From Mytilus trossulus (taxonomy: Eukaryota): 64,000 nt of DNA. This document shows positions 1 through 64,000 of the stretch, piece after piece (position 1 is the first letter of the stretch; the number at the start of each line of letters is the position of its first letter). The stretch spans positions 50,325,378 through 50,389,377 of the forward strand of contig NC_086382.1 in the NCBI RefSeq assembly GCF_036588685.1, written 5' to 3'. The translations under genes were made by a program, and so were the position numbers. The notes below the pieces were generated by a model. The model saw only the letters and a program-made list of their open reading frames with translations, searched no databases and was not told the DNA's origin.

Positions 1-182
1 TAATTTATAAGTTCATTAGACCACATTCATTCTGTGCCAGAAACCTATGCTGTGTCAACTACTTAATCACAATCCAAATTCAGAGCTGTATCAAGCTTGA
101 ATGTTGTGTCAATACTTGCCCCAACTGTTCAGGGTTTGACCACTGTGGTCGCATAAAGCTGTGCCCTGCAAAGCATCTGGTT
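1..182 (+). mobile_element. 3' terminal portion of family-1 satellite-bearing Helentron-like element (ends ...GCATCTGG+TT); window starts inside the element
   Basis: Same 3' terminal ~180 bp (cattctgtgccagaaacctatgctgtgtcaac...ggtcgcataaagctgtgccctgcaaagcatctggtt) recurs at 25250-25423, 29880-30046, 44750-44913, 45985-46152, 54410-54539 and 56120-56288. Confidence 0.6.
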
Positions 183-1263
183 GTGAGTGAATTTCAATAT
201 TTAAGGATTTTCTTAATTTTCTTTTACTCATACCAGTTTCCTACAAATATTCATGATTTGTGAAGTATTAAATTAGGACATCAAATTGTATGTCAACCAT
301 GACTATCTTTAATCTATCTGTCAGCAATTTGCAATTTTTCTTTCACTTGGGTCAATTTTGTCTTTCATTTACACCAATTTTGTACAGGTAAATAACAGGT
401 GAATGTTATTTTTTATTTATCATTATAAACCTCTTCCTTTAGCCAGTTGTTTATATATTATAAATCATCAATTACAATAATTATAGAAAAATAGAGGTAG
501 GTTGACTTTATACCTGGAAAATATGTGTCAGTTGACAGGTATGGCTGATGTATGATATAATTATCATACTAAATACTTCTTATAAGACATGTCAACTGAT
601 AAATCGATAAATAAATTAGATTGAGTACTTAAATTACAATAATATTTCAATAATATTCCTCTTTTGATATAGTCTAAAATATGTAATGCTACACAAATAA
701 CGTTGTAAATAAATAACTAGGTTTACAGAAAGGACATATCTAGTGCTGAATACCTGTGCCAGTGTACATGATATGTTCATCAATAACCTATATAGGACTA
801 ATAGCTTTACTTAAGTTAGCAATTTATTTGTGTTAAAGATCCTTGCACCTTATTTTTTCCATAAGGAAAAACATGGGTATCTTCCTAAATTTAGCCATGA
901 TTGATCGATTGATTTTGTCATTATGACTAGCATGAAATATTTGCTGCAGGAAGTTAAGTTAACAAACATCAAAAGTAAAATAACAAAATACAGAACTCCA
1001 AGAATTCAAAACAGAAAGTCTCTTATAAAATGGCAAAATCAAAAGCTCAAACACAGCAATCACATGGAAACCAACTGTCATATTCCTGACTATCTCAGGC
1101 ATTTCCTTATGTAACAAATTGTGGATTAAACTTGGTTTTATTGTATGAAAGTCACATAGAATTCTATTGTATTGACAACAATATGTGAGCACTTAATAGA
1201 TTTTTGGCTTTCAAGTTGGAAAACAAATTGTATTTTGTATTTGATTTGACATTTATTTTACAG

Positions 1264-1372
1264 GATGATGATCTGTTAGCAGAATTAGAAGAATTAGAAC
1301 AAGAGGAACTAGATCAACCCCTTGGAGAATATTTATTAGGGTTGAACTTGAATATGTATTTGACTGATATTG
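1264..1372 (+). CDS. Exon fragment resembling the C-terminal acidic helix of a CHMP4/Snf7-family ESCRT-III protein (DDDLLAELEELEQEELDQ); possibly a truncated or pseudogenised piece
   Basis: Acceptor ttattttacag at 1253-1263. The translation QDDDLLAELEELEQEELDQPLGEYLL closely matches the CHMP4B motif DEDELMAELEELEQEELDKNLL, recalled from memory. The reading frame runs into a MITE inserted at 1388. A possible GT donor lies at 1373. Confidence 0.35.
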
Positions 1373-1387
1373 GTAAAAATATTGATT

Positions 1388-1852
1388 TTATGCCCCACCT
1401 ACGATAGTAGAGAGGCATTATGTTTTCTGGTCTGTGCCTCTGTTCGTTCGTCTGTGCGTCCGTCTGTGCGTCCGTCCGTCCCACTTCAGGTTAAAGTTTT
1501 TGGTCAAGGTAGTTTTTGATGAAGTTGAAGTCCAATCAACTTGAAACTTAGTATACATGTGCCCTATGATATGATCTTTCTAATTTAAATGCCAAATTAG
1601 AGTTTTGACCCCAATTTAACGGTTCACTGAACATAGAAAATGATAGTGCAAATTTCAGGTTAAAGTTTTTGGTCAAGGTAGTTTTTGATAAAGTAGAAGT
1701 CCAATCAACTTGAAACTTAGTGTACATGTTCCCTTTGATAACATCATTCTTATTTAATGCCAAATTAGAGAATTTATTGCAAATTCACGGTCCACTAAAC
1801 ATAGAAATGATAGTGCGAGTGGGGCATCCGTGTACTGTGGACACATTCTTGG
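1388..1852 (+). mobile_element. Non-autonomous hairpin element family A. It has a 5' palindrome tatgccccac...gggcat, a (CGTC/TGTC)n microsatellite, two copies of a ~135-bp internal repeat, and a 3' end gtggggcatccgtgtac...cttgg+TT
   Basis: Termini atgccccacct and agtggggcat are inverted. The internal unit is duplicated at 1478-1620 and 1650-1790. A second copy lies at 13803-14080. Confidence 0.6.
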
Positions 1853-2303
1853 TTTTTTTTTAAAGTTGTGGTTGCTTGATATGCTGAATCTAGGTGTGTA
1901 TTTAGATTTTTAATATGTGCAAATTATTCAAGTCCCAAATTAAACTGTGTTTGATTTCATCTAAAGTTGAATTATTGATGTTCCTTGATATGCATAATCC
2001 AACAGTGTTTTGTGTTTTTGAATTTTGGCCTGTTTTTCAAAATGGTTTACATTAGGGTCCAAAGTATGCTGACCAGGTTTTCAGATCAAATACATCAAGA
2101 GACCCAGATCATGTGGGAAATAAAGCTAAGCTTCCAAATCAAAAATTATATTTGACTCCATTCAACTAGAAATGAGATCAAAGTTTAACATTTATTCATT
2201 TCCATTCATTTAGCGCTAATTCAAAAAAGACCAAGTCCTAAAAAGAGGTTGGTATATTAGATTTTGTATATTTCATATAATAACTGTTTTTGTTTTGTTG
2301 CAG

Positions 2304-2376
2304 ATGAAAGTGATCCATTGAAAAGATCAGTGGCTGAGAAAAATATTGAGAAGGAAAAACAAAGTGGCATGGATCA
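2304..2376 (+). CDS. SNAP-25-family Qbc-SNARE, linker exon (…ESDPLKRSVAEKNIEKEKQSGMD-Q)
   Basis: Acceptor tgttttgttgcag and donor ca|gtatgt. The exon joins in frame to the next exon, giving [19 protein letters not shown], which aligns to SNAP-25 EMDENLEQVSGIIGNLRHM. Confidence 0.55.
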
Positions 2377-2974
2377 GTATGTATTTGTATGATTCGATTG
2401 TCATTTAAAATTTTTCAAACCAGTAATATGATGAAGGATTTGGATGAAGGTGGATGATTTATAATTTAGTTATTACAATATGTTTAACCCTTGCTTGTTA
2501 AAATTATGAAATTATGGTATTGTGAACGTTTTTGTAAGAACTGAGATTTTCTCTTTAATGTAGTGTAATCATTGTTTAGTACAATATAAATGTCTAAAAA
2601 AAAAGATAAGTTTTGATAATTGATTGATTGATCGTTGGTGTTTACTATAAAACTGCTATATTAAACTACTTAGACCACTTGGTAACGAAGGCTCACTGTA
2701 CTGCTTTCACCAATGAGAAAAAATGCATGCCTCATAGTTAGCTAAGAATGGCCCAAAATGTAAAACAAATCATTTTCTATATGCAAAAGTTTGAGCTAAA
2801 CCTGATTGTCCTGACGAATAAAAGTTGATGAATGTATAATGAACAGTTGCTTTTGTTATTAGCAAGAAAAATTGTTTTTTTGTTCTATTTCGTTCTTGTA
2901 TTATGCTGCTGAATCAACAAATGAATTTAAGTTTCTACTCTCATTGAAAATCTTTTATAACTTCCATGTTTTAG

Positions 2975-3083
2975 GAACTTAGGCGATATAGCTTCAATGC
3001 TAGGAAACCTAAGACATATGGCTCTAGATATGGGAACTGAGATTTCAGAACAGAATGCACAACTGGATAGAATATCAACTAAG
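2975..3083 (+). CDS. SNAP-25-family Qbc-SNARE, C-terminal SNARE-motif exon ([36 protein letters not shown])
   Basis: Acceptor ccatgttttag and donor aag|gttagt. [19 protein letters not shown] matches the SNAP-25 Qc SNARE core MALDMGNEIDTQNRQIDRI, and the zero-layer Gln is conserved. Confidence 0.7.
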
Positions 3084-3720
3084 GTTAGTGATTTAAACTA
3101 AAATGAATAGATATATTTTCAGTAAGACAGGTCTGTAACAATGTTTCAATGCTGTAATAATTTATCATGTTTAATACTTTTAGTAGAACTTGTGTTTGTG
3201 TTTCACCAAGTTAGGAGATTGTGATATTAGAATACACAGAAATATGCTCTTGTATCTAAGGATTGAGGCTAAGTAGTTTGTTTGAGATGTCAATACTTTT
3301 TTTTGGTAAACTGTGTCAGAAAAATAGGACATTTAGATCTCTAAATCAACATATTTTTGTAACAGGATAGTTTTGTTTTCAAAATATAATACATTATAAA
3401 TGACAACTTTCGAGTTTGATGCATTTCCGTCAAAAAGTCTGGTTTTAGTGAACATCATTTGTGTGTTTAGTGGTATTGTCACTTCCTTTCCAATGTTGAC
3501 GGAGTGGTTGGCAAATTATAATACTATATTGCATGATTTATTCAGAAAACTAAATTCTCATAATTGACAATCAAGCACTGCTGTCATTAGGGAATTGTGA
3601 TTAAGTACTTACATAACAAAAAATATTTCTAGTTTATCCTGCACAATGACAATCACTAAGACGCTTGATATACGTTAATAGTGCAGGGATACAGGCAATC
3701 CCCTCTATATAGTAAATGAC

Positions 3721-5120
3721 ATCTGGAAGATGATGCCTCTGTTGAGGCATTGCTTGGTGTTTGGGCATAGATCCTCCAGGCATCTGGAAGGAGATGTATT
3801 TGTTGAGGCATTGCTTGGTGTTTGGGCATAGATCCTCCAGGCATCTGGAAGGAGATGTCTTTGTTGAGGCATTGCTTGGTGTTTGGGCATAGATCCTCCA
3901 GGCATCTGGAAGGAGATGTCTTTGTTGAGGCATTGCTTGGTGTTTGGGCATAGATCCTCCAGGCATTTGGAAGGAGATGTCTTTGTTGAGGCATTGCTTG
4001 GTGTTTGGGCATAGATCCTCCAGGCATCTAGAAGGAGATGTCTTTGTTGAGGCATTGCTTGGTGTTTGGGCATAGATCCTCCAGGCATCTGGAAGGAGAT
4101 GTCTTTGTTGAGGCATTGCTTGGTGTTTGGGCATAGATCCTCCAGGCATTAAGAAGGAGATGTCTTTGTTGAGGCATTGCTTGGTGTTTGGGCATAGATC
4201 CTCCAGGCATCTGGAAGGAGATGTCTTTGTTGAGGCATTGCTTGGTGTTTGGGCATAGATCCTCCAGGCATTTGGAAGGAGATGTCTTTGTTGAGGCATT
4301 GCTTGGTGTTTGGGCATAGATCCTCCAGGCATCTGGAAGGAGATGTCTTTGTTGAGGCATTGCTTGGTGTTTGGGCAAAGATCCTCCAGGCATTAAGAAG
4401 GAGATGTCTTTGTTGAGGCATTGCTTGGTGTTTGGGCATAGATCCTCCAGGCTTCTGGAAGGAGATGTCTTTGTTGAGGCATTGCTTGGTGTTTGGGCAT
4501 AGATCCTCCAGGCATCTGGAAGGAGATGTCTTTGTTGAGGCATTGCTTGGTGTTTGGGCATAGATCCTCCAGGCATCTGGAAGGAGATGTCTTTGTTGAG
4601 GCATTGCTTGGTGTTTGGGCATAGATCCTCCAGGCATCTAGAAGGAGATGTCTTTGTTGAGGCATTGCTTGGTGTTTGGGCATAGATCCTCCAGGCATTT
4701 GGAAGGAGATGTCTTTGTTGAGGCATTGCTTGGTGTTTGGGCATAGATCCTCCAGGCATCTAGAAGGAGATGTCTTTGTTGAGGCATTGCTTGGTGTTTG
4801 GGCATAGATCCTCCAGGCATCTGGAAGGAGATGTCTTTGTTGAGGCATTGCTTGGTGTTTGGGCATAGATCCTCCAGGCATTAAGAAGGAGATGTCTTTG
4901 TTGAGGCATTGCTTGGTGTTTGGGCATAGATCCTCCAGGCATCTGGAAGGAGATGTCTTTGTTGAGGCATTGCTTGGTGCATGAGCATAGATCCTCCGGC
5001 ATCTGGAAGGTGATGTGTTTGTTGAGGCATTGCTTGGTGCCGGGGCATAGATCCTCCAGGCATCTGGAAGGTGATGTCTTTGTTGAGGCATTGCTTGTTC
5101 CATGGACATTGATCCTCAAG
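3721..5120. repeat. 61-bp minisatellite, ~23 copies (unit ggcatctggaaggagatgtctttgttgaggcattgcttggtgtttgggcatagatcctccag), inside the SNAP-25-like intron
   Basis: Exact 61-bp periodicity across 1.4 kb. The long - strand ORFs (up to 243 aa) repeat every 61 aa, which is 3 x 61 nt read in all three frames, so they are artifacts. Confidence 0.9.
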
Positions 5121-5257
5121 GCACCATTTACCTTGAAAGTGTTCTTCATGAAAAATCTTGTTGTTTTTCACAATGAAATTTCAAAGATAGGAAATTTGAT
5201 GGATAAATAAGAAAGTAAGTTGTGGAGTGAACTGAATTATTTATTATATATTTTCAG

Positions 5258-5338
5258 AGTTTAGTATCTGACGGTCGATTACAAGCAGCTAACAAAAAAG
5301 CTATGAGAATTTTAGCCAATGACTCAAGTGACTCCAGT
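5258..5338 (+). CDS. SNAP-25-family Qbc-SNARE, exon encoding the end of the SNARE motif (SLVSDGRLQAANKKAMRILANDSSDSS)
   Basis: Acceptor tatattttcag, phase 0 continuation, donor agt|gtaagt. Aligns to SNAP-25 [20 protein letters not shown]. Confidence 0.6.
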
Positions 5339-6349
5339 GTAAGTACAGTAAAAAAGTTTTTGTGTTAAAGTCCTCCTTTTCTCAAAGAACACCCAGTGTT
5401 TATACAGTATAATCAGAGCATGTGCAGATAAGATTTAGGCAGGAGGAATCAAATCCATTTAAATTTAGACTTGAGTTTCCTAACAAAGTTGACCTTTAAT
5501 TAATCCCATATATTGATCTCTTAATTAGGGGAATTATAGGACTTTTACCTTAGTATGACTTTGGTATCACATTGACACAGTATGGAACACAATTTGATAG
5601 ATATAGGAAGATATGGTATTTTTGAGAATGAGACAACTCTTTATTCAAGTCACAATTTATAAAAGTAAATCATTATAGGTCAAGGTACAGTCTTCAATAC
5701 AGAGCCTTATTCACACGGAACAGCAAGCTATAAAGGGATCTAAAACACCAATACATCACAGGGGAAATGTTGCTAGGATGTAGCAATCTTGTTAAACTTG
5801 TTGTGCTTATGTTTGTGGAAAAACAGATTTGAAAGTCACTGATTTTTGATTTGCTTACATTTTCTGAAAGGTTCATGTAAAGCGATAATTGCTTGTGTAT
5901 TGTTTTGAAAGTAATATGATTTTAACAAATCATTGGAGAATACAACTCAATCTGAAGAATCAAAACTTGTCAGCTTTACTGAAGGATCATCATATCACAA
6001 AAAGAACAAAACAATGTTTTTTTTTAAAAGTTACTACAGTGAACATTATGTTCTACATTAAAATATACGTTGAGCTTCTTTTTTATAAATTTTCATACTT
6101 TTAAATACTTATCAGTGAATTCATTTAGGCCCCTTGATTCAGTCATACTTTCAACCAGTTTTCAGATTTTTCAGTAATTTTAGTCGAATACAATTGAGAA
6201 TGGAAATGTGTAATATGTCAAAGAGACAACAACCCGTTCAAAGAGTAAAATCTACCCTTTGACCTATCCTCACCAATTACATACCAAAAATTGCATCATA
6301 TAAGGAATTACCTTTGATATAATTATAATTTTTACATTTAATGTTATAG

Positions 6350-6434
6350 GAAGAAGAAAATGATATGTTTCCATCCATGAATATGACAAGAGGTTCAAAA
6401 CTGAAAGCTGTTGACAGTACTACTGAAAGAAGAG
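6350..6434 (+). CDS. Possible additional 3' coding exon of the SNAP-25-like gene (EEENDMFPSMNMTRGSKLKAVDSTTERR); uncertain
   Basis: Acceptor atgttatag|gaagaag in phase 0 and an open frame to the donor g|gtaaaa. It has no counterpart in canonical SNAP-25, so it may be UTR or an alternative exon. Confidence 0.25.
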
Positions 6435-6659
6435 GTAAAATCAGTCTTTTTCATGCTTAACATATCAAATATTTTATTGCTTAATTCATTGTATTGAATG
6501 TTTGTCTTTTTAGAAAAATATACTCAATTTCAATAATAGCATCATACTTAAGCTAAGAATTAATCATACCCCAACAATAATCTTACAACAACTCCTCTTG
6601 TTGTCACTGATGAACAACAGTCTTACAACTGTTCACCTGTTTTGTTACTTTATTTAGAC

Positions 6660-6868
6660 TACTGTAAATTCAGAAATTATTGCATGCATTTATTATTGCA
6701 ATTTTGTCATTTTAGACTTAAACGGAATTTTAATTTTTACAATTTGAGAAAAATCCTGTTAAATTCATATGAAATACTTCAAAATGCGAGTTTGAATTAT
6801 TGCGTTTACAACTCATTTGCATTTTTTGTAATAATAAAATCCTCGCATTAATTTCTGAATTTACAGTA
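6660..6868. mobile_element. Stowaway-like MITE (Tc1/mariner-type) with 24-bp TIR TACTGTAAATTCAGAAATTATTGC, copy 1
   Basis: Perfect terminal inverted repeats tactgtaaattcagaaattattgc and gcattaatttctgaatttacagta, flanked by TA. A second copy lies at 11073-11274. Confidence 0.75.
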
Positions 6869-7454
6869 ATACATACTTATGATATTATTTGTCCCTGTGA
6901 CCACCTGCAACACCTTTCATTATCTTTCATTTTTGGGATACGATTGCTGTCAAGCAATCTGTAGACTTTTACCATTGACCCTATGACACACTCCCTCACG
7001 TCACTCGTTTTATTCTAAACATTCGGCAACATCTCAGATTCTTATGATTGTCTTGCTTTAAAAGGTAAAAACAAGCAAAACAATTGAACATAAACAACTT
7101 TCCTGTAATGTTTTACTCATAATCTTCATGTATGATATTTTCCTTGACTTATCTGCGTGTTTTTAACAATACGGAAAATCAGAATTAAACAGTATTTATA
7201 TTTAGTGTTTTTATAAATTTAGAAACACGTCAGAGGGAATTCCCAAATTTTGATAACTTGCGAGAGTTCTCTGAAAGCCGATCGATAATTCTATTTCTGT
7301 CACAAGAACTGAAGTGGAGTATTTCTATATTTTACCGTTATGAAACTGATATTTGATACTGTACTCTCATAAAGAAATGGAGAACCATTCACCATATCAT
7401 TTAATAAACGTTCTTGTTCCAAATCGCAAGTCTCGGTTTGTTTATGTATTAATG

Positions 7455-8848
7455 TCCATGCGTGGTCTCACTAATTAGAGACAAAAAGAATTGTAGAGAC
7501 AAAAAGCGTCAAGAAGCGACAAGAAGAATAATATTAGCAACAAGAAACTATTTAGCGACAAGAAAACATTTTTTTATTTATATTACTTATTCGAAATAAA
7601 TATTAAAAAAATATGCAAAAGAAAACAATTTCAACGACAGGAAAGTTAATTTTGTTAGGGGGGAAAAATGAAACTTGTAAATCTAATTCAGTTGCTACAC
7701 TTATTTACATGCTATTTTATAAGGTATCACAGGAAGTATATTTTGTCTTTTTATTTGTTTTTAAAACCATTTTTGTACAATATATAATTAACTTGCAAAA
7801 TGCATTATTTGTGCATAATTGTCCAGAAAATTCATACACAAATTGTAAATACAAATTAAGAACTGAAATCAAACAAGAGGAAAACATGATTAAAATGTGA
7901 ATATTTTTCATCATTTTATTTAGTGTATTGTCTCATTTAACGATATTTATCATGTTTATGCATATAGATTGAAGATTAAAGGAAACTGATGACAATCTTG
8001 AGTTTTCAACAGGTGTTCACTATTCGGTACAATAATTTTATATTCTGGTGCGTGTAATTGATGAAGGTGTTAATGGATGTTATTGTTGCAATAAAACAAA
8101 GGACACGCACCTAGTTAATCTCATTTGTTGCTCTTAATTGTGTATTACCTTAGAGTGAAGCCACAGCTAATGTTGGTCCTATCAGGAAAAATTAATTGTA
8201 CAGTTAGGAAGGAAATAATATTTCATGTTTTTGTTTTATTAACCCTTTCCTCCATGGATTTTTTTTCTACACATACTTGATTCGCATAGGATTTTTTTCA
8301 ATAAGAAAAATTCATCAGGTTTAAAGCAATAATGCATTGTCAAAAACGAATATTTCATCAATGAAATTCAAGTCAGATATCCTCATAAATATTTTTTTCA
8401 TATTGGATACAAACTTTTTTAAGTCTGATGGAGACATTTAGTAGTCAAAGCATTTCAACTGAGGTGCTACACAGGCGTCAAAAGGTGTCATTATGGAGTA
8501 AAGGGGGTGGCGTCAAAAAGCGTCAATATGGAGGAAAGGGTTAAATCCTTCAAAAGGAAGGTGACAAATCTTTGTTTTTATTTTCATTTTATAGCGTTTA
8601 CATTTCCTTTGCTCTTACACATGTTTAATTTCTACATCTATCAATATGATAATAAAAAGTACACAATCTCTTCATCGATTTTTTTTTTATTTCTTCATCT
8701 TTCAATAGAAAAAATATTTTAATGTTTGTGATAACAAAATGTATTCTTGTCGCTAAATAGCTTCTTGTTGCTTTTTGTCACTTATTATTTTTCTTCTTGT
8801 CGCTTCTTGACGCTTTTTGTCGCTAATTAGTAAGACCCCACATGCGTG
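7455..8848. mobile_element. Non-autonomous DNA transposon (~1.4 kb) with ~90-bp TIRs (catgcgtgg tctcactaattagagacaaaaagcgtcaagaagcgacaagaag...)
   Basis: 7455-7560 is the reverse complement of 8740-8848 with a few mismatches. There is no coding ORF inside; the ORFs at 7613 and 8507 are AT-rich noise. Confidence 0.65.
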
Positions 8849-9179
8849 TAGTTTTCCTGATTTCAAGGGGTATCAGATTGAGTGATTCCCCGCTTCATTG
8901 ATTAATTTGAAACTCATGGGATTCTTTCTATGTCTGTCTGCATATGGAGGGCTATTGTTGTTGCATAATTTTAAATCACATGCATAATTTAAATTAAAAT
9001 AAATGTTTCATCGTAAAAATTACCTATAACACCCCTTCAGCAGAAATGGAATCTTCCATGTTATCGTTTCGAGTTGTCTCCCTTTTCGAAGTATTCGTCA
9101 AGAAGAATTAACTCGTTAATGCCGGTAAACGTCGTATTATATTAAGAACGATCTCAATGTAAACAGAGGAGTGTGTACG

Positions 9180-9434
9180 GAAAGGAGTCATGCCCTCTGA
9201 CCCAAAGGAACTTCAATAATTAAAGAGTAAGAAATGGGGGTTCCTCCTAAACTGGTCCGCCGTTCTATGTATAGCTTCGCACCGAAGGTCAGTGTAGCGA
9301 TAAGTGAACACAATATGATAGGGATCCAGTTTAGGGTTCCTCCTAGAATTACGGTGATAAGATACGGAAGCAAGTTAACTCGTACCATGGCATTGGAACC
9401 AAAAAAGTTAACTTGTACTACTGGGAAGTCGTAA
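9180..9434. other. Unusual GC-richer segment with overlapping ~66-aa ORFs on both strands, containing the direct repeats ggttcctcctaaactgg and ggttcctcctagaattacgg; identity unknown
   Basis: ORFs at 9188-9388(-) and 9234-9434(+). The - ORF (VILGGTLNWIPIILCSLIATLTFGAKLY) is hydrophobic and resembles a transmembrane segment. No splice signals or homology are recognised. Confidence 0.2.
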
Positions 9435-9572
9435 CATTCAGAAAAATATATAAAAAATATGATGTTTTATGGGTTTCTGTTTGTAAACTTAATAGAAATA
9501 AAGTTGAATTACTTGAATTTTACACAGGAGTTAAATGAAAACTTAGACAAAAATAAAGAATGTTTTAAAGCA

Positions 9573-9790
9573 TTAATGTTTTAACTGATCTTTCAAACTT
9601 AGAACATAGGCGGATTCAGCCCCCCCCCCCCCCCCCCCCCCCCCCCTTTTTTTGTGGAAAAAATTTGGTTGATAATAAAGGGAATCATTGAAGCATGACT
9701 GGAGCGGGCCCCCTCTTAGGTCAGTCAGCGGGCTCCCCCTTAGGAAAAGTTCTGGATCTGCCACTAGAACTTAATCCAGAGGAAAGTTAA
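9573..9790 (-). repeat. Dispersed repeat with internal 26-nt poly(C)/(G) tract; an inverted copy lies at 40690-40870 and a related copy at 27770-27910
   Basis: The reverse complement of 9573-9790 matches 40690-40870 (ggcggatccagaaattttcataagtgggggcccactgactgacctaagagggggccc...(C)n...taaatctgcc). Confidence 0.6.
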
Positions 9791-11072
9791 AACATTGCTT
9801 TAACTGTACCTTATTAAAATTGAACATGTTGAATATGTATATATCCAATTTAAGTTAATTAAAGCTGTAATCCATGACCACAAATTGAATGCTATGTTTA
9901 CAATTGTTGAAAGCCATGTGCTTTTTTTGCGGGGAAAATGCGGACCCCCTTAACAGGAATCAGTTAAATTTCATTGTTACATTTATTTATAGACAGTAAA
10001 AATAATTTTGGCAATCATTTTGACTAACTGCTAAGATTTTATTATTCATGAAAAATTTTCTTCGGGTGAAACTGTATATACCTTAATTATCTACATCTGC
10101 CACAGTATTTTCTATCCAATATACAAGGAACATAAGCTTCAAATTGGTCATTGTACTTTCAAATTATATACATTTTACAGACTTAAGAGGTATTGGGTGA
10201 AAGTAATAAAATCAACGGTACCAATTTTGTTGCACCAGATGCACATTTCGACAACACATGTCTCTTCAGTGATGCTCGTGGCCAAAATATTTGAAATCCA
10301 AAACTTATTTAAAGGATGAAGAGCTATAATCCAAAAGGTCCAAAAAGTATAGTCAAATTCTAGAAACGTATATCATGTATATTCATCATTTAACACCATT
10401 TGAATGCATTTAAATAAGTTGATACGAGTTAGCAATGGTTCGATTTTTCTTTTTTTAATGGTACGAGTTTACAATGGTACAGGATAACTATAATTCGACA
10501 AAACACAATAAGTACATGGCTCGTACACTTGTAACGGGGATTGGCTATTCTTTAAGTTGAGTGACTATTCAGATTGTTACATTTTGCATGTGCAGTTGAA
10601 TTAGTTTAGAGAATAATACTATCCAGCTGTACCAGGGTTACCGGCCAAAAATGCTTGAGACTCGCGCATGTTCATGCTTTTTTTGCAACAGTATTCTTGG
10701 ATCTATTTCTTTCCTCTTTGATCTTTTGAATTTTGGCCAAATCTCATGCATTTGTTTAATGAAAATTTGGCAGAACTGCTATACATGTGTCAATGAAAAC
10801 TATCGCAATCGTATCCCTCAGAGCATTCTGCTCTTTGATTACAATTATGTTTGTGATTTGCACAAATTTTGTCATTCTTACCTCCATCTTTTAGAAAGTT
10901 TGCTTCTCTCCATGCAGGTTATTAGTTGACTGTTGACAAGTAATGAAGAAAGTTAATGATGGCCATTATTGCTTGGTGTTTTTAAAATTCTAGTTGTTAC
11001 AAATACACACTATATATTTTACTAATTTGCTAACAATTCTAAAGTTCACCTTTAAATTCTCACCACAATGAT

Positions 11073-11274
11073 TACTGTAAATTCAGAAACTATTGCGTGC
11101 ATTTATTATTGCAATTTTAGTCTAAAATGCAATTTTAATTTTCATGATATTGAGAAGAATTCTGTTTAATTCATATACAAAATTTCAAAATGCAAATTTA
11201 AACTATTGCGATTATGACCCTGCCACATTTTTTGCAATAATAAAAACATCACAATAATTTCTGAAATTACAGTA
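11073..11274. mobile_element. Stowaway-like MITE, copy 2 (TIR tactgtaaattcagaaactattgc)
   Basis: Same TIRs and internal sequence as 6660-6868, with TA flanks. Confidence 0.75.
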
Positions 11275-11384
11275 TCATATAAATAATTATGGGTAAAGAA
11301 AAATGAAAGATGTATGATTAACTGCAGAGAAGTATGACATTCACTTCATGGGTAGTCAAGATAGTTACAATGAAGCCTTGTCAT

Positions 11385-11560
11385 CGTGTGCGCTATCTTT
11401 CTGCACAAGAGCTTTCCTTGACCATATCATTTTGCACATGAGTTTTCCTTGACCAAATCATTTTGCACATGAGTTTTCATTGACAGATTATGTTCTGCAC
11501 GAAAGCTTTCCTTGACTGAATTCTTTCTGCACAATCCCTTCCATTGACTGAAGTCTCCTT
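11385..11560. repeat. ~40-bp minisatellite (ttttgcacatgagttttccttgaccaaatca), 4-5 copies
   Basis: Tandem repetition is visible directly in the sequence. Confidence 0.7.
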
Positions 11561-12017
11561 CACTATTTGAATTTCCTGGGATATGCAGTGTATACATTGT
11601 TTATACCATACACTTATATCAACAGTGCATAGAGGATACAGCAATATCAACAAGCATATTTCTAACTCAGTCATTACAGACAGTGTAAAACAGTAAGTTG
11701 ATGTAGATTGATAATATTTCCTTTAAAAGTTTTCTTAGGGCTTAACAGACCTCACATGGAAAAAAAAGTTGAATGAGTAATTTTAATTTTGTAAAATAAA
11801 ATGCAAAATGTAGAAATTTTTATATTTTAAGTGTATCTGATATCATTTGTAATGAAAAACAAAAAAATCTTCTAAGTCTTCTAAAGTTCTGTCAACAGAT
11901 GTGTTTCTTTACGATATGTTCAGCTCTTAAACAGTGTCTATAAAGTTATAAATAAAAGCTTGTTTATATGCCTTTTTCTCATTTGAAGATTTAATTTTCA
12001 GAGAAGAGAATATAGGG

Positions 12018-12656
12018 ATGGAATCTGTCCATGCTGCTGTGAAATCCTACAAAGTAAGCACTATTAGTAATGGGAGAATTGATATGGAAACAGATAGGAA
12101 TAAAGATAGAAATTTCTCATCCTTCCCACCTCTTTCATTTGGATCTGATGAAGAGCAGGGATTTAGACAAAATATAAGGGAGGAAGAAAGTAGAAAACTC
12201 AATCCAAAAAGAATGATCGACCAAAGTAGTAAGGAAGACAGAGGAAGGGAAGATGAAAAGAAAAGGAGAACATTAAATCAAGAAGGGTTGAAAGAGCTGA
12301 TGTGTGAAAGAAAAAGGCAGAATGATGAAGCCGGGAGGAGAGAAGAAATAAGGCAAGAGAAACAAAAACAAATTATTGATCACAGTACTAAGAAAGATAG
12401 AGGAGGGGAAGATGAAAAGCTTTCTGAAAAGAAAAGGAGAACATTAGATCAAGAAGGGTTGGAGAAACAACAGTGTGAAAGGAGAAGACAGGCTGATGAA
12501 GCCAGGTGGAGAGAAGAAATAAGGCAATTGGAACTAGAAAATAAACAGAAACTAGAAGAAAATGAAAGAGAGAGAGAAAAGATAAGAAATGAAAGAAGAG
12601 CTGCTTTCGTTGAAAGAAAAACAAAACGAAATGGTATGAATAAATTAAGAGTATAA
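12018..12656 (+). CDS. Glu/Arg/Lys-rich coiled-coil-type ORF of 212 aa with an internal ~50-aa duplication; product unknown and low complexity
   Basis: A 639-nt ORF in 33% GC DNA with a reasonable start context (gggATGg) and no ORF on the opposite strand. The internal repeat is DQSSKEDRGREDEKKRRTLNQEGLKE...RREEIRQ versus DHSTKKDRGGEDEK..KRRTLDQEGLEK...WREEIRQ. A preceding acceptor-like ttttcag at 11995-12001 means it could instead be an internal or terminal exon. Confidence 0.35.
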   Translation: MESVHAAVKSYKVSTISNGRIDMETDRNKDRNFSSFPPLSFGSDEEQGFRQNIREEESRKLNPKRMIDQSSKEDRGREDEKKRRTLNQEGLKELMCERKRQNDEAGRREEIRQEKQKQIIDHSTKKDRGGEDEKLSEKKRRTLDQEGLEKQQCERRRQADEARWREEIRQLELENKQKLEENEREREKIRNERRAAFVERKTKRNGMNKLRV

Positions 12657-13390
12657 TTTAAGTATTCCAACTGTTTAAAATATCATGAAAATGTCAAATG
12701 GTCAGTTCCTTGTATGTTTTTTAATAAATGAAAGCTGTATTCACCATTGAATGATACATGTAGTTGTATGTGTGACATTTTTATGTCATAGTATATATGA
12801 GAGTATAGAAGGAAACTTTAGAATTTTCAATCAGCCATCACCTTGAAAAAACCTTGGTGGTCAAATTGCAATTGTTTTCCATTCAGAAGTTTAGGCCCTT
12901 AAAGAAATAATTTGTTGTGATTCAAAAATTATTTGCTTAGTTTCAAATGAGTGGTAGATGGTACCAATTGCAACAGATTTTTAAACTGAGGACACCCTTG
13001 CAAAAACAAAATGAGTATAAAGACAGTCTACAAAACTCACAAAAAAGAAAGCAAAAACAAAAATCTTCCTTTTGTGAGGCCATGCAAAAAGATATCTTCT
13101 ATTCTGGTTTCTCTACCTTTTCTTTGTTTTGGGAAGTTACCCTAAAGATTGGGGGTATTTTTGAATGAGTGCTAATAAAATAACAATATGTATTCTATAT
13201 ATATTCAATACAAAAAAAATGCCCTAATTTTTTATCTTTATATAACAGGACCCACAAATATCATTTCAATTGGCCTAAAGCAAAATGTTATACCAACAAC
13301 AACAACAATACTTTATTTTAATGATCACTTTTGAAACCAGTAGTATTGATTGTAAAATTAAGTCCTCTCATTTTATATTGTATATTTTAG

Positions 13391-13792
13391 CTGCACAGTC
13401 AGGCAGGTCACCAGTTTACAGGAGAGCAGAAATACAAGACTTACTTTTGTTGGATGTCACTCCACTGTCGCTTGGTATAGAAACAGTTGATGGTCTCATG
13501 ACACCTGTTATCAAACGTAATACAACAGTTCCAACTAGAAAGAGCCAGACTTTCACTACTTTAGAGGACTATCAGATCAGTGTGTTAATTCAGGTTTATG
13601 AAGGGGAGAGAACTATGGCCAAGAACAATAACTCTCTGGGAACATTTGTTCTAACTGGAATACCGGCTGCACCAAAAGGGGTACCTCAGATTGTTGTCAC
13701 CTTTGACATTGATGCCAATGGTATTTTTACAATTTCTGCTGAAGACAAGCTTACTGGAAAGAGGAATAGCCTCACAATTACTAATGACAAAG
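13391..13792 (+). CDS. Hsp70-family exon encoding the substrate-binding beta-sandwich domain ([37 protein letters not shown]...[32 protein letters not shown]); diverged paralog, partial gene or possible pseudogene
   Basis: Acceptor tatattttag and donor aaag|gtaagg. The translation matches the Hsp70 SBD-beta domain ([41 protein letters not shown]). No nucleotide-binding-domain exons are found upstream in the window. Confidence 0.55.
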
Positions 13793-13802
13793 GTAAGGAT
13801 TG

Positions 13803-14080
13803 TTATGCCCCACCTAAGATAGTTGAGGGGCATTATGTTTCTGATCTGTGTGTCTGTTTGTCCATTTGTTTGTTCGTCTGTCTGTCCCGCTTCAGATTTA
13901 ATTTCTTTTGTCAAGTTGAAGTCCAATCAACTAGAAACTTTGTACACATGTTCCCTATGATATAATATTTCTAATTTAATTCTAATGCCTAATTAGATTT
14001 TTGACCACAATTTAAAGGTCCATGTAGCATAGAAAATGATAGTGCAAGTGGGGCATCCGTGTACTATGAACTTATTCTTG
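13803..14080 (+). mobile_element. Hairpin element family A, copy 2, inserted in the Hsp70 intron
   Basis: 5' ttatgccccacctaagatagttgaggggcat, a (TGTC)n tract, one internal unit, and 3' gtggggcatccgtgtac. It is absent from the paralogous intron downstream of exon B. Confidence 0.6.
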
Positions 14081-14284
14081 TTAATGATTAGTTGACTACA
14101 AATGCCAAAAAATACAGCATTTTCTGTGTGTCTTGCAGCTCTTCATCTTTTTATTATTAGATAATCCTAAAATATCAATTATAACTTGATCATAATAACA
14201 AACGAATTTTTAATAGTGAGGAAATTGGGAATATATTGCAATGAAAATTACTGTTGATGTTTTATTTTTAACTTTGTTCTTTAG

Positions 14285-14818
14285 GTCGTTTGGGGTCAAA
14301 AGAAATAGATAAAATGGTCAATGAAGCAGAGAAATTTAAGGCTGAGGATGAACAACAGAGAAAATGTATTTCCGCAAAGAACGCTTTGAAAGGCTATACA
14401 CTTAACATGGTATCAACAATTGATTTTGACAAACAAGAAGTTTACAGAATCAAAAAAATACAAGACTTACTTTTGTTGGATGTCACTCCACTGTCGCTTG
14501 GTATAGAAACAGTTGATGGTCTCATGACACCTGTTATCAAACGTAATACAACAGTTCCAACTAGAAAGAGCCAGACTTTCACTACTTTAGAGGACTATCA
14601 GATCAGTGTGTTAATTCAGGTTTATGAAGGGGAGAGAACTATGGCCAAGAACAATAACTCTCTGGGAACATTTGTTCTGACTGGATTACCTGCTGCACCA
14701 AAAGGGGTACCTCAGATTGATGTCACCTTTGATATTGATGCCAATGGTATTTTGACAATTTCTGCAGAAGATAAACTTACTGATAAGAGGAATAGCATTA
14801 CAATTTCTAATGAAAAAG
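14285..14818 (+). CDS. Hsp70-family exon. Its first ~50 codons encode the start of the lid helix ([42 protein letters not shown]), fused in frame to a second copy of the SBD-beta domain
   Basis: Acceptor tctttag|gtcg, phase-compatible with exon A (KG|RLGS). 14461-14680 is 100% identical to 13432-13650 and ~95% identical beyond that. Donor aaag|gtaaga. Confidence 0.5.
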
Positions 14819-15009
14819 GTAAGAATTTTTTATTATTAGTGGAGCAAAATTAACAAAAAATACAGCAGTACTGTTTGTTTTGCAGTTCTTCATCTTTTTG
14901 TTAATAAATAATCCTAAAATATCAATTTTAACTCTATCAAAATGATAAAAGAAATTGAATAGTTAGGAAATTCAGAATATATTGCAATGAAAATTACTGC
15001 TGAATATAT

Positions 15010-16246
15010 TTAGCTCACCTGGCTCGAAGGGCCAAGTGAGCTTATGCCATCACTTGGTGTCCGTCGTCGTCCGTCGTCGTCTGTCGTCGTAAACTATTTC
15101 AAGAATCTTCTCCTCTGAAACTACTGGGCCAAATACTTCCAAACTTTAACTCAATGTTCCTTAGGGTATCTAGTTTATAAATATTGTTTATCAGGTCAAG
15201 ATCTATCTGCCCTGAAATTTTCAGATGAATCAGACAACCTGTTGTTGGGTTGCTGCCCCTGAATTGGTAATTTTAAGGAAATTTTGCTGTTTTTGGTTAT
15301 TATCTTGAATATTATTATAGATAAAGATAAACTGTAAACAGCAATAATGTTCAGCAAAGTAAGATTTACAAATAAGTCAATATGACCGAAATGGTCAGTT
15401 GACCCCTTTAGGAGTTATGGCCCTTTATAGTCAATTTTTAACCATTTTTCGTAAATCTTAGTTATCTTTTACAAAAATCTTCTCCTCTGAAACTACTGTG
15501 CCAAATACTTCCAAACTTTTACTGAATGTTCCTTAGGGTATCTAGTTTATAAATTGTATCCGAAGTTTTGATCTATCAACAAACATGGTCGCCATTACTA
15601 AAAATAGAACATAGGGGTCAAATGCAGTTTTTGGCTTATAACTCAAAAACCAAAGCATTTAGAGCAAATCTGACATGGGGTAATATTGTTAATCAGGTCC
15701 AGATCTATTTCAGATGAATCAGACAACCTGTTGTTGGGTTGCTGCCCCTGAATTGATAATTTTAAGGAAATTTTGCTGTTTTTGGTTATTATCTTGAATA
15801 TTATTATAGATAGAGATAAACTTTAAAGTGAGCAATAATGTTCAGCAAAGTAAGTTCTACCAATAAGTCTATCTGATCAAAATTGTCAATTGACCCCTTA
15901 AGGAGTTATTGCCCTTTAAAGACTTTTTTCACAATTTGTTCATCATGTTGACTTACTTTAAAAAATCTTCTCCTTTGAAACTGCTGTATCAACTTCAGCC
16001 AAACTTAGGCCAGATGAGTTTCATAGTATCTAGTAAAAATTTTATATTTTATTTCCTTGTATGTCAAGAAACATAGCTTCTATGGCTAAAATAGAACATC
16101 TGAGAAAATGTTTTTTTTTTTGCCTTATGAAGAAAATAGGACGATCCAAAAAACATTTAAATAAATTGAAAAGCCAAATTAATCATTGTTGAGAGATTTA
16201 ACCAAAAGAATTAAGGTGAGCGATTCAGGCTCTTGAGAGCCTCTTG
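15010..16246 (+). mobile_element. Family-2 non-autonomous Helitron/Helentron-like element. It has a 5' hairpin agctcacctggctcgaagggccaagtgagc, a (CGTC)n microsatellite, ~370-bp internal tandem units, and a 3' ggtgagcg...ggctcttgagagcctcttg+TT
   Basis: The paralogous intron at 14190-14284 lacks the insert. The element is inserted at a T-run with no TSD. The same family occurs at 21584-26799, 36835-38098, 42871-44501 and 48784-49584. Confidence 0.65.
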
Positions 16247-16272
16247 TTTTATTTTGAACTTTGTTCTTTAAG

Positions 16273-16484
16273 GTCGTTTGGGGTCAAAAGAAATAGATGA
16301 AATGGTCACTGAAGCATACAAATATAAGGTTGAGGCTAAACAACAGGAAAAATGTATTTCTTCAAAGAATTCTTTGAAAGGTTGTATGCTTAACATGGTA
16401 TCAGCAATTGAATTTGGAAAACGCAAAGGTAAATTGAAAATGGATTGCAATGTAAAAAGAATGCTACAATGTGCAAATGGATGA
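16273..16484 (+). CDS. Hsp70-family exon, second copy of the lid-start segment ([42 protein letters not shown]...), reaching a stop at 16482-16484. An alternative GT donor lies at 16429
   Basis: Acceptor ttctttaag|gtcg, the same phase as exon B. An AATAAA signal at ~16745 is consistent with a 3' end. Confidence 0.4.
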
Positions 16485-17180
16485 CTGTGCTACAAGACTG
16501 AGTGATATTGATAAAATGGAAAATATATACATAGTGCTGAGCTTTTATGGAACAATGACTTTCAGTCAACTATTGGAGCTTGAAGTGAAGTCATCAGGGG
16601 ATATGCCAAGTTACTCATAGTAGCACTTCAAAAAAGATCACAGAAAAATGAGATCATTGTCAGCCTTCTAAATGTCCCTCGCTGCAGTACAGTATGAGTG
16701 AATGGCTTGGCCTCAATCTGGTGGTGTTTCTAAATATTTTTGTATCAATAAAAGTGTTTGTTGACTGCTGAAAAATCAATTAAAATTATATTTAGCAATT
16801 TCTTTCTCTGTTTTTAATATGGACTCAATACCTACTACAAAAGTAAAGGTACTGATAAAACCAAAAGGGACAAAAGAAAAGCCAAACCCAGTAGTTTTGC
16901 TATAATTGTAGTCAACTGAGAAAATACATCAGTAATGAAATTTGCCCTCTTATATAACAACCAAGGGAACTAACTCCCATATTATTTACTACAATGGAAA
17001 TATCCTATTAATTAAAGTTACAATTGTTATGAGCTGATTATATATAAGTAACTTATAATGCATCATTTTACTAAAATTCTGCTTTATTTATCATTTCACT
17101 AACTTATAACTTGTAAACATTTTCTATTCTCTTATGTTGAATATTTTTAAATATTGAATTTGAATTCTGATAAACCAGTT

Positions 17181-18274
17181 TAGATTGAATGTCCTGTCTA
17201 TAAGGGTGTCCATCCATTTCAGATTGAATGTCCTGTCTAAGAGGGTGTCCATCCATTTCAAATTGAATGTCCTGTCTAAGAGGGTGTCCATCCATTTAAG
17301 ATTGAATGTCCTGTCTAAGAGGGTGAACATCCATTTCAGATTGAATGTCCTGTCTAAGAGGGTGTCCATCCATTTCAGATTGAATGTCCTGTCTATGAGG
17401 GTGTCCATCCATTTCAGATTGAATGTCCTGTCTAAGAGGGTGTCAATCCATTTAAGATTGAATGTCCTGTCTAAGAGGGTGTCCATCCATTTAAGATTGA
17501 ATGTCCTGTCTAAGAGGGTGTCCATCCATTTAAGATTGAATGTCCTGTCTAAGAGGGTGTCCATCCATTTAAGATTGAATGTCCTGTCTAAGAGGGTGAA
17601 CATCCATTTAAGATTGAATGTCCTGTCTAAGAGGGTGAACATCCATTTAAGATTGAATGTCCTGTCTAAGAGGGTGTCCATCCATTTCAGATTGAATGTC
17701 CTGTCTAAGAGGGTGTCCATCCATTTCAGATTGAATGTCCTGTCTAAGAGGGTGTCCATCCATTTCAGATTGAATGTCCTGTCTAAGAGGGTGTCCATCC
17801 ATTTAAGATTGAATGTCCTGTCTAAGAGGGTGTCCATCCATTTAAGATTGAATGTCCTGTCTAAGAGGGTGAACATCCATTTCAGATTGAATGTCCTGTC
17901 TAAGAGGGTGAACATCCATTTAAGATTGAATGTCCTGTCTATGAGGGTGTCCATCCATTTCAGATTGAATGTCCTGTCTAAGAGGGTGTCCATCCATTTT
18001 AGATTGAATGTCCTGTCTAAGAGGGTGTCCATCCATTTAAGATTGAATGTCCTGTATAAGAGGGTGTCCATCCATTTAAGATTGAATGTCCTGTCTAAGA
18101 GGGTAAACATCCATTTAAGATTGAATGTCCTGTCTATGAGGGTGTCCATCCATTTCAGATTGAATGTCCTGTCTAAGAGGGTGAACATCCATTTAAGATT
18201 GAATGTCCTGTCTATGAGGGTGTCCATCAATTTCAGATTGAATGTCCTGTCTATGAGGGTGTCCATCCATTTCT
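17181..18274. repeat. 39-bp minisatellite, ~28 copies (agattgaatgtcctgtctaagagggtgtccatccatttc), with two unit subtypes (gtgtccatccatttcag and gtgaacatccatttaag)
   Basis: Exact 39-nt periodicity (13 codons) explains the 392-aa (-) and 412-aa (+) ORFs, which are almost certainly non-coding. Confidence 0.9.
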
Positions 18275-19085
18275 CATTAAATATGTCTGTTCCTATTGTC
18301 ATATGGATGACAAGGAAGTTGTGTTATAAAAGGTGGTTTATTTTATTTGAAATACCTCATTGGACAAGAAAAATGCTTCTAACACTATTTTGTCTAGTTG
18401 CTTTAAATACAAATCAAGTTTAAATATTTTAATCAGAATTAAGGAAGCATAAACCATTTCTGAATAGTTAATATATGGATCTCCCTAGTTAAATATATAT
18501 CTGTATAGGATTCCTATATCAGCATATCTTAGGTTCTTTGTTCTTAAGTTAGGATTATTTCTTTTGTTATGAATCTGTCCATATCCAATCAGAAACTATT
18601 TGTTAAATTACCTTATTTTTATTATCTTCAGTAGATTTCTTTCAATTTGTGGTAATAAAGAGAATTATGTATTGAAAAAAAAAGTTTTATTGATATTTCT
18701 CTTTGTCAAAATTCAGCATACCAATACATCTGATTTTTTTTGCGCAGGATTCTGCTCAAATTGGTGCTAGGGGCCTTCTTAAACTTACAGTGAGATTGGA
18801 GCTTTTTGCTCCGTGTTGAAGGCTTTGCAGTGACTGAGTTGAGGAACAGCAAACTAAGCGCTGTTCATTTGCCCTTCATGTGTTTATATGTGCATGAACT
18901 GAATTTGTGTCATAGATGGATACCAGATATTCTTTGTTTTTCTATTATAGAAAAGGATGAACATTTAAATTTTTGGTTTACTTATATCATGAAATCCACA
19001 AAATTGGTAACCACCCAATAAAGGTATAGATCCACAGTAATTGATTTGTTCTCTAGTTACAACTAGATCTGATCCAGGTTGGTCC

Positions 19086-19260
19086 TTTGACATTAAATTG
19101 AGAATGAAAATGGGGAATGTATCAAAGAGACAACAACCCGTTCCATAGAAAAAACAACAACAGAAGGTCACCAACAGGTCTTCAATGTAACGAGAAATTC
19201 CCGCACCCAGAGGCGTCCTTCAGCTGGCCCTTTAACAAATATATACTAGTTCAGTAATAA
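19086..19260 (+). mobile_element. SINE-like fragment (head attgagaatgaaaatggggaatgtatcaaagagacaacaacccg...)
   Basis: The same head sequence occurs at 6188-6262 and 34864-35180. Confidence 0.45.
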
Positions 19261-19821
19261 TGAACACCATACTAATTTCCAAAGTGTACACAATGCATAG
19301 TTCCTGTCAATTCTTTTACAAGAATGAATGCTTGGCTAATTTGGGTCTGAAAATTTGAAAAATATTATTAACCCATGAGATCATAGCTAGTGACTGTTTA
19401 GAATTTAGATTCACTTTGGGATTGATAACGTCTGGTTACATGTCCAGGTGAAGCCAAAAATAAAAAAAAATATGATTTTTTGTGAAATGGCAAAGAGAGA
19501 CAACAAGTTGAAACTCAAAATGTTTAGTCCCTTACTGACAAAGCCAAGGGGGCTTTATTTAGTTTAACTTTTGTTTTACAACATTTCAATGTTTATCATT
19601 CTGAAGTGATAGTGAGATTTAAAGATATTTTTCACATGTCACTTATCAACTCAAGTCATGTCACTCATGTGTGGCCTGGATCAATTTACTATTTATAATA
19701 TAGCATCAAATATGAAACTCCCACTCTGGGAATGAAGCTATATCACATTCATTTTGCTACATGTCCATTAGTCCCTTCATTCATCTGTTTGTTCAACAAA
19801 TATTGTTGTCACTCTTTACAG

Positions 19822-19926
19822 AGAAACCAGTACTGCTGCAAACATATGCTGCAAGATGTTCATCTTTGCTAGAAAGTGAAGAAAGTGAAAGTGATGTATG
19901 CATGGATTTTAATTTATTTGAAGATG
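19822..19926 (+). CDS. Acidic exon (KPVLLQTYAARCSSLLESEESESDVCMDFNLFEDG), a paralog of the exon at 20644-20769
   Basis: Acceptor ctctttacag, donor gatg|gtaaat, and a length of 105 nt (symmetric phase-1 exon). It is homologous to the next exon (ESE.SE.D....F.LF.DG). Confidence 0.4.
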
Positions 19927-20643
19927 GTAAATATATTTGATATTGATTTCAAAATTAATTGTTGACTCTACTTAATGCTTTTGCTTATTATGTTTCTCAG
20001 ATTTAAGTTGCAGTTTCAGCCCAAAAATGGAATCTGGGGGGAAAAAGGTAATTAGACCTCCCATTTCTACCTGCAGTATAGAAGTCTGGAAATTGATAAA
20101 ATGAGAACGATCTACTGACTGTTTCAAAATTAAGATACCCTTTTGGAGTAACAACTTCTGGTTACAGGACTAGGTGAATTCAGTAAAAAACAAATAAAAA
20201 AATGGATAAATATTGATTTTTTTGGTGAAATGGCCTTCTTTAGAATGTTTAGATGTCAATATAACCAGAACAGTTTCTCTCAAACTTAACCACTCTTACA
20301 ATCGGTGTATTCTTTTGGCTTCACTCTCTATGGAGACTATAGTAAGCTACGCCTATCATAATCCACGAGTCTTGTGAGTAAAGAAAGAGGACCCAAACAA
20401 ATTGTTAGCTAAGTTTTTTGCAGCAGAAGGCCAATTTTTGGCAAAATACTGGATGAACTAAAATTTTTCATCACAAACAGACTTCATAATAGGTGAGTTG
20501 ATTGACAGTAATTTCAACATTTAAGGATTGTTTTAGGATATTTCAGACACTTCTTTCTGTTTTCTGATATACATTTTCTGAAGTATTATGTTTGGGTATG
20601 ATGCATAGCATGACAACAAATGGATTTAAAAATCTCATTGTAG

Positions 20644-20769
20644 AACCAGCTCTGTTGGACATAATACCAGTTAAAGAAAGTTCTAAGGCAATTCGAACTC
20701 CTAAGGTTGCATCTTGTAAAGAAAGTGAAAGTGAGGATGATGACTTAGGTTTCGGCTTATTTGATGATG
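20644..20769 (+). CDS. Acidic exon (EPALLDIIPVKESSKAIRTPKVASCKESESEDDDLGFGLFDDG), second member of a tandem exon pair
   Basis: Acceptor ctcattgtag, donor gatg|gtaaga, and a length of 126 nt in the same phase as the exon at 19822-19926. The motif DDDLGFGLFDD is reminiscent of ribosomal P-protein C-termini, but the context differs. Confidence 0.4.
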
Positions 20770-21994
20770 GTAAGATTAACCTAGAATATGTTAACAGTTT
20801 TAATACGCTCATTTACAGGAAATACATATTATATATGGTAAAGTTAAACTGTTGTCCGCCCATCATCAACATGTTGGACATTAACTCAAAATTTCTTTAA
20901 CCAATTTGCATGAAACTGTAATGAATTGTTTATATCTGTTGACGTGAGCTCCCTTTTAATTTTGTTTTAATTTTGGATTTACATTTCCAAGTTATTTGGT
21001 GTGATTACATCAAAAAGGGGGATTTTCTAGTTTTTCGGATATTAACTCAAAATGGCTTTGAGCAGTTTTCTTGAAACTGTGGTGAATTGTTTATATCTAC
21101 TGATTGTAGCTCCCTTTTGATATTTATGCTCCCTTATTGGACAATAAATCAAAAGTTTTTTAAGTAGTTTTAATGAAACTTTGGTCACTGGTTTTTATGT
21201 ATTAAAGTAATCTCCCTTTATTTTTTTCCATGAAATTCAGATATGACATTGAGGAGTTTTGAAACTTTATTCTTTGAAAAAAAGCCCTCTATTGAAAAAT
21301 ATCACCACTCATATATTTAGTTGTTGTATATCAAAATTATTATGAGAATAAAATTAAAAATTTCTATGCACATTTTTAACTTAAAAAGTCTATGGAAAAT
21401 GTGAGGAGTTGTTAAAAAAAATCAAATGGAAGTTTTTCCAGTATTTCTTCTAAAATTTGTGTTTTTCTACACATGCCACATAGCTTACTTTGAATTGATA
21501 TCTAGAATACTTGGTGAAAGGTATACCTTATGTCATTTGGTCTCTGGTGGAGAGATGGCTCATTTGCAATCATGCACATTTTTAGCTCACCTGGCCTGAA
21601 GGGCCAAGTGAGCTTTTCCCATCACTTTGCGTCCGGCGTCCGGCGTCGTCTGTCGTCGTTGTTAACTTTTACAAAAATCTTCTCCTCTGAAACTACTGGG
21701 CCAAATCAAACCAAACTTGGCCACAATCAACATTGGGGTATCTAGTTCAAAAAATGTGTGGCGTGACCCGGTCAACCAACCAAGATGGCCGCCAGGGCTA
21801 AAAATAGAACATAGGGGTAAAATGCAGTTTTTGGCTTATAACTCAAAAACCAAAGCATTTAGAGCAAATCTGACATGGATTTAATATGTTTATCAGGTCA
21901 AGATCTATCTGCCCTGAAATTTTCAGATGAATCGGTCAATCGGTTGTTGGGTTGCTGCCCCTGAATTGGTAATTTTAAGGAAATTTTGCTGTTT

Positions 21995-23508
21995 TTATAC
22001 GACCGCAAATTTTGAAAAAATTTTCGTCGTATATTGCTATCACGTTGGCGTCGTCGTCGTCGTCGTCGTCGTCGTCCGAATACTTTTAGTTTTCGCACTC
22101 TAACTTTAGTAAAAGTGAATAGAAATCTAGGAAATTTTAACACAAGGTTTATGACCATAAAAGGAAGGCTGGTATTGATTTTGGGAGTTTTGGTCCCAAC
22201 ATTTTAGGAATTAGGGGCCAAAAAGGGCCCAAATAAGCATTTTCTTGGTTTTCGCACTATAACTTTAGTTAAAGTGAATAGAAATCAATGAAATTTAAAC
22301 ACAATGTTTATGACCACAAAAGGAAGGTTGGTATTGATTTTGGGAGTTTCGGTCCCAACAGTTTAGGAATTAGGGGCCAAAAAGGGACCCAAATAAGCAT
22401 TTTTCTTGGTTTTCGCACCATAGCGTTAGTATAAGTAAATAGAAATCTATGAAATTTAAACATAAGGTTTATGACTATAAAAGGAAGGTTGGTATTGATT
22501 TTGGGAGTTTTGGTCCCAACAGTTAAGGAAAAAGGGGCCCAAAGGGTCCAAAATTAAACTTTGTTTGATTTCATCAAAATTGAATAATTGGGGTTCTTTA
22601 ATATGCTGAATCTAACTGTGTATGTAGATTCTTAATTTTTGGTCCCGTTTTCAAATTGGTCTACATTAAGGTCCAAAGGGTCCAAAATTAAACTTAGTTT
22701 GATTTTAACAAAAATTGAAACCTTGGGGTTCTTTGATATGCTGAATCTAAAAATGTACTTAGATTTTTGATTATTGGTCCAGTTTTCAAGTTGGCCTAAA
22801 TCGAGGTCCAAAATTAAACATTGTTTGATTTCATCAAAAATTGAATAATTGGGGTTCTTTGATATGCCAAATCTAACTGTGTATGTAGATTCCTAATTTT
22901 TGGCCCAGTTTTAAAATTGGTCTAAATTAAAGTGCAAAGGGTCCAAAATTAAACAAAGTTTGATTTTAACAAAAATTAAATTCTTGGGCCTCTTTGATAT
23001 GCTGAATCTAAACATGTACTTAGATTTTTGATTATTGGCCCAGTTTTCAAGTTGGTCCAAATCAGGATCTAAAATTATTATATTAAGTATTGTGCAATAG
23101 CAAGTCTTTTCAATTGCACAGTATTGTGCAATGGCAAGAAATATCTAATTTCACAATATTGTGAAATAGCAAATTTTTTTTTAATTAAGAGTTATCTTTC
23201 TTTGTCCAGTATAGTAAGCAAGAAATATCTGCAAGAATTTTTTTTAATTGGAGTTATCTTTCTTTGTCCAGAATCAACTTAAATCTTTGTTATATACAAT
23301 ATACAATGTATATTCACTTTTTACTACCAACTGGTAAATTTAAATAATCTTTACCATTCAGTGATAACAAGCAGTTTTTTTACATCTTAATATTTTATGA
23401 TGTATTTAAATGAGTAGTAATTGTTGCAAACTCCATTAGAATATTTTAATTGAAATTAGTTTTGGAATAAGGGAAAGGGGGATGTGAATAAAAAATTGGG
23501 TTCAATTT
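21995..23508 (+). mobile_element. Family-1 satellite-bearing Helentron-like element, copy lacking the 3' terminus. It has a 5' ttatacgaccgcaaattttgaaaaaattttcgtcgtatattgctatcacg, a (CGT)n tract, a ~165-bp satellite in 4 copies, a ~125-bp satellite in 4 copies, and a 60-bp repeat block
   Basis: The 5' end is shared with 23509, 39494, 42113 and 53019. Internal arrays run 22080-22560 (unit tttagttttcgcactctaactttagtaaaagtgaatagaaatc...) and 22560-23060 (unit ggtccaaaattaaactttgtttgatttcatc...). The copy ends exactly where the next 5' terminus starts. Confidence 0.6.
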
Positions 23509-25423
23509 TTATACGACCGCAAATTTTGAAAAAAATTTCGTCGTATATTGCTATCACGTCGTCGTCGTCGTCCGAATACTTTTAGTTTTCGCACTCTAAC
23601 TTTAGTAAAAGTGAATAGAAATCTATGAAATTTTAACACAAGGTTTATGACCATAAAAGGAAGGCTGGTATTGATTTTGGGAGTTTTGGTCCCAATATTT
23701 TAGGAATTAGGGGCCAAAAAGGGCCCAAATAAGCATTTTCTTGGTTTTCGCACTATAACTTTAGTTTAAGTTAATAGAAATCTATGAAATTTTGACACAA
23801 GGTTTATGACCACAAAAGAAAGGATGGGATTGATTTTGGGAGTTTTGGTTTCAACTGTTTAGGAATTAGGGGCCAAAAAAGGGCCCAAATAAGCATTATT
23901 CTTGGTTTTCGCACTATAACTTTAGTTAAAGTAAATAGAAATCAATGAAATTTAAACACAATGTTTATGACCACAAAAGGAAGGTTGGTATTGATTTTGG
24001 GAGTTTCGGTCCCAACAGTTTAGGAATTAGGGGCCAAAAAGGGACCCAAATAAGCATTTTTCTTGGTTTCGCACCATAGCGTTAGTATAAGTAAATAGAA
24101 ATCTATGAAATTTAAACACAAGGTTTATGACTATAAAAGGAAGGTTGGTAATGATTTTGGGAGTTTTGGTCCCAACAGTTAAGGAAAAAGGGGCCCAAAG
24201 GGTCCAAAATTAAACTTTGTTTGATTTCATCAAAATTGAATAAATGGGGTTATTTAATATGCCGAATCTAACTGTGTATGTAGATTCTTAATTTTTGGTC
24301 CCGTTTTCAAATTGGTCTACATTAAGGTCCTAAGGGTCCAAAATTAAACTTAGTTTGATTTTAATAAAAATTGAAACCTTGGGGTTCTTTGATATGCTGA
24401 ATCTAAAAATGTACTTAGATTTTTGATTATTGGCCCAGTTTTCAAGTTGGCCCAAATCAAGGTCCAAAATTAAACATTGTTTGATTTCATCAAAAATTGA
24501 ATAATTGGGGTTCTTTGATATGCCAAATCTATTTGGTCCAGTTTAAAATTGGTCTAAATTAAAGTGCAAAGGGTCCAAAATTAAACTAAGTTTGATTTTA
24601 ACAAAAATCAAATTCTTGGGCCTCTTTGATATGCTGAATCTAAACATGTATTTAGATTTTTGATTATGGGCCCAGTTTTCAAGTTGGTCCAAATCAGGAT
24701 CTAAAATTATTATATTAAGTATTGTGCAATAGCAAGTCTTTTCAATTGCACAGTATTGTGCAATGGCAAGAAATATCTTATTTCACAATATTGTGAAATA
24801 GCAAATTTTTTTTAAATTAAGAGTTATCTTTCTTTGTCCAGTAAAGTAAGCAAGAAATATCTGCAAGAATTTTTTTTAATTGGAGTTATCTTTCTTTGTC
24901 CAGAATCAACTTAAATCTTCGTTATATACAATATACAATGTATATTCACTTTTTACTACCAACTGATAAATTTAAATAATCTTTACCATTCAGTGATAAC
25001 AAGCAGTTTTTTTTACATCTTAATATTTTATGATGTATTTAAATGAGTAGTAATTGTTGCAAACTCCATTAGAATATCTTAATTGAAATTAGTTTTGGAA
25101 TAAGGGAAAGGGGGATGTGATTAAAAAATTGGGTTCAATTTTTCTCATTTGAAATTTCATAAATAAAAAGAAAATTTCTTCAAACATTTTTTTGAGAGGA
25201 TTAATATTCAACAGCATAGTGAATTGCTCTAAGAGAAAACAAAAATTTTAAGTTCATTTGAATACATTCATTCTGTGTCAGAAACCTATGCTGTGTCAAC
25301 TATTTAATCACAATCCAAATTTAGAGCGGACTCCAGCTTGAATGTTGTGTCCATACTTGCCCCAACTGTTCAGGGTTCAACCTCTGCGGTCGTATAAAGC
25401 TACGCCCTGCGGAGCATCTGGTT
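23509..25423 (+). mobile_element. Family-1 Helentron-like element, full copy (5' tatacgaccgc ... 3' hairpin gctacgccctgcggagc + atCTGG + TT)
   Basis: 12-bp inverted sequences lie near both ends (tatacgaccgca and tgcggtcgtata). The 3' end is GCATCTGG followed by TT, as at every other copy. Confidence 0.6.
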
Positions 25424-28123
25424 GGTTTTTATCTTGAATATTATTATAGATAGAGATAAACTGTAAACAGCAATAATGTTCAGCAAAGTAAGATCTACAA
25501 ATAAGTCAACATGACCAAAATGGTCAGTTGACCCGTTTAGGAGTTATTGCCCTTTATAGTAAATTTTTAACCATTTTTCGTAAATTAAAGTAATCTTTTA
25601 CAAAAATCTTCTCCTCTGAAACTACTCGGCCAAGTTAATCCAAACTTGGCCACAATCATCTTTGGGGTATCTAGTTTTAAAAATGTGTGGCGTGACCTGG
25701 TCAACCAACCAAGATGGCCGCCACGGCTAAAAATAGAACATAGGGGTAAAATGCAGTTTTTGGCTTATAACTCAAAAACCAAAACCTTTTGAGGAAATCT
25801 GACATGAGATAAAAATGTTTATCAGGTCAAGATCTATCTGCCCTGAAATTTTCAGATGAATCAGTCAATTGGTTGTTGGGTTGCTGCTCCTGAATTGGTA
25901 ATTTTAAGGAAATTTTGCTGTTTTTGGTTTTTATCTTGAATATTATTATAGATAGAGATAAACTGTAAACAGCAATAATGTTCAACAAAGTATTATCTAC
26001 AAATAAGTCAACATGACCGAAATGGTCAGTTGACCCGTTTAGGAGTTATTGCCCTTTATAGTCAATTTTTAACCATTTTTTCTTAAATCTTAGTTATCTT
26101 TACAAAAATCTTCTCCTCTGAAACTACTGGGCCAAATTAATCCAAACTTGGCAACAATCATCTTTGGGGTATCTAGTTTAAAAAATGTGTGGCGTGACCA
26201 GGTCAACCAACCAAGATGGCCACAAAGGCTAAAAATAGAACATAGGGGTAAAATGCAGTTTTTGGCTTATAACTCAAAACCAAAGCATTTAGAGCAATCT
26301 GACTTGGGGTGAATTTGTTTATCAGATCAATATCTATCTGCCCTGTAATTGGAAGATGAATCTGACAACCTGTTGTTGGGTTGCTGCCCGTGAATCGGTA
26401 ATTTTAAGGAAATTTTGCTGTTTTTGGTTATTATTTTGAATATTATTATAGATAAAGATAAACTGTAAACAGCAATAATGTTCAGCAAAGTAGGATCTAT
26501 AAATAAGTCAACATGACCGAAATGGTCAATTGACCCCCTAAGGAGTTATTGTCCTTTATAGTCAATTTTTAACAATTTTCATAAAATTTGTAAATTTTTA
26601 ATTAACATTTCCACTGATACTACTGGGCCAATTTCATTATAGATAGAGATAATTGTAAGCAGCAAGACTGTTTAGTAAAGTAAGATTTAAAAACACATCA
26701 CCATCAACAAAACACAATTTTGTCATGAATTCATTTGCTTCCTTTGTTTAATGTTCACATATACCAAGGTGAGCGACACAGGCTCTTTAGAGCCTCTAGT
26801 TTTTTAATCTCTAAGGCGATCGGAAGTGTACATAATATACCAACTCAACAGATTTGTTTTAAATTTACATTTTGATTCTGCTTGTAAAAATACATCAGAA
26901 CATAAAATAAAAAAGGGGGTAACCGTTTTTGTTTTTCAGATACAAACTGTTGAAACTGACAGCTTGATACACCAGAAATACAATGGGTATATAGGGAAAA
27001 TCATAAAAACTGGCAGATATATTTTTACTTTATAATGATTTTCTTAATTTGTTGGTCAACAGAATTTTTTTTAATTCTAATTTCGATAAAAATAAATCGC
27101 GCACTCTGATGTCTTGACTCTGAGTTGCTATGGCAGTTGGGTAATAATTTGTACCATTTGAACAGACTAATTTGATAAAACAAATTGTTAGAATTTTAAA
27201 TTACGTGCATAAGATGAGTAACGCATACAGTCAAGTCACAGTAAAATTATTATTCATGCAAAGCCAATAATTTGGTAAGACATCTATGTGTGTCCACATA
27301 TGTATCTGTTACACTAGAGAAGGTGCTGATCCATGAAATAATAACACTTATTTTACTATCTTTTTAACTGAGTTGGTATTTGGAGTTATGTAAAAACTAC
27401 TCATGAACAAGATCACACATTTATACCTCAGGCTGTTTATTCATGTGTGAAGGGTTCCATAATAATCTAACTTTAACAGTTCAACAGAGAACTGATAGAT
27501 TGACCAGTGTTATTATCTCACTTCTGGATGTTATTCTGGTCGGGGATATTGTTTACAAAATGTTGTTTGAAGAAGCAGGTTTGTTTTATATTTGATAATT
27601 CAATTTATTCTTGAATTTTGAGTAGTGCATTTATTTATGGATATAGGTCTCATTCGTAATCTTTATGTAAAGATTAAATGTTGGTTTTCCTTTTTGAATT
27701 GAAGACTGTACTTTGAGCAATAATTTTTAACGTTTTATACATTGTGTCTTATTGACACTCATACAGGGGCAGATCCAGCAATTTATAAAAGGGGGGTCCT
27801 AACCCAGGACAAAGAGGGGATTCCAACCACATGTCATGATGATGTCCCCATACAAATTCATTGATCGTCAAAAAAGGGGGAAGGAGTTCCAACCCCCCCT
27901 CCCCACCCCACCTGGGATCAACCACTGCTCATACCACATCTTGTTTATATGAATATGTAGAGTTGATAGCTTTAGCTGTTTGAGAGTTAGACATTACTCC
28001 TCAAATTAGTCAGCAACTCCCATCAAGTACTCAATTGTCACTTAGAAGAGTAGGAATGCCCTTTATTGTCAAGCATCTAATCTCTGTTTTAAATATGTCT
28101 ACTGTCAAACTGGCCTTAATTTT

Positions 28124-30046
28124 TTATGACCACCAAAATTTTTGCTGTTGTATTTTTGTATCACATCATTGTCCGAAAAGACACTTAGTTTCCAGACAAT
28201 AACTTTGATTTTTAAAAGTGAATGGATCTCTATGAAATTTAAACACAAGGTTTGAAACCACAAAAGGAAAGCTTGGTTTGATTTTGAGGGTTAGGTTCCC
28301 AACAGTTTAGGAAATAAGGGTCTTCAAAGGGGTCCAAATAAACATTTTTATAGTTTCCAGACAGTAACTTCTGTGTAAGTGTATGGATGTTTCTGAAATT
28401 GTACTACAAGTTTCTATACCAAAATGGAAGGTTGGGATTGATTTTGGGGGTTATGGCCCTTACTGATTAGGAATAAGGGCCCACAAACAATACTTTTCTA
28501 ATGCTTTGTATAAATTGCTGAATTGTTGTCCAATTTAAATGGGGTGTTCTTGAGTTCTTGTGTTCTTTAATATGCTGAACTTAACAATGTATTAAGATTT
28601 GGATATTTAGCCCTGTTTTTAAGTTGGTTCACATTGAGGTCCAAAGGGTCCAAATTTAAACTTTGTTTGATTTCATCAAAAATTAAAGTTTTGGGGTTGT
28701 TTGATATGCTGAAAATAACCGTGTATTTCAATTTTTTATTTTTGGTCCCATATTTAAATTGGTCTACATTAAGGTCCAAAGGGTCCAAAATTAAACTTAG
28801 TTTGATTTTAACAAAAATTGAATTCTTTGGGTTCTTTGATATGCTGAATTCTAACATGTATTTAGATTTTTGATAATAGGCCTAGTTTTCAAATTGGTTC
28901 AAATCAGGGTCCAAATTAAACTTTGTTTGATTTCAACAAAAATTGAATGCATGAGGGTCTTTGATATGCTAGATCTAACCGTGTATTTAAATTTTTGATT
29001 TTAAGTTCTGTTTTCAAATAAGTCTACATTAAGGTCCATAGGGTTAAATATTAAATTTAGTTTGCCTTTAATAAAAATTGAATTTTTGAGGTTCTTTGAT
29101 ATGCTGAATCTAAACATGTATAAGTACCCGGCCACGTCCACTTTTATTTTTTGTCTATCTGATGAGTTAAGCCTTTTTCAACTGATTTTTATAGTATGTT
29201 CTTATGTTGTACTGTTATTCCACTGTCCCAGGTTAGGGGAGGGTTGGGATCCCGCTAACATGTTTAACCCCGCCACATTATTCATGTATGTGCCTGTCCC
29301 AAGTCAGGAGCCTGGAATTCAGTGGTTGTCGTTTGTTTATGTGTTACATATTTGTTTTTCGTTAATTTTTTTACATAAACAAGGCTGTTAGTTTTCTCGT
29401 TTGAATTGTTTTACATTGTCTTATTGGGGCCTTTTATAGCTGACTATATGCGGTATGGGCTTTGCTCATTGTTGAAGGCCGTATGGTGACCTATAATTGT
29501 TAATGTTTGTGTCATTTTGGTCTTTTGTAGATAGTTATCTCATTGGCAATCATACCACATCTTCTTTTTTATGTATTTAGATTTTTGATTATAGGCCCAG
29601 TTTTCAAGTAAGTTGAAATCGGGGTTAAAATTAATCTTTGTGTTATTTCAACAAAGATTGAATATATTGGGCTCTTTGATATGCTGAATTTAACCATGTA
29701 TTTAGATTTTTGATTTTTGGGCCCAGTTATTGAATTGGTTCACATTGAGGTCAAAAGGGTCCAAAATTTAACTTTATTTGATTTCATCAATAATTGAATT
29801 CTTGGCCTTCTCTGTTATGCTGAATCTAACCATGTATTTAGATTTAGGGTATTGGACAATAATAGGTAAAAGTCCAATATGAAATTTTACCACATTCATT
29901 CTGTGTCAGAAACCTATGCTGTGTCAAATATTTAATCAAAATCCAAATTTAGAGATGTATCAAGCTTAAATATAGTGTCCATACTTACCCCAACTGTTCA
30001 GGGTATCAACCTCTACGGTCCTATCAAGCTGTGCCATGCGGAGCAT
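28124..30046 (+). mobile_element. Older, diverged family-1 element copy carrying a SINE insertion at 29123-29572
   Basis: A diverged 5' region (tttatgaccaccaaaatttttgctgttgtatttttgtatcacatc...), degenerate copies of both satellites, and the 3' terminal region at 29880-30046. Confidence 0.5.
29123..29572 (-). mobile_element. ~450-bp SINE of the 'gaagatgtggtatgattgccaatgagacaac' family. The opposite end is tRNA-related (gggttgggatcccgctaacatgtttaacccc). It is flanked by a short target duplication (atgtat)
   Basis: It interrupts a satellite unit, leaving atgtat on both sides. Homologous copies lie at 31321-31650, with fragments at 5600-5700, 46792-46990, 50268-50400 and 51303-51400. Confidence 0.55.
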
Positions 30047-30188
30047 TTTATTTTAATATCATTTGTCAAATCTCATTTTGTAGCAATTATTAGCATCAAA
30101 TTGAGTAAAATGTTTACCTTTATCATTATTTTAACAGTCTTTCATCATGATGGGCACCCAATTTCTATCCTCACTTAGAATACACAAG

Positions 30189-30401
30189 TACTGTGGATTC
30201 ATTTATTTTCGTGGGTATCAATTTTCGCGGAATGCTGAAAACTTGCATATTCGTGGATATTAGATTTCGTGGTTTTGCTAATCTCTGTATACAAGGCCTA
30301 TTGAAAATATGTTATTCGTTGAACATTTGAATTCGTGGTTCACCTTTTTCCACAAAACCCACGAAAATTGGTATCCAACGAATATTAATGAATCCACAGT
30401 A
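30189..30401. mobile_element. MITE with TA flanks and TIR CTGTGGATTCAT..., containing (t)tcgtgg internal repeats
   Basis: tactgtggattcatttattttcgtgg at the left end is inverted relative to ccacgaaaattgg...atgaatccacagta at the right. A partial copy lies at 33890-34075. Confidence 0.6.
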
Positions 30402-30675
30402 TCAAGGAAATATTTTACATTAACACTTTTATATATATTTCTTAAAGGGGCATTAGATGTCAAACAGTCAAATTCATATTCACTGATTAGACTCCAATTC
30501 TCATATTTGATTTTTAACCTACTAAAGGTCACATGAATACAGTTCAATAGGATCCAGTTTATAGTGGTGGCAAGAATTTATTTGTTTTACATAAAAGGTT
30601 TATATCAGCAATTTCTTAGACTAATTAAAAAGTAGGGATGATCAATAATTTAATTCATCTGCCCTAGACATATGC

Positions 30676-30842
30676 AGATCAGACATGGTTCACCTGGCCT
30701 CTCGGTCATAAAACTTTGCTCAGTGCTCGGAGCACAAAAATCATGCTCGAAACATGAAATCCAGCAATTTGATTGGTTGATTTTCGAGTCTGAGTACAAA
30801 AATCATGCTCGAAAGTTTTATGACCGTGAGGCCTGACCTTAA
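30676..30842. mobile_element. Small foldback-type MITE (TIR cctggcctc.cggtcataaaacttt), with an internal direct repeat gagcacaaaaatcatgctcgaaa
   Basis: Inverted termini are read directly from the sequence. Confidence 0.5.
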
Positions 30843-31320
30843 CCTCATTTCAAGGGATATAGTAATTAATCTTAAAGTTTTGTGTTTAGGTTTATGTTTA
30901 GATTCTATAAGCAAAGGGTCAAGTTAATGTTGTGTATTGAATATAAAATGGAATGTAATTGAAGAGGTACATTTCAGTTTGGCAGGTTTTATCTAACATT
31001 GACATCATTTTCATGGTTCATTGGTTATTATCAAATTTTCATATTTTGGTCTGTTATTCAAATACTATAAGCAATAGGTAAACAGAATTTGATGTATTAA
31101 ATTATTATAAGGTAAACATGTATGGCTGATAGGGTTCATCTGTTCTTGATCTTTTTCATGGTTTATTGGTCAATATTTAGTTTTTCGGGTTTTGTTTGTT
31201 TTTTTCATGCAATAAGCAAAATGTCAACTATATTTGATATATGAAAAGATTGTAAGTTTTACATGTATATCTTCTTCGGTTTATCTGACCTTGACCTTGA
31301 TGTAGCTGATCATTGATAGA

Positions 31321-31650
31321 TATAAAAAAAGAAGATGTGGTATGATGGCCAATGAGAACTCTCCACAAGAGACCAAAATGACATAGAAATTAACAACTAT
31401 AGGTAACTATAGGGCCTTCAACAATGAACAAAACCCACACTGCATAGTCAGCTTTAAAAGGCTACAAAATGACAATGGAAAATAATTTAAACGAGAAAAC
31501 TAACAGCCTTATTTATGTACCAAAAATTAACATAAAACAAATATGTAACAAATAAACAATTGGCAGTCACTGAAAAACAGTCTCCTGACTTGGGACAGGC
31601 ACATACATAATGTGGTGGGGTTAAAAGTTTAGTTTATGTGATACCAGTAC
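31321..31650 (+). mobile_element. SINE copy, the same family as 29123-29572, in the opposite orientation and 3'-truncated
   Basis: aaaaaagaagatgtggtatgatggccaatgagaactctccacaagagaccaaaatgaca... aligns to the reverse complement of 29123-29572. Confidence 0.55.
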
Positions 31651-31899
31651 TGTAAAACCTTTATTTTTATGACTTTTAAATCAAACCTGGTTTAAGTAAG
31701 GCAAGAATAACATTGTAAAACTGTTATTTTATTAAATAGTCTCTTTAAAACTGTCATGAAGATTTGATCAAAGTAACAGCAGGATTAATAAATGAGTTTT
31801 AGAAGATTGTATATAAAACTTTATTTGGTTAAAATGTGTGAAAGACATTTCTGTGTTACAATTTTTTACAGTTTGGTTATACATGTGTATGTGTAACAG

Positions 31900-32640
31900 C
31901 CACTATGTTTCGTCAGTTACTTTGTTCCAGCGGAATTTTTCAAGTAGTTATTTCGTTCCAATGGAACTTTCCAACTAGTTGTTTTATTTCAAGTGAGTGG
32001 AAAAGTTCTGGAAAAAAAGAAGGTAGTTGAAAAGTCCTGGAACAATGTAGCTATTTGAATAGTGAAGCCTAACAAACCCTAACCCTAACAAAAAGGAATT
32101 TTGTGACTAGTTGATAAGATCCGTTTGTCTTTTGTGGCTTGTATCTTTGTTCCCCTTTGAAAAGGTTCAAAGACAATATGTTGCGCTTTTACTTTGCATC
32201 AATTCTCCAAATGGAACTTTGTGACTGGTTGATAAGTTCCATTGGAACTTTTGGGCTAGTTTGTTAGTTCTGGTTTTGACTTTTTTGACAAAGAGGAACT
32301 TTGTGGCTAGTTGATAAGTTCCTTTTGACTTTTGTAATCAGTAGTATCTTGTTTTCCCTTTGAAAAGGTTCAAATATGATATTTTGCACTTTTACTTTGC
32401 ATCAATTCTCCATATGGAACTTTCTGCCTGGTTGATGCTAGTTTGTTAGTTCTGGTTTTGACTAATTTGGCAAAAAGGAACTTTCTAACTAGTCACTTTG
32501 TTCACTGTGGAACTTTTAAACCAGAGGAAGAACACAGTAACTTCTTAATAAGTTCCTCCATATCTTTTCGGCTAATTAGTTCTTTCTGCCCGGTACTTTA
32601 TAACTTCGGAACAAAAGAGCATTTACATATGTACAATTTT
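31900..32640. repeat. Tandem repeat of a ~185-bp unit (…ggaactttgtgactagttgataagttcc…), ~3.5 copies, immediately upstream of the S/P/Q-rich exon; it includes a (CCCTAA)2 motif at ~32075
   Basis: Repeated blocks at 32090-32280, 32280-32470 and 32470-32640. Confidence 0.6.
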
Positions 32641-32648
32641 TCTTTTAG

Positions 32649-33606
32649 GAACCATAGTAAAAGATGATTTTGTATCAAAACCAACTCAACTAGAATCAGA
32701 TATGATACACATAGGTGACACAGACATCGCTCCAGCCCGTAAAAAAGTGCATGGAGGCATAGCTTGCATGCCACAGTCAACACCTAGCTACAAAAAACAT
32801 GGAGGTAAACAGTCATCCTTAGTCCCATCTAGCAGGAAGACAGATGAAGTCACAGGGTATTCATCATCAGTAAATCAGAGAAGTCAAGCAATTCCACCTC
32901 AGAGTATGCAACCTCAGGCAATGCAAGCATCTTCACCCAAAATGATGCAACCAGCATCACCTCAGACACAGCGAGCAACGTTACCCAAAATAATGCAACC
33001 CACATCACCTCAGAGACGCCAAGATTTTTTTACCCGAAGTATGCAACCAGCATCACCTCAGGTAATGCAAGCATCATCACCCCAAAGTATACAGTCGCCT
33101 GCTCCTGCAATAATGGTTTCAGAAGCAAGTCCTGAAAAGCATAAACCAATTTCATTATCAAAGTATAATGAACACCCAAAAAAGTCTGGCTGTATGGGAT
33201 CACCTGAGGGTAATATATGTATTGGTGACTCAGCACCTCTAAGACAACAAACAACAAGTTCATCAGAAAGTCAAAGCCAGCCAAACACGGCTTCACCTCA
33301 ATTAGCAGGAAGTTCAAGATTTAGAGGAGGGGTGACACCACCTCCACTCTCACAGGTGCCTCAAATATCAAAGAGACCACTCCCAACACCCTCTCCAGCA
33401 GCTGTTAAAACAAATACCAGTAATAAAACACCATCTTCCTTTCTAACAATACCAGAGCAACAGAGATCCAAAATAACACCAACCCAATCACATCTACAGG
33501 CTGAGGAGATACCAGGAGCACCAAGGCCTAGAGCTCCTGCCAGACGGATGTCTGGGTCATTAGGTTTGCAGTCCAAATCATGGGGTTCCCCAGCCTCTGC
33601 ACTGCA
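32649..33606 (+). CDS. Large exon encoding a Ser/Pro/Gln-rich, probably disordered segment (…SPQ…MQPASPQ… repeats); product unknown
   Basis: Acceptor tcttttag at 32641-32648. The 958-nt frame is open from the acceptor. The listed ORF is 32702-33610, but the stop TAA overlaps a consensus donor ca|gtaagt, and the frame continues into the next exon. Confidence 0.5.
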
Positions 33607-34184
33607 GTAAGTAATGAAAGGAGTTTTCTTTTTCTACTGAAGCCATATATCCAGTATCAGTTAATTTTTCTCAGAGACAAAGTAAATTTATGCATCTTTA
33701 AACAATTGTTTAGCACTTAACTTATTATAACAAAAAATTTTAATTATCATTTTTTATTCATTTCTTTTTTTGCTATATTGGATCTGTAAAGAGTTGTTGT
33801 AAATTGTGCATATTGTTCAAAAACTGTCATCTAACCTTGACTATATTTTCATTATTTATTTTGATGATAAAGTAATTTTTTCATGTACTGCAGGTTCATT
33901 TATATTTGTGCATACCAATTTTCAATTTTCAAGGATTGGGTAAAACTTACAATTTTATTTTCGTGGTAAAGCCCGAATCTGCATACAAGTTGATTTTCTT
34001 TGAAAATTTAAATTTTAAATTCACCCTTACGGGCCTTACCCACAAAATCTACAAATAACAATGAATCCACAGTACTATAAGTTATTAATGAAAATTACGC
34101 AGGTGAAACATTTCAAAGTTTCCATGTTCTGCTTGTGTATACCTATCACTCATAAGTTTGACATGTATTGTATATATCTTGCAG

Positions 34185-34284
34185 GAACAGGTCCTTTGAT
34201 GAAGGTTATTTAAGTGATGCAAGAAGATTATCTGTTGACTTGACTCGTGAAATGTTAGCGCAGACCAAAGAACCATCACTTATG
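34185..34284 (+). CDS. Small exon (Q)NRSFDEGYLSDARRLSVDLTREMLAQTKEPSLM of the same gene
   Basis: Acceptor tcttgcag and donor atg|gtatga. The exon is phase-compatible with the previous exon, since ca+g gives Gln. Confidence 0.45.
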
Positions 34285-34677
34285 GTATGATGTCTGGGTT
34301 AAATATATTCTTAAGTTATGGAATAACATCAAACGTTTTGAGGATTGATTTCCAACGCATGCCTGTATGGGGTTGTATGTTCACTTTCTAATATAGGTTA
34401 TTACTGTATATGCATGAGAGAGAGTTCTAGACATATAAAGCCAGTAGAATCTTTTTTCCTTTCTTATTTAAACATAAAAAGTAGGTGTTTGACATAAAGT
34501 TTCCTATTGAAATTTGCATATTTTTTTTTAATTTTTGGGTCATGGTAGTCTTTGATTAAGTTAAGGTTCAATCAATGCAAAAACATTCCAGTTTTAGATA
34601 TAGGTTAGAAAATTTGATTCTTTGGAACATTAACCTAAATAGTGAAATAAAAATATGTTTACTGGCTATACTTACAG

Positions 34678-34785
34678 GAGGAAACAGAAGATGTCTCAGA
34701 ACTTTTACATGAATTGGAGTTGGAGGATGATAACAAAAGTCTGGATGATATTGTGTATATTGATGAAATAGAAGAAGTAAAACCA
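34678..34785 (+). CDS. Small acidic exon EETEDVSELLHELELEDDNKSLDDIVYIDEIEEVKP of the same gene
   Basis: Acceptor cttacag, donor cca|gtaagt, phase 0 to 0. Downstream exons were not found; SINEs and hairpin elements follow. Confidence 0.45.
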
Positions 34786-35321
34786 GTAAGTTTATTCAAC
34801 ATTTTGAAAATTATCATAACTCTTTATGAGGTCCCCTTGCCAGAAATTGGATATTTGGACCTTAATTCCATGTATTATAGAATTGAGAATGGAAATGGGG
34901 AATGTGTGAAAGAGACAACAACCCCATCAAAGTGCTGAAAACAGCCAAAGGCAACCAATGGATCTTCAATCCCGCACGGGAGGCAGTCTCTAGCTGGCCC
35001 CAAAACAAAAATGTGTACTAGTTAAGTGAAAATGGACGTCATTCTACACTCCAAAACATATAAATAAACTAATATTAAAAAACATACAAGACTGACAAAG
35101 GCCAATGGCTCATGACTTGGAACACACGCAAAAATGTGGCAGGGTTACCGTGTTAAGTGTGATCTTACCCCTCAACCTATACCTCTAGCTAATGTAGAAA
35201 AAAAAACACAGCAATACACACAGTATGTCAGTTTCATGAAAAGGAGATGCAGAGTGAATGTCAATTAACCCAAAAATGAGTATCCAGTGGCAAATATTAC
35301 ATGTATATAAAGAGCCCCGGT

Positions 35322-35560
35322 GGTCGTGTGGTCTAGCGGGACGGCTGCAGTGCAGGTGATTTGGTGTCACAATATCACAGTAGCATGGGATCGAATCCCG
35401 GCGAGGGAAGAACCAAAAATTTGCGAAATCAAATTTACAGATCTACCATTGTTGGGTTGATGTTTAGACGAGTTGTATATATATATATATATATATTTGC
35501 GAAAGCAAATTTACAGATCTAACATTGTTGGGTTGATGTTTAGATGAGTTATATATACAG
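35322..35560 (+). mobile_element. tRNA-derived SINE, copy 1 (A-box-like tggtctagcggg, B-box gggatcgaatccc), with a tail gcgaaagcaaatttacagatctaacattgttgggttgatgtttag, the tail duplicated and a (TA)n
   Basis: The tRNA-like head is gccccggtggtcgtgtggtctagcgggacgg...gggatcgaatcccggcgagggaa. Two further copies lie at 38105-38260 and 38362-38550. Confidence 0.7.
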
Positions 35561-35658
35561 AATGTACACAGCTATGTATCACCATCACTGCTGGTGATAC
35601 GATGGATAAATTTGTTGTAGATTTGTCACTGGTTCAGACATACTTATAAATATAATTA

Positions 35659-36665
35659 GGGCCCCGACTAAAAGTCGGGGCGCCCTATAGTGATCAGTCT
35701 GTCCGTCTGTCGTACCGTCCGTCCATCCGTCCGTCCGTCCGTAACACTTTAACTTTGTGTCCGCTCCATATCTAGAAAACCATTATGATTTCATACTTTA
35801 TACTTTACATGTTTATTAACCACCACCAGAGGGCGTGTCATGATGTATGTACAACTTTCTAGGTCAAAGGTCAAGGTAAAAAAAACTTTGGTTTCAGTTG
35901 ACAACCCTGTGTCCTGTGGTGATGATCGTGTCCGCTCTATATCTTGAGAACCCTTATGATTTCAAAGTTTATACTTGACATCCATTTTAACCTACACCAG
36001 AGGGTGTGTCATGATGTATGTACAACTTCCTAGGTCAAAGGTCAAGGTCAAAAACTTTGGTTTCAGTTGACAACCCGTGTCCTGTGATGAAGATCGTGTC
36101 CGCTACATATCTAGATAACTGTTCTGATTTTATACTTAATACTTAACATGTTTATTAACCAACACCAGAGGGGGTGTCATGATGTATGTACAGCTGCCTA
36201 GGTCAAAGGTCAAGGTCAAAAACTTTGGTTTCAGTTGACAACCCTGTGTCCTGTGGTAAAGATCGTGTCCGCTCCATTTCTGGATAACCTTTATGATTTC
36301 AAAGTTTATACTTGACATCCATTTTAACCACCATCAGAGAGCGTGTCATGATGTATGTACAACTTCCTAGGTCAAAGGTCAAGGTGAAAAAAACTTTGGT
36401 TTTAGTTGACAACCCTGTGTCCTGAGTTGAAGATTGTGTCCGCTCTATATCTTGGGAACCGTTTTGATTTCAAATATTATACTTGACATCCATTTTAACC
36501 AACACCAGAGGGTGTGTCATGATGTATGTACAATTTCCTAGGTCAAAGGTCTGTCTGTCTGTTGGTCTGTCCATCGCTTACAATTTTGATTCACACTATA
36601 TTTATTTACCCAACGTTATTGACAGCGGGGCCCACAGAGATGGCTTCCATCTCAATGATATCTAG
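35659..36665 (+). mobile_element. Hairpin element family G. It has a 5' palindrome gggccccgactaaaagtcggggcgcc, a (CCGT)n microsatellite, five copies of a ~170-bp tandem unit, a (GTCT)n tract, and a 3' hairpin gatggcttccatc + tcaatgatatCTAG + TT
   Basis: The internal unit gtgtccgctc.atatct.ga.aac..ttatgatttca...ccagaggg.gtgtcatgatgtatgtacaa...aggtcaaggt is repeated at ~35760, 35930, 36100, 36270 and 36440. Confidence 0.55.
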
Positions 36666-36834
36666 TTATTTCTGTGACTGAATCTTACATTCATTTGTAG
36701 GATCCTTTACTATAGATAATTTAGCTGATCTGTAAAAATAACATCTTCATGCCTTATATATCATGTACTGTAGTACAAAGCTAGATTAAAACTGGCGTGG
36801 AAAGGGAACACCCGGCCACCAAAAGCTTCATTTT

Positions 36835-38098
36835 TAGCTCACCTGACCTGAAAGGTCAAGTGAGCTTTTCTCATCACTTGGCGTCCGTCGTCCGTCGTCC
36901 CGCGTCCGTCGTCCGTCGTCCGTAAACTTTTACAAAAATCTTCTTCTCTGAAACTACTGGGCCAAATTTAACCAAACTTGGCCACAATCATCCTTGGGGT
37001 ATCTAGTTTAAAAAATGTGTCCGGTGACCTGGTCATCTAACCAAGATGGCCGCCATGGCTAAAAATAGAACATAGGGGTAAAATACAGTTTTTGGCTTAG
37101 AACTCAAAAACCAAAGCATTTAGAGCAATTTGTCAAAGGGTAAAATTGTTGTTCAGGTCAAGATCTATCTGCCCTGAAATTTTCAGATGAATATGACAAC
37201 TTGTTGTTGGGTTGCTGCCCTGAATTGGTTATTTTAAGGAAATTTTGCAATTTTTGGTTATTATCTTGAATACTATTATAGATAGAGATAAACTGTGAAC
37301 AGCAATAATGTTCAGCAAAGAAAGACCTACAAATAAGTCATCATGACCGAAATTGTCAGTCAACCCCTTAAGGAGTTATTGCCCTTTATAGTCAATTTTT
37401 AACCACTTTTCGTCATTTTTTGTAACTTGTACAAAAATCTTCTCCTCTGAAACTACTGGGCCAAATTAAACCAAACTTGGTTACAATCATCCTTGGGGTA
37501 TCTAGTTTTAAAAATGTGTCCGATGACCCCGCCTACCAAACAAAATGGCTGACATGGCTAAAATTAGAACATGGTGGTAAAATGCAGTTTTTTATTTATA
37601 TATTTGAAACTAAGACATTTAGGGTAAATCTTACAAGATGTAAATGTCCATCAGAAAAAGATCTATTCCCTCACAAATTTTCAGATGAATCTGACAACTC
37701 GTTGTTGGGTTGCTGCCCTAAAATTGGTACTTTTAAGGAAATTTTGCAGTTTTTTGCTATTATCTTGAATACTATTATAAATAGAGATAAACTGTAAACA
37801 GCAATAATGTTCAGCAAAATAAGATCTACAAATAAGTCAGCATGATCAAAATTGTTAGAGGACCCCTTAAGGAGTTATTGCCCTTTATAGTCAATATTGA
37901 ACAACTTTTCGTCATTTTTGTAACTTGTACAAAAATTTCTTTTCTAAAACTATGGGCCATTTTTAACCAAACTTGGCCACAATCATAACTAGGGTATCTA
38001 TTAAAAAAGTGTCTAATGACCCAACCTACCAACCAAGATGACCGACATCAGTAAATACAGTAACAGGTGAGCGACACAGGCTCTTGAGAGCCTCTAGT
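36835..38098 (+). mobile_element. Family-2 Helentron-like element copy, inserted into a duplicated X-segment/SINE unit
   Basis: 5' agctcacctgacctgaaaggtcaagtgagc and 3' ggtgagcgacacaggctcttgagagcctctag+tt. 36735-36835 recurs at 38262-38360 without the insertion. Confidence 0.6.
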
Positions 38099-38104
38099 TA
38101 TGAA

Positions 38105-38260
38105 GCCCAGGTGGTCGTGTGGTCTAGCGTGCTGGTTACAGTGCAAGTGATTTGGTGTCACAATTTCTCAGTAGCATGGGTTCAAATCCCAGAAAGGGAA
38201 GAACAAAATATTTGCGAAAGCAAATTTACAGATCTAACATTGTTGGGTTGATGTCTGGGT
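38105..38260 (+). mobile_element. tRNA-derived SINE, copy 2
   Basis: cccaggtggtcgtgtggtctagcgtgctggttacagtgcaagtgatttggtgtcacaatttctcagtagcatgggttcaaatccc. Confidence 0.65.
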
Positions 38261-38361
38261 TATATCATCTTCATGCCTTATATATCATGTACTGTAGTAC
38301 GCTGCTAGATTAAAACTGACGTGGAAAGGTAACATATGGCCACCGAAAGCTCTTTTTTTGA

Positions 38362-38550
38362 GAGCCCAGGTGGTCGTGTGGTCTAGTGGGACGGCTGCAG
38401 TGCAGGCGATTTGGTGTCACGATATCACAGTAGCATGGGTTCGAATCCCGGCGAGGGAAGAACCAAAAATTTGCGAAAGCAAATTTACAGATCTAACATT
38501 GTTGGGTTGATGTTTAGACGAGTTGTATATATATATATATATATATATGA
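38362..38550 (+). mobile_element. tRNA-derived SINE, copy 3, with a (TA)n tail
   Basis: Near-identical to copy 1, including the tail and TA microsatellite. Confidence 0.7.
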
Positions 38551-39172
38551 ATAGGGATGGAACCAACATCCTTTTGAGCTCAAAGCAAGCAGGATAATGT
38601 GATGTAACTGATGAAAATCACTAATATCAGAGAGAAGATATGAAAGAGACATTCAAAACTAATTAGTTGAAGAAAAAGAAGCACCACATGCAAAAGTTCT
38701 TATAACATAGAAAAAGAGATTGAATGTCCTCATATATACACATGGAAAAAAGTATTGCAACACCTTGGTTTTTTAAAACTTGAAAAATCAGCCTCTTATT
38801 TTGGATGGAAGATGATAAAATATTTGTAAAATAATATTGAAACGTAGTTAATGATAACATAGGCATTAAAACGAACAAAAAATGTATGCAAAAAAGATGT
38901 TTTATCTTATCAACATTTTTATAACAAAGTGTTCTTTTTTACGAAAAAAAAGCATCTTACAAACTTTTAATGTAGTCAAACTTTACAATGTCAGACATTC
39001 CAAAATAATCTTTAGATGATTGTTCACACCATGGTTGATCGTTATATGCCAAAGAATTACAAATGTAGTACTTTCAAATGGATAACCACATCTTAACGTC
39101 TTCTGATTCCTGCCATAAGTCAACTTATTTGTTGCTAAGGTAGTAGCAATCATACCTGACGAAGGGTATTGT

Positions 39173-39493
39173 TTATTTCATGACGTGTTTGAACTGGGGT
39201 GTCCTTTCATGCACTTTACGCCCAATAGTATCCCATATATGCATGCTATGGTTCAAATTCGGGCTACGATCGGGCCAAGGAAGATTAACAGAATTCCATT
39301 GGATCAATGGATCTTCCTCCATGATACTAATTTCCAACTTTGGCCAGCTCTGCACTATATTGGATACAGGCAACTGTGTGTCTGATCAAAGGCAAAGGTC
39401 CCCTAAATGGTCTTATCGCATGATAACTAGTAGCAATGAGCCGATCTCGAACAGTTCTTGTTTAAAGGCTCCTGTATGGTCATCACTCTCTTT
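39173..39493 (-). pseudogene. Tc1/mariner-type transposase relic (C-terminal part: ...LPWPDRSPNLNHSMHIWDTIGRKVHERTPQ), frameshifted and truncated by a Helentron insertion
   Basis: The - strand ORF at 39173-39373 matches the Tc1 C-terminal motif [22 protein letters not shown]. Upstream frames are broken, and the 5' end of a family-1 element abuts at 39494. Confidence 0.6.
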
Positions 39494-42112
39494 TTATACG
39501 ACCGCAAAATTTGAAAAAATTTTCGTCGTATATTGCTATCACGTTGGCGTCGTCGTCGTAGTCATTGTCCGAATACTTTTAGTTTTCGCACTCTAACTTT
39601 AGTAAAAGTGAATAGAAATCTATGAAATTATAACACAAGGTTTATGACCACAAAAGGAAGGATGGGATTGATTTTGGGAGTTTTGGTCCCAATATTTTAG
39701 GAATAAGGGGCCAAAATGGGCCCAAATAAGCATTTTCTTGGTTTTCGCACTATAACTTTAGTTTAAGCATGGAAGTATTATATTGACAGGAACTCCAATG
39801 AAAAATTAGCACATTCCCCTCCCACTGATTTCTTTAAGAAAATAAAAGGTTCCGACTCAGTTTGTCAAGTACGTGATAACTCCTTTGTGGGGTATCTGCG
39901 ATGCCGACTTCGCCTGTTCTTTTAACTGAATCTAGTCTCATCACGTGATTTGATATCGATGGTCTTATCTACCTACCAATGTAAATATACACGGAAACTC
40001 CCGTGGTTATTTGTGAATCGCCACATGGATAACAACACCTGTGTCCGTTCAATAGATAAAGAACAAAGCTGAAAAGATCGAAAAAATCGGTCCACATTTA
40101 ACAAAATAACATAAGAAAATCAACTGCATTCGGAAAGAGGGCAAGCTTATTTTTAGTTTTGTTGAGTATGTTTAAATCCCTGGAACTTGGAAATCGGGAA
40201 GTATCTGATTATGAAAATTACATGATTCTGAAGTAGAGTGTTTGCAGAAAATAATGGAATGCTCATGTAGTGTGCCAGATATTGCCAGATAACTCAAATT
40301 TTAAGTTAAAGATTGAAAACTTTTATCTAGTGTATCACAAATATTTATGGTTTTCTCTATCGTAAAATATCGTAAAATGTTTTTAACTTATTTATCAAAT
40401 ATGTTTTAAAGACTAAAAGAGGTTAATAATTATGTGATGACCTCTACATAGCAATATCAGGTTACAAGACATGCAGATGAATTGTTACACCTTTTATGGT
40501 AATTCCAAAACCCTAAACATTCAACCTAGTCCGAGATTACTTTGACGTCTGACAGATTTATTTTTACAGATAACTTTAATATATCTGAATACATTTAAAG
40601 AGATCACTATGATGGGCCCTAAGCAGTTTAATTTTTTTTCTATCATGGAAACCAAATTAGAATTTATTTATGTGTTTAAAAGCTTAACCGTTCTCAGTGG
40701 CGGATCCAGAAATTTTCATAAGTGGGGGCCCACTGACTGACCTAAGAGGGGGCCCACTCCAGTCACACTTCAATGATTCCCTATAAGCAACCAAATTTTT
40801 TCCCCAAAAGGGGGGGCCTGGCCCCCCCCCCCCCCCCCCCCCCCCTAAATCTGCCTCTGGTTCTGAAACATCTTACACCGTATGCTAATCAATTTATGTT
40901 TCTGTTTCTTGTTTAATTGCATGAAATATTTGCCATTGGACTTTCAGTAAACAATATATCAAAATATTTGATATTTTTTCGGATCAGAGCTCTTTAATCC
41001 TGTACCCCCACCCGGCCAACTTTTACTTTTGTTGGAAATTCTTTCATTAAAATATTTGTCAAAGTTAGCAGTAAAACGCGATAATAATTACTGATAAAAA
41101 CTTTTCTGTTCACTTTACATGAGAATTTTATGATTATAACAGTTACACGTGTTTAGCCAACGGCCTTCTCGTGAATAAAAATCTTACTTTTTTAAAATTG
41201 ATTTCAACTTAAACTGAAATCTTTTTACTCTTCAGTTACTCTTCAGTTTTTTAGTTTTTCTTTTTTTTAATTTGGTGAAAACAGTCGCGGGGATTTCATT
41301 TGATTTCTTTTTATTTGTTTTTAAGCAGCAATACCCGTAAAAACTGACATATTTGTCATTCACATGGTCGATAAATGTCATTTCCTTGACAATTAAGTAC
41401 ACATCCGGGTATTTCGGTATGTTCCGTAATTACGATCATTCACGAGGTTCCAAAAATTTGATCGGAACCCATGCATCCATTGACATGTTGAGTTAATTAA
41501 CAGATACTTAACGATTTTGCGGCATCACACTATAAACGTTTGAAGTCCGCTTGTTGGAGTTCCTGTCAATATAATACTTCCATGGTTTAAGTGAATAGAA
41601 ATCTATGAAATTCTAACACAAGGTTTATGACCACAAAAGGAAGGTTGGGATTGATTTTGGGAGTTTTTGTTCTAACTGTTTAGGAATAAAGGGCCAAAAA
41701 AGGGCCCAAATAAGCATTATTCTTGGTTTTTGCACAATAACTTTAGTAAAAGTGAATAGAAATCAATGAAATTTAAACACAAGGTTTATGAACACAAAAG
41801 GAAGGTTGGGATTGATTTTGGGAGTTTTGGTCCCAACAGTTTGGGAACAAGGGACCCAAAGGGTCCAAAACTAAACTTTGTTTGATTTCATCAAAAATTG
41901 AATAATTGGGGTTCTTTGATATGCCGAATCTAACTGTGTATGTAGATTTTTAATTTTTGGTCCCGTTTTCAAATTGGTCTACATTAAGGTCCAAAGGGTC
42001 CAAAATTAAACTTAGTTTGATTTTAACAAAAATTGAATCTTTGGGGTTCTTTGATATGCTGAATCTAAAAATGTACTTAGATTTTTTATTATTGGCCCAG
42101 TTTTCAAGATTT
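39494..42112 (+). mobile_element. Family-1 Helentron-like copy lacking the 3' end, with a TIR transposon nested at 39768-41584
   Basis: The 5' end ttatacgaccgcaaaatttg lies at 39494. The satellite-1 unit is interrupted at gtttaag and resumes at 41585. The copy ends where the next 5' terminus (42113) starts. Confidence 0.55.
39768..41584. mobile_element. Non-autonomous DNA transposon (1.8 kb) with perfect 31-bp TIRs CATGGAAGTATTATATTGACAGGAACTCCAA and a 7-bp TSD GTTTAAG. The TIR length and TSD size are P-element-like, but the superfamily is unassigned
   Basis: The TIRs at 39768-39798 and 41554-41584 are exact reverse complements. The duplicated gtttaag matches the uninterrupted satellite unit elsewhere (…ctttagtttaagttaatag…). 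No ORF lies inside. The poly(C) repeat 40690-40870 is carried internally. Confidence 0.7.
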
Positions 42113-44913
42113 TTATACGACCGCAAAATTTGAAAAAAATTTCGTCGTATATTGCTATCACGTTGGGGTCGTCGTCTGCGTCATCGTCGTCGTCAGCGTC
42201 TGAATACTTTTAGTTTTCGCACTCTAACTTAAGTAAAAGTGAATAGAAATCTATGAAATTTTAAAACAAGGTTTATGACCACAAAAGAAAGGTTGGGATT
42301 GATTTTGGGAGGTTTGGTCCCAACATTTTAGGAATTGGGGGCCAAAAAGGGCCCAAATTAGCATTTTCTTGGTTTTCGCACTATAACTGTAGTTTTAGTT
42401 AATAGAAATCTATGAAATTTTGACACAAGGTTTATGACGACAAATGAAAGGTTGGGATTGATTTTGGGAATTTTGGTTTCAACAATTAAGGAATTAGGGG
42501 CCAAAAAAGGGCCCAAATAAGCATTATTCTTGGTTTTCGCACAATAACTTTAGTTTAAGTAAATAGAAATCAATGAAATTTAAACACAATGTTTATGACC
42601 ACAAAAACAAATATCTAATTACACAATATTGTGAAATAGCAAGGTTTTTTTTAATTAGAGTTATCTTTCTTTGTCCAGAATAGTAAGCAAGAAATATCTA
42701 ATTGCACAATATTGTGCAATTGCAAGAATTTTTTTTAATTGGAGTTATCTTTCTTTGTCCAGAATCAACTTAAATCTTTGTTATATACAATATACAATGT
42801 ATATTCACTTTTTACTACCAACTGATAAATTAAAATAATCTTTACCATTCAGTGATCACAAGCAGTTTTTAGCTCACCTGGCCCGAAGGGCCAAGTGAGC
42901 TTTTCTCATCACTTGGCGTCCGGCGTCGTCGTCCGTCGTCGTCGTCCGGCGTTAACTTTTACAAAAATCTTCTCCTCTGAAACTACTAGGCCAAATTTAA
43001 CCAAACTTGGCCACAATCATCATTGGGGTATCTAGTTTAAAAATTGTGTCCGGTGACCCCGCCAACTAACCAAGATGGCCGCCATGGCTATAAATAGAAC
43101 ATAGGGGTAAAATGCAGTTTTTGGCTTATAACTCAAAAACCAAAGCATTTAGGGCAAATCTGACATGGGGTAATATTGTTAATCAAGTTAAGATCTATCT
43201 GCCCTGAAATTTTCAGATGAATCTGACATTCCGTTGTTAGGTTGCTGCCCCTGAATTGGTAATTTTAAGGAAATTTTGTTGTTTTTGGTTATTATCTTGA
43301 ATATTATTTCAGATAGAGATAAACTGTAAAAGGCAATAATGTTCAGCAAAGTAAGATCTACAAATAAGTCAACATGACCAAAATGATCAGTTGACCACTT
43401 TAGGAGTTATTGCCCTTTATAGTCAATTTTTAACCATTTTTCATAAATCTTAGTAATCTTTTAGAAAAATCTTCTCCTCTGAAACTGCTGGGCCAAATTA
43501 TTTGAAACTTGGCCACAATCATCATTGGGGTATCTAGTTTAAAAATTGTGTCCGGTGACCCCGCCAACTAACCAAAATGACCGCCATGGCTATAAATAGA
43601 ACATAGGGGTAAAATGCAGTTTTTGGCTTATAACTCAAAAACCAAAGCATTTAGAGCAAATCTGACACGAGTAAAATTGTTAATCAGGTGAAGATCTATC
43701 TGCCCTGAAATTTTCAGATGAATTGGACAACCTGTGTTTGGGTTGCAGCCCCTGAATTGGTAATTTTAAGGAAATTTTGCTGTTTTTGGTTATTATATTG
43801 AATATTATTATAGATATAGGTAAACTGTAAACAGCAATAATGTTCAGCAAGGTCAGATTTACAAATAAGTCAACATGACCAAAATGGTCAGTTGACCTCT
43901 TTAGGAGTAATTGCCCTTTAAAGTCAATTTTAACCATTTTTCGTAAATTTTATATATCTTTTACTAAAATCTTCTTCTCTGAAACTGCTGTGCCAAATTG
44001 ATCCAAACTTGGCCACAATCATCTTTGGGGTTTCTTGTTTAAAAAATGTGTCCGGTGACCTGGCCATCAAACCAAGATGGTCGCCACGTCTAAAAATAGA
44101 ACATAGGGGTAAAATGCAGTTTTTGGCTTATAACTCAAAAACCAAATAATTTAGAGAAAATCTGACATGTAGTAAAATTGTTAATCAGGTCAAGATCTAT
44201 CTGCCCTGAAATTTTCAGATGAATTGGACTACCTGTTTTTGGGTTGCGGCCCCTGAATTGGTAATTTTAAGGAAATTTTGCTGTTTTTGGTTATTATATT
44301 GAATATTATTAAAGATATAGGTAAACTGTAAACAGCAATAATGTTCAGGAAAGTAAGATCTACAAATAAGTCAACATGAACGAAATGGTCAATTGACCCC
44401 TGTAGGAGTTATTGACCTTTGTAGTCAATTTTCAATCTGCTTCCTTTGTTTAATATTCACATAGACCAAGGTGAGCGACACAGGCTCTTTAGAGCCTCTA
44501 GTTTTACATCTTAATATTTTATGATGTATTTAAATGAGTAGTTATTGTTGCAAACTCCATTAGAAATTTTAATTGAGATTAGTTTTGGAATAAGGGAAAG
44601 GGGGATGTGATTAAAAAAATTGGGTTCAATTTTCTCATTTGAAATTTCATAAATAAAAAGAAAATTTCTTCAAACATTTTTTTGAGAGGATTAATATTCA
44701 ACAGCATAGTGAATTGCTGTAAGAGAAAACCAAAATTTTAAGTTCATTAGAACACATTCATTCTGTGTCAGAAACCTATGCTGTGTCAACTATTTAATCA
44801 CAATCCAAATTTAGAGCTGAATCCAGCTTGAATGTTGTGTCCATACTTGCCCCAACCATTTCGGTTTCAACTTCTGCGGTCGTATAAAGCTACGCCCTGA
44901 GGAGCATCTGGTT
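42113..44913 (+). mobile_element. Family-1 Helentron-like element copy with a family-2 element nested at 42871-44501
   Basis: 5' terminus at 42113 and 3' ...ctgcggtcgtataaagctacgccctgaggagcatctgg+tt at 44913. The family-2 insert sits between cagttttt and ttttacatc, which is continuous in other copies. Confidence 0.6.
42871..44501 (+). mobile_element. Family-2 Helentron-like element (nested), with ~4 internal ~370-bp units
   Basis: 5' hairpin agctcacctggcccgaagggccaagtgagc and 3' ggtgagcgacacaggctctttagagcctctag+tt. Confidence 0.65.
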
Positions 44914-46152
44914 TATTATTGGCCCAGTTTTCAAGTTGGTCCAAATCAGGGTCCAAAATTTAACTTTGTTTGATTTCATCAAAAATTGAATAATTGGGGT
45001 TCTTTGATATGCGAAATCCAACTGTGTTAGTAGATTCTTAATTTTTGGTCCCGTTTTCAAATTGGTCTTCATTAAGGTCCAAAGGGTCCAAATTTAAACT
45101 AAGTTTGATTTTAACAAAAATTAAATTCTTGGGCTTCTTTGATATGCTGAATCTAAACATTACTTAGATTTTTGATTATGGCAAAGTTTTCAAGTTGGTC
45201 CAAATCAGGATTGAAAATTATTATATTAAGTATTGTGCAATAGCAAGAAATTTTCAATTGCACAGTATTCAGCAATAGCAAGAAATCTTCAATTGTACAG
45301 TATTGTGCAATAGCAAGAAATTTTCAATTGCACAGTATTGTTCAATAGCAAGAAATCTTCAATTGACAGTATTGGGCAATAGGAAGAAATATCTAATTTC
45401 ACAATATTGTGCAATAGCAATCAATTTTCAATTGAAGTTATCTTTCTTTGTCCAGAATAAATATTTGTGCAATAGCAAGATATTTTCAATTGACAGTATT
45501 GCGCAATAGCAAGAAATATATAATTTCACAATATTATGCAATAGCAATCAATTTTCAATTGGAGTTATCTTTCTTTGTCCAGAATAGATATTTGTGCAAA
45601 AGCAAGATATTTTCAATATTCTTTGTAAATCTTAGTTATCTTTCTTTGTCCAGAATAGTAGTTGAATCAACTCAAATCATTGTTTTATACAATAATCAAT
45701 GTATTTTCACCATTACTACCAACTGATAAATTAAAACAATCTTTACCATTCAGTGATAACAAGCACTTTTTTTTTACATTTTTATATTTTATGATGTATT
45801 TAAATGAGCAGTTATTGTTGCAAACTCCATTAGAAATTTGAATTGAGATCAGTTTTGGAATAAGGGAAAGTTTTTCTCATTTCAGATTTCATAAATAAAT
45901 ATAAAATTTCTTCAAATATTTTTTTGAGAGGATTTTTATTCAACAGCATAGTGAATTGCTCAAAGGCAAATTATTTTTTTAAGTTCATTAGACCACATTC
46001 ATTCTGTGTCAGAAACCTATGCTGTGTCAACTATTTAATCACAATCAAAATTTAGAGCTGAATCCAGCTTGAATGTTGTGTCCATACTTTCCTCAACCGT
46101 TCAGAGTTCAACTTCTGCGGTCATATAAAGCTGCGCCCTGCGAAGCATCTGG
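44914..46152 (+). mobile_element. 5'-truncated family-1 element copy (satellite-2 units, a 60-bp tattgtgcaatagcaag repeat block, and the 3' terminus)
   Basis: It starts inside satellite 2 directly after the previous 3' end and finishes with ...gcgaagcatctgg+tt at 46152. Confidence 0.5.
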
Positions 46153-47569
46153 TTAAGATTGTATTGTTTGCAATTGGTTTCCTTCTGACCAACCTTCATT
46201 ATGCTTAATTTTCCTAAGCAGATGTTATAGGGGGTCTTCTTGATCTCGGAAGGTCTTTAACATCATTTGTTGCCTGATTTTTTTCTCAAAACGACTTATA
46301 GTGGAATGGTGATGACCTGAACAATATATGCAATTGTAACAGCCACATACCTGCTTCTCTCATGCTGATTATCTGCAATCTTGCTGCAGTTATGAGTTGT
46401 GGATGACCAATAACAAGGTGTCAATCACATAACTTTATAAATTTGGTTATTTAAAGTGTTGAAAACAATGAGGATAAAAACATCTGTTTTATTGTTTAGG
46501 AGAACAGAAGCTGCATGTGCAGATAAGAACTTATCGAGTCGATATTTATTGATTAATTTAAGGTGATATTTAAATAATGTTTAACTAGTTCTATATCTAC
46601 AAATTGTATCATAAAAAAATAAAGAGTGGTTTTTTAATTTGAATTTCAATTTGGTGTTGCAATACTTTTTTCCATGTGTATAGATTGGATCTAATGTGAA
46701 AGATTTTTATGACCATAAGTTGAACCTACAATCAAAGGTCTTATGAATTTCTATAATGGATGATCATGACAAAATTGTTCATAGAAATAAGAAGATGTGG
46801 TATGAGAGCCAATGAGACAACTCTCCAATCATGTCACAATTTATAAAAGTATACCATTATAGATTTAAGAACTGTCCAACACAGAGCCTTGGCTCAAACC
46901 AAAGTGCAAGCTATAGAGGGCCTCAAAAATAACTAATGTAAAACCATTCAAAAGGGAAATCCAAGGGTGGAATCTATATAAAAATGAGAAACACTTATGA
47001 ACCATATCAACATATGACAACTACTGAACATCAGATTACTGACTTAGGATGTGCAAACAATTACAATGGGTTTAAACTTTTAATAGGTACCAACCTTCAC
47101 CCTTACATGAAACAATAGTGTAACATCACAACATAGAAAGACACACTTTACAATATCATTTGAAATGGCTTAACTCAATTAAAAGACATTTTAAACAAGT
47201 GAACTTTCACTGAACGAATAAATTTGATTTATGATACAATGAAACTACAAAATCAATAAAATAAGAGGTAAATAATTAAAGTAACAGTAATTTACTGCTG
47301 TGAAATGTTGAACAATTTCAGAAAAACAACAATAACCTTAAACAAAAATCCGATATTTACAATAATATACACAGGTAAATAAAAATAGATTTGTTGCAAG
47401 ATATACAGATCAAATGGAAATTTTTTTTACAAAATAATTAATTTTGATGTTTATAGTACATATAAGTGAAAATAAAGCCTTAAAATATGAATAAAATTCA
47501 AAATAGTGTGTTTTTCCTCTTGTTTCAGTGCAATATAAGATAATAAAAAAAATTATTTTATTTTCCTAG

Positions 47570-47608
47570 AGTAAAAAGAAAAAGATGAAGAAAAAGGCTG
47601 TCTTGGAT
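47570..47608 (+). CDS. Putative first coding exon of an unknown gene (possible start ATG at 47585: MKKKAVLD)
   Basis: Acceptor-like ttttcctag and a perfect donor gat|gtaagt, phase 0. Confidence 0.25.
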
Positions 47609-48390
47609 GTAAGTAATACTACTCCTACAATCAATCAAAATTTAGAGAATAAAAATTGAGTCACTGAAAATTGACTTAAAAATTTATATATGGTATTATC
47701 AAATAACTTAGTGAATGTTGGGACATGGTAACAAAATTAAATGCAAACAAAGAAATGACAATGTACAACAAATTAAAGGTAAAGAAAAACTATTATTTTT
47801 TTGTACTTTAGGTATAATTTCCTTTTATTACATGCATATAATTTGCTGTCTACAAATTGTAAATTTCACTAAAAGACAAGATGTTCTCCTACACTTCTGT
47901 AATAACAAGGCAAAATATAAGAAACACTACGAATCATCAGTACAATGGAAGCATTTGAAGTACTTCAAGTATGCAAGAGCCACATCCAAAATATTTTTGT
48001 TGGATGTAACTATCCAGTCAAGTAAGGAAAAAATCATATAATTATCTATTTCAATAAATTAATTTTGCTGGAGATGTTTCATTGTATATAATATGTGTAA
48101 AAAGAGAGGATATCAAAGGGCACTAAAACATAGGTCTAATAAAAATGACAGAATTATGACCGAAATGAAAACTGATGAAAATACAAACATGTAAACAAAA
48201 CACTTCACTGAAAGTTTAAACTTGGGTGAACCTAGGGATGGAGAGTTTCTGCTGCATTAGTGGCAACATTCAAGTTACTCATTGTAAGTTAAAATTTTTG
48301 AAGTTTAGCTCATAATTGTTTAATCAGATCACATAGATTAATTTATAGTATTGAATTTGTTGATTCTAACTTATTCTCTTATGATTTTAG

Positions 48391-48438
48391 AATTCATTTG
48401 ATCACTTGGTGGAAAGATGCAGTATAGAAGCTGAACAT
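48391..48438 (+). CDS. Exon 2 (NSFDHLVERCSIEAEH) of the unknown gene
   Basis: Acceptor atgattttag and donor cat|gtaagg, phase 0. Confidence 0.3.
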
Positions 48439-48783
48439 GTAAGGACCATAGATAGTCATTATACCCAAAGCATAGACATATAAAGATTCTTACATTGATA
48501 CCAGTGGATTATCTGATCTATCCAATTGAGATAGTTAAATTATCAATTTTAAAGTCTGAGCCTACAATGGGTGCAGAAAGGGATAAATTTACGAAGAATT
48601 AGAGAAACTTATTTATGCTTGTATGAAAATGTCTTCACATTATTTGAAATTAACTATTCCAGAAAAATTTTACATTGTAATGTCAAAAATGTGAGGTCAT
48701 AATTATAAAGTGATTTTTGAGTGATGCCAAAAGTAAATTAAATAATTTTCAGATTTAATTTATGATTTAAATACTCATTTTTA

Positions 48784-49584
48784 GCTCACCTGCCCCAAAG
48801 GGCCAAGTTAACTTTTCTCATCACTTGGCGTCTGTCGTTGTCCTGTGTCTGTCATCTTTAACTTTTACAAAAATCTTCTCCTCTGAAACTACTAGGCCAA
48901 ATTTAACCAAACTTGACCACAATCATTATTGGGGTATCTAGTTTTAAAAATGTGTCCGTTGACCCGGCCAACCAACCAAGATAGCCGCCATGGCTAAAAA
49001 CAGAACATAGGGGTAAAATGTAGATTTTGGCTTATAACTCTGAAACCAAAGCATTTATAGCAAATCTGACATGTGGTTAAATTGTTTATCATGTGAAGAT
49101 CTATCTGCTCTTTAATTTTCAGATGAATTGGACAACTGGTTGTTGGGTTGCTGCCCCCAATTTGGTGATTTTTAAAGAAATTTTGCTGTTTTAGATTATT
49201 ATCATGAATACTATTATAGATAGAGATAAACTGTAAACAGCAATAATGTTCAGCAAAGTAAGAACTACAAATAAGTCAAATGACCAAAATGGTCAGTTGA
49301 CCCCTTAAGGAGTAATTGCCCTTTAAAGTAAATTATTAACAATTTTCATTGATTTGGTAATTTTTTCTAAATTTTTACCAAATAATTTCCTCTGTTACTA
49401 ATGGGCTAAGTTCATTATAGATATAATTGTAAGTAGCAAGAACATTCAATAAAGTAAGAACTTCAAACACATCACCATCACCAAAACACAAATTTGTCAT
49501 AAATCCATCTGTGTCCATTGTTTAATATGCACATAGGCCAAGGTGAGCAACACAGGCTATTTAGAGCCTCTAGTTATCTCACCT
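48784..49584 (+). mobile_element. Family-2 Helentron-like element copy (2 internal units), lying in an intron
   Basis: 5' agctcacctgccccaaagggccaagttaac and 3' ggtgagcaacacaggctatttagagcctctag+tt. Confidence 0.6.
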
Positions 49585-49717
49585 GGCCCAAAGGTCTCAT
49601 GACATTTCCTACCATAAATATAATGTTTTCCATTAGAAGATCCCTTAGCATTTTGCCAAGTTAGATATATAAATCTTATATATGATATTCATCTAACCTA
49701 TTTCAATTTTGATTCAG

Positions 49718-49922
49718 GTGCAAAGTTTTTATAAGACAGCTGGCAAAAAGAAGTCAACAAGTTACTTTTCATCAATTGGGGATAGTACTAGATATGTAGT
49801 GGATAAAGTCAAATCAGTTGGAGATTACATCTTTAAGGACAGGGGTGTTAGAGAGGCAGATATAGCTTACTACAGAGATGATAGTGTTGGTGATATTTTA
49901 TCTTACCATTCTGCATCAACAG
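49718..49922 (+). CDS. Exon 3 (VQSFYKTAGKKKSTSYFSSIGDSTRYVVDKVKSVGDYIFKDRGVREADIAYYRDDSVGDILSYHSAST-G)
   Basis: Acceptor ttttgattcag, a 205-nt open frame, and donor g|gtatat. Confidence 0.5.
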
Positions 49923-50625
49923 GTATATACCCTATTTTTCATTAGTTGCAGCATTTGTGAGGGGGGATAGGAGGGGTCATGATCCCGAAATCCCAAGCTT
50001 AAACATGAAATCCTGAGGTCCTGAAACATCCAATCCCGGAGTCCAGATAAAGGTCCTATCCCCCCTCATTTGTTTTATGCAATATTGTCCGATTCTCTTT
50101 GCACTGATTTTGAATTAGTGTTGTCTTTTTGAAAACAAATATATATGGTTTTTTTCTTTTTTGTGGTTGATTAATTGTTTCTTAACATTAAAATTAAGAA
50201 CAAAATTATTTGACTAAAATTTTCAAATACCTGTACATGTAATATTTTATATTATGATAAGATGCCATATAAAAAAGAAGATGAGGTATGATTGCCAATG
50301 AGACAACTATCCACAAAAGACCAAAATTACACAGACATTAACAACTATGGTCACCGTACGGCCTTCAACAATGAGCAAAGCCCATATAATCATTATATCT
50401 GTAATATAGAATAAGGTCCTGTACAAAATTGATAGGTATTAAGATGGGTTCAGCTAAGTTTTCTTGCTACCTTCATCACAGTATTATCATAGTTAATGAC
50501 TTCTATATATATCTTTCAATGTCAAAATATCAAAACATTATTCAAGCTACTTTCATCGGGAGTTGTCTCATGAACAATCATACCTACATATTCTGATTTA
50601 TGATAATTTGATTTGAATTTTTCAG

Positions 50626-50750
50626 GTCAAGTTGAACCAACAAAGAGCCTTAGTGACTTTGGTATAGGATCAATAATTAAACCGATCAGGACACAACATT
50701 GTTTAGTGGACAAACATAATCTGGATAAACTGTTCGAATTACAAGGGGAG
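50626..50750 (+). CDS. Exon 4 (GQVEPTKSLSDFGIGSIIKPIRTQHCLVDKHNLDKLFELQGE)
   Basis: Acceptor aatttttcag. The phase-1 start matches the exon 3 end. Donor gag|gtaatt. Confidence 0.5.
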
Positions 50751-51195
50751 GTAATTTGTTAGAAAAGTCATAATTTAATTTAAAAATAATTTAAAATCAG
50801 TAAGTAGGTGTTACCATGATAGTTAGTCACTGAAAGAATTTCAACTAATGACAGCAATTTAGGCACACTCCTTTCAGCATCAAAATGTCTGCAACATCAA
50901 CAATTTATAAAGTTTGTGACTGGTTTGTTGGAGAGAAGTTCTTTATTATAAGTCGATACTTTATGGTATGCAAATGTATCATCAGTGGCACATTTTAATC
51001 CCATGGAGATCAATTGGCTATGGTTGCCTCTATAAAAAAGGCTCTCATGGGTCAGATCCTTAGCTTGCTTCATATGAAATTTTTGTCAGACTTTTTCTCA
51101 GGAACTACAATTCGGAGCTTTAAGAAAGTTGTAAGCAAGCTATACCACGAAAAATAGTATTTCATCCCTAACAATGTGATAATATATAATTACAG

Positions 51196-51295
51196 GATGG
51201 TAGCTGGTGTTTGACAGAAAGGTTGTGCAATCTACTGGGAATTGATTATAATGTCTGTATGAATATTCTTAAAGAGGCTGGCATTAAGTCTTTAG
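51196..51295 (+). CDS. Exon 5 (DGSWCLTERLCNLLGIDYNVCMNILKEAGIKSL)
   Basis: Acceptor taattacag and donor g|gtaggt. Confidence 0.5.
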
Positions 51296-52140
51296 GTAGG
51301 TGTTTCATATAAAAAAGAAGATGTGGTATGATTGCCAATGAGACAACTGTCCACAAGAGACCAAATGACACAGACAGTAACAACTATAGGCCTTCAATAT
51401 GTTTATATTACAGTGTAACCTGTGTAATTCTACACACTAGGGGACCAGAAAAAAAATGTTGGATTGAGCAGCGTGTCAGAATACTCTGGTGTTGGATAAG
51501 ACAGGTTACACTGTACTTACATTAAGTATGAACTTAGGAACATTATTTCAAACAGATAAAACCCGTTGAGTAGTCTTTTGAATATTAAGTTTCAATTAAT
51601 ACTAAAGAAACATTTATTTTCATGAGATCAAAATTTTGTGGTTTTGTCTCTAAGTAAGATTTCATGAGGATTTAATTTCATGGGTTCCATTAAATGGAAG
51701 TGATATTTTATGAAGGTTAATATTTTAAATAAAATAAACAAAATTATATCCTCCATGAAAATTCTGTTTTTACACTAATTAAGGAAAAGGTTCAATTTTG
51801 GGTTTTTACCCTGATATTTTATACATTTCATGCTTTAGTCATTTAGCAGAATCAGGATTTGATTTTTAAACTAGCATTAAAGTTTGCAGTAATAAAATGC
51901 AAATGAATATGGTTAAGTCGCAAACTAATGCAAAATCTTGACTATAAGTATTTGACGTGGCAAAAGATACCAAAGAAACATTTCAACTCACAAAGTAAAA
52001 AATTAATTTGACAATGCCGTGGAAAAAAAAGTAAAAAGGACAAATAACAGTATACAAAACATAGAACATATGGAAATTAGAGTGATGACATAAATTGAAA
52101 CAATCAAATTTTAATTAAAGGTATCAATATTCTATTACAG

Positions 52141-52469
52141 CATTAAAAGTACAGGATGAGATTACGACATTACTGGCAACCTGTATTGCCCTGCTGGTTA
52201 TTATACAATTGGAGTCTCCAGACTGGGTTCCAAGTCATGTTAAAGGCAATAACTTTTGGCAAAAAGAGCTGACAAAATGGCTGTCAGAAAGTACTGAGGG
52301 TGGTAGACAGCAAGTTGACGATGAAAATTTTCCTAAACATAGTCGTATGATAAAAACTGTCAATTTTTATCAGCAGAAAGAGGAAGAGCATAAATTGACA
52401 TCAAGTATGCTGGAGTTAGGTCACTCCTGGGGTGAGGTAGCAGCCAAGATGTTAGGTGTTGCACAGTAA
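52141..52469 (+). CDS. Terminal coding exon (…ALKVQDEITTLLATCIALLVIIQLESPDWVPSHVKGNNFWQKELTKWLSE…SWGEVAAKMLGVAQ*), product unknown
   Basis: Acceptor ttctattacag. The phase-1 start matches exon 5. A 329-nt ORF ends at TAA 52467-52469. The last ~50 nt of coding sequence are tandemly triplicated downstream (52417-52565). Confidence 0.5.
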
Positions 52470-53018
52470 CGTATCTTTCTTGGGGTGAGGTAGCAGCCAT
52501 GATTATAGGTGTCAATTTATAACATCTCTCTCCTGGGGTGAGGTAGCAGCCAAGATCTTAGATGTTGCCTAGTCACATCTTTAATACTGATCTTCTGTCA
52601 TTGATTGAAAATGGTTATGCAAAACAAAATAAAAATTGATGCAATAGGATAGAATTGGGGTTGTACCTGCATCGTCTTTATCCTGTAAGGCATAACAATT
52701 GTTAACTGTGAGAATTTATTTTCATCATATCATTTACAATCAGGGATCAAATATACAACTTTAATAACATTTAATAGATTATTTATTATAATGAGATTGA
52801 TATTTTGTTTTACATGAGGCTACACATTTGTATTTCCTTATCTATTTACAATTTAGTGATAACAATAATGTGATAATTAGTTCAGGTGATATTGTCCCGA
52901 AGAAGTAGTAAAACACTGCTGTTGTTGTATATCTGATTGTAGAATACACTTAATGTTAATGATCAAAATGAAAAATATGTTGCAGATATTGGTTAAATGA
53001 TATAATTTTTATACGACC

Positions 53019-53061
53019 GCAAATTTTGAAAAAATTTTCGTCGTATATTGCTATCACGTTG

Positions 53062-53094
<33 letters not shown>

Positions 53095-54539
53095 GTCGTC
53101 GTCGTCGTCGACGTCGTCGTCCGAATACTTTTAGTTTTCGCACTCTAACTTTAGTAAAAGTGAATAGAAATCTATGAAATTTTAACACAAGGTTTATGAC
53201 CATAAAAGGAAGCCTGGTATTGATTTTGGGAGTTTTGGTCCCAACATTTTAGGAATTAGGGGCCAAAAAGGGCCCAAATAAGCAATTTCTTGGTTTTCGC
53301 ACTATAACTTTAGTTTAAGTTAATAGAAATCTATGAAATTTCGACACAAGGTTGATGACCACAAAAGAAAGGTTGGGATTGATTTTGGGAGTTTTGGTTT
53401 CAACAGTTTAGGAATTAGGTGCCAAAAAAGGGCCCAAATAAGCATTATTCTTAGTTTTCGCACAATAACTTTAGTTAAAGTAAATAGAAATCAATGAAAT
53501 TTAAACACAATGTTTATGGCCACATAAGGAAGGTTGGTATTGATTTTGGGAGTTTTGGTCCCAACAGTTAAGGAAAAAGGGGCCCAAAGGGTCCAAAATT
53601 AAACTTTGTTTGATTTCATCAAAATTGAATAATTGGGGTTCTTTAATATGCCGAATCTAACTGTGTATGTAGGTTCTTAATTTTTGGTCCAGTTTTAAAA
53701 TTGGTCTAAATTAAAGTGCAAAGGGTCCAAAATTAAACTAAGTTTGATTTTAACAAAAATTAAATTCTTGGGCCTCTTTGATATGCTGAATCTAAACATG
53801 TACTTAGATTTTTGATTATGGGCCCAGTTTTCAAGTTGGTCCAAATCAGGATCTAAAATTATTATATTAAGTATTGTGCAATAGCAAGTCTTTTCAATTG
53901 CGCACAGTATTGTGCAATGGCAAGAAATATCTAATTTCACAATATTGTGAAATTGCAAATTTTTTTTTAATTAAGAGTTATCTTTCTTTGTCCAGTATAG
54001 TAAGCAAGAAATATCTGCAAGAATTTTTTTTAATTGGAGTTATCTTTCTTTGTCCAGAATCAACTTAAATCTTTGTTATATACAATATACAATGTATATT
54101 CACTTTTTACTACCAACTGATAAATTTAAATAATCTTTACCATTCAGTGATAACAAGCAGTTTTTTTACATCTTAATATTTTATGATGTATTTAAATGAG
54201 TAGTAATTGTTGCAAACTCCATTAGAATATTTTAATTGAAGTTAGTTTTGGAATAAGGGAAAGGGGGATGTGATTAAAAAATTGGGTTCAATTTTTCTCA
54301 TTTGAAATTTCATAAATAAAAAGAAAATTTCTTCAAACATTTTTTTGAGAGGATTAATATTCAACAGCATAGTGAATTGCTCTTAGAGAAAACAAAAATT
54401 TTAAGTTCATTTGAATACATTCATTCTGTGTCAGAAACCTATGCTGTGTCAACTATTTAATCACAATCCAAATTTAGAGCGGAATCCAGCTTGAATGTTG
54501 TGTCAATACTTGCCCCAACCGTTCAGGGTTCAACCTCTT
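53019..54539 (+). mobile_element. Family-1 Helentron-like copy with a long (CGT)n tract (~75 nt), two satellites and a 60-bp repeat block. Its 3' terminus is missing, replaced by the junction to the next copy
   Basis: 5' tatacgaccgcaaattttg at 53019. At 54535 the sequence ggttcaacctct runs directly into (tcg)n of the following copy, skipping the 3' hairpin and 5' terminus. Confidence 0.6.
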
Positions 54540-56288
54540 CGTCGTCGTCGTCGTCGTCAGTCGTCGTCGTCGTCCGAATACTTTTAGTTTTCGCACTCTA
54601 ACTTTAGTAAAAGTGAATAGAAATCTATGAAATTTTAACACAAGGTTTATGACCATAAAAGGAAGCCTGGTATTGATTTTGGGAGTTTTGGTCCCAACAT
54701 TTTAGGAATTAGGGGCCAAAAAGGGCCCAAATAAGCAATTTCTTGGTTTTCGCACTATAACTTTAGTTTAAGTTAATAGAAATCTATGAAATTTCGACAC
54801 AAGGTTGATGACCACAAAAGAAAGGTTGGGATTGATTTTGGGAGTTTTGGTTTCAACAGTTTAGGAATTAGGGGCCAAAAAAGGGCCCAAATAAGCATTA
54901 TTCTTAGTTTTCGCACAATAACTTTAGTTAAAGTAAATAGAAATCAATGAAATTTAAACACAATGTTTATGGCCACATAAGGAAGGTTGGTATTGATTTT
55001 GGGAGTTTTGGTCCCAACAGTTAAGGAAAAAGGGGCCCAAAGGGTCCAAAATTAAACTTTGTTTGATTTCATCAAAATTGAATAATTGGGGTTCTTTAAT
55101 ATGCCGAATCTAACTGTGTATGTAGGTTCTTAATTTTTGGTCCCATTTTCAAATTGGTCTACATTAAGGTCCAAAGGGTCCAAAATTAAACTTAGTTTGA
55201 TTTTAACAAAAATTGAAACCTTGGGGTTCTTTGATATGCTGAATCTAAAAATGTACTTAGATTTTTGATTATTGGCCCAGTTTTCAAGTTGGCCCAAATC
55301 GAGGTCCAAAATTAAACATAGTTTGATTTCATCAAAAATTGAATAATTGGGGTTCTTTGATATGCCAAATCTAACTGTGTATGTAGATTCTTAATTTTTG
55401 GTCCAGTTTTAAAATTGGTCTAAATTAAAGTGCAAAGGGTCCAAAATTAAACTAAGTTTGATTTTAACAAAAATTAAATTCTTGGGCCTCTTTGATATGC
55501 TGAATCTAAACATGTACTTAGATTTTTGATTATGGGCCCAGTTTTCAAGTTGGTCCAAATCAGGATCTAAAATTATTATATTAAGTATTGTGCAATAGCA
55601 AGTCTTTTCAATTGCGCACAGTATTGTGCAATGGCAAGAAATATCTAATTTCACAATATTGTGAAATTGCAAATTTTTTTTTAATTAAGAGTTATCTTTC
55701 TTTGTCCAGTATAGTAAGCAAGAAATATCTGCAAGAATTTTTTTTAATTGGAGTTATCTTTCTTTGTCCAGAATCAACTTAAATCTTTGTTATATACAAT
55801 ATACAATGTATATTCACTTTTTACTACCAACTGATAAATTTAAATAATCTTTACCATTCAGTGATAACAAGCAGTTTTTTTACATCTTAATATTTTATGA
55901 TGTATTTAAATGAGTAGTAATTGTTGCAAACTCCATTAGAATATTTTAATTGAAGTTAGTTTTGGAATAAGGGAAAGGGGGATGTGATTAAAAAATTGGG
56001 TTCAATTTTTCTCATTTGAAATTTCATAAAGAAAAAGAAAATTTCTTCAAACATTTTTTTGAGAGGATTAATATTCAACAGCATAGTGAATTGCTCTTAG
56101 AGAAAACAAAAATTTTAAGTTCATTTGAATACATTCATTCTGTGTCAGAAACCTATGCTGTGTCAACTATTTAATCACAATCCAAATTTAGAGCGGAATC
56201 CAGCTTGAATGTTGTGTCAATACTTGCCCCAACCGTTCAGGGTTCAACCTCTGCGGTCGTATAAAGCTACGCCCTGCGGAGCATCTGG
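54540..56288 (+). mobile_element. Family-1 Helentron-like copy, near-identical to 53100-54539, with an intact 3' end (...ctgcggtcgtataaagctacgccctgcggagcatctgg+tt)
   Basis: Identical internal ORFs (53695-53958 equals 55409-55672, and 53874-54068 equals 55588-55782) show a very recent tandem duplication. Confidence 0.6.
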
Positions 56289-56835
56289 TTCAATTTTACT
56301 ATTTATCAATTCATAATTATAATAAAAAAATAATATTGATTAAAAAAAAATGTCTTCATCCAGTAAAGATTTATTGTTATCATTTTCACAATTACAAATA
56401 ACAATATACAATATATTTATAGAAATAAAATTTCACATTTTATTTTTACCTAATTTAATTGTGTCATAACGCAACTGATTGAAAAGTCATAGAAGGTTTT
56501 AAAGACTTTGCTCCCTTCTATAATCAAAATAACTGCTTTTGGTAATGAAATTGGAAAATTTGAATTTATTAAAGAAAGAATAAAAAATGAATTCTAGTTC
56601 TGAAAATGGCAAAATTACTTATTTTCTGCAGGAATTTGTGATTTATAAATGTGTAAGTAGGCTGCACAAAATTCAATATTTGATTGTTGGGTTATTTTTT
56701 CATGAAGACCAACACTTTGTAAATTATGTGGATTGTTTTGATGAATTAAAAGGGGACATTTCTGAAAAATCTTTTAAATATTATTGTTTGGAAATGTTCA
56801 TAGTGCTATAAAAAGTTTTTTTCATTTATAGTACA

Positions 56836-57010
56836 ATGTTTATATATAATTGTTTAATTATTTATGATAATGTGTTTATATATAGTTGTTTAATTATTTA
56901 TATTATAGGGTTTATATATAATTGTTTGATTATTTATGATATTATGTTTATATATAATTTTTATCAATTTATTTTAAAATCTGTGATATATTTGTTTACA
57001 TTTTGTATTT
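56836..57010. repeat. AT-rich ~36-bp tandem repeat (tgtttatatataattgtttaattatttatgataa), ~5 copies
   Basis: Visible periodicity. The ORF at 56836-57078 is an artifact. Confidence 0.7.
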
Positions 57011-57269
57011 TTTGTATTTTTTTTGTTTGTATTTACTATTTATTTGTACAGTTTAATGAATTTGTACTATATTTGTGACTGCATTGATAACTATAGAAAA
57101 AATGTTAGCTGTCAGGAATGTATATAAAATTGAGAAAAGTTTATTCTTCGGTGTAAACTAAAACTCTTACTGCAACAGAGATCAGTGTATGGCTTGTTGC
57201 AAGTATTACAAATTTAGTCCCTATCCCTAATAAGGATTTACCAGTGACCATCAAAATTACGTACTTTTG

Positions 57270-57450
57270 TTATTTATTGAATTTATGAATGGCTATTATT
57301 TATTTTGAATTTATTGAACCATAAAATTAATTTTTGACTCTTCACATTGAATAATCCCCGAAGCGGATTATGTAAAATGTGAAGAGTCAAAAATTAATTT
57401 TATGGGTCAATAAATTCAAAATAAATTATTGCCGTTCATTATAAATAAAT
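57270..57450. repeat. Long near-perfect palindrome/foldback (~75-bp arms, ~25-bp loop)
   Basis: tttatgaatggctattatttattttgaatttattgaaccataaaattaatttttgactcttcacatt is the reverse complement of aatgtgaagagtcaaaaattaattttatgggtcaataaattcaaaataaattattgccgttcat. Confidence 0.75.
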
Positions 57451-60097
57451 TTCTATCAAAAATAAAGCTCAAAGAACTTTTTATTTTAACAATAACAACA
57501 TACACACATGTTGGCGTATGAATACACAAAGTCAGAGTGGGCGTGTCGCCATATAAATTGACAACATTGAAAATAAAACTAATACTTTCAACCAATCAGA
57601 AGACAGTAAATACACCAAATTTATTTATTATGTATCCTAGATATACATGAAATATTTTCATTAGGTTATTGTGGATAAGACAATCAATAAATCATATATT
57701 TGTATAAATTTTTGTTGATTTATTTCCAATGATTTTCTAAATACATTTGAGATACATATTGGAGATATTTCATAGCAAAACCAACAGAAATACAATGTTC
57801 TGCCTTGTGTGACTATCTCATGCATCTAATAAAAATTCTAGAGTTTGATATCTTTGTTATTTTTGTAATACTAAAGATACAGAATGGACTACTGTTGTAA
57901 TTTTAATGTCCATGATGATGATCCTTTAAACAGCTATGATCATTGAAATATTCAATTACTTGAAATCAAACTTGAACAGCCTTCTTTTAATTGTTTACCA
58001 GTTTATATGGCAGCATTCAAAATATATAGAAGAGTGAAATAGACAAAATTGTCATATTTAATGGCCAATGCTGTTGACTTCAATCTGATTTTTTTCTACC
58101 ATCGAATGGTATGGTTGAATGCAATACATGGGTTCTTTATTTATCTGGCAATATTCATTCAGGAAATGACAGAAGAATGTATTGCAGAATTATTAGTACC
58201 CTACAGACAAAGTCGAAGGAGACTTTAAGTTTGCACTCCTTCCAATCTGTCTGTCTGTCCATTAGTCAGCAAATCATTTTTTCACACTTTATTTTAGTGC
58301 TTGATAATATTGATTTGATGTTTGATGCAATGTTTAATCTTGACAAGTTACAGATCAAGTTCGAATTTTAGTCATGTCTAATGATTCTGTGCAGAGTTAT
58401 AGTCCTTGACAGGCTAGTGATACAGTAGTCTACTTAGATTGTTTGTTGCTTTTAAAAACAGGCAAAAACACAACTGACCTTAAAGAAATAAGCTGGTTTA
58501 TTGAGCAGAATATGATTGCAATGCCCCTGTTAATTGATACATGTATTTACTGTAGTATATTAAAGATCTTCATCCGTTTTTTTAAAATTCACAAATCAAA
58601 CGCAAGTATCAAATTTTGTCAGTGGATAAGATGATTCAATTAATATCAGAATTTCCTTCCATTGATGCAGTTAAAGCCCAATTACTGCCATGGTAAATGT
58701 TCATGAAATTAATTAATTTGAAGAAAGATGTCCTCTGTTATTTCCCCCAATGAAAATTTACAGTTGATATATATATTTAGAAACTGTGCAATCTACTTGT
58801 TATCTTGAGTTTCATATCGTCAAACGTATTTGTTTAGTGAGGATGAATGCAAATATTTTCATGGCTCTAGATTAAGGTTTTATTTATAAAATTTACAATA
58901 TATGGCATAAATGTCAATGAGAAAAACTCTTGACTTAAGACCAAATGACGTAGGAGTTTTAAAAAAGTTACAGGTCATCCAATGTTTGGTTTTTGGTTAA
59001 ATTTTACATTCATCTCTCAGAAATCTACAATCATGAATTAGAGAGAGGCAAATAAAGGCAACAGTAGTATACCGCTGTTTGAAATTTATAAATCGATTTG
59101 AGAAAAAGAATACTGGTTACAAACTAAAACTGAGGGAAATACATCAAATATAAGAGGAGAACTACGACACAACAGAAACACAACACTGAAATGGAACACA
59201 CACAGAAACGAAATATAAAATAACAATGGCAATTTTCCTGACTTATTACAGAACATTTTTAGAAAAAAAAGGGTGGCTTGAACCTGGTTTTGTTGCTAGC
59301 CAAACCTCTCACTTTAATGTCAATGTTTAATATTAAATTAAAATGTCAACATTTCATGACATGACCACAATACAAATAAATGGGAGAACATATAGCACAA
59401 AGAAAGAAACACGAATAATAGCTATCAAAAGGTACCAGATTTATAATTTGATACGTCAGACGCTCGTTTCGTCCACTTATGACTAACCAGTCTCACTCAG
59501 ATCATAAAGTTTAAAAGCCAAAACAAGCGCAAAGTTGAAGAGCGTTAAGGACCAAAAGTTCCAAAAAGTTGTGCCTAATAGGACTACGGTTTTCTGCCTG
59601 GGATAAGAACATCCTTATTATTAAGAATTATTCATACTTTTGCACTTATTCACTAAAGATACGATACAACATGTCGTATCGTAATTATTTATCGTAAATA
59701 TACGACATGCATACGATATGTCGTAATTTGTATTCTCCAACGTTGTCGTAGTACTGTTGTAATTTTCTCGCAGTTGCTAATGTCGTAAATCAACAGAACA
59801 ATCATTTTACGTAACAGAGGAGGATTTTGGTCAGCAAGTGCCCGATTTGAAATCAAATTAAAATTTGAATTTAAACACTTTCAATATATGATGTCATATT
59901 AAATGCATTCGAACGATCCGTGTTACACTCAAAATTCAAAATAAAAAATGTTTATACCAGGATTTTTTTTATCAAGTATTCAAATATAAGTATTCTAACT
60001 TTTTTTCCAGCAATTTTTCGAGATTGAAGTCGTTTTCAAGCATATTTATTGTTCATTTTGTATTTTTCGAAGCCTTGTGATTAACTTCGTTGTACGG

Positions 60098-61257
60098 GGC
60101 GCCGAATGGGACTCTTATGGTTTTGTACAAAATTCAATTTTGTCATAACAAAATCATTTTTGTCTTACAAAACTATGTGCTACAGACTTGTTTTGTGAGA
60201 ACTTCAATTTTGTGATGACAAAATTCATTTGTGTAGACAAAATTCATTTTTGTCATTACAAAATTCATTTTTGTAGACAAAATTCATATTTGTCATGACA
60301 AAAGTCAATTTTGTCTAAAAGGTATGCAAATATAAACATATTTGCATACAAAACTGACTTTTGTTACCTGATATGGAAATTAAATCACAAAAGTCAATTG
60401 TGTGAGGTAAGATTCAATTTTGTTAGACAAAATTAACTTTTGTGAGACAAAATTCAATTTTGTTAATTTTGATGAGACAAAAGTGAATTTTGTCAATTTT
60501 GTTGAGACAAAAGTCAATTTTGTGACGACAAAATTCATTTTTGTGACGACAAAATTCAATTTTGTAACAACAAAATTGACTTTTATGAGACAAAATTGAC
60601 TTTCGTGAGACAAAAATCAATTTTGTTGAGACAAAATTCAATTTTGTCAATTTTGTTGAGACAAAATTCAATTTTGTTGAGACAAAATTCAATTTTGTTG
60701 AGACAAAAGTCAATTTTGTCACACATTGGTCAATTTTGTCTCACATTGGTCAATTTTGTCTCACAAAAGTCAATTTTGTCAATTTTGTTGAGACAAAAGT
60801 CAATTTTGTCAATTTTGTTGAGTCAAAAGTCAATTTTGTGTAACAAAAGTCAATTTTGTGTAACAAAAGTTAATTTTGTGTAACAAAAGTCAATTTTGTG
60901 TAACAAAAGTCAATTTTGTGTAACAAAAGTCAATTTTGTGTAACAAAAGTCGATTTTGTATGCAAATTAGTTCACAGAAACCAAACTTAACTAATTTGAA
61001 TACAAAATTCACTTTTGTCGCCCAATTTTCAAATTAGGTAACAAAATTCAATTCTGTGTAACAAAAATGAATTTTGTCATGACAAAAGTGACTTTTGTCC
61101 GCTGATAGATAATTTTGTATGACAAAATTTTAAATTAGTAGTATGATACAAATTTTGTTAAACTGAACTCATTTTTGTTGAACAAAAGTCTCTTTTGTCC
61201 GTACAAAATTGAATTTTGAGTACAAAACCACAAGAGTCCCATTCGGCGCCCCGTACG
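60098..61257. mobile_element. Foldback-like non-autonomous element with ~42-bp TIRs (tgtacggggcgccgaatgggactcttatggttttgtac), filled with 20-24-bp tandem repeats (gacaaaagtcaattttgt…)
   Basis: The left TIR at 60098-60140 is inverted relative to 61215-61257. The internal ORFs (60380-60883) are repeat artifacts. Confidence 0.65.
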
Positions 61258-63289
61258 TTGTTTGGTTTCGTTGTTTATTAGTTTTTGTTGAATTTAACGG
61301 GAAAAGTGAATATCATTGTAGGGTTGGTTTGGTTTTGAGGTGTGTTTGATTTGATTTTTATTTTATCAACTAGACAAGTTGTCAGTCTCATTAAAACTAG
61401 CGCAGACACTCGTCTTGATTGTAGATTGGTTTGCATAGGAACACAGAATCAAAATAAAATGCTCGCATGGTATTCAGATTCTGTTTTGGGACTCCAGCTT
61501 TATAACTGTAGCTTTATAAACTCATAGTATGCCATATGAATATCTTAGTGCGTAAGTAAGGGGTGTGAGAATATTGTTGTAGATTTTTCTAATTTGTAGG
61601 ATACCTTGTCATCATAACTTGAAGTTCTACGCGGAACAGGAACATTAATATATATACATATATATTGTTTACATCTGTCCGTCCATCCGTTAGTCAGTCA
61701 CTAGTGATTGTAGATTGTTGACAGGGTGGACTTTGGCGGTTTCTGTTAGAATCTTTAATTTCTCGCTAATTTTAACTCACAAGATTTCGAAATACCTACA
61801 TTGCACCCCTTTAGAAGAATATTTCAATAATTTTACCTAATAGGAAATCCTGGATCCGCCCCTGACTACGTACTGTAATTCCTATACGCTTACGGCTAAA
61901 CTCTAGAAAAACTTCAGGGATACCATTGTATTTTTTGCTCAACAAGGACAAGGTAAATCTAGCATTGGGTTTGCTAGTGATATTTCCAATGGAGACGATC
62001 AAGGCAGAATTAGAAATGTTTGAGATAAAAGCCGACTTAAGTACATGTAGCTCCACCAAAACCAATGAAAAAAACTGAGATGCATGTACTTTATGCAGCC
62101 GCCTCAATAATTAGATAAACAATGGAAAATATCTCTGGGGATTATTATTCTGCAAGTGACGAAGTATCGTTGGAAATGTCAGAAGCAATGTTGTCACCTT
62201 GTTTCATAAGTTTTGTTACTTGGCTTCTTCACAAAAAAGTCTTTTGAAACATTCTCTTCGGTATCAATGACATTCGGAGAAACTGTGCGGCTCTCGCAGA
62301 GTGCCTGGTGTCAAATTGTATAATAACGTAATGACTTCATTTAGTCGTGGTCTTGCAGTTCAGTTGAATCATCAGTCCGGATTGAAGTCTGTGTTCGAAA
62401 ATTTAAATGCACATGGTTTCTGTCAAGTTTGACGATGTTCGGAGGTTTTTGACTAGTGTAGGGATACAAAAAATCCTTTTTATATTTTCTTAGTGAATAT
62501 GTCACATCAAATACAAATACCAAGCGCTTTGTAAATAACGCCATTCAAAATAATGGCTCCCCGTGTGCTTTTGGTTGGAAAACTGCACAAAATAAAAAGT
62601 TAGAGCCAGTTTTCTTTAAGGGACAAATGACATCAGACTTTTTACAAGATCTAATTTGTTCGTGTAAGGGGGGAAAGGCATGCCAGGCAGCATGTGTTTG
62701 CAAAGAGCATGGTCTTGTTTCTCTAAATGAATAATAGACTTTTTTTAGTGATGACCTTTGACATTGATTTTCGGCATAATTGTACAAGATTTTATATTTA
62801 CGACACATATTTTCAAACAGTACACGATTTCAGCTTTCCAATGAGCTATTGAAATTCAATGAGGTATTTAGGTAATTTAAATTTCTAAAATTGTCCTCTC
62901 CGCCGCTCCACTAATAAGGTATCAGTAAGATTTTTTACATTAAAAAAAACAAAACAATTTCTTAACCTCACTAAAGTTATATTAAACATATTATTATTCT
63001 TACAGTTAAAGATCTCTAACAACAGCTAATTGTTTCAAATAATCTATTAAGAACTATTTGTTTTTCACAACTAATCAAAATAAGATAACCGCGAATTTTG
63101 ATTTTATTGGTCATGACGGACAAACTTCATTCTCGGTTGGATAGTTTACTCCCATTTATAACTGTATTTGTTCTTTAGTACTTTTGTCCTGACTCAATTC
63201 CTTGATATTTAGCGCCCATCATTTAGGAGAACAGTTAAACTAACCAACTATAGTAGTAATAAAGAACGCCATGACTGCCTTATGTTGAT

Positions 63290-63645
63290 GATCATCATTA
63301 TATACAGTGATCACAACATCATATGCAGTCGTGCCAACATTATATGCAGTTTTTTTAATATATATGCAGTGGTAACACCATTATATGCAATGGTCACAAC
63401 ATTATATGCAGTGGTTACACCATTATATGCAATGATTACAACATTATATGCAATGGTCACACCATTATATGCAATGATCACAACATTATATGCAATGGTC
63501 ACACCATTATATGCAATGATCACACCATTATATGCAATGATCACAACATTATATGCATTGGTTACAACATTATATGCAGTTGTCGGAACATTATATGCAG
63601 TAGTCACAACATTATATGCAGTGGTGATTCAGATTCGGGAAAACT
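63290..63645. repeat. 24-bp minisatellite (attatatgcaatggtcacaaca variants), ~15 copies
   Basis: Period of 24 nt. The ORFs on both strands (63282-63659 + and 63311-63607 -) are artifacts. Confidence 0.85.
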
Positions 63646-64000
63646 TAAATGCATTTTGAATCAAATAGTCAGCTTTCTATGAGACCTAAATCCCATATTA
63701 CTTGAATGGCTTTGTATTTTTCATGATTTAGTATCTAACAGATATGAAAAAAAATGCAATCCAAAGCGTTTCATTGTAAGTGTTTAACATAACTTAACAT
63801 CAATTGTATATCAAACTTTTTTTATAAGCTTTTAAACACGTAAAACAGTTTGTCTTCTAACTAAGAACAGCAGCCTTTCATAAAAGGCACTGGCTACGGT
63901 TACATGGAAATGCACTTTAATGCAAAAAATATTGTTACATTGGAGACTAATTGCTCGAATACAAGGCTGGGTAAGGAACCGATTAATTACGATTGTAACA

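Follow-up and report, generated by a model that had tools for sequence, protein, structure and literature searches.

Organization of the locus

The Hsp70-derived locus occupies positions 13391-16484 on the + strand of the window, the 64-kb stretch of DNA that was analysed as a whole (Table 1). It consists of three exons with GT-AG boundaries, phase 1 throughout, which can be spliced as the initial annotation had proposed. The spliced product of exons A, B and C is an open frame of 381 codons ending with the TGA at 16482-16484, and the splice sites used score at least as high as transcript-supported sites from the same window. A Pfam search confirmed the presence of two consecutive Hsp70 substrate-binding units (HSP70, PF00012, E=1.1e-114, in two stretches), and the locus carries both the interdomain linker and the SBD-beta sandwich twice. 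Each unit aligns with residues 386-562, approximately, of HSPA8/HSPA2 (390-562 in the HSPA2 alignment), a span comprising the linker, SBD-beta and helices A-B of the lid. The lid segment had been noticed in both units, but was taken for the first helix alone. The in-frame fusion of unit 2 to unit 1 within a single exon is also real, with the junction one codon later than had been thought; the lid of unit 1 ends in helix B.

Exon A contains the final NBD-proximal residues (A/AQSG), the interdomain linker DLLLLD and the first copy of SBD-beta. Its acceptor sits within the codon corresponding to Ala374 of HSPA8, ahead of VQAAIL, and matches the point at which homology starts in the ORFs called on genomic DNA for hsc70 genes of other eukaryotes (P0021, P0112, P0113 and P0060). 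The intron before VQAAIL is a feature that the locus has in common with these genes. The intron positions of the locus, at codons 374 and 508 and each in phase 1, correspond to the exon 5/6 and exon 7/8 boundaries of human HSPA8. An in-frame ATG is present at 13285, in the sequence retained from the intron ahead of exon A.

The donor initially assigned at 16428 probably does not close an exon: Hsp70 homology runs on in the unchanged frame beyond this position (GKLKMDCNVKRMLQC versus GKINDEDKQKILDKC in Hsp70). The homology stops at ~16472, which is equivalent to canonical residue ~578, and the stop codon follows at 16482. The distal lid and the EEVD tail, or the last ~70 residues of the protein, are missing from unit 2, and a search of all frames 3' of the stop found neither EEVD nor residual lid homology. 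The lid matches that do appear past the stop are at chance level ('KC....WLGLN' with E=17-31 and a frame-2 stretch with E=0.15-12). Neither a 31-nt 'intron' nor a frameshift, either of which would lengthen the ORF, found support, and both were dropped.

Table 1. Positions of the features discussed in the text (window coordinates).
Feature	Position	Strand	Remarks
SNAP-25-like gene exons, upstream	2976-3095, 5258-5341	+	same strand as the locus
Orphan charged ORF	12018-12656	+	212 aa; 735 nt upstream of the locus; no Pfam domain
Exon A	13391-13792	+	acceptor ttttag/CT, phase 1; donor AAAG/gtaagg, phase 1
Gene-conversion tract, copy 1	13430-13652	+	223 nt, 100% identical to 14456-14678
Intron 1	13793-14284	+	phase 1; splits Gly of NDK-G-RL
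Interspersed-repeat insertion in intron 1	~13802-14105	+	78% identical copies at 1384-1851
Exon B, whole	14285-14818	+	carries the fusion of lid copy 1 to unit 2
Exon B, 5' part	14285-14439	+	lid helices A-B, copy 1, ending DFDKQE; acceptor tttag/GTCG
Duplication junction	14439-14440	+	AG common to the lid-segment end and the SBD-segment start (2-nt microhomology)
Exon B, 3' part	14440-14818	+	linker and SBD-beta, copy 2; donor AAAG/gtaaga
Gene-conversion tract, copy 2	14456-14678	+	223 nt, partner of 13430-13652
Intron 2	14819-16272	+	phase 1
Composite repeat insertion in intron 2	~15004-16244	+	1.2 kb; flanks align to intron 1 (self-BLAST)
Exon C	16273-16484	+	lid copy 2; acceptor tttaag/GTCG; in-frame read-through to TGA 16482-16484
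Putative polyadenylation signal AATAAA	16747-16752	+	263 nt past the stop codon

The surroundings of the fragment are repeat-rich DNA between the SNAP-25-like gene and a PARP4-like gene, whose exons lie downstream of the locus on the + strand. No Rfam families were found in the window, and a Pfam search of ten other long window ORFs returned nothing above threshold.

Absence of the ATPase domain

The observation that no ATPase-domain (NBD) exons are visible in the 13 kb upstream can be extended to both strands of the entire window. Both tblastn with HSPA8 and phmmer --max against all six-frame ORF pieces matched the three SBD exons only, and the next best E-value was 22. A Pfam search of most ORF pieces no shorter than 38 aa from the + strand of the 1-32.7 kb interval, with a few repeat-derived pieces omitted, gave no match. 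An ATP-driven substrate cycle is impossible if the NBD is missing, and the two retained interdomain linkers have no docking partner.

Divergence between the two units

The units form a head-to-tail repeat that recurs every 1026 nt; this period includes 534 coding nt, and the junction therefore stays in frame. The homology between the units begins and ends exactly at the limits of one such period, with the dinucleotide AG in common. The coding parts of the two units differ at 45 positions. The 95-100% identity reported initially is valid for the SBD-beta copies (95.7%), but not for the lid copies (84-87%) or for the remnants of the introns (85-88%, or 87.6% in one alignment). The identical stretch of ~220 nt was described correctly. 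It measures 223 nt and comprises all synonymous sites, while the coding and intron sequences flanking it are 11-16% different between the copies. Complete identity inside such diverged paralogous flanks points to gene conversion, as had been suggested. Outside this tract, the exon copies diverge about as much as the introns do (12-16%). Indels are distributed differently: there are none in the 308 nt of diverged coding sequence versus 3-4 in ~190 nt of the introns.

The two introns were originally thought to differ only by transposon insertions. Both insertions are genuine and have copies elsewhere in the window, those of the intron-2 repeat being located at 21.6, 25.4-26.6, 36.8-37.9, 42.9-44.4 and 48.8-49.3 kb, but the remaining intron sequence also contains small indels in addition to the substitutions described above. 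Both repeats are inserted within introns, and the exons are spared. A search for terminal inverted repeats around the fragment, which would be a sign of transposon capture, yielded nothing convincing.

Residue conservation and selection

The dN/dS ratio (omega) between the copies was calculated for parts of the unit and for the whole. For the lid it is 1.03 (19.5 nonsynonymous versus 4.5 synonymous differences), and the lid thus appears to evolve neutrally. The 3' part of SBD-beta has an omega of 0.29, a value derived from just 12 differences. For the two units overall, omega is 0.65, and its difference from 1 is not significant.

A comparison with 120 canonical Hsp70s, in which columns conserved in at least 97% of the sequences were considered invariant, shows that unit 1 is changed in 18 of 99 such columns and unit 2 in 21 of 97. 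Among the canonical Hsp70s themselves, the median number of changes is 0 and the highest is 6. The peptide pocket is modified in both its arch and its loop motifs, and the replacements at the locus include ETAGGVMT to ETVDGLMT and TYSDNQPG to TLEDYQIS. When columns are sorted by conservation, divergence from canonical Hsp70 increases from 18% in the invariant class to 42%, 55% and, in the most variable class, 86%. Divergence graded in this manner implies that most of it arose under coding constraint, either in a parent paralogue or at the locus itself.

Neither a stop nor a frameshift interrupts the 381-codon frame, which ends prematurely relative to the canonical Hsp70 length. Under random substitution, a frame would remain stop-free with P = 0.20-0.24, and the missing stops, taken alone, are weak evidence for function.

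Database relatives and the upstream orphan ORF

A search for homologues of unit 1 in a database of 5.8 billion proteins matched generic Hsc70s only. None of these proteins was more than 69% identical to the query, and neither a parent gene nor an orthologue was found among them. Relatives are represented in the same database by SRR29152238, a genomic run, and by a spliced transcript from another run, SRR13891783. Two other window ORFs that were used as queries were both recovered from it, and a spliced transcript contig of a relative covers the neighbouring PARP4-like gene. Exact look-ups in the contig index gave no record for either ORF 13285-13965 or ORF 12018-12656, and two degenerate-pattern scans of metagenome contigs for lineage-specific peptides gave 0 matches. 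A search for heat-shock elements found none; its one match, a palindrome within the repeat of intron 2, is at chance level.

The orphan ORF listed in Table 1 is the sole candidate for a 5' exon of a chimeric gene. It contains a donor-like site, AATG/gtatga, at 12633/12634, which is in phase 1 and would join the exon A acceptor (13390/13391) in frame (G+CT = Ala); the chance expectation of such a phase match is ~1 in 3. An exhaustive HMMER search of 1.84 billion representative proteins identified only one relative of this ORF, P0121, which comes from a related species and is encoded on a genomic contig, not on a transcript. The reading frame is open in both species, including an in-frame 159-nt duplication, and the omega between the two sequences is 1.05. 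The donor is kept in the related contig L001, and directly beyond it the similarity degrades with indels. No database protein joining the orphan ORF to the Hsp70 part was found.

Origin of the locus

Taken together, these findings make it likely that the locus is an unprocessed and probably non-functional piece of a cytosolic Hsp70 gene of the hsc70 type that contained introns. The retained introns and the 5' boundary at the common hsc70 acceptor indicate that the copy was made at the DNA level and is not a retrocopy. A processed pseudogene was rejected on account of the two GT-AG introns, which are kept at positions typical of hsc70 genes. The parental exon-intron structure is preserved and both ends are truncated, one at the ancestral acceptor and the other inside the lid exon. 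The fragment would then start within the ancestral intron ahead of codon 374 and stop midway along the lid (~residue 578). Such limits exclude the entire ATPase domain, the C-terminal helices of the lid and EEVD.

The subsequent events may have been as follows. A segment that now measures 1026 bp (~720-750 bp prior to the transposon insertion), starts just within exon A and ends midway through the lid exon would have been duplicated head-to-tail. The AG-microhomology junction would have fused lid helix B to the linker and SBD-beta, by luck in frame. The two copies presumably drifted apart by ~12-16%, each intron copy gained one repeat insertion and, finally, 223 nt of SBD-beta may have been homogenised by gene conversion.

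The initial annotation had offered two readings of the locus, a decaying partial duplicate and a novel gene for an NBD-less protein with tandem SBDs. The former is better supported, and we found no positive evidence for the latter. The absence of the NBD, the 3' end of another gene upstream on the same strand, the loss of the distal lid and EEVD, the apparently neutral lid, the replaced invariant residues and the lack of a close relative or a transcript-derived protein in the databases all lead to the interpretation of the locus as a relic, which most probably does not function as a chaperone gene. Read in this way, the locus offers a small example of gene-fragment evolution that combines an intron-bounded partial duplication, a microhomology duplication, intronic transposons and a conversion tract.

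If the locus were a functional, expressed gene, its NBD-less product with two tandem SBDs might serve as an ATP-independent peptide binder/holdase or as a decoy for clients or co-chaperones, which, judging by the sequence, we consider unlikely. Translation could start at the ATG at 13285 in the retained intron, in frame with exon A, or the orphan exon 12018-12633 could be spliced to exon A, resulting in a protein of ~587 aa in which a charged N-terminus precedes the two SBDs. The intact ORF, the canonical splice sites and the downstream AATAAA are all compatible with such a gene, as are the phase-matched orphan donor kept in contig L001 and the orphan frame, open in two species with its in-frame 159-nt duplication. 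Furthermore, the diverged coding parts are free of indels, the repeats landed in introns alone, and SBDs of Hsp70 are stable in isolation, with crystal or NMR structures available (for example 4po2, 1ckr and 5xi9). However, omega is close to 1 in both the lid and the orphan ORF, the pocket arch and loop motifs and 18-21 invariant positions are changed, and a lid cut so short makes normal latching of the pocket impossible. No related protein exceeded 69% identity, despite the presence in the database of a relative's spliced transcript of the PARP4-like gene, the one relative of the orphan ORF among the 1.84 billion representatives is genomic and not transcript-derived, and a recognisable promoter element such as an HSE was not found.

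A young expressed chimera, in which the lineage-specific charged exon 12018-12633 is spliced in phase onto the Hsp70 exons to give an ATP-independent protein with two diverged SBDs, appears improbable. If real, its product would be an Hsp70-family architecture that has not been described so far. A doubled SBD-only Hsp70 derivative, if transcribed and translated, could bind clients independently of ATP or compete with Hsp70, and only in that case would the locus be news for chaperone biology.

We see a similarly slim chance that two adjacent full-length Hsp70 paralogues were fused by a deletion from the lid of one to the SBD of the other and that a second rearrangement removed the NBD of the first gene. 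A divergence of 12-16% with neither stops nor indels is what one would expect of copies that diverged while functional, and bivalves often carry Hsp70 genes in tandem arrays (PMC11268181). Nevertheless, this scenario requires two independent rearrangements instead of one duplication, and the limits of the unit homology coincide exactly with one 1026-nt period with a shared AG. Moreover, the intron copies match as well as the exon copies, and the lid omega of about 1 shows no purifying selection.

It is highly improbable that the locus is a normal full-length Hsp70 gene whose exons were duplicated internally and whose NBD exons lie before the window start. Exon A does open at a genuine ancestral acceptor, and upstream exons therefore existed once, but NBD similarity is absent from the 13.4 kb upstream and from the rest of the window, the lid is truncated and EEVD is missing. 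The SNAP-25-like gene, which ends upstream on the same strand, makes far-upstream NBD exons very unlikely, as its intervening exons would put them beyond or inside another gene. Finally, a falsely duplicated segment in the assembly is scarcely credible: mis-assembly can produce head-to-tail copies and a 223-nt identity, but not readily 45 coding differences, distinct intronic repeat insertions and unique sequence on either side.

Comparison with known Hsp70 genes and constructs

The linker DLLLLD, SBD-beta and lid helices A-B of the locus are 65-69% identical to those of Hsc70/HSPA8-type Hsp70s. The locus is unlike these proteins in lacking the ATPase domain, the distal lid and EEVD, in its doubled SBD and in the replacement of 18-21 invariant residues. 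The partial duplicate that we favour resembles unprocessed pseudogenes and gene fragments of expanded bivalve HSP70 families, as it is intron-bearing, truncated at both ends, situated in repeat-rich intergenic DNA and partly near-neutral, but differs from them in its in-frame internal duplication and later gene conversion. Bivalve HSP70 families expand by tandem duplication, and the Pacific oyster has 113 such genes (PMC11268181). The very high Pfam score of the fragment is a warning that automatically made counts of HSP70 family size may be misled by it.

HSPA13/STCH consists of the NBD only. To our knowledge, the known truncated or atypical Hsp70s all retain the NBD, and the locus, which is SBD-only and doubled, is the reverse of them. 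We know of no characterised natural Hsp70 that is SBD-only and doubled, and a literature search found no natural NBD-less Hsp70s. Together with HSPA13/STCH, plant Hsp70T, in which the C-terminal motif is missing (PMC10687569), and the atypical Hsp70-12/13/14 (PMC12692333) resemble the locus in that it is derived from Hsp70 and a part of the architecture is missing. The recombinant SBDs mentioned above represent the same segment as each unit of the locus and fold without an NBD. They are canonical laboratory constructs, some with a full lid, whereas the units of the locus have altered pocket motifs and truncated lids.

Structure of the Hsp70 fragment

The Hsp70-derived locus is real and probably of an ordinary kind: a truncated hsc70-type fragment, probably non-functional, which would have undergone one in-frame internal tandem duplication and, later, gene conversion between the copies and repeat insertions in the introns. 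When positions 13000-17000 were read and the exons rebuilt, every junction of exons A-B-C was in phase 1, and the spliced frame was open for 381 codons. It matches Pfam HSP70 (PF00012) in two stretches with an E-value of 1.1e-114, which bears out the three exons with canonical sites, matching phase and two Hsp70 substrate-binding (SBD) units of the initial annotation. Each unit aligns with residues ~386-562 of human HSPA8/HSPA2, which comprise the DLLLLD linker between the domains, the SBD beta-sandwich and both of the lid helices A and B. Hence, the lid reported for each unit is present, but with both helices and not helix A alone. The in-frame fusion of the units inside exon B also stands, although its exact point is corrected to ...DFDKQE/VYRIKK. 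The exon end placed at a "donor" at 16428 is probably wrong because the Hsp70 similarity continues in frame up to 16472 (GKLKMDCNVKRMLQC versus GKINDEDKQKILDKC).

Coordinates of the Hsp70 fragment, its neighbors and repeats
Feature	Position	Strand	Remarks
Exon A	13391-13792	+	acceptor ttttag/CT, donor AAAG/gtaagg
Exon B	14285-14818	+	acceptor ctttag/GTCG, donor AAAG/gtaaga
Exon C	from 16273	+	acceptor ctttaag/GTCG; frame closes at TGA 16482-16484
SBD-beta, copies 1 and 2	13430-13801; 14456-14827		95.7% identity, self-BLAST
Intron tail, copies 1 and 2	14106-14257; 14854-15003		84.9% identity, self-BLAST
Intron end and lid, copies 1 and 2	14258-14428; 16245-16416		87.2% identity, self-BLAST
Intron 1 insertion	13802-14105		interspersed repeat, relatives at 1384-1851
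Intron 2 insertion	15004-16244		interspersed repeat, numerous relatives within 21-49 kb
Orphan ORF	12018-12656	+	212 aa, highly charged, 735 nt upstream of exon A
SNAP-25-like t-SNARE exon	2976-3095	+	59% identity to human SNAP-25 residues 149-185, E=1.6e-9
Next SNAP-25-like exon	5258-5341	+	encodes ...RLQAANKKAMRIL...; also given as ...SDGRLQAANKKAMRILANDSSDSS
PARP4-like gene, C-terminal part	32576-33607, 34185-34282, 34670-34789, 47570-47608	+	exons, continued downstream
PARP4-like gene, further exons	49747-49923, 50623-50751, 51194-51295, 52139-52462	+	same contig mapping
Satellite	3720-5123		61 nt x 23
Satellite	17175-18272		39 nt, 28 copies, 94% identity
Acidic ORF stretches	19872-19920, 20724-20765	+	ESEESESDVCMDFNLFED and SESEDDDLGFGLFDD
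Composite repeat	22.1-24.5, 28.5-29.1, 41.9-42.6, 53.1-53.8, 54.6-55.6 kb		~159 + 135 nt tandem units
Identical 91-aa ORFs	53698-53970, 55412-55684		
Short-period tandem arrays	60387-60959, 63296-63625		20-nt and 21-nt units

Divergence and coding potential

It is unlikely that the locus is instead an expressed gene for an NBD-less or chimeric protein, although its frame contains no stops or indels and the repeat insertions are confined to introns. Units 1 and 2 differ at 45 of 531 aligned coding nucleotides, with no indels, in a mosaic fashion: there are 6 differences in the first 36 nt beside the junction (omega, or dN/dS, of 0.74), 3 in the following 234 nt (0.16), 12 in the 111 nt of the 3' part of SBD-beta (0.29) and 24 in the 150 nt of the lid, 19.5 of them nonsynonymous and 4.5 synonymous (1.03). 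By this estimate, the lid evolves neutrally. The overall omega of 0.65, a check proposed at the outset, is not significantly below 1. As for a maintained frame, the lack of stops is a weak point (P=0.20-0.24 for 45 random substitutions in a simulation), the 308 nt of coding sequence that have diverged contain no indels versus 3-4 in ~190 nt of intron, and both insertions are intronic. Such arguments are post hoc and based on small numbers, and we give them modest weight.

We also compared the units with 120 canonical cytosolic Hsp70 sequences, in which 108 columns show a conservation of at least 97%. Of such columns, 18 of 99 are changed in unit 1 and 21 of 97 in unit 2, whereas the canonical sequences have a median of 0 and a maximum of 6. 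The peptide-pocket loop and arch region are altered (ETAGGVMT to ETVDGLMT; TYSDNQPGV to TLEDYQISV), as is PPAPRG (to PAAPKG). In unit 1, the changed fraction is 18, 42, 55 and 86% for columns with conservation of >=97, 80-97, 60-80 and <60%, respectively, and the replacements are slightly more conservative than random single-nucleotide ones (mean BLOSUM62 +0.15 versus -0.30). As about one third of the residues changed without a stop or frameshift, most of the divergence must have taken place under coding constraint, either in a divergent parent paralogue absent from databases or in the locus itself.

Among 5.8 billion proteins, the closest ones, all generic Hsc70s, are at best 69% identical, and no tandem-SBD orthologue or expressed protein was found. 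This database includes sequences of relatives ~9-15% diverged at the DNA level: the genomic run SRR29152238 yielded homologues of both other window ORFs queried, and a spliced contig of run SRR13891783 carries the neighboring PARP4-like gene. Hence, an orthologous or expressed tandem-SBD protein probably would have shown up, and its absence speaks mildly against a conserved, expressed gene. Heat-shock elements are absent.

The sole concrete route to a chimeric protein would be splicing of the upstream orphan ORF to exon A, and an expressed product of this kind is improbable. The ORF has a phase-1 donor-like site, AATG/gtatga at 12633/12634, whose use would preserve the frame into exon A, but such a phase match is by itself a one-in-three event. 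It has no Pfam domain and exactly one relative among 1.84 billion representative proteins, P0121 (178 aa, SRR29152238), which is encoded on a genomic contig (L001). Their omega is 1.05, yet the frame is open in both species; compared with P0121, 159 nt of the ORF are duplicated internally and in frame. L001 has no counterpart in the window for its last 108 nt, beyond the equivalent of window position 12786.

Internal duplication and probable gene conversion

The units repeat with a period of 1026 nt (13414 to 14440), 534 of them coding, so the junction is in frame, an outcome with a one-in-three chance. The dinucleotide AG at the junction occurs both where the lid segment ends (..GAAG, ..AAAG/gtaaat in copy 2) and where the SBD segment starts (CCAG/TTTACAG in copy 1). 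Microhomology of 2 nt is usual in replication- or end-joining-mediated tandem duplications. Unit-to-unit homology starts and stops exactly at the ends of one period, which speaks for a single local duplication rather than for a fusion between two neighboring paralogues, to which we assign little probability.

The 95-100% identity ascribed to the units holds for SBD-beta only. Between the intron remnants, identity is 87.6% and there are 3-4 small indels. The identical stretch, first given as 220 nt, measures 223 nt, lies within the 234-nt segment and is the longest such run. Since a run of this length, free even of synonymous changes, could not credibly persist at 12% neutral divergence without homogenisation, it is best explained by gene conversion, one of the two options first offered, the other being a very recent duplication. 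The transposon insertions in both introns were correctly recognized, and both elements have other copies in the window.

Ends and genomic setting

The retained introns show that the fragment is not a retrocopy. Its 5' homology limit coincides exactly with the acceptor 13390/13391, which splits the codon equivalent to HSPA8 Ala374, just before VQAAIL. Several database proteins (P0021, P0112, P0113 and P0060) are ORFs called in prokaryotic style on genomic contigs of eukaryotes, and they become homologous at exactly the same point after intron-like junk; this intron position is therefore common to other eukaryotic hsc70 genes. The introns at codons 374 and 508, both in phase 1, presumably correspond to the human HSPA8 exon 5/6 and 7/8 boundaries, judging by the human exon sizes. 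The 3' limit is inside the lid exon, at ~residue 578, and neither the distal lid nor EEVD was found downstream in any frame. Most simply, the piece can be read as a DNA-level copy of part of an hsc70-type gene with introns, with the 5' break in an intron and the 3' break in an exon.

The reported lack of an NBD in the 13 kb upstream extends to the whole window in six frames. A tblastn search of the 64 kb with human HSPA8 matched SBD pieces only, and phmmer --max on 3558 stop-to-stop pieces returned the three exons, the next best E-value being 22. Pfam, run on most forward-strand ORF pieces of 38 aa or longer within 1-32.7 kb, gave no domain.

Upstream, on the same strand, lies the 3' end of a SNAP-25-like gene, whose earlier exons must precede the window start; a satellite fills the intron between its two exons. 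Downstream, a PARP4-like gene (PF26156, PARP4_MVP-ID) spans 32.6-52.5 kb. Its exons were mapped one by one with the spliced Logan transcript contig L002 (SRR13891783, related species) at ~91% nucleotide identity, and upstream of them the window showed no PARP, VIT or VWA exons. The Hsp70 piece thus sits in repeat-rich DNA, to which both satellites belong, between two unrelated genes. NBD exons further upstream, a scenario considered in the initial annotation, could only be located inside the SNAP-25-like gene or on its far side and are unlikely; a full gene with a distant NBD is very improbable. An assembly artefact is the least probable explanation.

Comparison with known Hsp70s

Unlike a functional Hsp70, the fragment has neither an NBD nor a complete lid with EEVD, and it has lost invariant residues. 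To our knowledge, the natural truncated or atypical Hsp70s, e.g. HSPA13, all keep the NBD. Others of this type are plant Hsp70T (PMC10687569) and Hsp70-12/13/14 (PMC12692333). Isolated Hsp70 SBDs, in contrast, are laboratory constructs, and a literature query gave no match for a natural NBD-less Hsp70. The fragment can be classed among the unprocessed partial gene duplicates, which are to be expected wherever HSP70 families grow by tandem duplication, as has been documented in bivalves (PMC11268181). Of the two readings first proposed, a decaying partial duplicate is favored over a novel gene by the missing NBD, the truncated lid and the lid omega. Unless expressed, the piece has no particular mode of action.

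Other features of the window

The satellite directly downstream of the Hsp70 fragment yields long spurious ORFs on both strands. Two ORF stretches beyond it have acidic tails like the ribosomal P protein C-terminus (Pfam Ribosomal_60s, E=0.009, below threshold) and possibly represent exons or pieces of a P-protein-like gene. The composite repeat copies at 53.1-53.9 and 54.6-55.6 kb are near-identical and give rise to the two identical ORFs.

Follow-up and report, generated by a model that had tools for sequence, protein, structure and literature searches.

A truncated and a complete copy of a satellite-carrying Helentron-type element joined head to tail in Mytilus trossulus

Within the 64,000-nucleotide stretch of Mytilus trossulus DNA analysed here (the window), two copies of one repeat family, one truncated at its 3′ end and one complete, are joined in the same orientation at 21996-25421 (composite 1). 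The joined copies most likely represent a known kind of element behaving in a known way, and not a new mechanism. The family (family 1) is a ~1.9-kb non-autonomous, satellite-carrying, non-coding Helentron-type rolling-circle element (HINE). On balance, the best explanation for the composite is insertion of one copy into a T run of another, followed by remobilisation or by collapse of the duplicated tail. The features on which this account is built are listed in the table.

From its 5′ end, family 1 consists of a T string, a 12-nt subterminal inverted repeat (subTIR), a hairpin partner, a (CGT)n tract, satellite 1 (sat1), satellite 2 (sat2), 35-bp repeats and a unique region, which is followed by the 3′ subTIR, a small hairpin, ATCTGG and then TT. 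The conserved 5′ end and the (CGT)n tracts, both described in an earlier sequence-only reading, were confirmed: the 5′ motif TATACGACCGCAAATTTTG occurs on the plus strand at 21996, 23510 and 53010 without mismatch and at 39495 and 42114 with one mismatch (0 matches expected in shuffled sequence), and its reverse complement closely precedes the 3′ end at 25378, 44868 and 56245. The 5′ subTIR, TATACGACCGCA, is preceded by a TTTT string, and TGCGGTCGTATA, the perfect 12-nt complement of that repeat, begins 37 nt short of where the terminal ATCTGG ends; the pair is present in all three complete young copies and in contigs L001 and L003. Lying 17 nt downstream of the 5′ subTIR, with (CGT)n next, the hairpin partner TCGTCGTATA folds with it at -9.2 kcal/mol (z -3.1). 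A palindrome (GCTACGC-CCT-GCGGAGC), conserved among copies and located 6 nt from the end, precedes ATCTGG and TT as described earlier, with a stem of 6 pairs and one A.G mismatch where 7 clean pairs had been claimed; taken alone, this 3′ hairpin is weak (z -1.1). Two satellite arrays occupy the centre of the element, as had been read, with measured periods of 159-161 bp in the first and 126-135 bp in the second, which can also be read as a 261-bp dimer, in place of the approximate values of ~165 and ~125 bp. The longest ORF inside the element is 50 aa, no Rep/helicase ORF was found among window ORFs of at least 130 aa, and the window yielded no tRNA genes.

This anatomy is that of HINEs such as DINE-1 of Drosophila, HINE-Mo of mites and Cg_HINE of the Pacific oyster, in which subTIRs of 11-15 bp lie 2-4 nt from the 5′ end and a few tens of bp from the 3′ end; all hallmarks given in the two articles describing them are present, which bears out the earlier assignment to satellite-carrying, non-autonomous Helentron-type elements as in bivalves (PMC4067079, PMC7492417). 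Family 1 and the HINEs are alike in their subTIRs, the hairpin partner beside the 5′ subTIR, a microsatellite following the left flank, either one array or two successive arrays of satellite-like repeats (~140-180 bp), a 3′ palindrome between subTIR and end, and T strings at both boundaries. Both are non-coding and insert at oligo-T or TT without duplication, often into other transposons. Unlike the known HINEs, family 1 has flank and satellite sequences specific to this genome and a third, short block of 35-bp repeats. It is the terminal structure of the element that suggests a rolling-circle mechanism. Three HINE-like families occur within the window.

Table. Features of the window that bear on composite 1 and on the other family-1 copies (a slash marks a breakpoint)
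Feature	Position	Strand	Details
Family-2 HINE, host of composite 1	21584..26799	+	5′ AGCTCACCTGG subTIR and hairpin partner; (GTCC/GTCGTC)n microsatellite; ~500-bp tandem repeat array; 3′ end GGTGAGCGAC, AGGCTCTTTAGAGCCT hairpin, CTAG
TTTT at 5′ boundary of composite 1	21992..21995	+	Target T run or the element's own T string
Copy 1a, 3′-truncated	21996..23509	+	1514 bp; subTIR 21996-22007; IR partner 22024-22033; (CGT)9 22049-22076; sat1 monomers A, C, D 22089-22552; sat2 22539-23077; 35-bp repeats 23086-23179; then unique post-satellite region to 23509
Junction 1	23506..23510	+	...GGGTTCAATTTT/TATACGACC
Copy 1b, complete	23510..25421	+	1912 bp; four sat1 monomers A-D 23585-24208; sat2 24198-24709; post-satellite region 24710-25142; 280-bp tail 25144-25421
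Copy 1b 3′ subTIR	25385..25396	+	TGCGGTCGTATA; perfect 12-nt reverse complement of 5′ subTIR
Copy 1b 3′ palindrome	25399..25415	+	ATCTGG 25416-25421; TT 25422-25423
Old family-1 copy (2a + 2c), twice interrupted	39495..46152	+	Own 3′ end ..GCATCTGG at 46152
Unrelated 1.8-kb TIR transposon	39768..41584	.	Nested in sat1 of old copy
Copy 2b, family-1 variant without sat2	42114..44911	+	In old copy at T run AGATTTT/TTATTATTGG
Family-2 HINE nested in 2b	42871..44501	+	At AGCAGTTTTTTTACATC
Composite 3	53010..56288	+	3a 53010-54545; 3b 54546-56288

Family 1 enters T runs without target-site duplication. T runs adjoin all 10 observed 5′ ends, every junction 5′ terminus is complete with its T string included, and paralogous empty sites exist for two insertions. 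For composite 1, these sites read GCTGTTTTTGGTT, the change upon insertion being from GCTGTTTTTGG to GCTGTTTT(element)TTGG, and the joined flanks can be aligned with over 10 paralogous 500-bp monomers that lack an interruption, leaving the T count uncertain by 1 nt. A clean paralogous empty site is also available for the family-2 HINE within copy 2b; the window has none for copy B, composite 3 or the old copy at 39495. Independent insertions at position GAAATTTTGCTGTTTT/T of the family-2 500-bp monomer, one in the window and one in metagenome contig L010, mark it as an insertion hot spot. One exception to the absence of duplication is copy 2b, which is flanked by a 22-28 bp direct target duplication; this is unexpected for a HINE-type element and weighs against the explanation favoured here.

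Composite 1 is located within the first 500-bp monomer of a family-2 HINE, whose 5′ hairpin folds at -12.3 kcal/mol (z -4.3) and whose 3′ palindrome has a perfect 6-bp stem. Copy 1a ends exactly at a T5 run, at the counterpart of 25143 in copy 1b (T5 run 25139-25143), where intact copies read GGGTTCAATTTTTCTC; its last 280 bp are absent, and the intact 5′ end of 1b begins directly after it, at 23509/23510. The partners at this junction have only TTTT in common. A plain nested insertion is ruled out here, since host 500-bp monomer and not the tail of 1a follows after 25423. The two copies are 1.8-2.7% diverged, 1a is without sat1 monomer B, and microsatellite length and left-flank variants also differ between them. 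They have no common derived substitution, each being nearer to metagenome copies than to the other, and their private substitutions (9 in 1a and 13 in 1b) form a star-like pattern that favours neither copy as the older and is compatible with a sister as well as a non-sister relationship.

The sequence-only reading had treated three places as equivalent head-to-tail junctions; the junction at 23509/23510 is as it was claimed, and the other two are of different kinds. The boundary at 42113/42114 is a plain nested insertion because the outer copy, thought to be without a 3′ terminus, resumes at 44912, its missing 3′ part (44912-46152) being found after copy 2b. Copy 2b within the old copy is thus direct proof of same-orientation insertion of family 1 into family 1. 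The family-2 HINE within 2b has an uninterrupted homologue of its insertion site at 23370-23400, and the unrelated transposon in the same old copy is bounded by terminal inverted repeats of ~29 bp (CATGGAAGTATTATATTGACAGGAACTCC), with GTTTAAG as its 7-bp target-site duplication. Nesting is a frequent event in the window. The third place (~54545) belongs to composite 3, which starts at 53010, not at 53019 as first given, and is best read as one element with a near-complete internal tandem duplication. Here, 3a retains 250 of the last 280 bases and runs to ...CAACCTCT, then straight into the (TCG)n microsatellite of 3b (CAACCTCT/TCGTCG...), and the 5′ terminus that had been placed at 54540 is absent. 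The halves 3a and 3b are 100% identical over 434 bp and 99-100% identical in their sat1 monomers, and they have in common a C/D-hybrid monomer and a microsatellite interrupted by TCAG.

Neither of the two mechanisms offered earlier for such junctions agrees with these structures. Read-through of a terminator would keep the first copy's 3′ terminus and is ruled out because that terminus is missing, the first copy retaining no terminator at all. Recombination between satellites is rejected because no breakpoint is in satellite register; the breakpoints join a T run to a 5′ terminus at two junctions and a 3′ tail to a microsatellite at the third.

In a search of metagenomes, viral contigs and prokaryotic genomes, close relatives of family 1 were found only in marine/environmental metagenome contigs, and the family-1 termini gave 0 matches in viral contigs and 0 in prokaryotic genomes. 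The metagenome copy in contig L001 is 96% identical to copy 1b over its full length, and the contig holds a second, independent composite of a truncated plus a full copy. Its outer copy ends at a different T run (T8), with the junction ...GCAAGAATTTT/TATACG, and the 92 bases after the full copy are without a match to family 1. The 21-mer across junction 1 gave 0 matches in metagenomes, where only 4 contigs carry the 5′ end. A literature search with the terminus strings returned irrelevant matches only, and no published string matched.

With respect to the origin of composite 1, we lean, without strong conviction, toward self-insertion into a T run followed by remobilisation or tail collapse. 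All three self-junctions lie at runs of at least five Ts (chance ~5e-5, given that such runs make up 3.7% of possible breakpoints), and this favours self-insertion. The inner T string and subTIR are complete at the T5 run and there is a single 3′ end, as in composites of the Chellapan 2016 type, and the same self-insertion model has already been put forward for Helitrons that combine several 5′ termini with a single 3′ terminus (PMC5148889). As a first step, copy 1b would have entered the T5 run near position 1630 of 1a in the same orientation, which would place a complete 5′ terminus directly after ...CAATTTT. This may have been followed by either of two events: (a) the chimera moved as a unit by rolling-circle transposition beginning at the outer 5′ end and finishing at the 3′ terminus encountered first, that of the inner copy, and landed in the T run of a family-2 HINE monomer, or (b) the inner and outer 280-bp tails, which would be adjacent direct repeats after nesting, merged by unequal recombination. 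No progenitor nest retaining the outer 280-bp tail was found. Remobilisation is unproven and inseparable from tail collapse, since no second genomic copy with junction 1 was found and junction-spanning ORFs are not on record in exact-ORF look-ups (which returned contigs for 2 of 12). Against self-insertion, the outer copy is not visibly older by its private substitutions, and the star-like pattern means that a single-event duplication from a master-like source would also fit.

An alternative that we consider unlikely is that a circle with its 3′ terminator region deleted gave rise to a concatemer, through replication round the circle or a template switch to the 5′ end, and that the truncated and the full copy were integrated in a single event. 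This resembles the model of Xiong et al. 2016 as summarised in PMC12628747, in which truncated Helitron arrays of plant centromeres likewise have multiple 5′ ends, a single 3′ end and units without terminators. The 3′ TT and the 5′ TTTT would adjoin in such a circle, a microhomology deletion from the T5 run to the circle junction would also yield ...CAATTTT/TATACG, the private substitutions of 1a and 1b are similar in number, and near-dimeric sister structures do occur in family 1, as composite 3 illustrates. However, the plant arrays are described there as having several to hundreds of units with one common breakpoint, ascribed to rolling-circle amplification, whereas here there is one truncated unit per locus and no array, L001 and the window have different breakpoints, and the halves do not look like sisters, 1a and 1b being structurally unlike (monomer B, microsatellite length, left flank) and neither of them the other's closest relative. 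For the T-run deletion, the far end would also have to coincide exactly with the circle junction (about 1 in 35 T runs) in two independent events, one in the window and one in L001, and direct nesting within family 1 is observed at 42114.

Less probable still is an in-situ tandem duplication of positions 1-1630, in which slippage or unequal exchange would have paired the boundary TTTT with the internal T5. Composite 3 is best read in this way, though its end points differ, and T runs are found at both end points of junction 1. Such an event would require the left end to be the boundary run, among ~35 runs of at least four Ts, twice independently (window and L001), and the divergence and structural unlikeness of 1a and 1b contrast with the near-100% identity of 3a and 3b.

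We give even less weight to two separate insertions into the same target T run, with 1b arriving first and a 3′-truncated 1a then inserting at T/T just upstream of it. Each copy's 5′ boundary does recreate a T run, the hot spot shared with L010 shows that one monomer position can be struck independently, and dimers arising from insertion-site preference are documented for other transposons; yet 1a would have had to end prematurely, exactly at an internal T run and without the 3′ hairpin, and L001 would require a second such premature end. An assembly error, whether a false join or a false duplication, is very improbable even though the region is extremely repetitive and near-identical units such as 3a and 3b are where assemblers err: the many differences between 1a and 1b, monomer content among them, mean that they are not one collapsed or duplicated sequence, their junction partners have only TTTT in common, and the independent metagenome assembly of L001 has the same type of structure.

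In its proposed origin, composite 1 resembles FoHeli of Fusarium (PMC5148889, Fig. 7): there, too, a full copy with one 3′ end comes after a partial 5′ copy, and the identical route was proposed, in which self-insertion is succeeded by excision that begins at the leftmost 5′ terminus and ends at the first 3′ terminus. The duplicated 5′ part of FoHeli is usually <200 bp, whereas that of composite 1, at 1.5 kb, makes up 79% of the element and includes whole satellite arrays. Composite 1 also differs from FoHeli in that its breakpoints are attributable to the T-run target preference of the element.

The window therefore offers a clean small-scale example of satellite-carrying rolling-circle elements piling into one another: families 1 and 2 each host a copy of the other, one family-1 copy hosts another, and the composites carry two sets of satellite arrays. 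If composites are mobile, the satellite load per new site would be doubled at each transposition, and such doubling is one plausible way in which short dispersed arrays could grow into longer satellites. A stronger version, in which self-insertion, followed by mobilisation of everything between the outer 5′ end and the first 3′ end, is a regular, iterable growth route that stacks ~1.5-kb satellite units and seeds higher-order satellite repeats, while two HINE families reciprocally target fixed hot spots, is possible but doubtful. The overall picture accords with published ideas and leaves them unchanged; its main practical value lies in repeat annotation here, through the consensus ends, the T-run targets and the positional identity of sat1 monomers A-D.

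Family 1 also recalls the pearl/MgE elements of bivalves in its succession of flank, microsatellite, ~160-bp core repeats and flank (Gaffney 2003 and Kourtidis 2006, cited in PMC7492417 and PMC3879986). HSP70-like exons are located at 13.3-14.9 kb of the window; the best hits of the HSP70-like ORF, at about 70% identity, are spread over many phyla. HSP70 introns of Mytilus galloprovincialis are reported to contain MgE alongside satellites of ~169, 260 and 70 bp, which resemble the 160-bp, 261-bp and 35/69-bp repeats of family 1.

Two copies of family 1, a ~1.9-kb non-autonomous Helentron-type element (HINE), lie in the same orientation at 21995-25423, each opening with TATACGACCGCAAATTTTG after a TTTT string. 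Five + strand occurrences of the motif were counted in the window against none expected by chance, which bears out the conserved 5' end that the sequence-only reading had described together with a (CGT)n tract. The second copy (1b) closes with ...CTCTGCGGTCGTATAAAGCTACGCCCTGCGGAGCATCTGG and TT, an end that recurs at 44911 and 56288 and, more diverged, at 182, 30046, and 46152. The first copy (1a) ends at the position matching 25143 of 1b and thus lacks the final 280 bp. At 23509/23510 (junction 1), a copy without a 3' terminus is directly followed by the 5' terminus of the next, exactly as had been claimed.

Features of the window and their coordinates
Feature	Position	Strand	Remarks
Copy 1a	21996-23509	+	3' end missing
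Copy 1b	23510-25421	+	TT after its end
Solo family-1 copy	28127-30046		older, diverged
Old family-1 copy	39495-46152		contains copy 2b
Copy 2b	42114-44911		
TIR transposon, 1.8 kb	39768-41584		non-autonomous, unrelated; ~29-bp terminal inverted repeats CATGGAAGTATTATATTGACAGGAACTCC; 7-bp target-site duplication GTTTAAG
Family-2 HINE, five copies	15012-~16100, 21584-26799, 36836-38097, 42871-44501, 48783-49573		~500-bp tandem repeat
Third HINE-like element	~35664-36664		GGGCCCCGACT with partner AGTCGGGGC
HSP70-like ORF fragments	13285-13965, 14290-14853	+	
Minisatellite arrays	3720-5123, 17175-18272		

The first 12 nt of the element (TATACGACCGCA) recur near the 3' end as their perfect reverse complement, TGCGGTCGTATA, and the 5' motif forms a hairpin (-9.2 kcal/mol, z -3.1) with TCGTCGTATA, 17 nt downstream of it. 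There follow the (CGT)n microsatellite, an array of 159-161-bp monomers (sat1), an array of 126-135-bp monomers (satellite 2) that can also be read as a 261-bp dimer, a short 35-bp repeat block, and a ~700-bp unique stretch. Beyond the 3' subterminal inverted repeat lies a small hairpin, its stem made of 6 bp and one mismatch, which is weak alone (z -1.1). Both satellites and the hairpin, with its ATCTGG-type end and TT, had been recognized before, although with monomers of ~165 and ~125 bp and a 7-bp stem. The sat1 monomers are positionally orthologous among copies (A, B, C, and D in 1b and in metagenome contigs L001 and L003; A, C, and D in 1a), and no ORF of >50 aa was found in the element. 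Family 1 passed every structural test for the layout of HINEs, the non-autonomous partners of Helentrons (PMC4067079, PMC7492417); the elements are real, and their Helentron-type assignment is correct. The oyster Cg_HINE shares these modules, two arrays in succession among them, and likewise uses a T-rich target, makes no target-site duplication, and inserts into other repeats (PMC7492417). Complex loci of truncated, tandemized, and nested Helitron parts are also on record in Crassostrea gigas; the composite structure is accounted for by published models and belongs to a known kind of element. The solo copy (72-87% identity) has degenerate termini, 5' TATGACCACCAAAA and 3' ...GCATTTTATT. In the old copy, the 35-bp block at 45229-45617 reaches ~10 copies (periods 35, 69, and 104) versus 2.7 in young copies, a third internal repeat that is growing into an array.

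Composite 1 (1a and 1b) lies within one ~500-bp tandem repeat monomer, and when it is cut out in silico, the joined flanks align unbroken to >10 other monomers of the window. Comparison of the empty site GCTGTTTTTGGTT with the filled site GCTGTTTT-element-TTGGTT, ambiguous by only one T, therefore identifies a T run as the target, and these paralogous empty sites reveal no target-site duplication. A T run precedes 10/10 family-1 5' ends in the window and metagenome contigs. A second HINE family (family 2) has the 500-bp repeats as its central array, with AGCTCACCTGG and a hairpin partner at the 5' end, then a (GTCC/GTCGTC)n microsatellite, and GGTGAGCGAC with a AGGCTCTTTAGAGCCT hairpin at the 3' end. 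Nesting of the two families is reciprocal: the family-2 copy at 42871-44501 sits in a family-1 copy at AGCAGTTTTTTTACATC, a site present unbroken in 1a. Contig L010 (JGI 3300060426, Ga0591026_0122597; 1-1267), compared with window 21926-21995 and 44218-44290, carries a family-1 copy at the exact 500-bp-monomer position of composite 1 (GAAATTTTGCTGTTTT/TATACG). Its flank fits another monomer variant, empty in the window at ~44287, and its element, with four sat1 monomers, is nearest those of contigs L001 and L007, not 1a; the shared position points to an insertion hot spot rather than a copied locus.

The breakpoint of junction 1 coincides with a T5 run of intact copies (CAATTTTTCTC). L001 holds a second composite, in which the outer copy breaks at another T run, a T8, and the full copy after it is 96% identical to 1b; the 92 contig bases past that copy show no match to the element. 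All family-1-in-family-1 junctions (3/3: junction 1, junction 2, and L001) fall at runs of at least five Ts, and since such runs are only 3.7% of possible breakpoints, this would occur by chance at ~5e-5. The inner 5' terminus is complete at all three. Breakpoints and termini together most likely mark transposase-mediated insertion into a copy already in place, and not the terminator read-through or satellite recombination proposed earlier, which was not supported. One copy would have inserted into a T run of another, after which either (i) the chimera was mobilized as a unit running from the outer 5' end up to whichever 3' terminus came first, a route put forward for Helitrons of Fusarium that have more than one 5' terminus (PMC5148889), or (ii) the two adjacent 280-bp tails collapsed via unequal recombination. 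The junction 1 sequence was not found elsewhere in a very small searchable sample.

Rolling-circle amplification from a truncated circle, the explanation summarized in PMC12628747 for plant arrays that have several 5' ends but only one 3' end, is possible but disfavored here: only a single unit is truncated, the breakpoint is not the same at different loci, and 1a and 1b are unlike in monomer content and flank variants. Nor do 1a and 1b have any derived substitution in common; each is nearer to metagenome copies than to the other. With 9 and 13 private changes, respectively, the substitution pattern is star-like and would fit a single-event duplication as well. Less probable explanations are an in-situ duplication mediated by T runs and two separate insertions at a single target. 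Misassembly is unlikely for composite 1 because its halves are distinguishable and L001, an independent assembly, has the same kind of structure.

The three junctions, previously regarded as equivalent, are different structures, and only the first is as described. At junction 2 (42113/42114), the outer older copy, 83-93% identical to young copies, breaks off in satellite 2, gives way to 2b, and picks up again in satellite 2 at 44912 before reaching its own 3' end at 46152; this is a nested insertion. TATTATTGGCCCAGTTTTCAAG stands on both sides of 2b (42090-42113 and 44912-44935), where 22-28 bp of the target are duplicated in direct orientation, which is unexpected for an element making no target-site duplication. 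The TIR transposon, which has a poly-C tract near 40826-40846, sits in a sat1 monomer of the same old copy. At junction 3 (54545/54546), no 5' terminus is present: copy 3a includes 250 of the last 280 bases, to CAACCTCT, and then passes into the (TCG)n microsatellite of 3b. Since 3a and 3b are near-identical (100% across 434 bp; sat1 monomers 99-100%) and have in common a derived C/D-hybrid monomer and a TCAG that interrupts the microsatellite in both, composite 3 is best read as one element in which ~1.5 kb was recently duplicated internally in tandem. It may instead be a dimer that lost ~85 bp around the junction, and misassembly is possible.

The third HINE-like element encloses a (GTCC)n microsatellite and 4.7 copies of a 171-bp repeat, with GCGGGGCCC and then the palindrome GAGATGGCTTCCATCTC on its 3' side. 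The two HSP70-like ORF fragments (Pfam PF00012 relatives, ~70% identity to animal HSP70s) encode nearly the same substrate-binding-domain segment, which points to exon duplication or to HSP70-like genes in tandem adjoining a family-2 HINE. Family-1 repeat lengths and these nearby exons are reminiscent of MgE, an element of Mytilus galloprovincialis. The minisatellite arrays are long and homogeneous, with 23 copies of 61-bp units (95% matches) and 28 copies of 39-bp units (94% matches). The 61-bp array has - strand ORFs up to 243 aa, and the 39-bp array, its unit length being divisible by 3, keeps long ORFs open on the two strands (392 and 412 aa).
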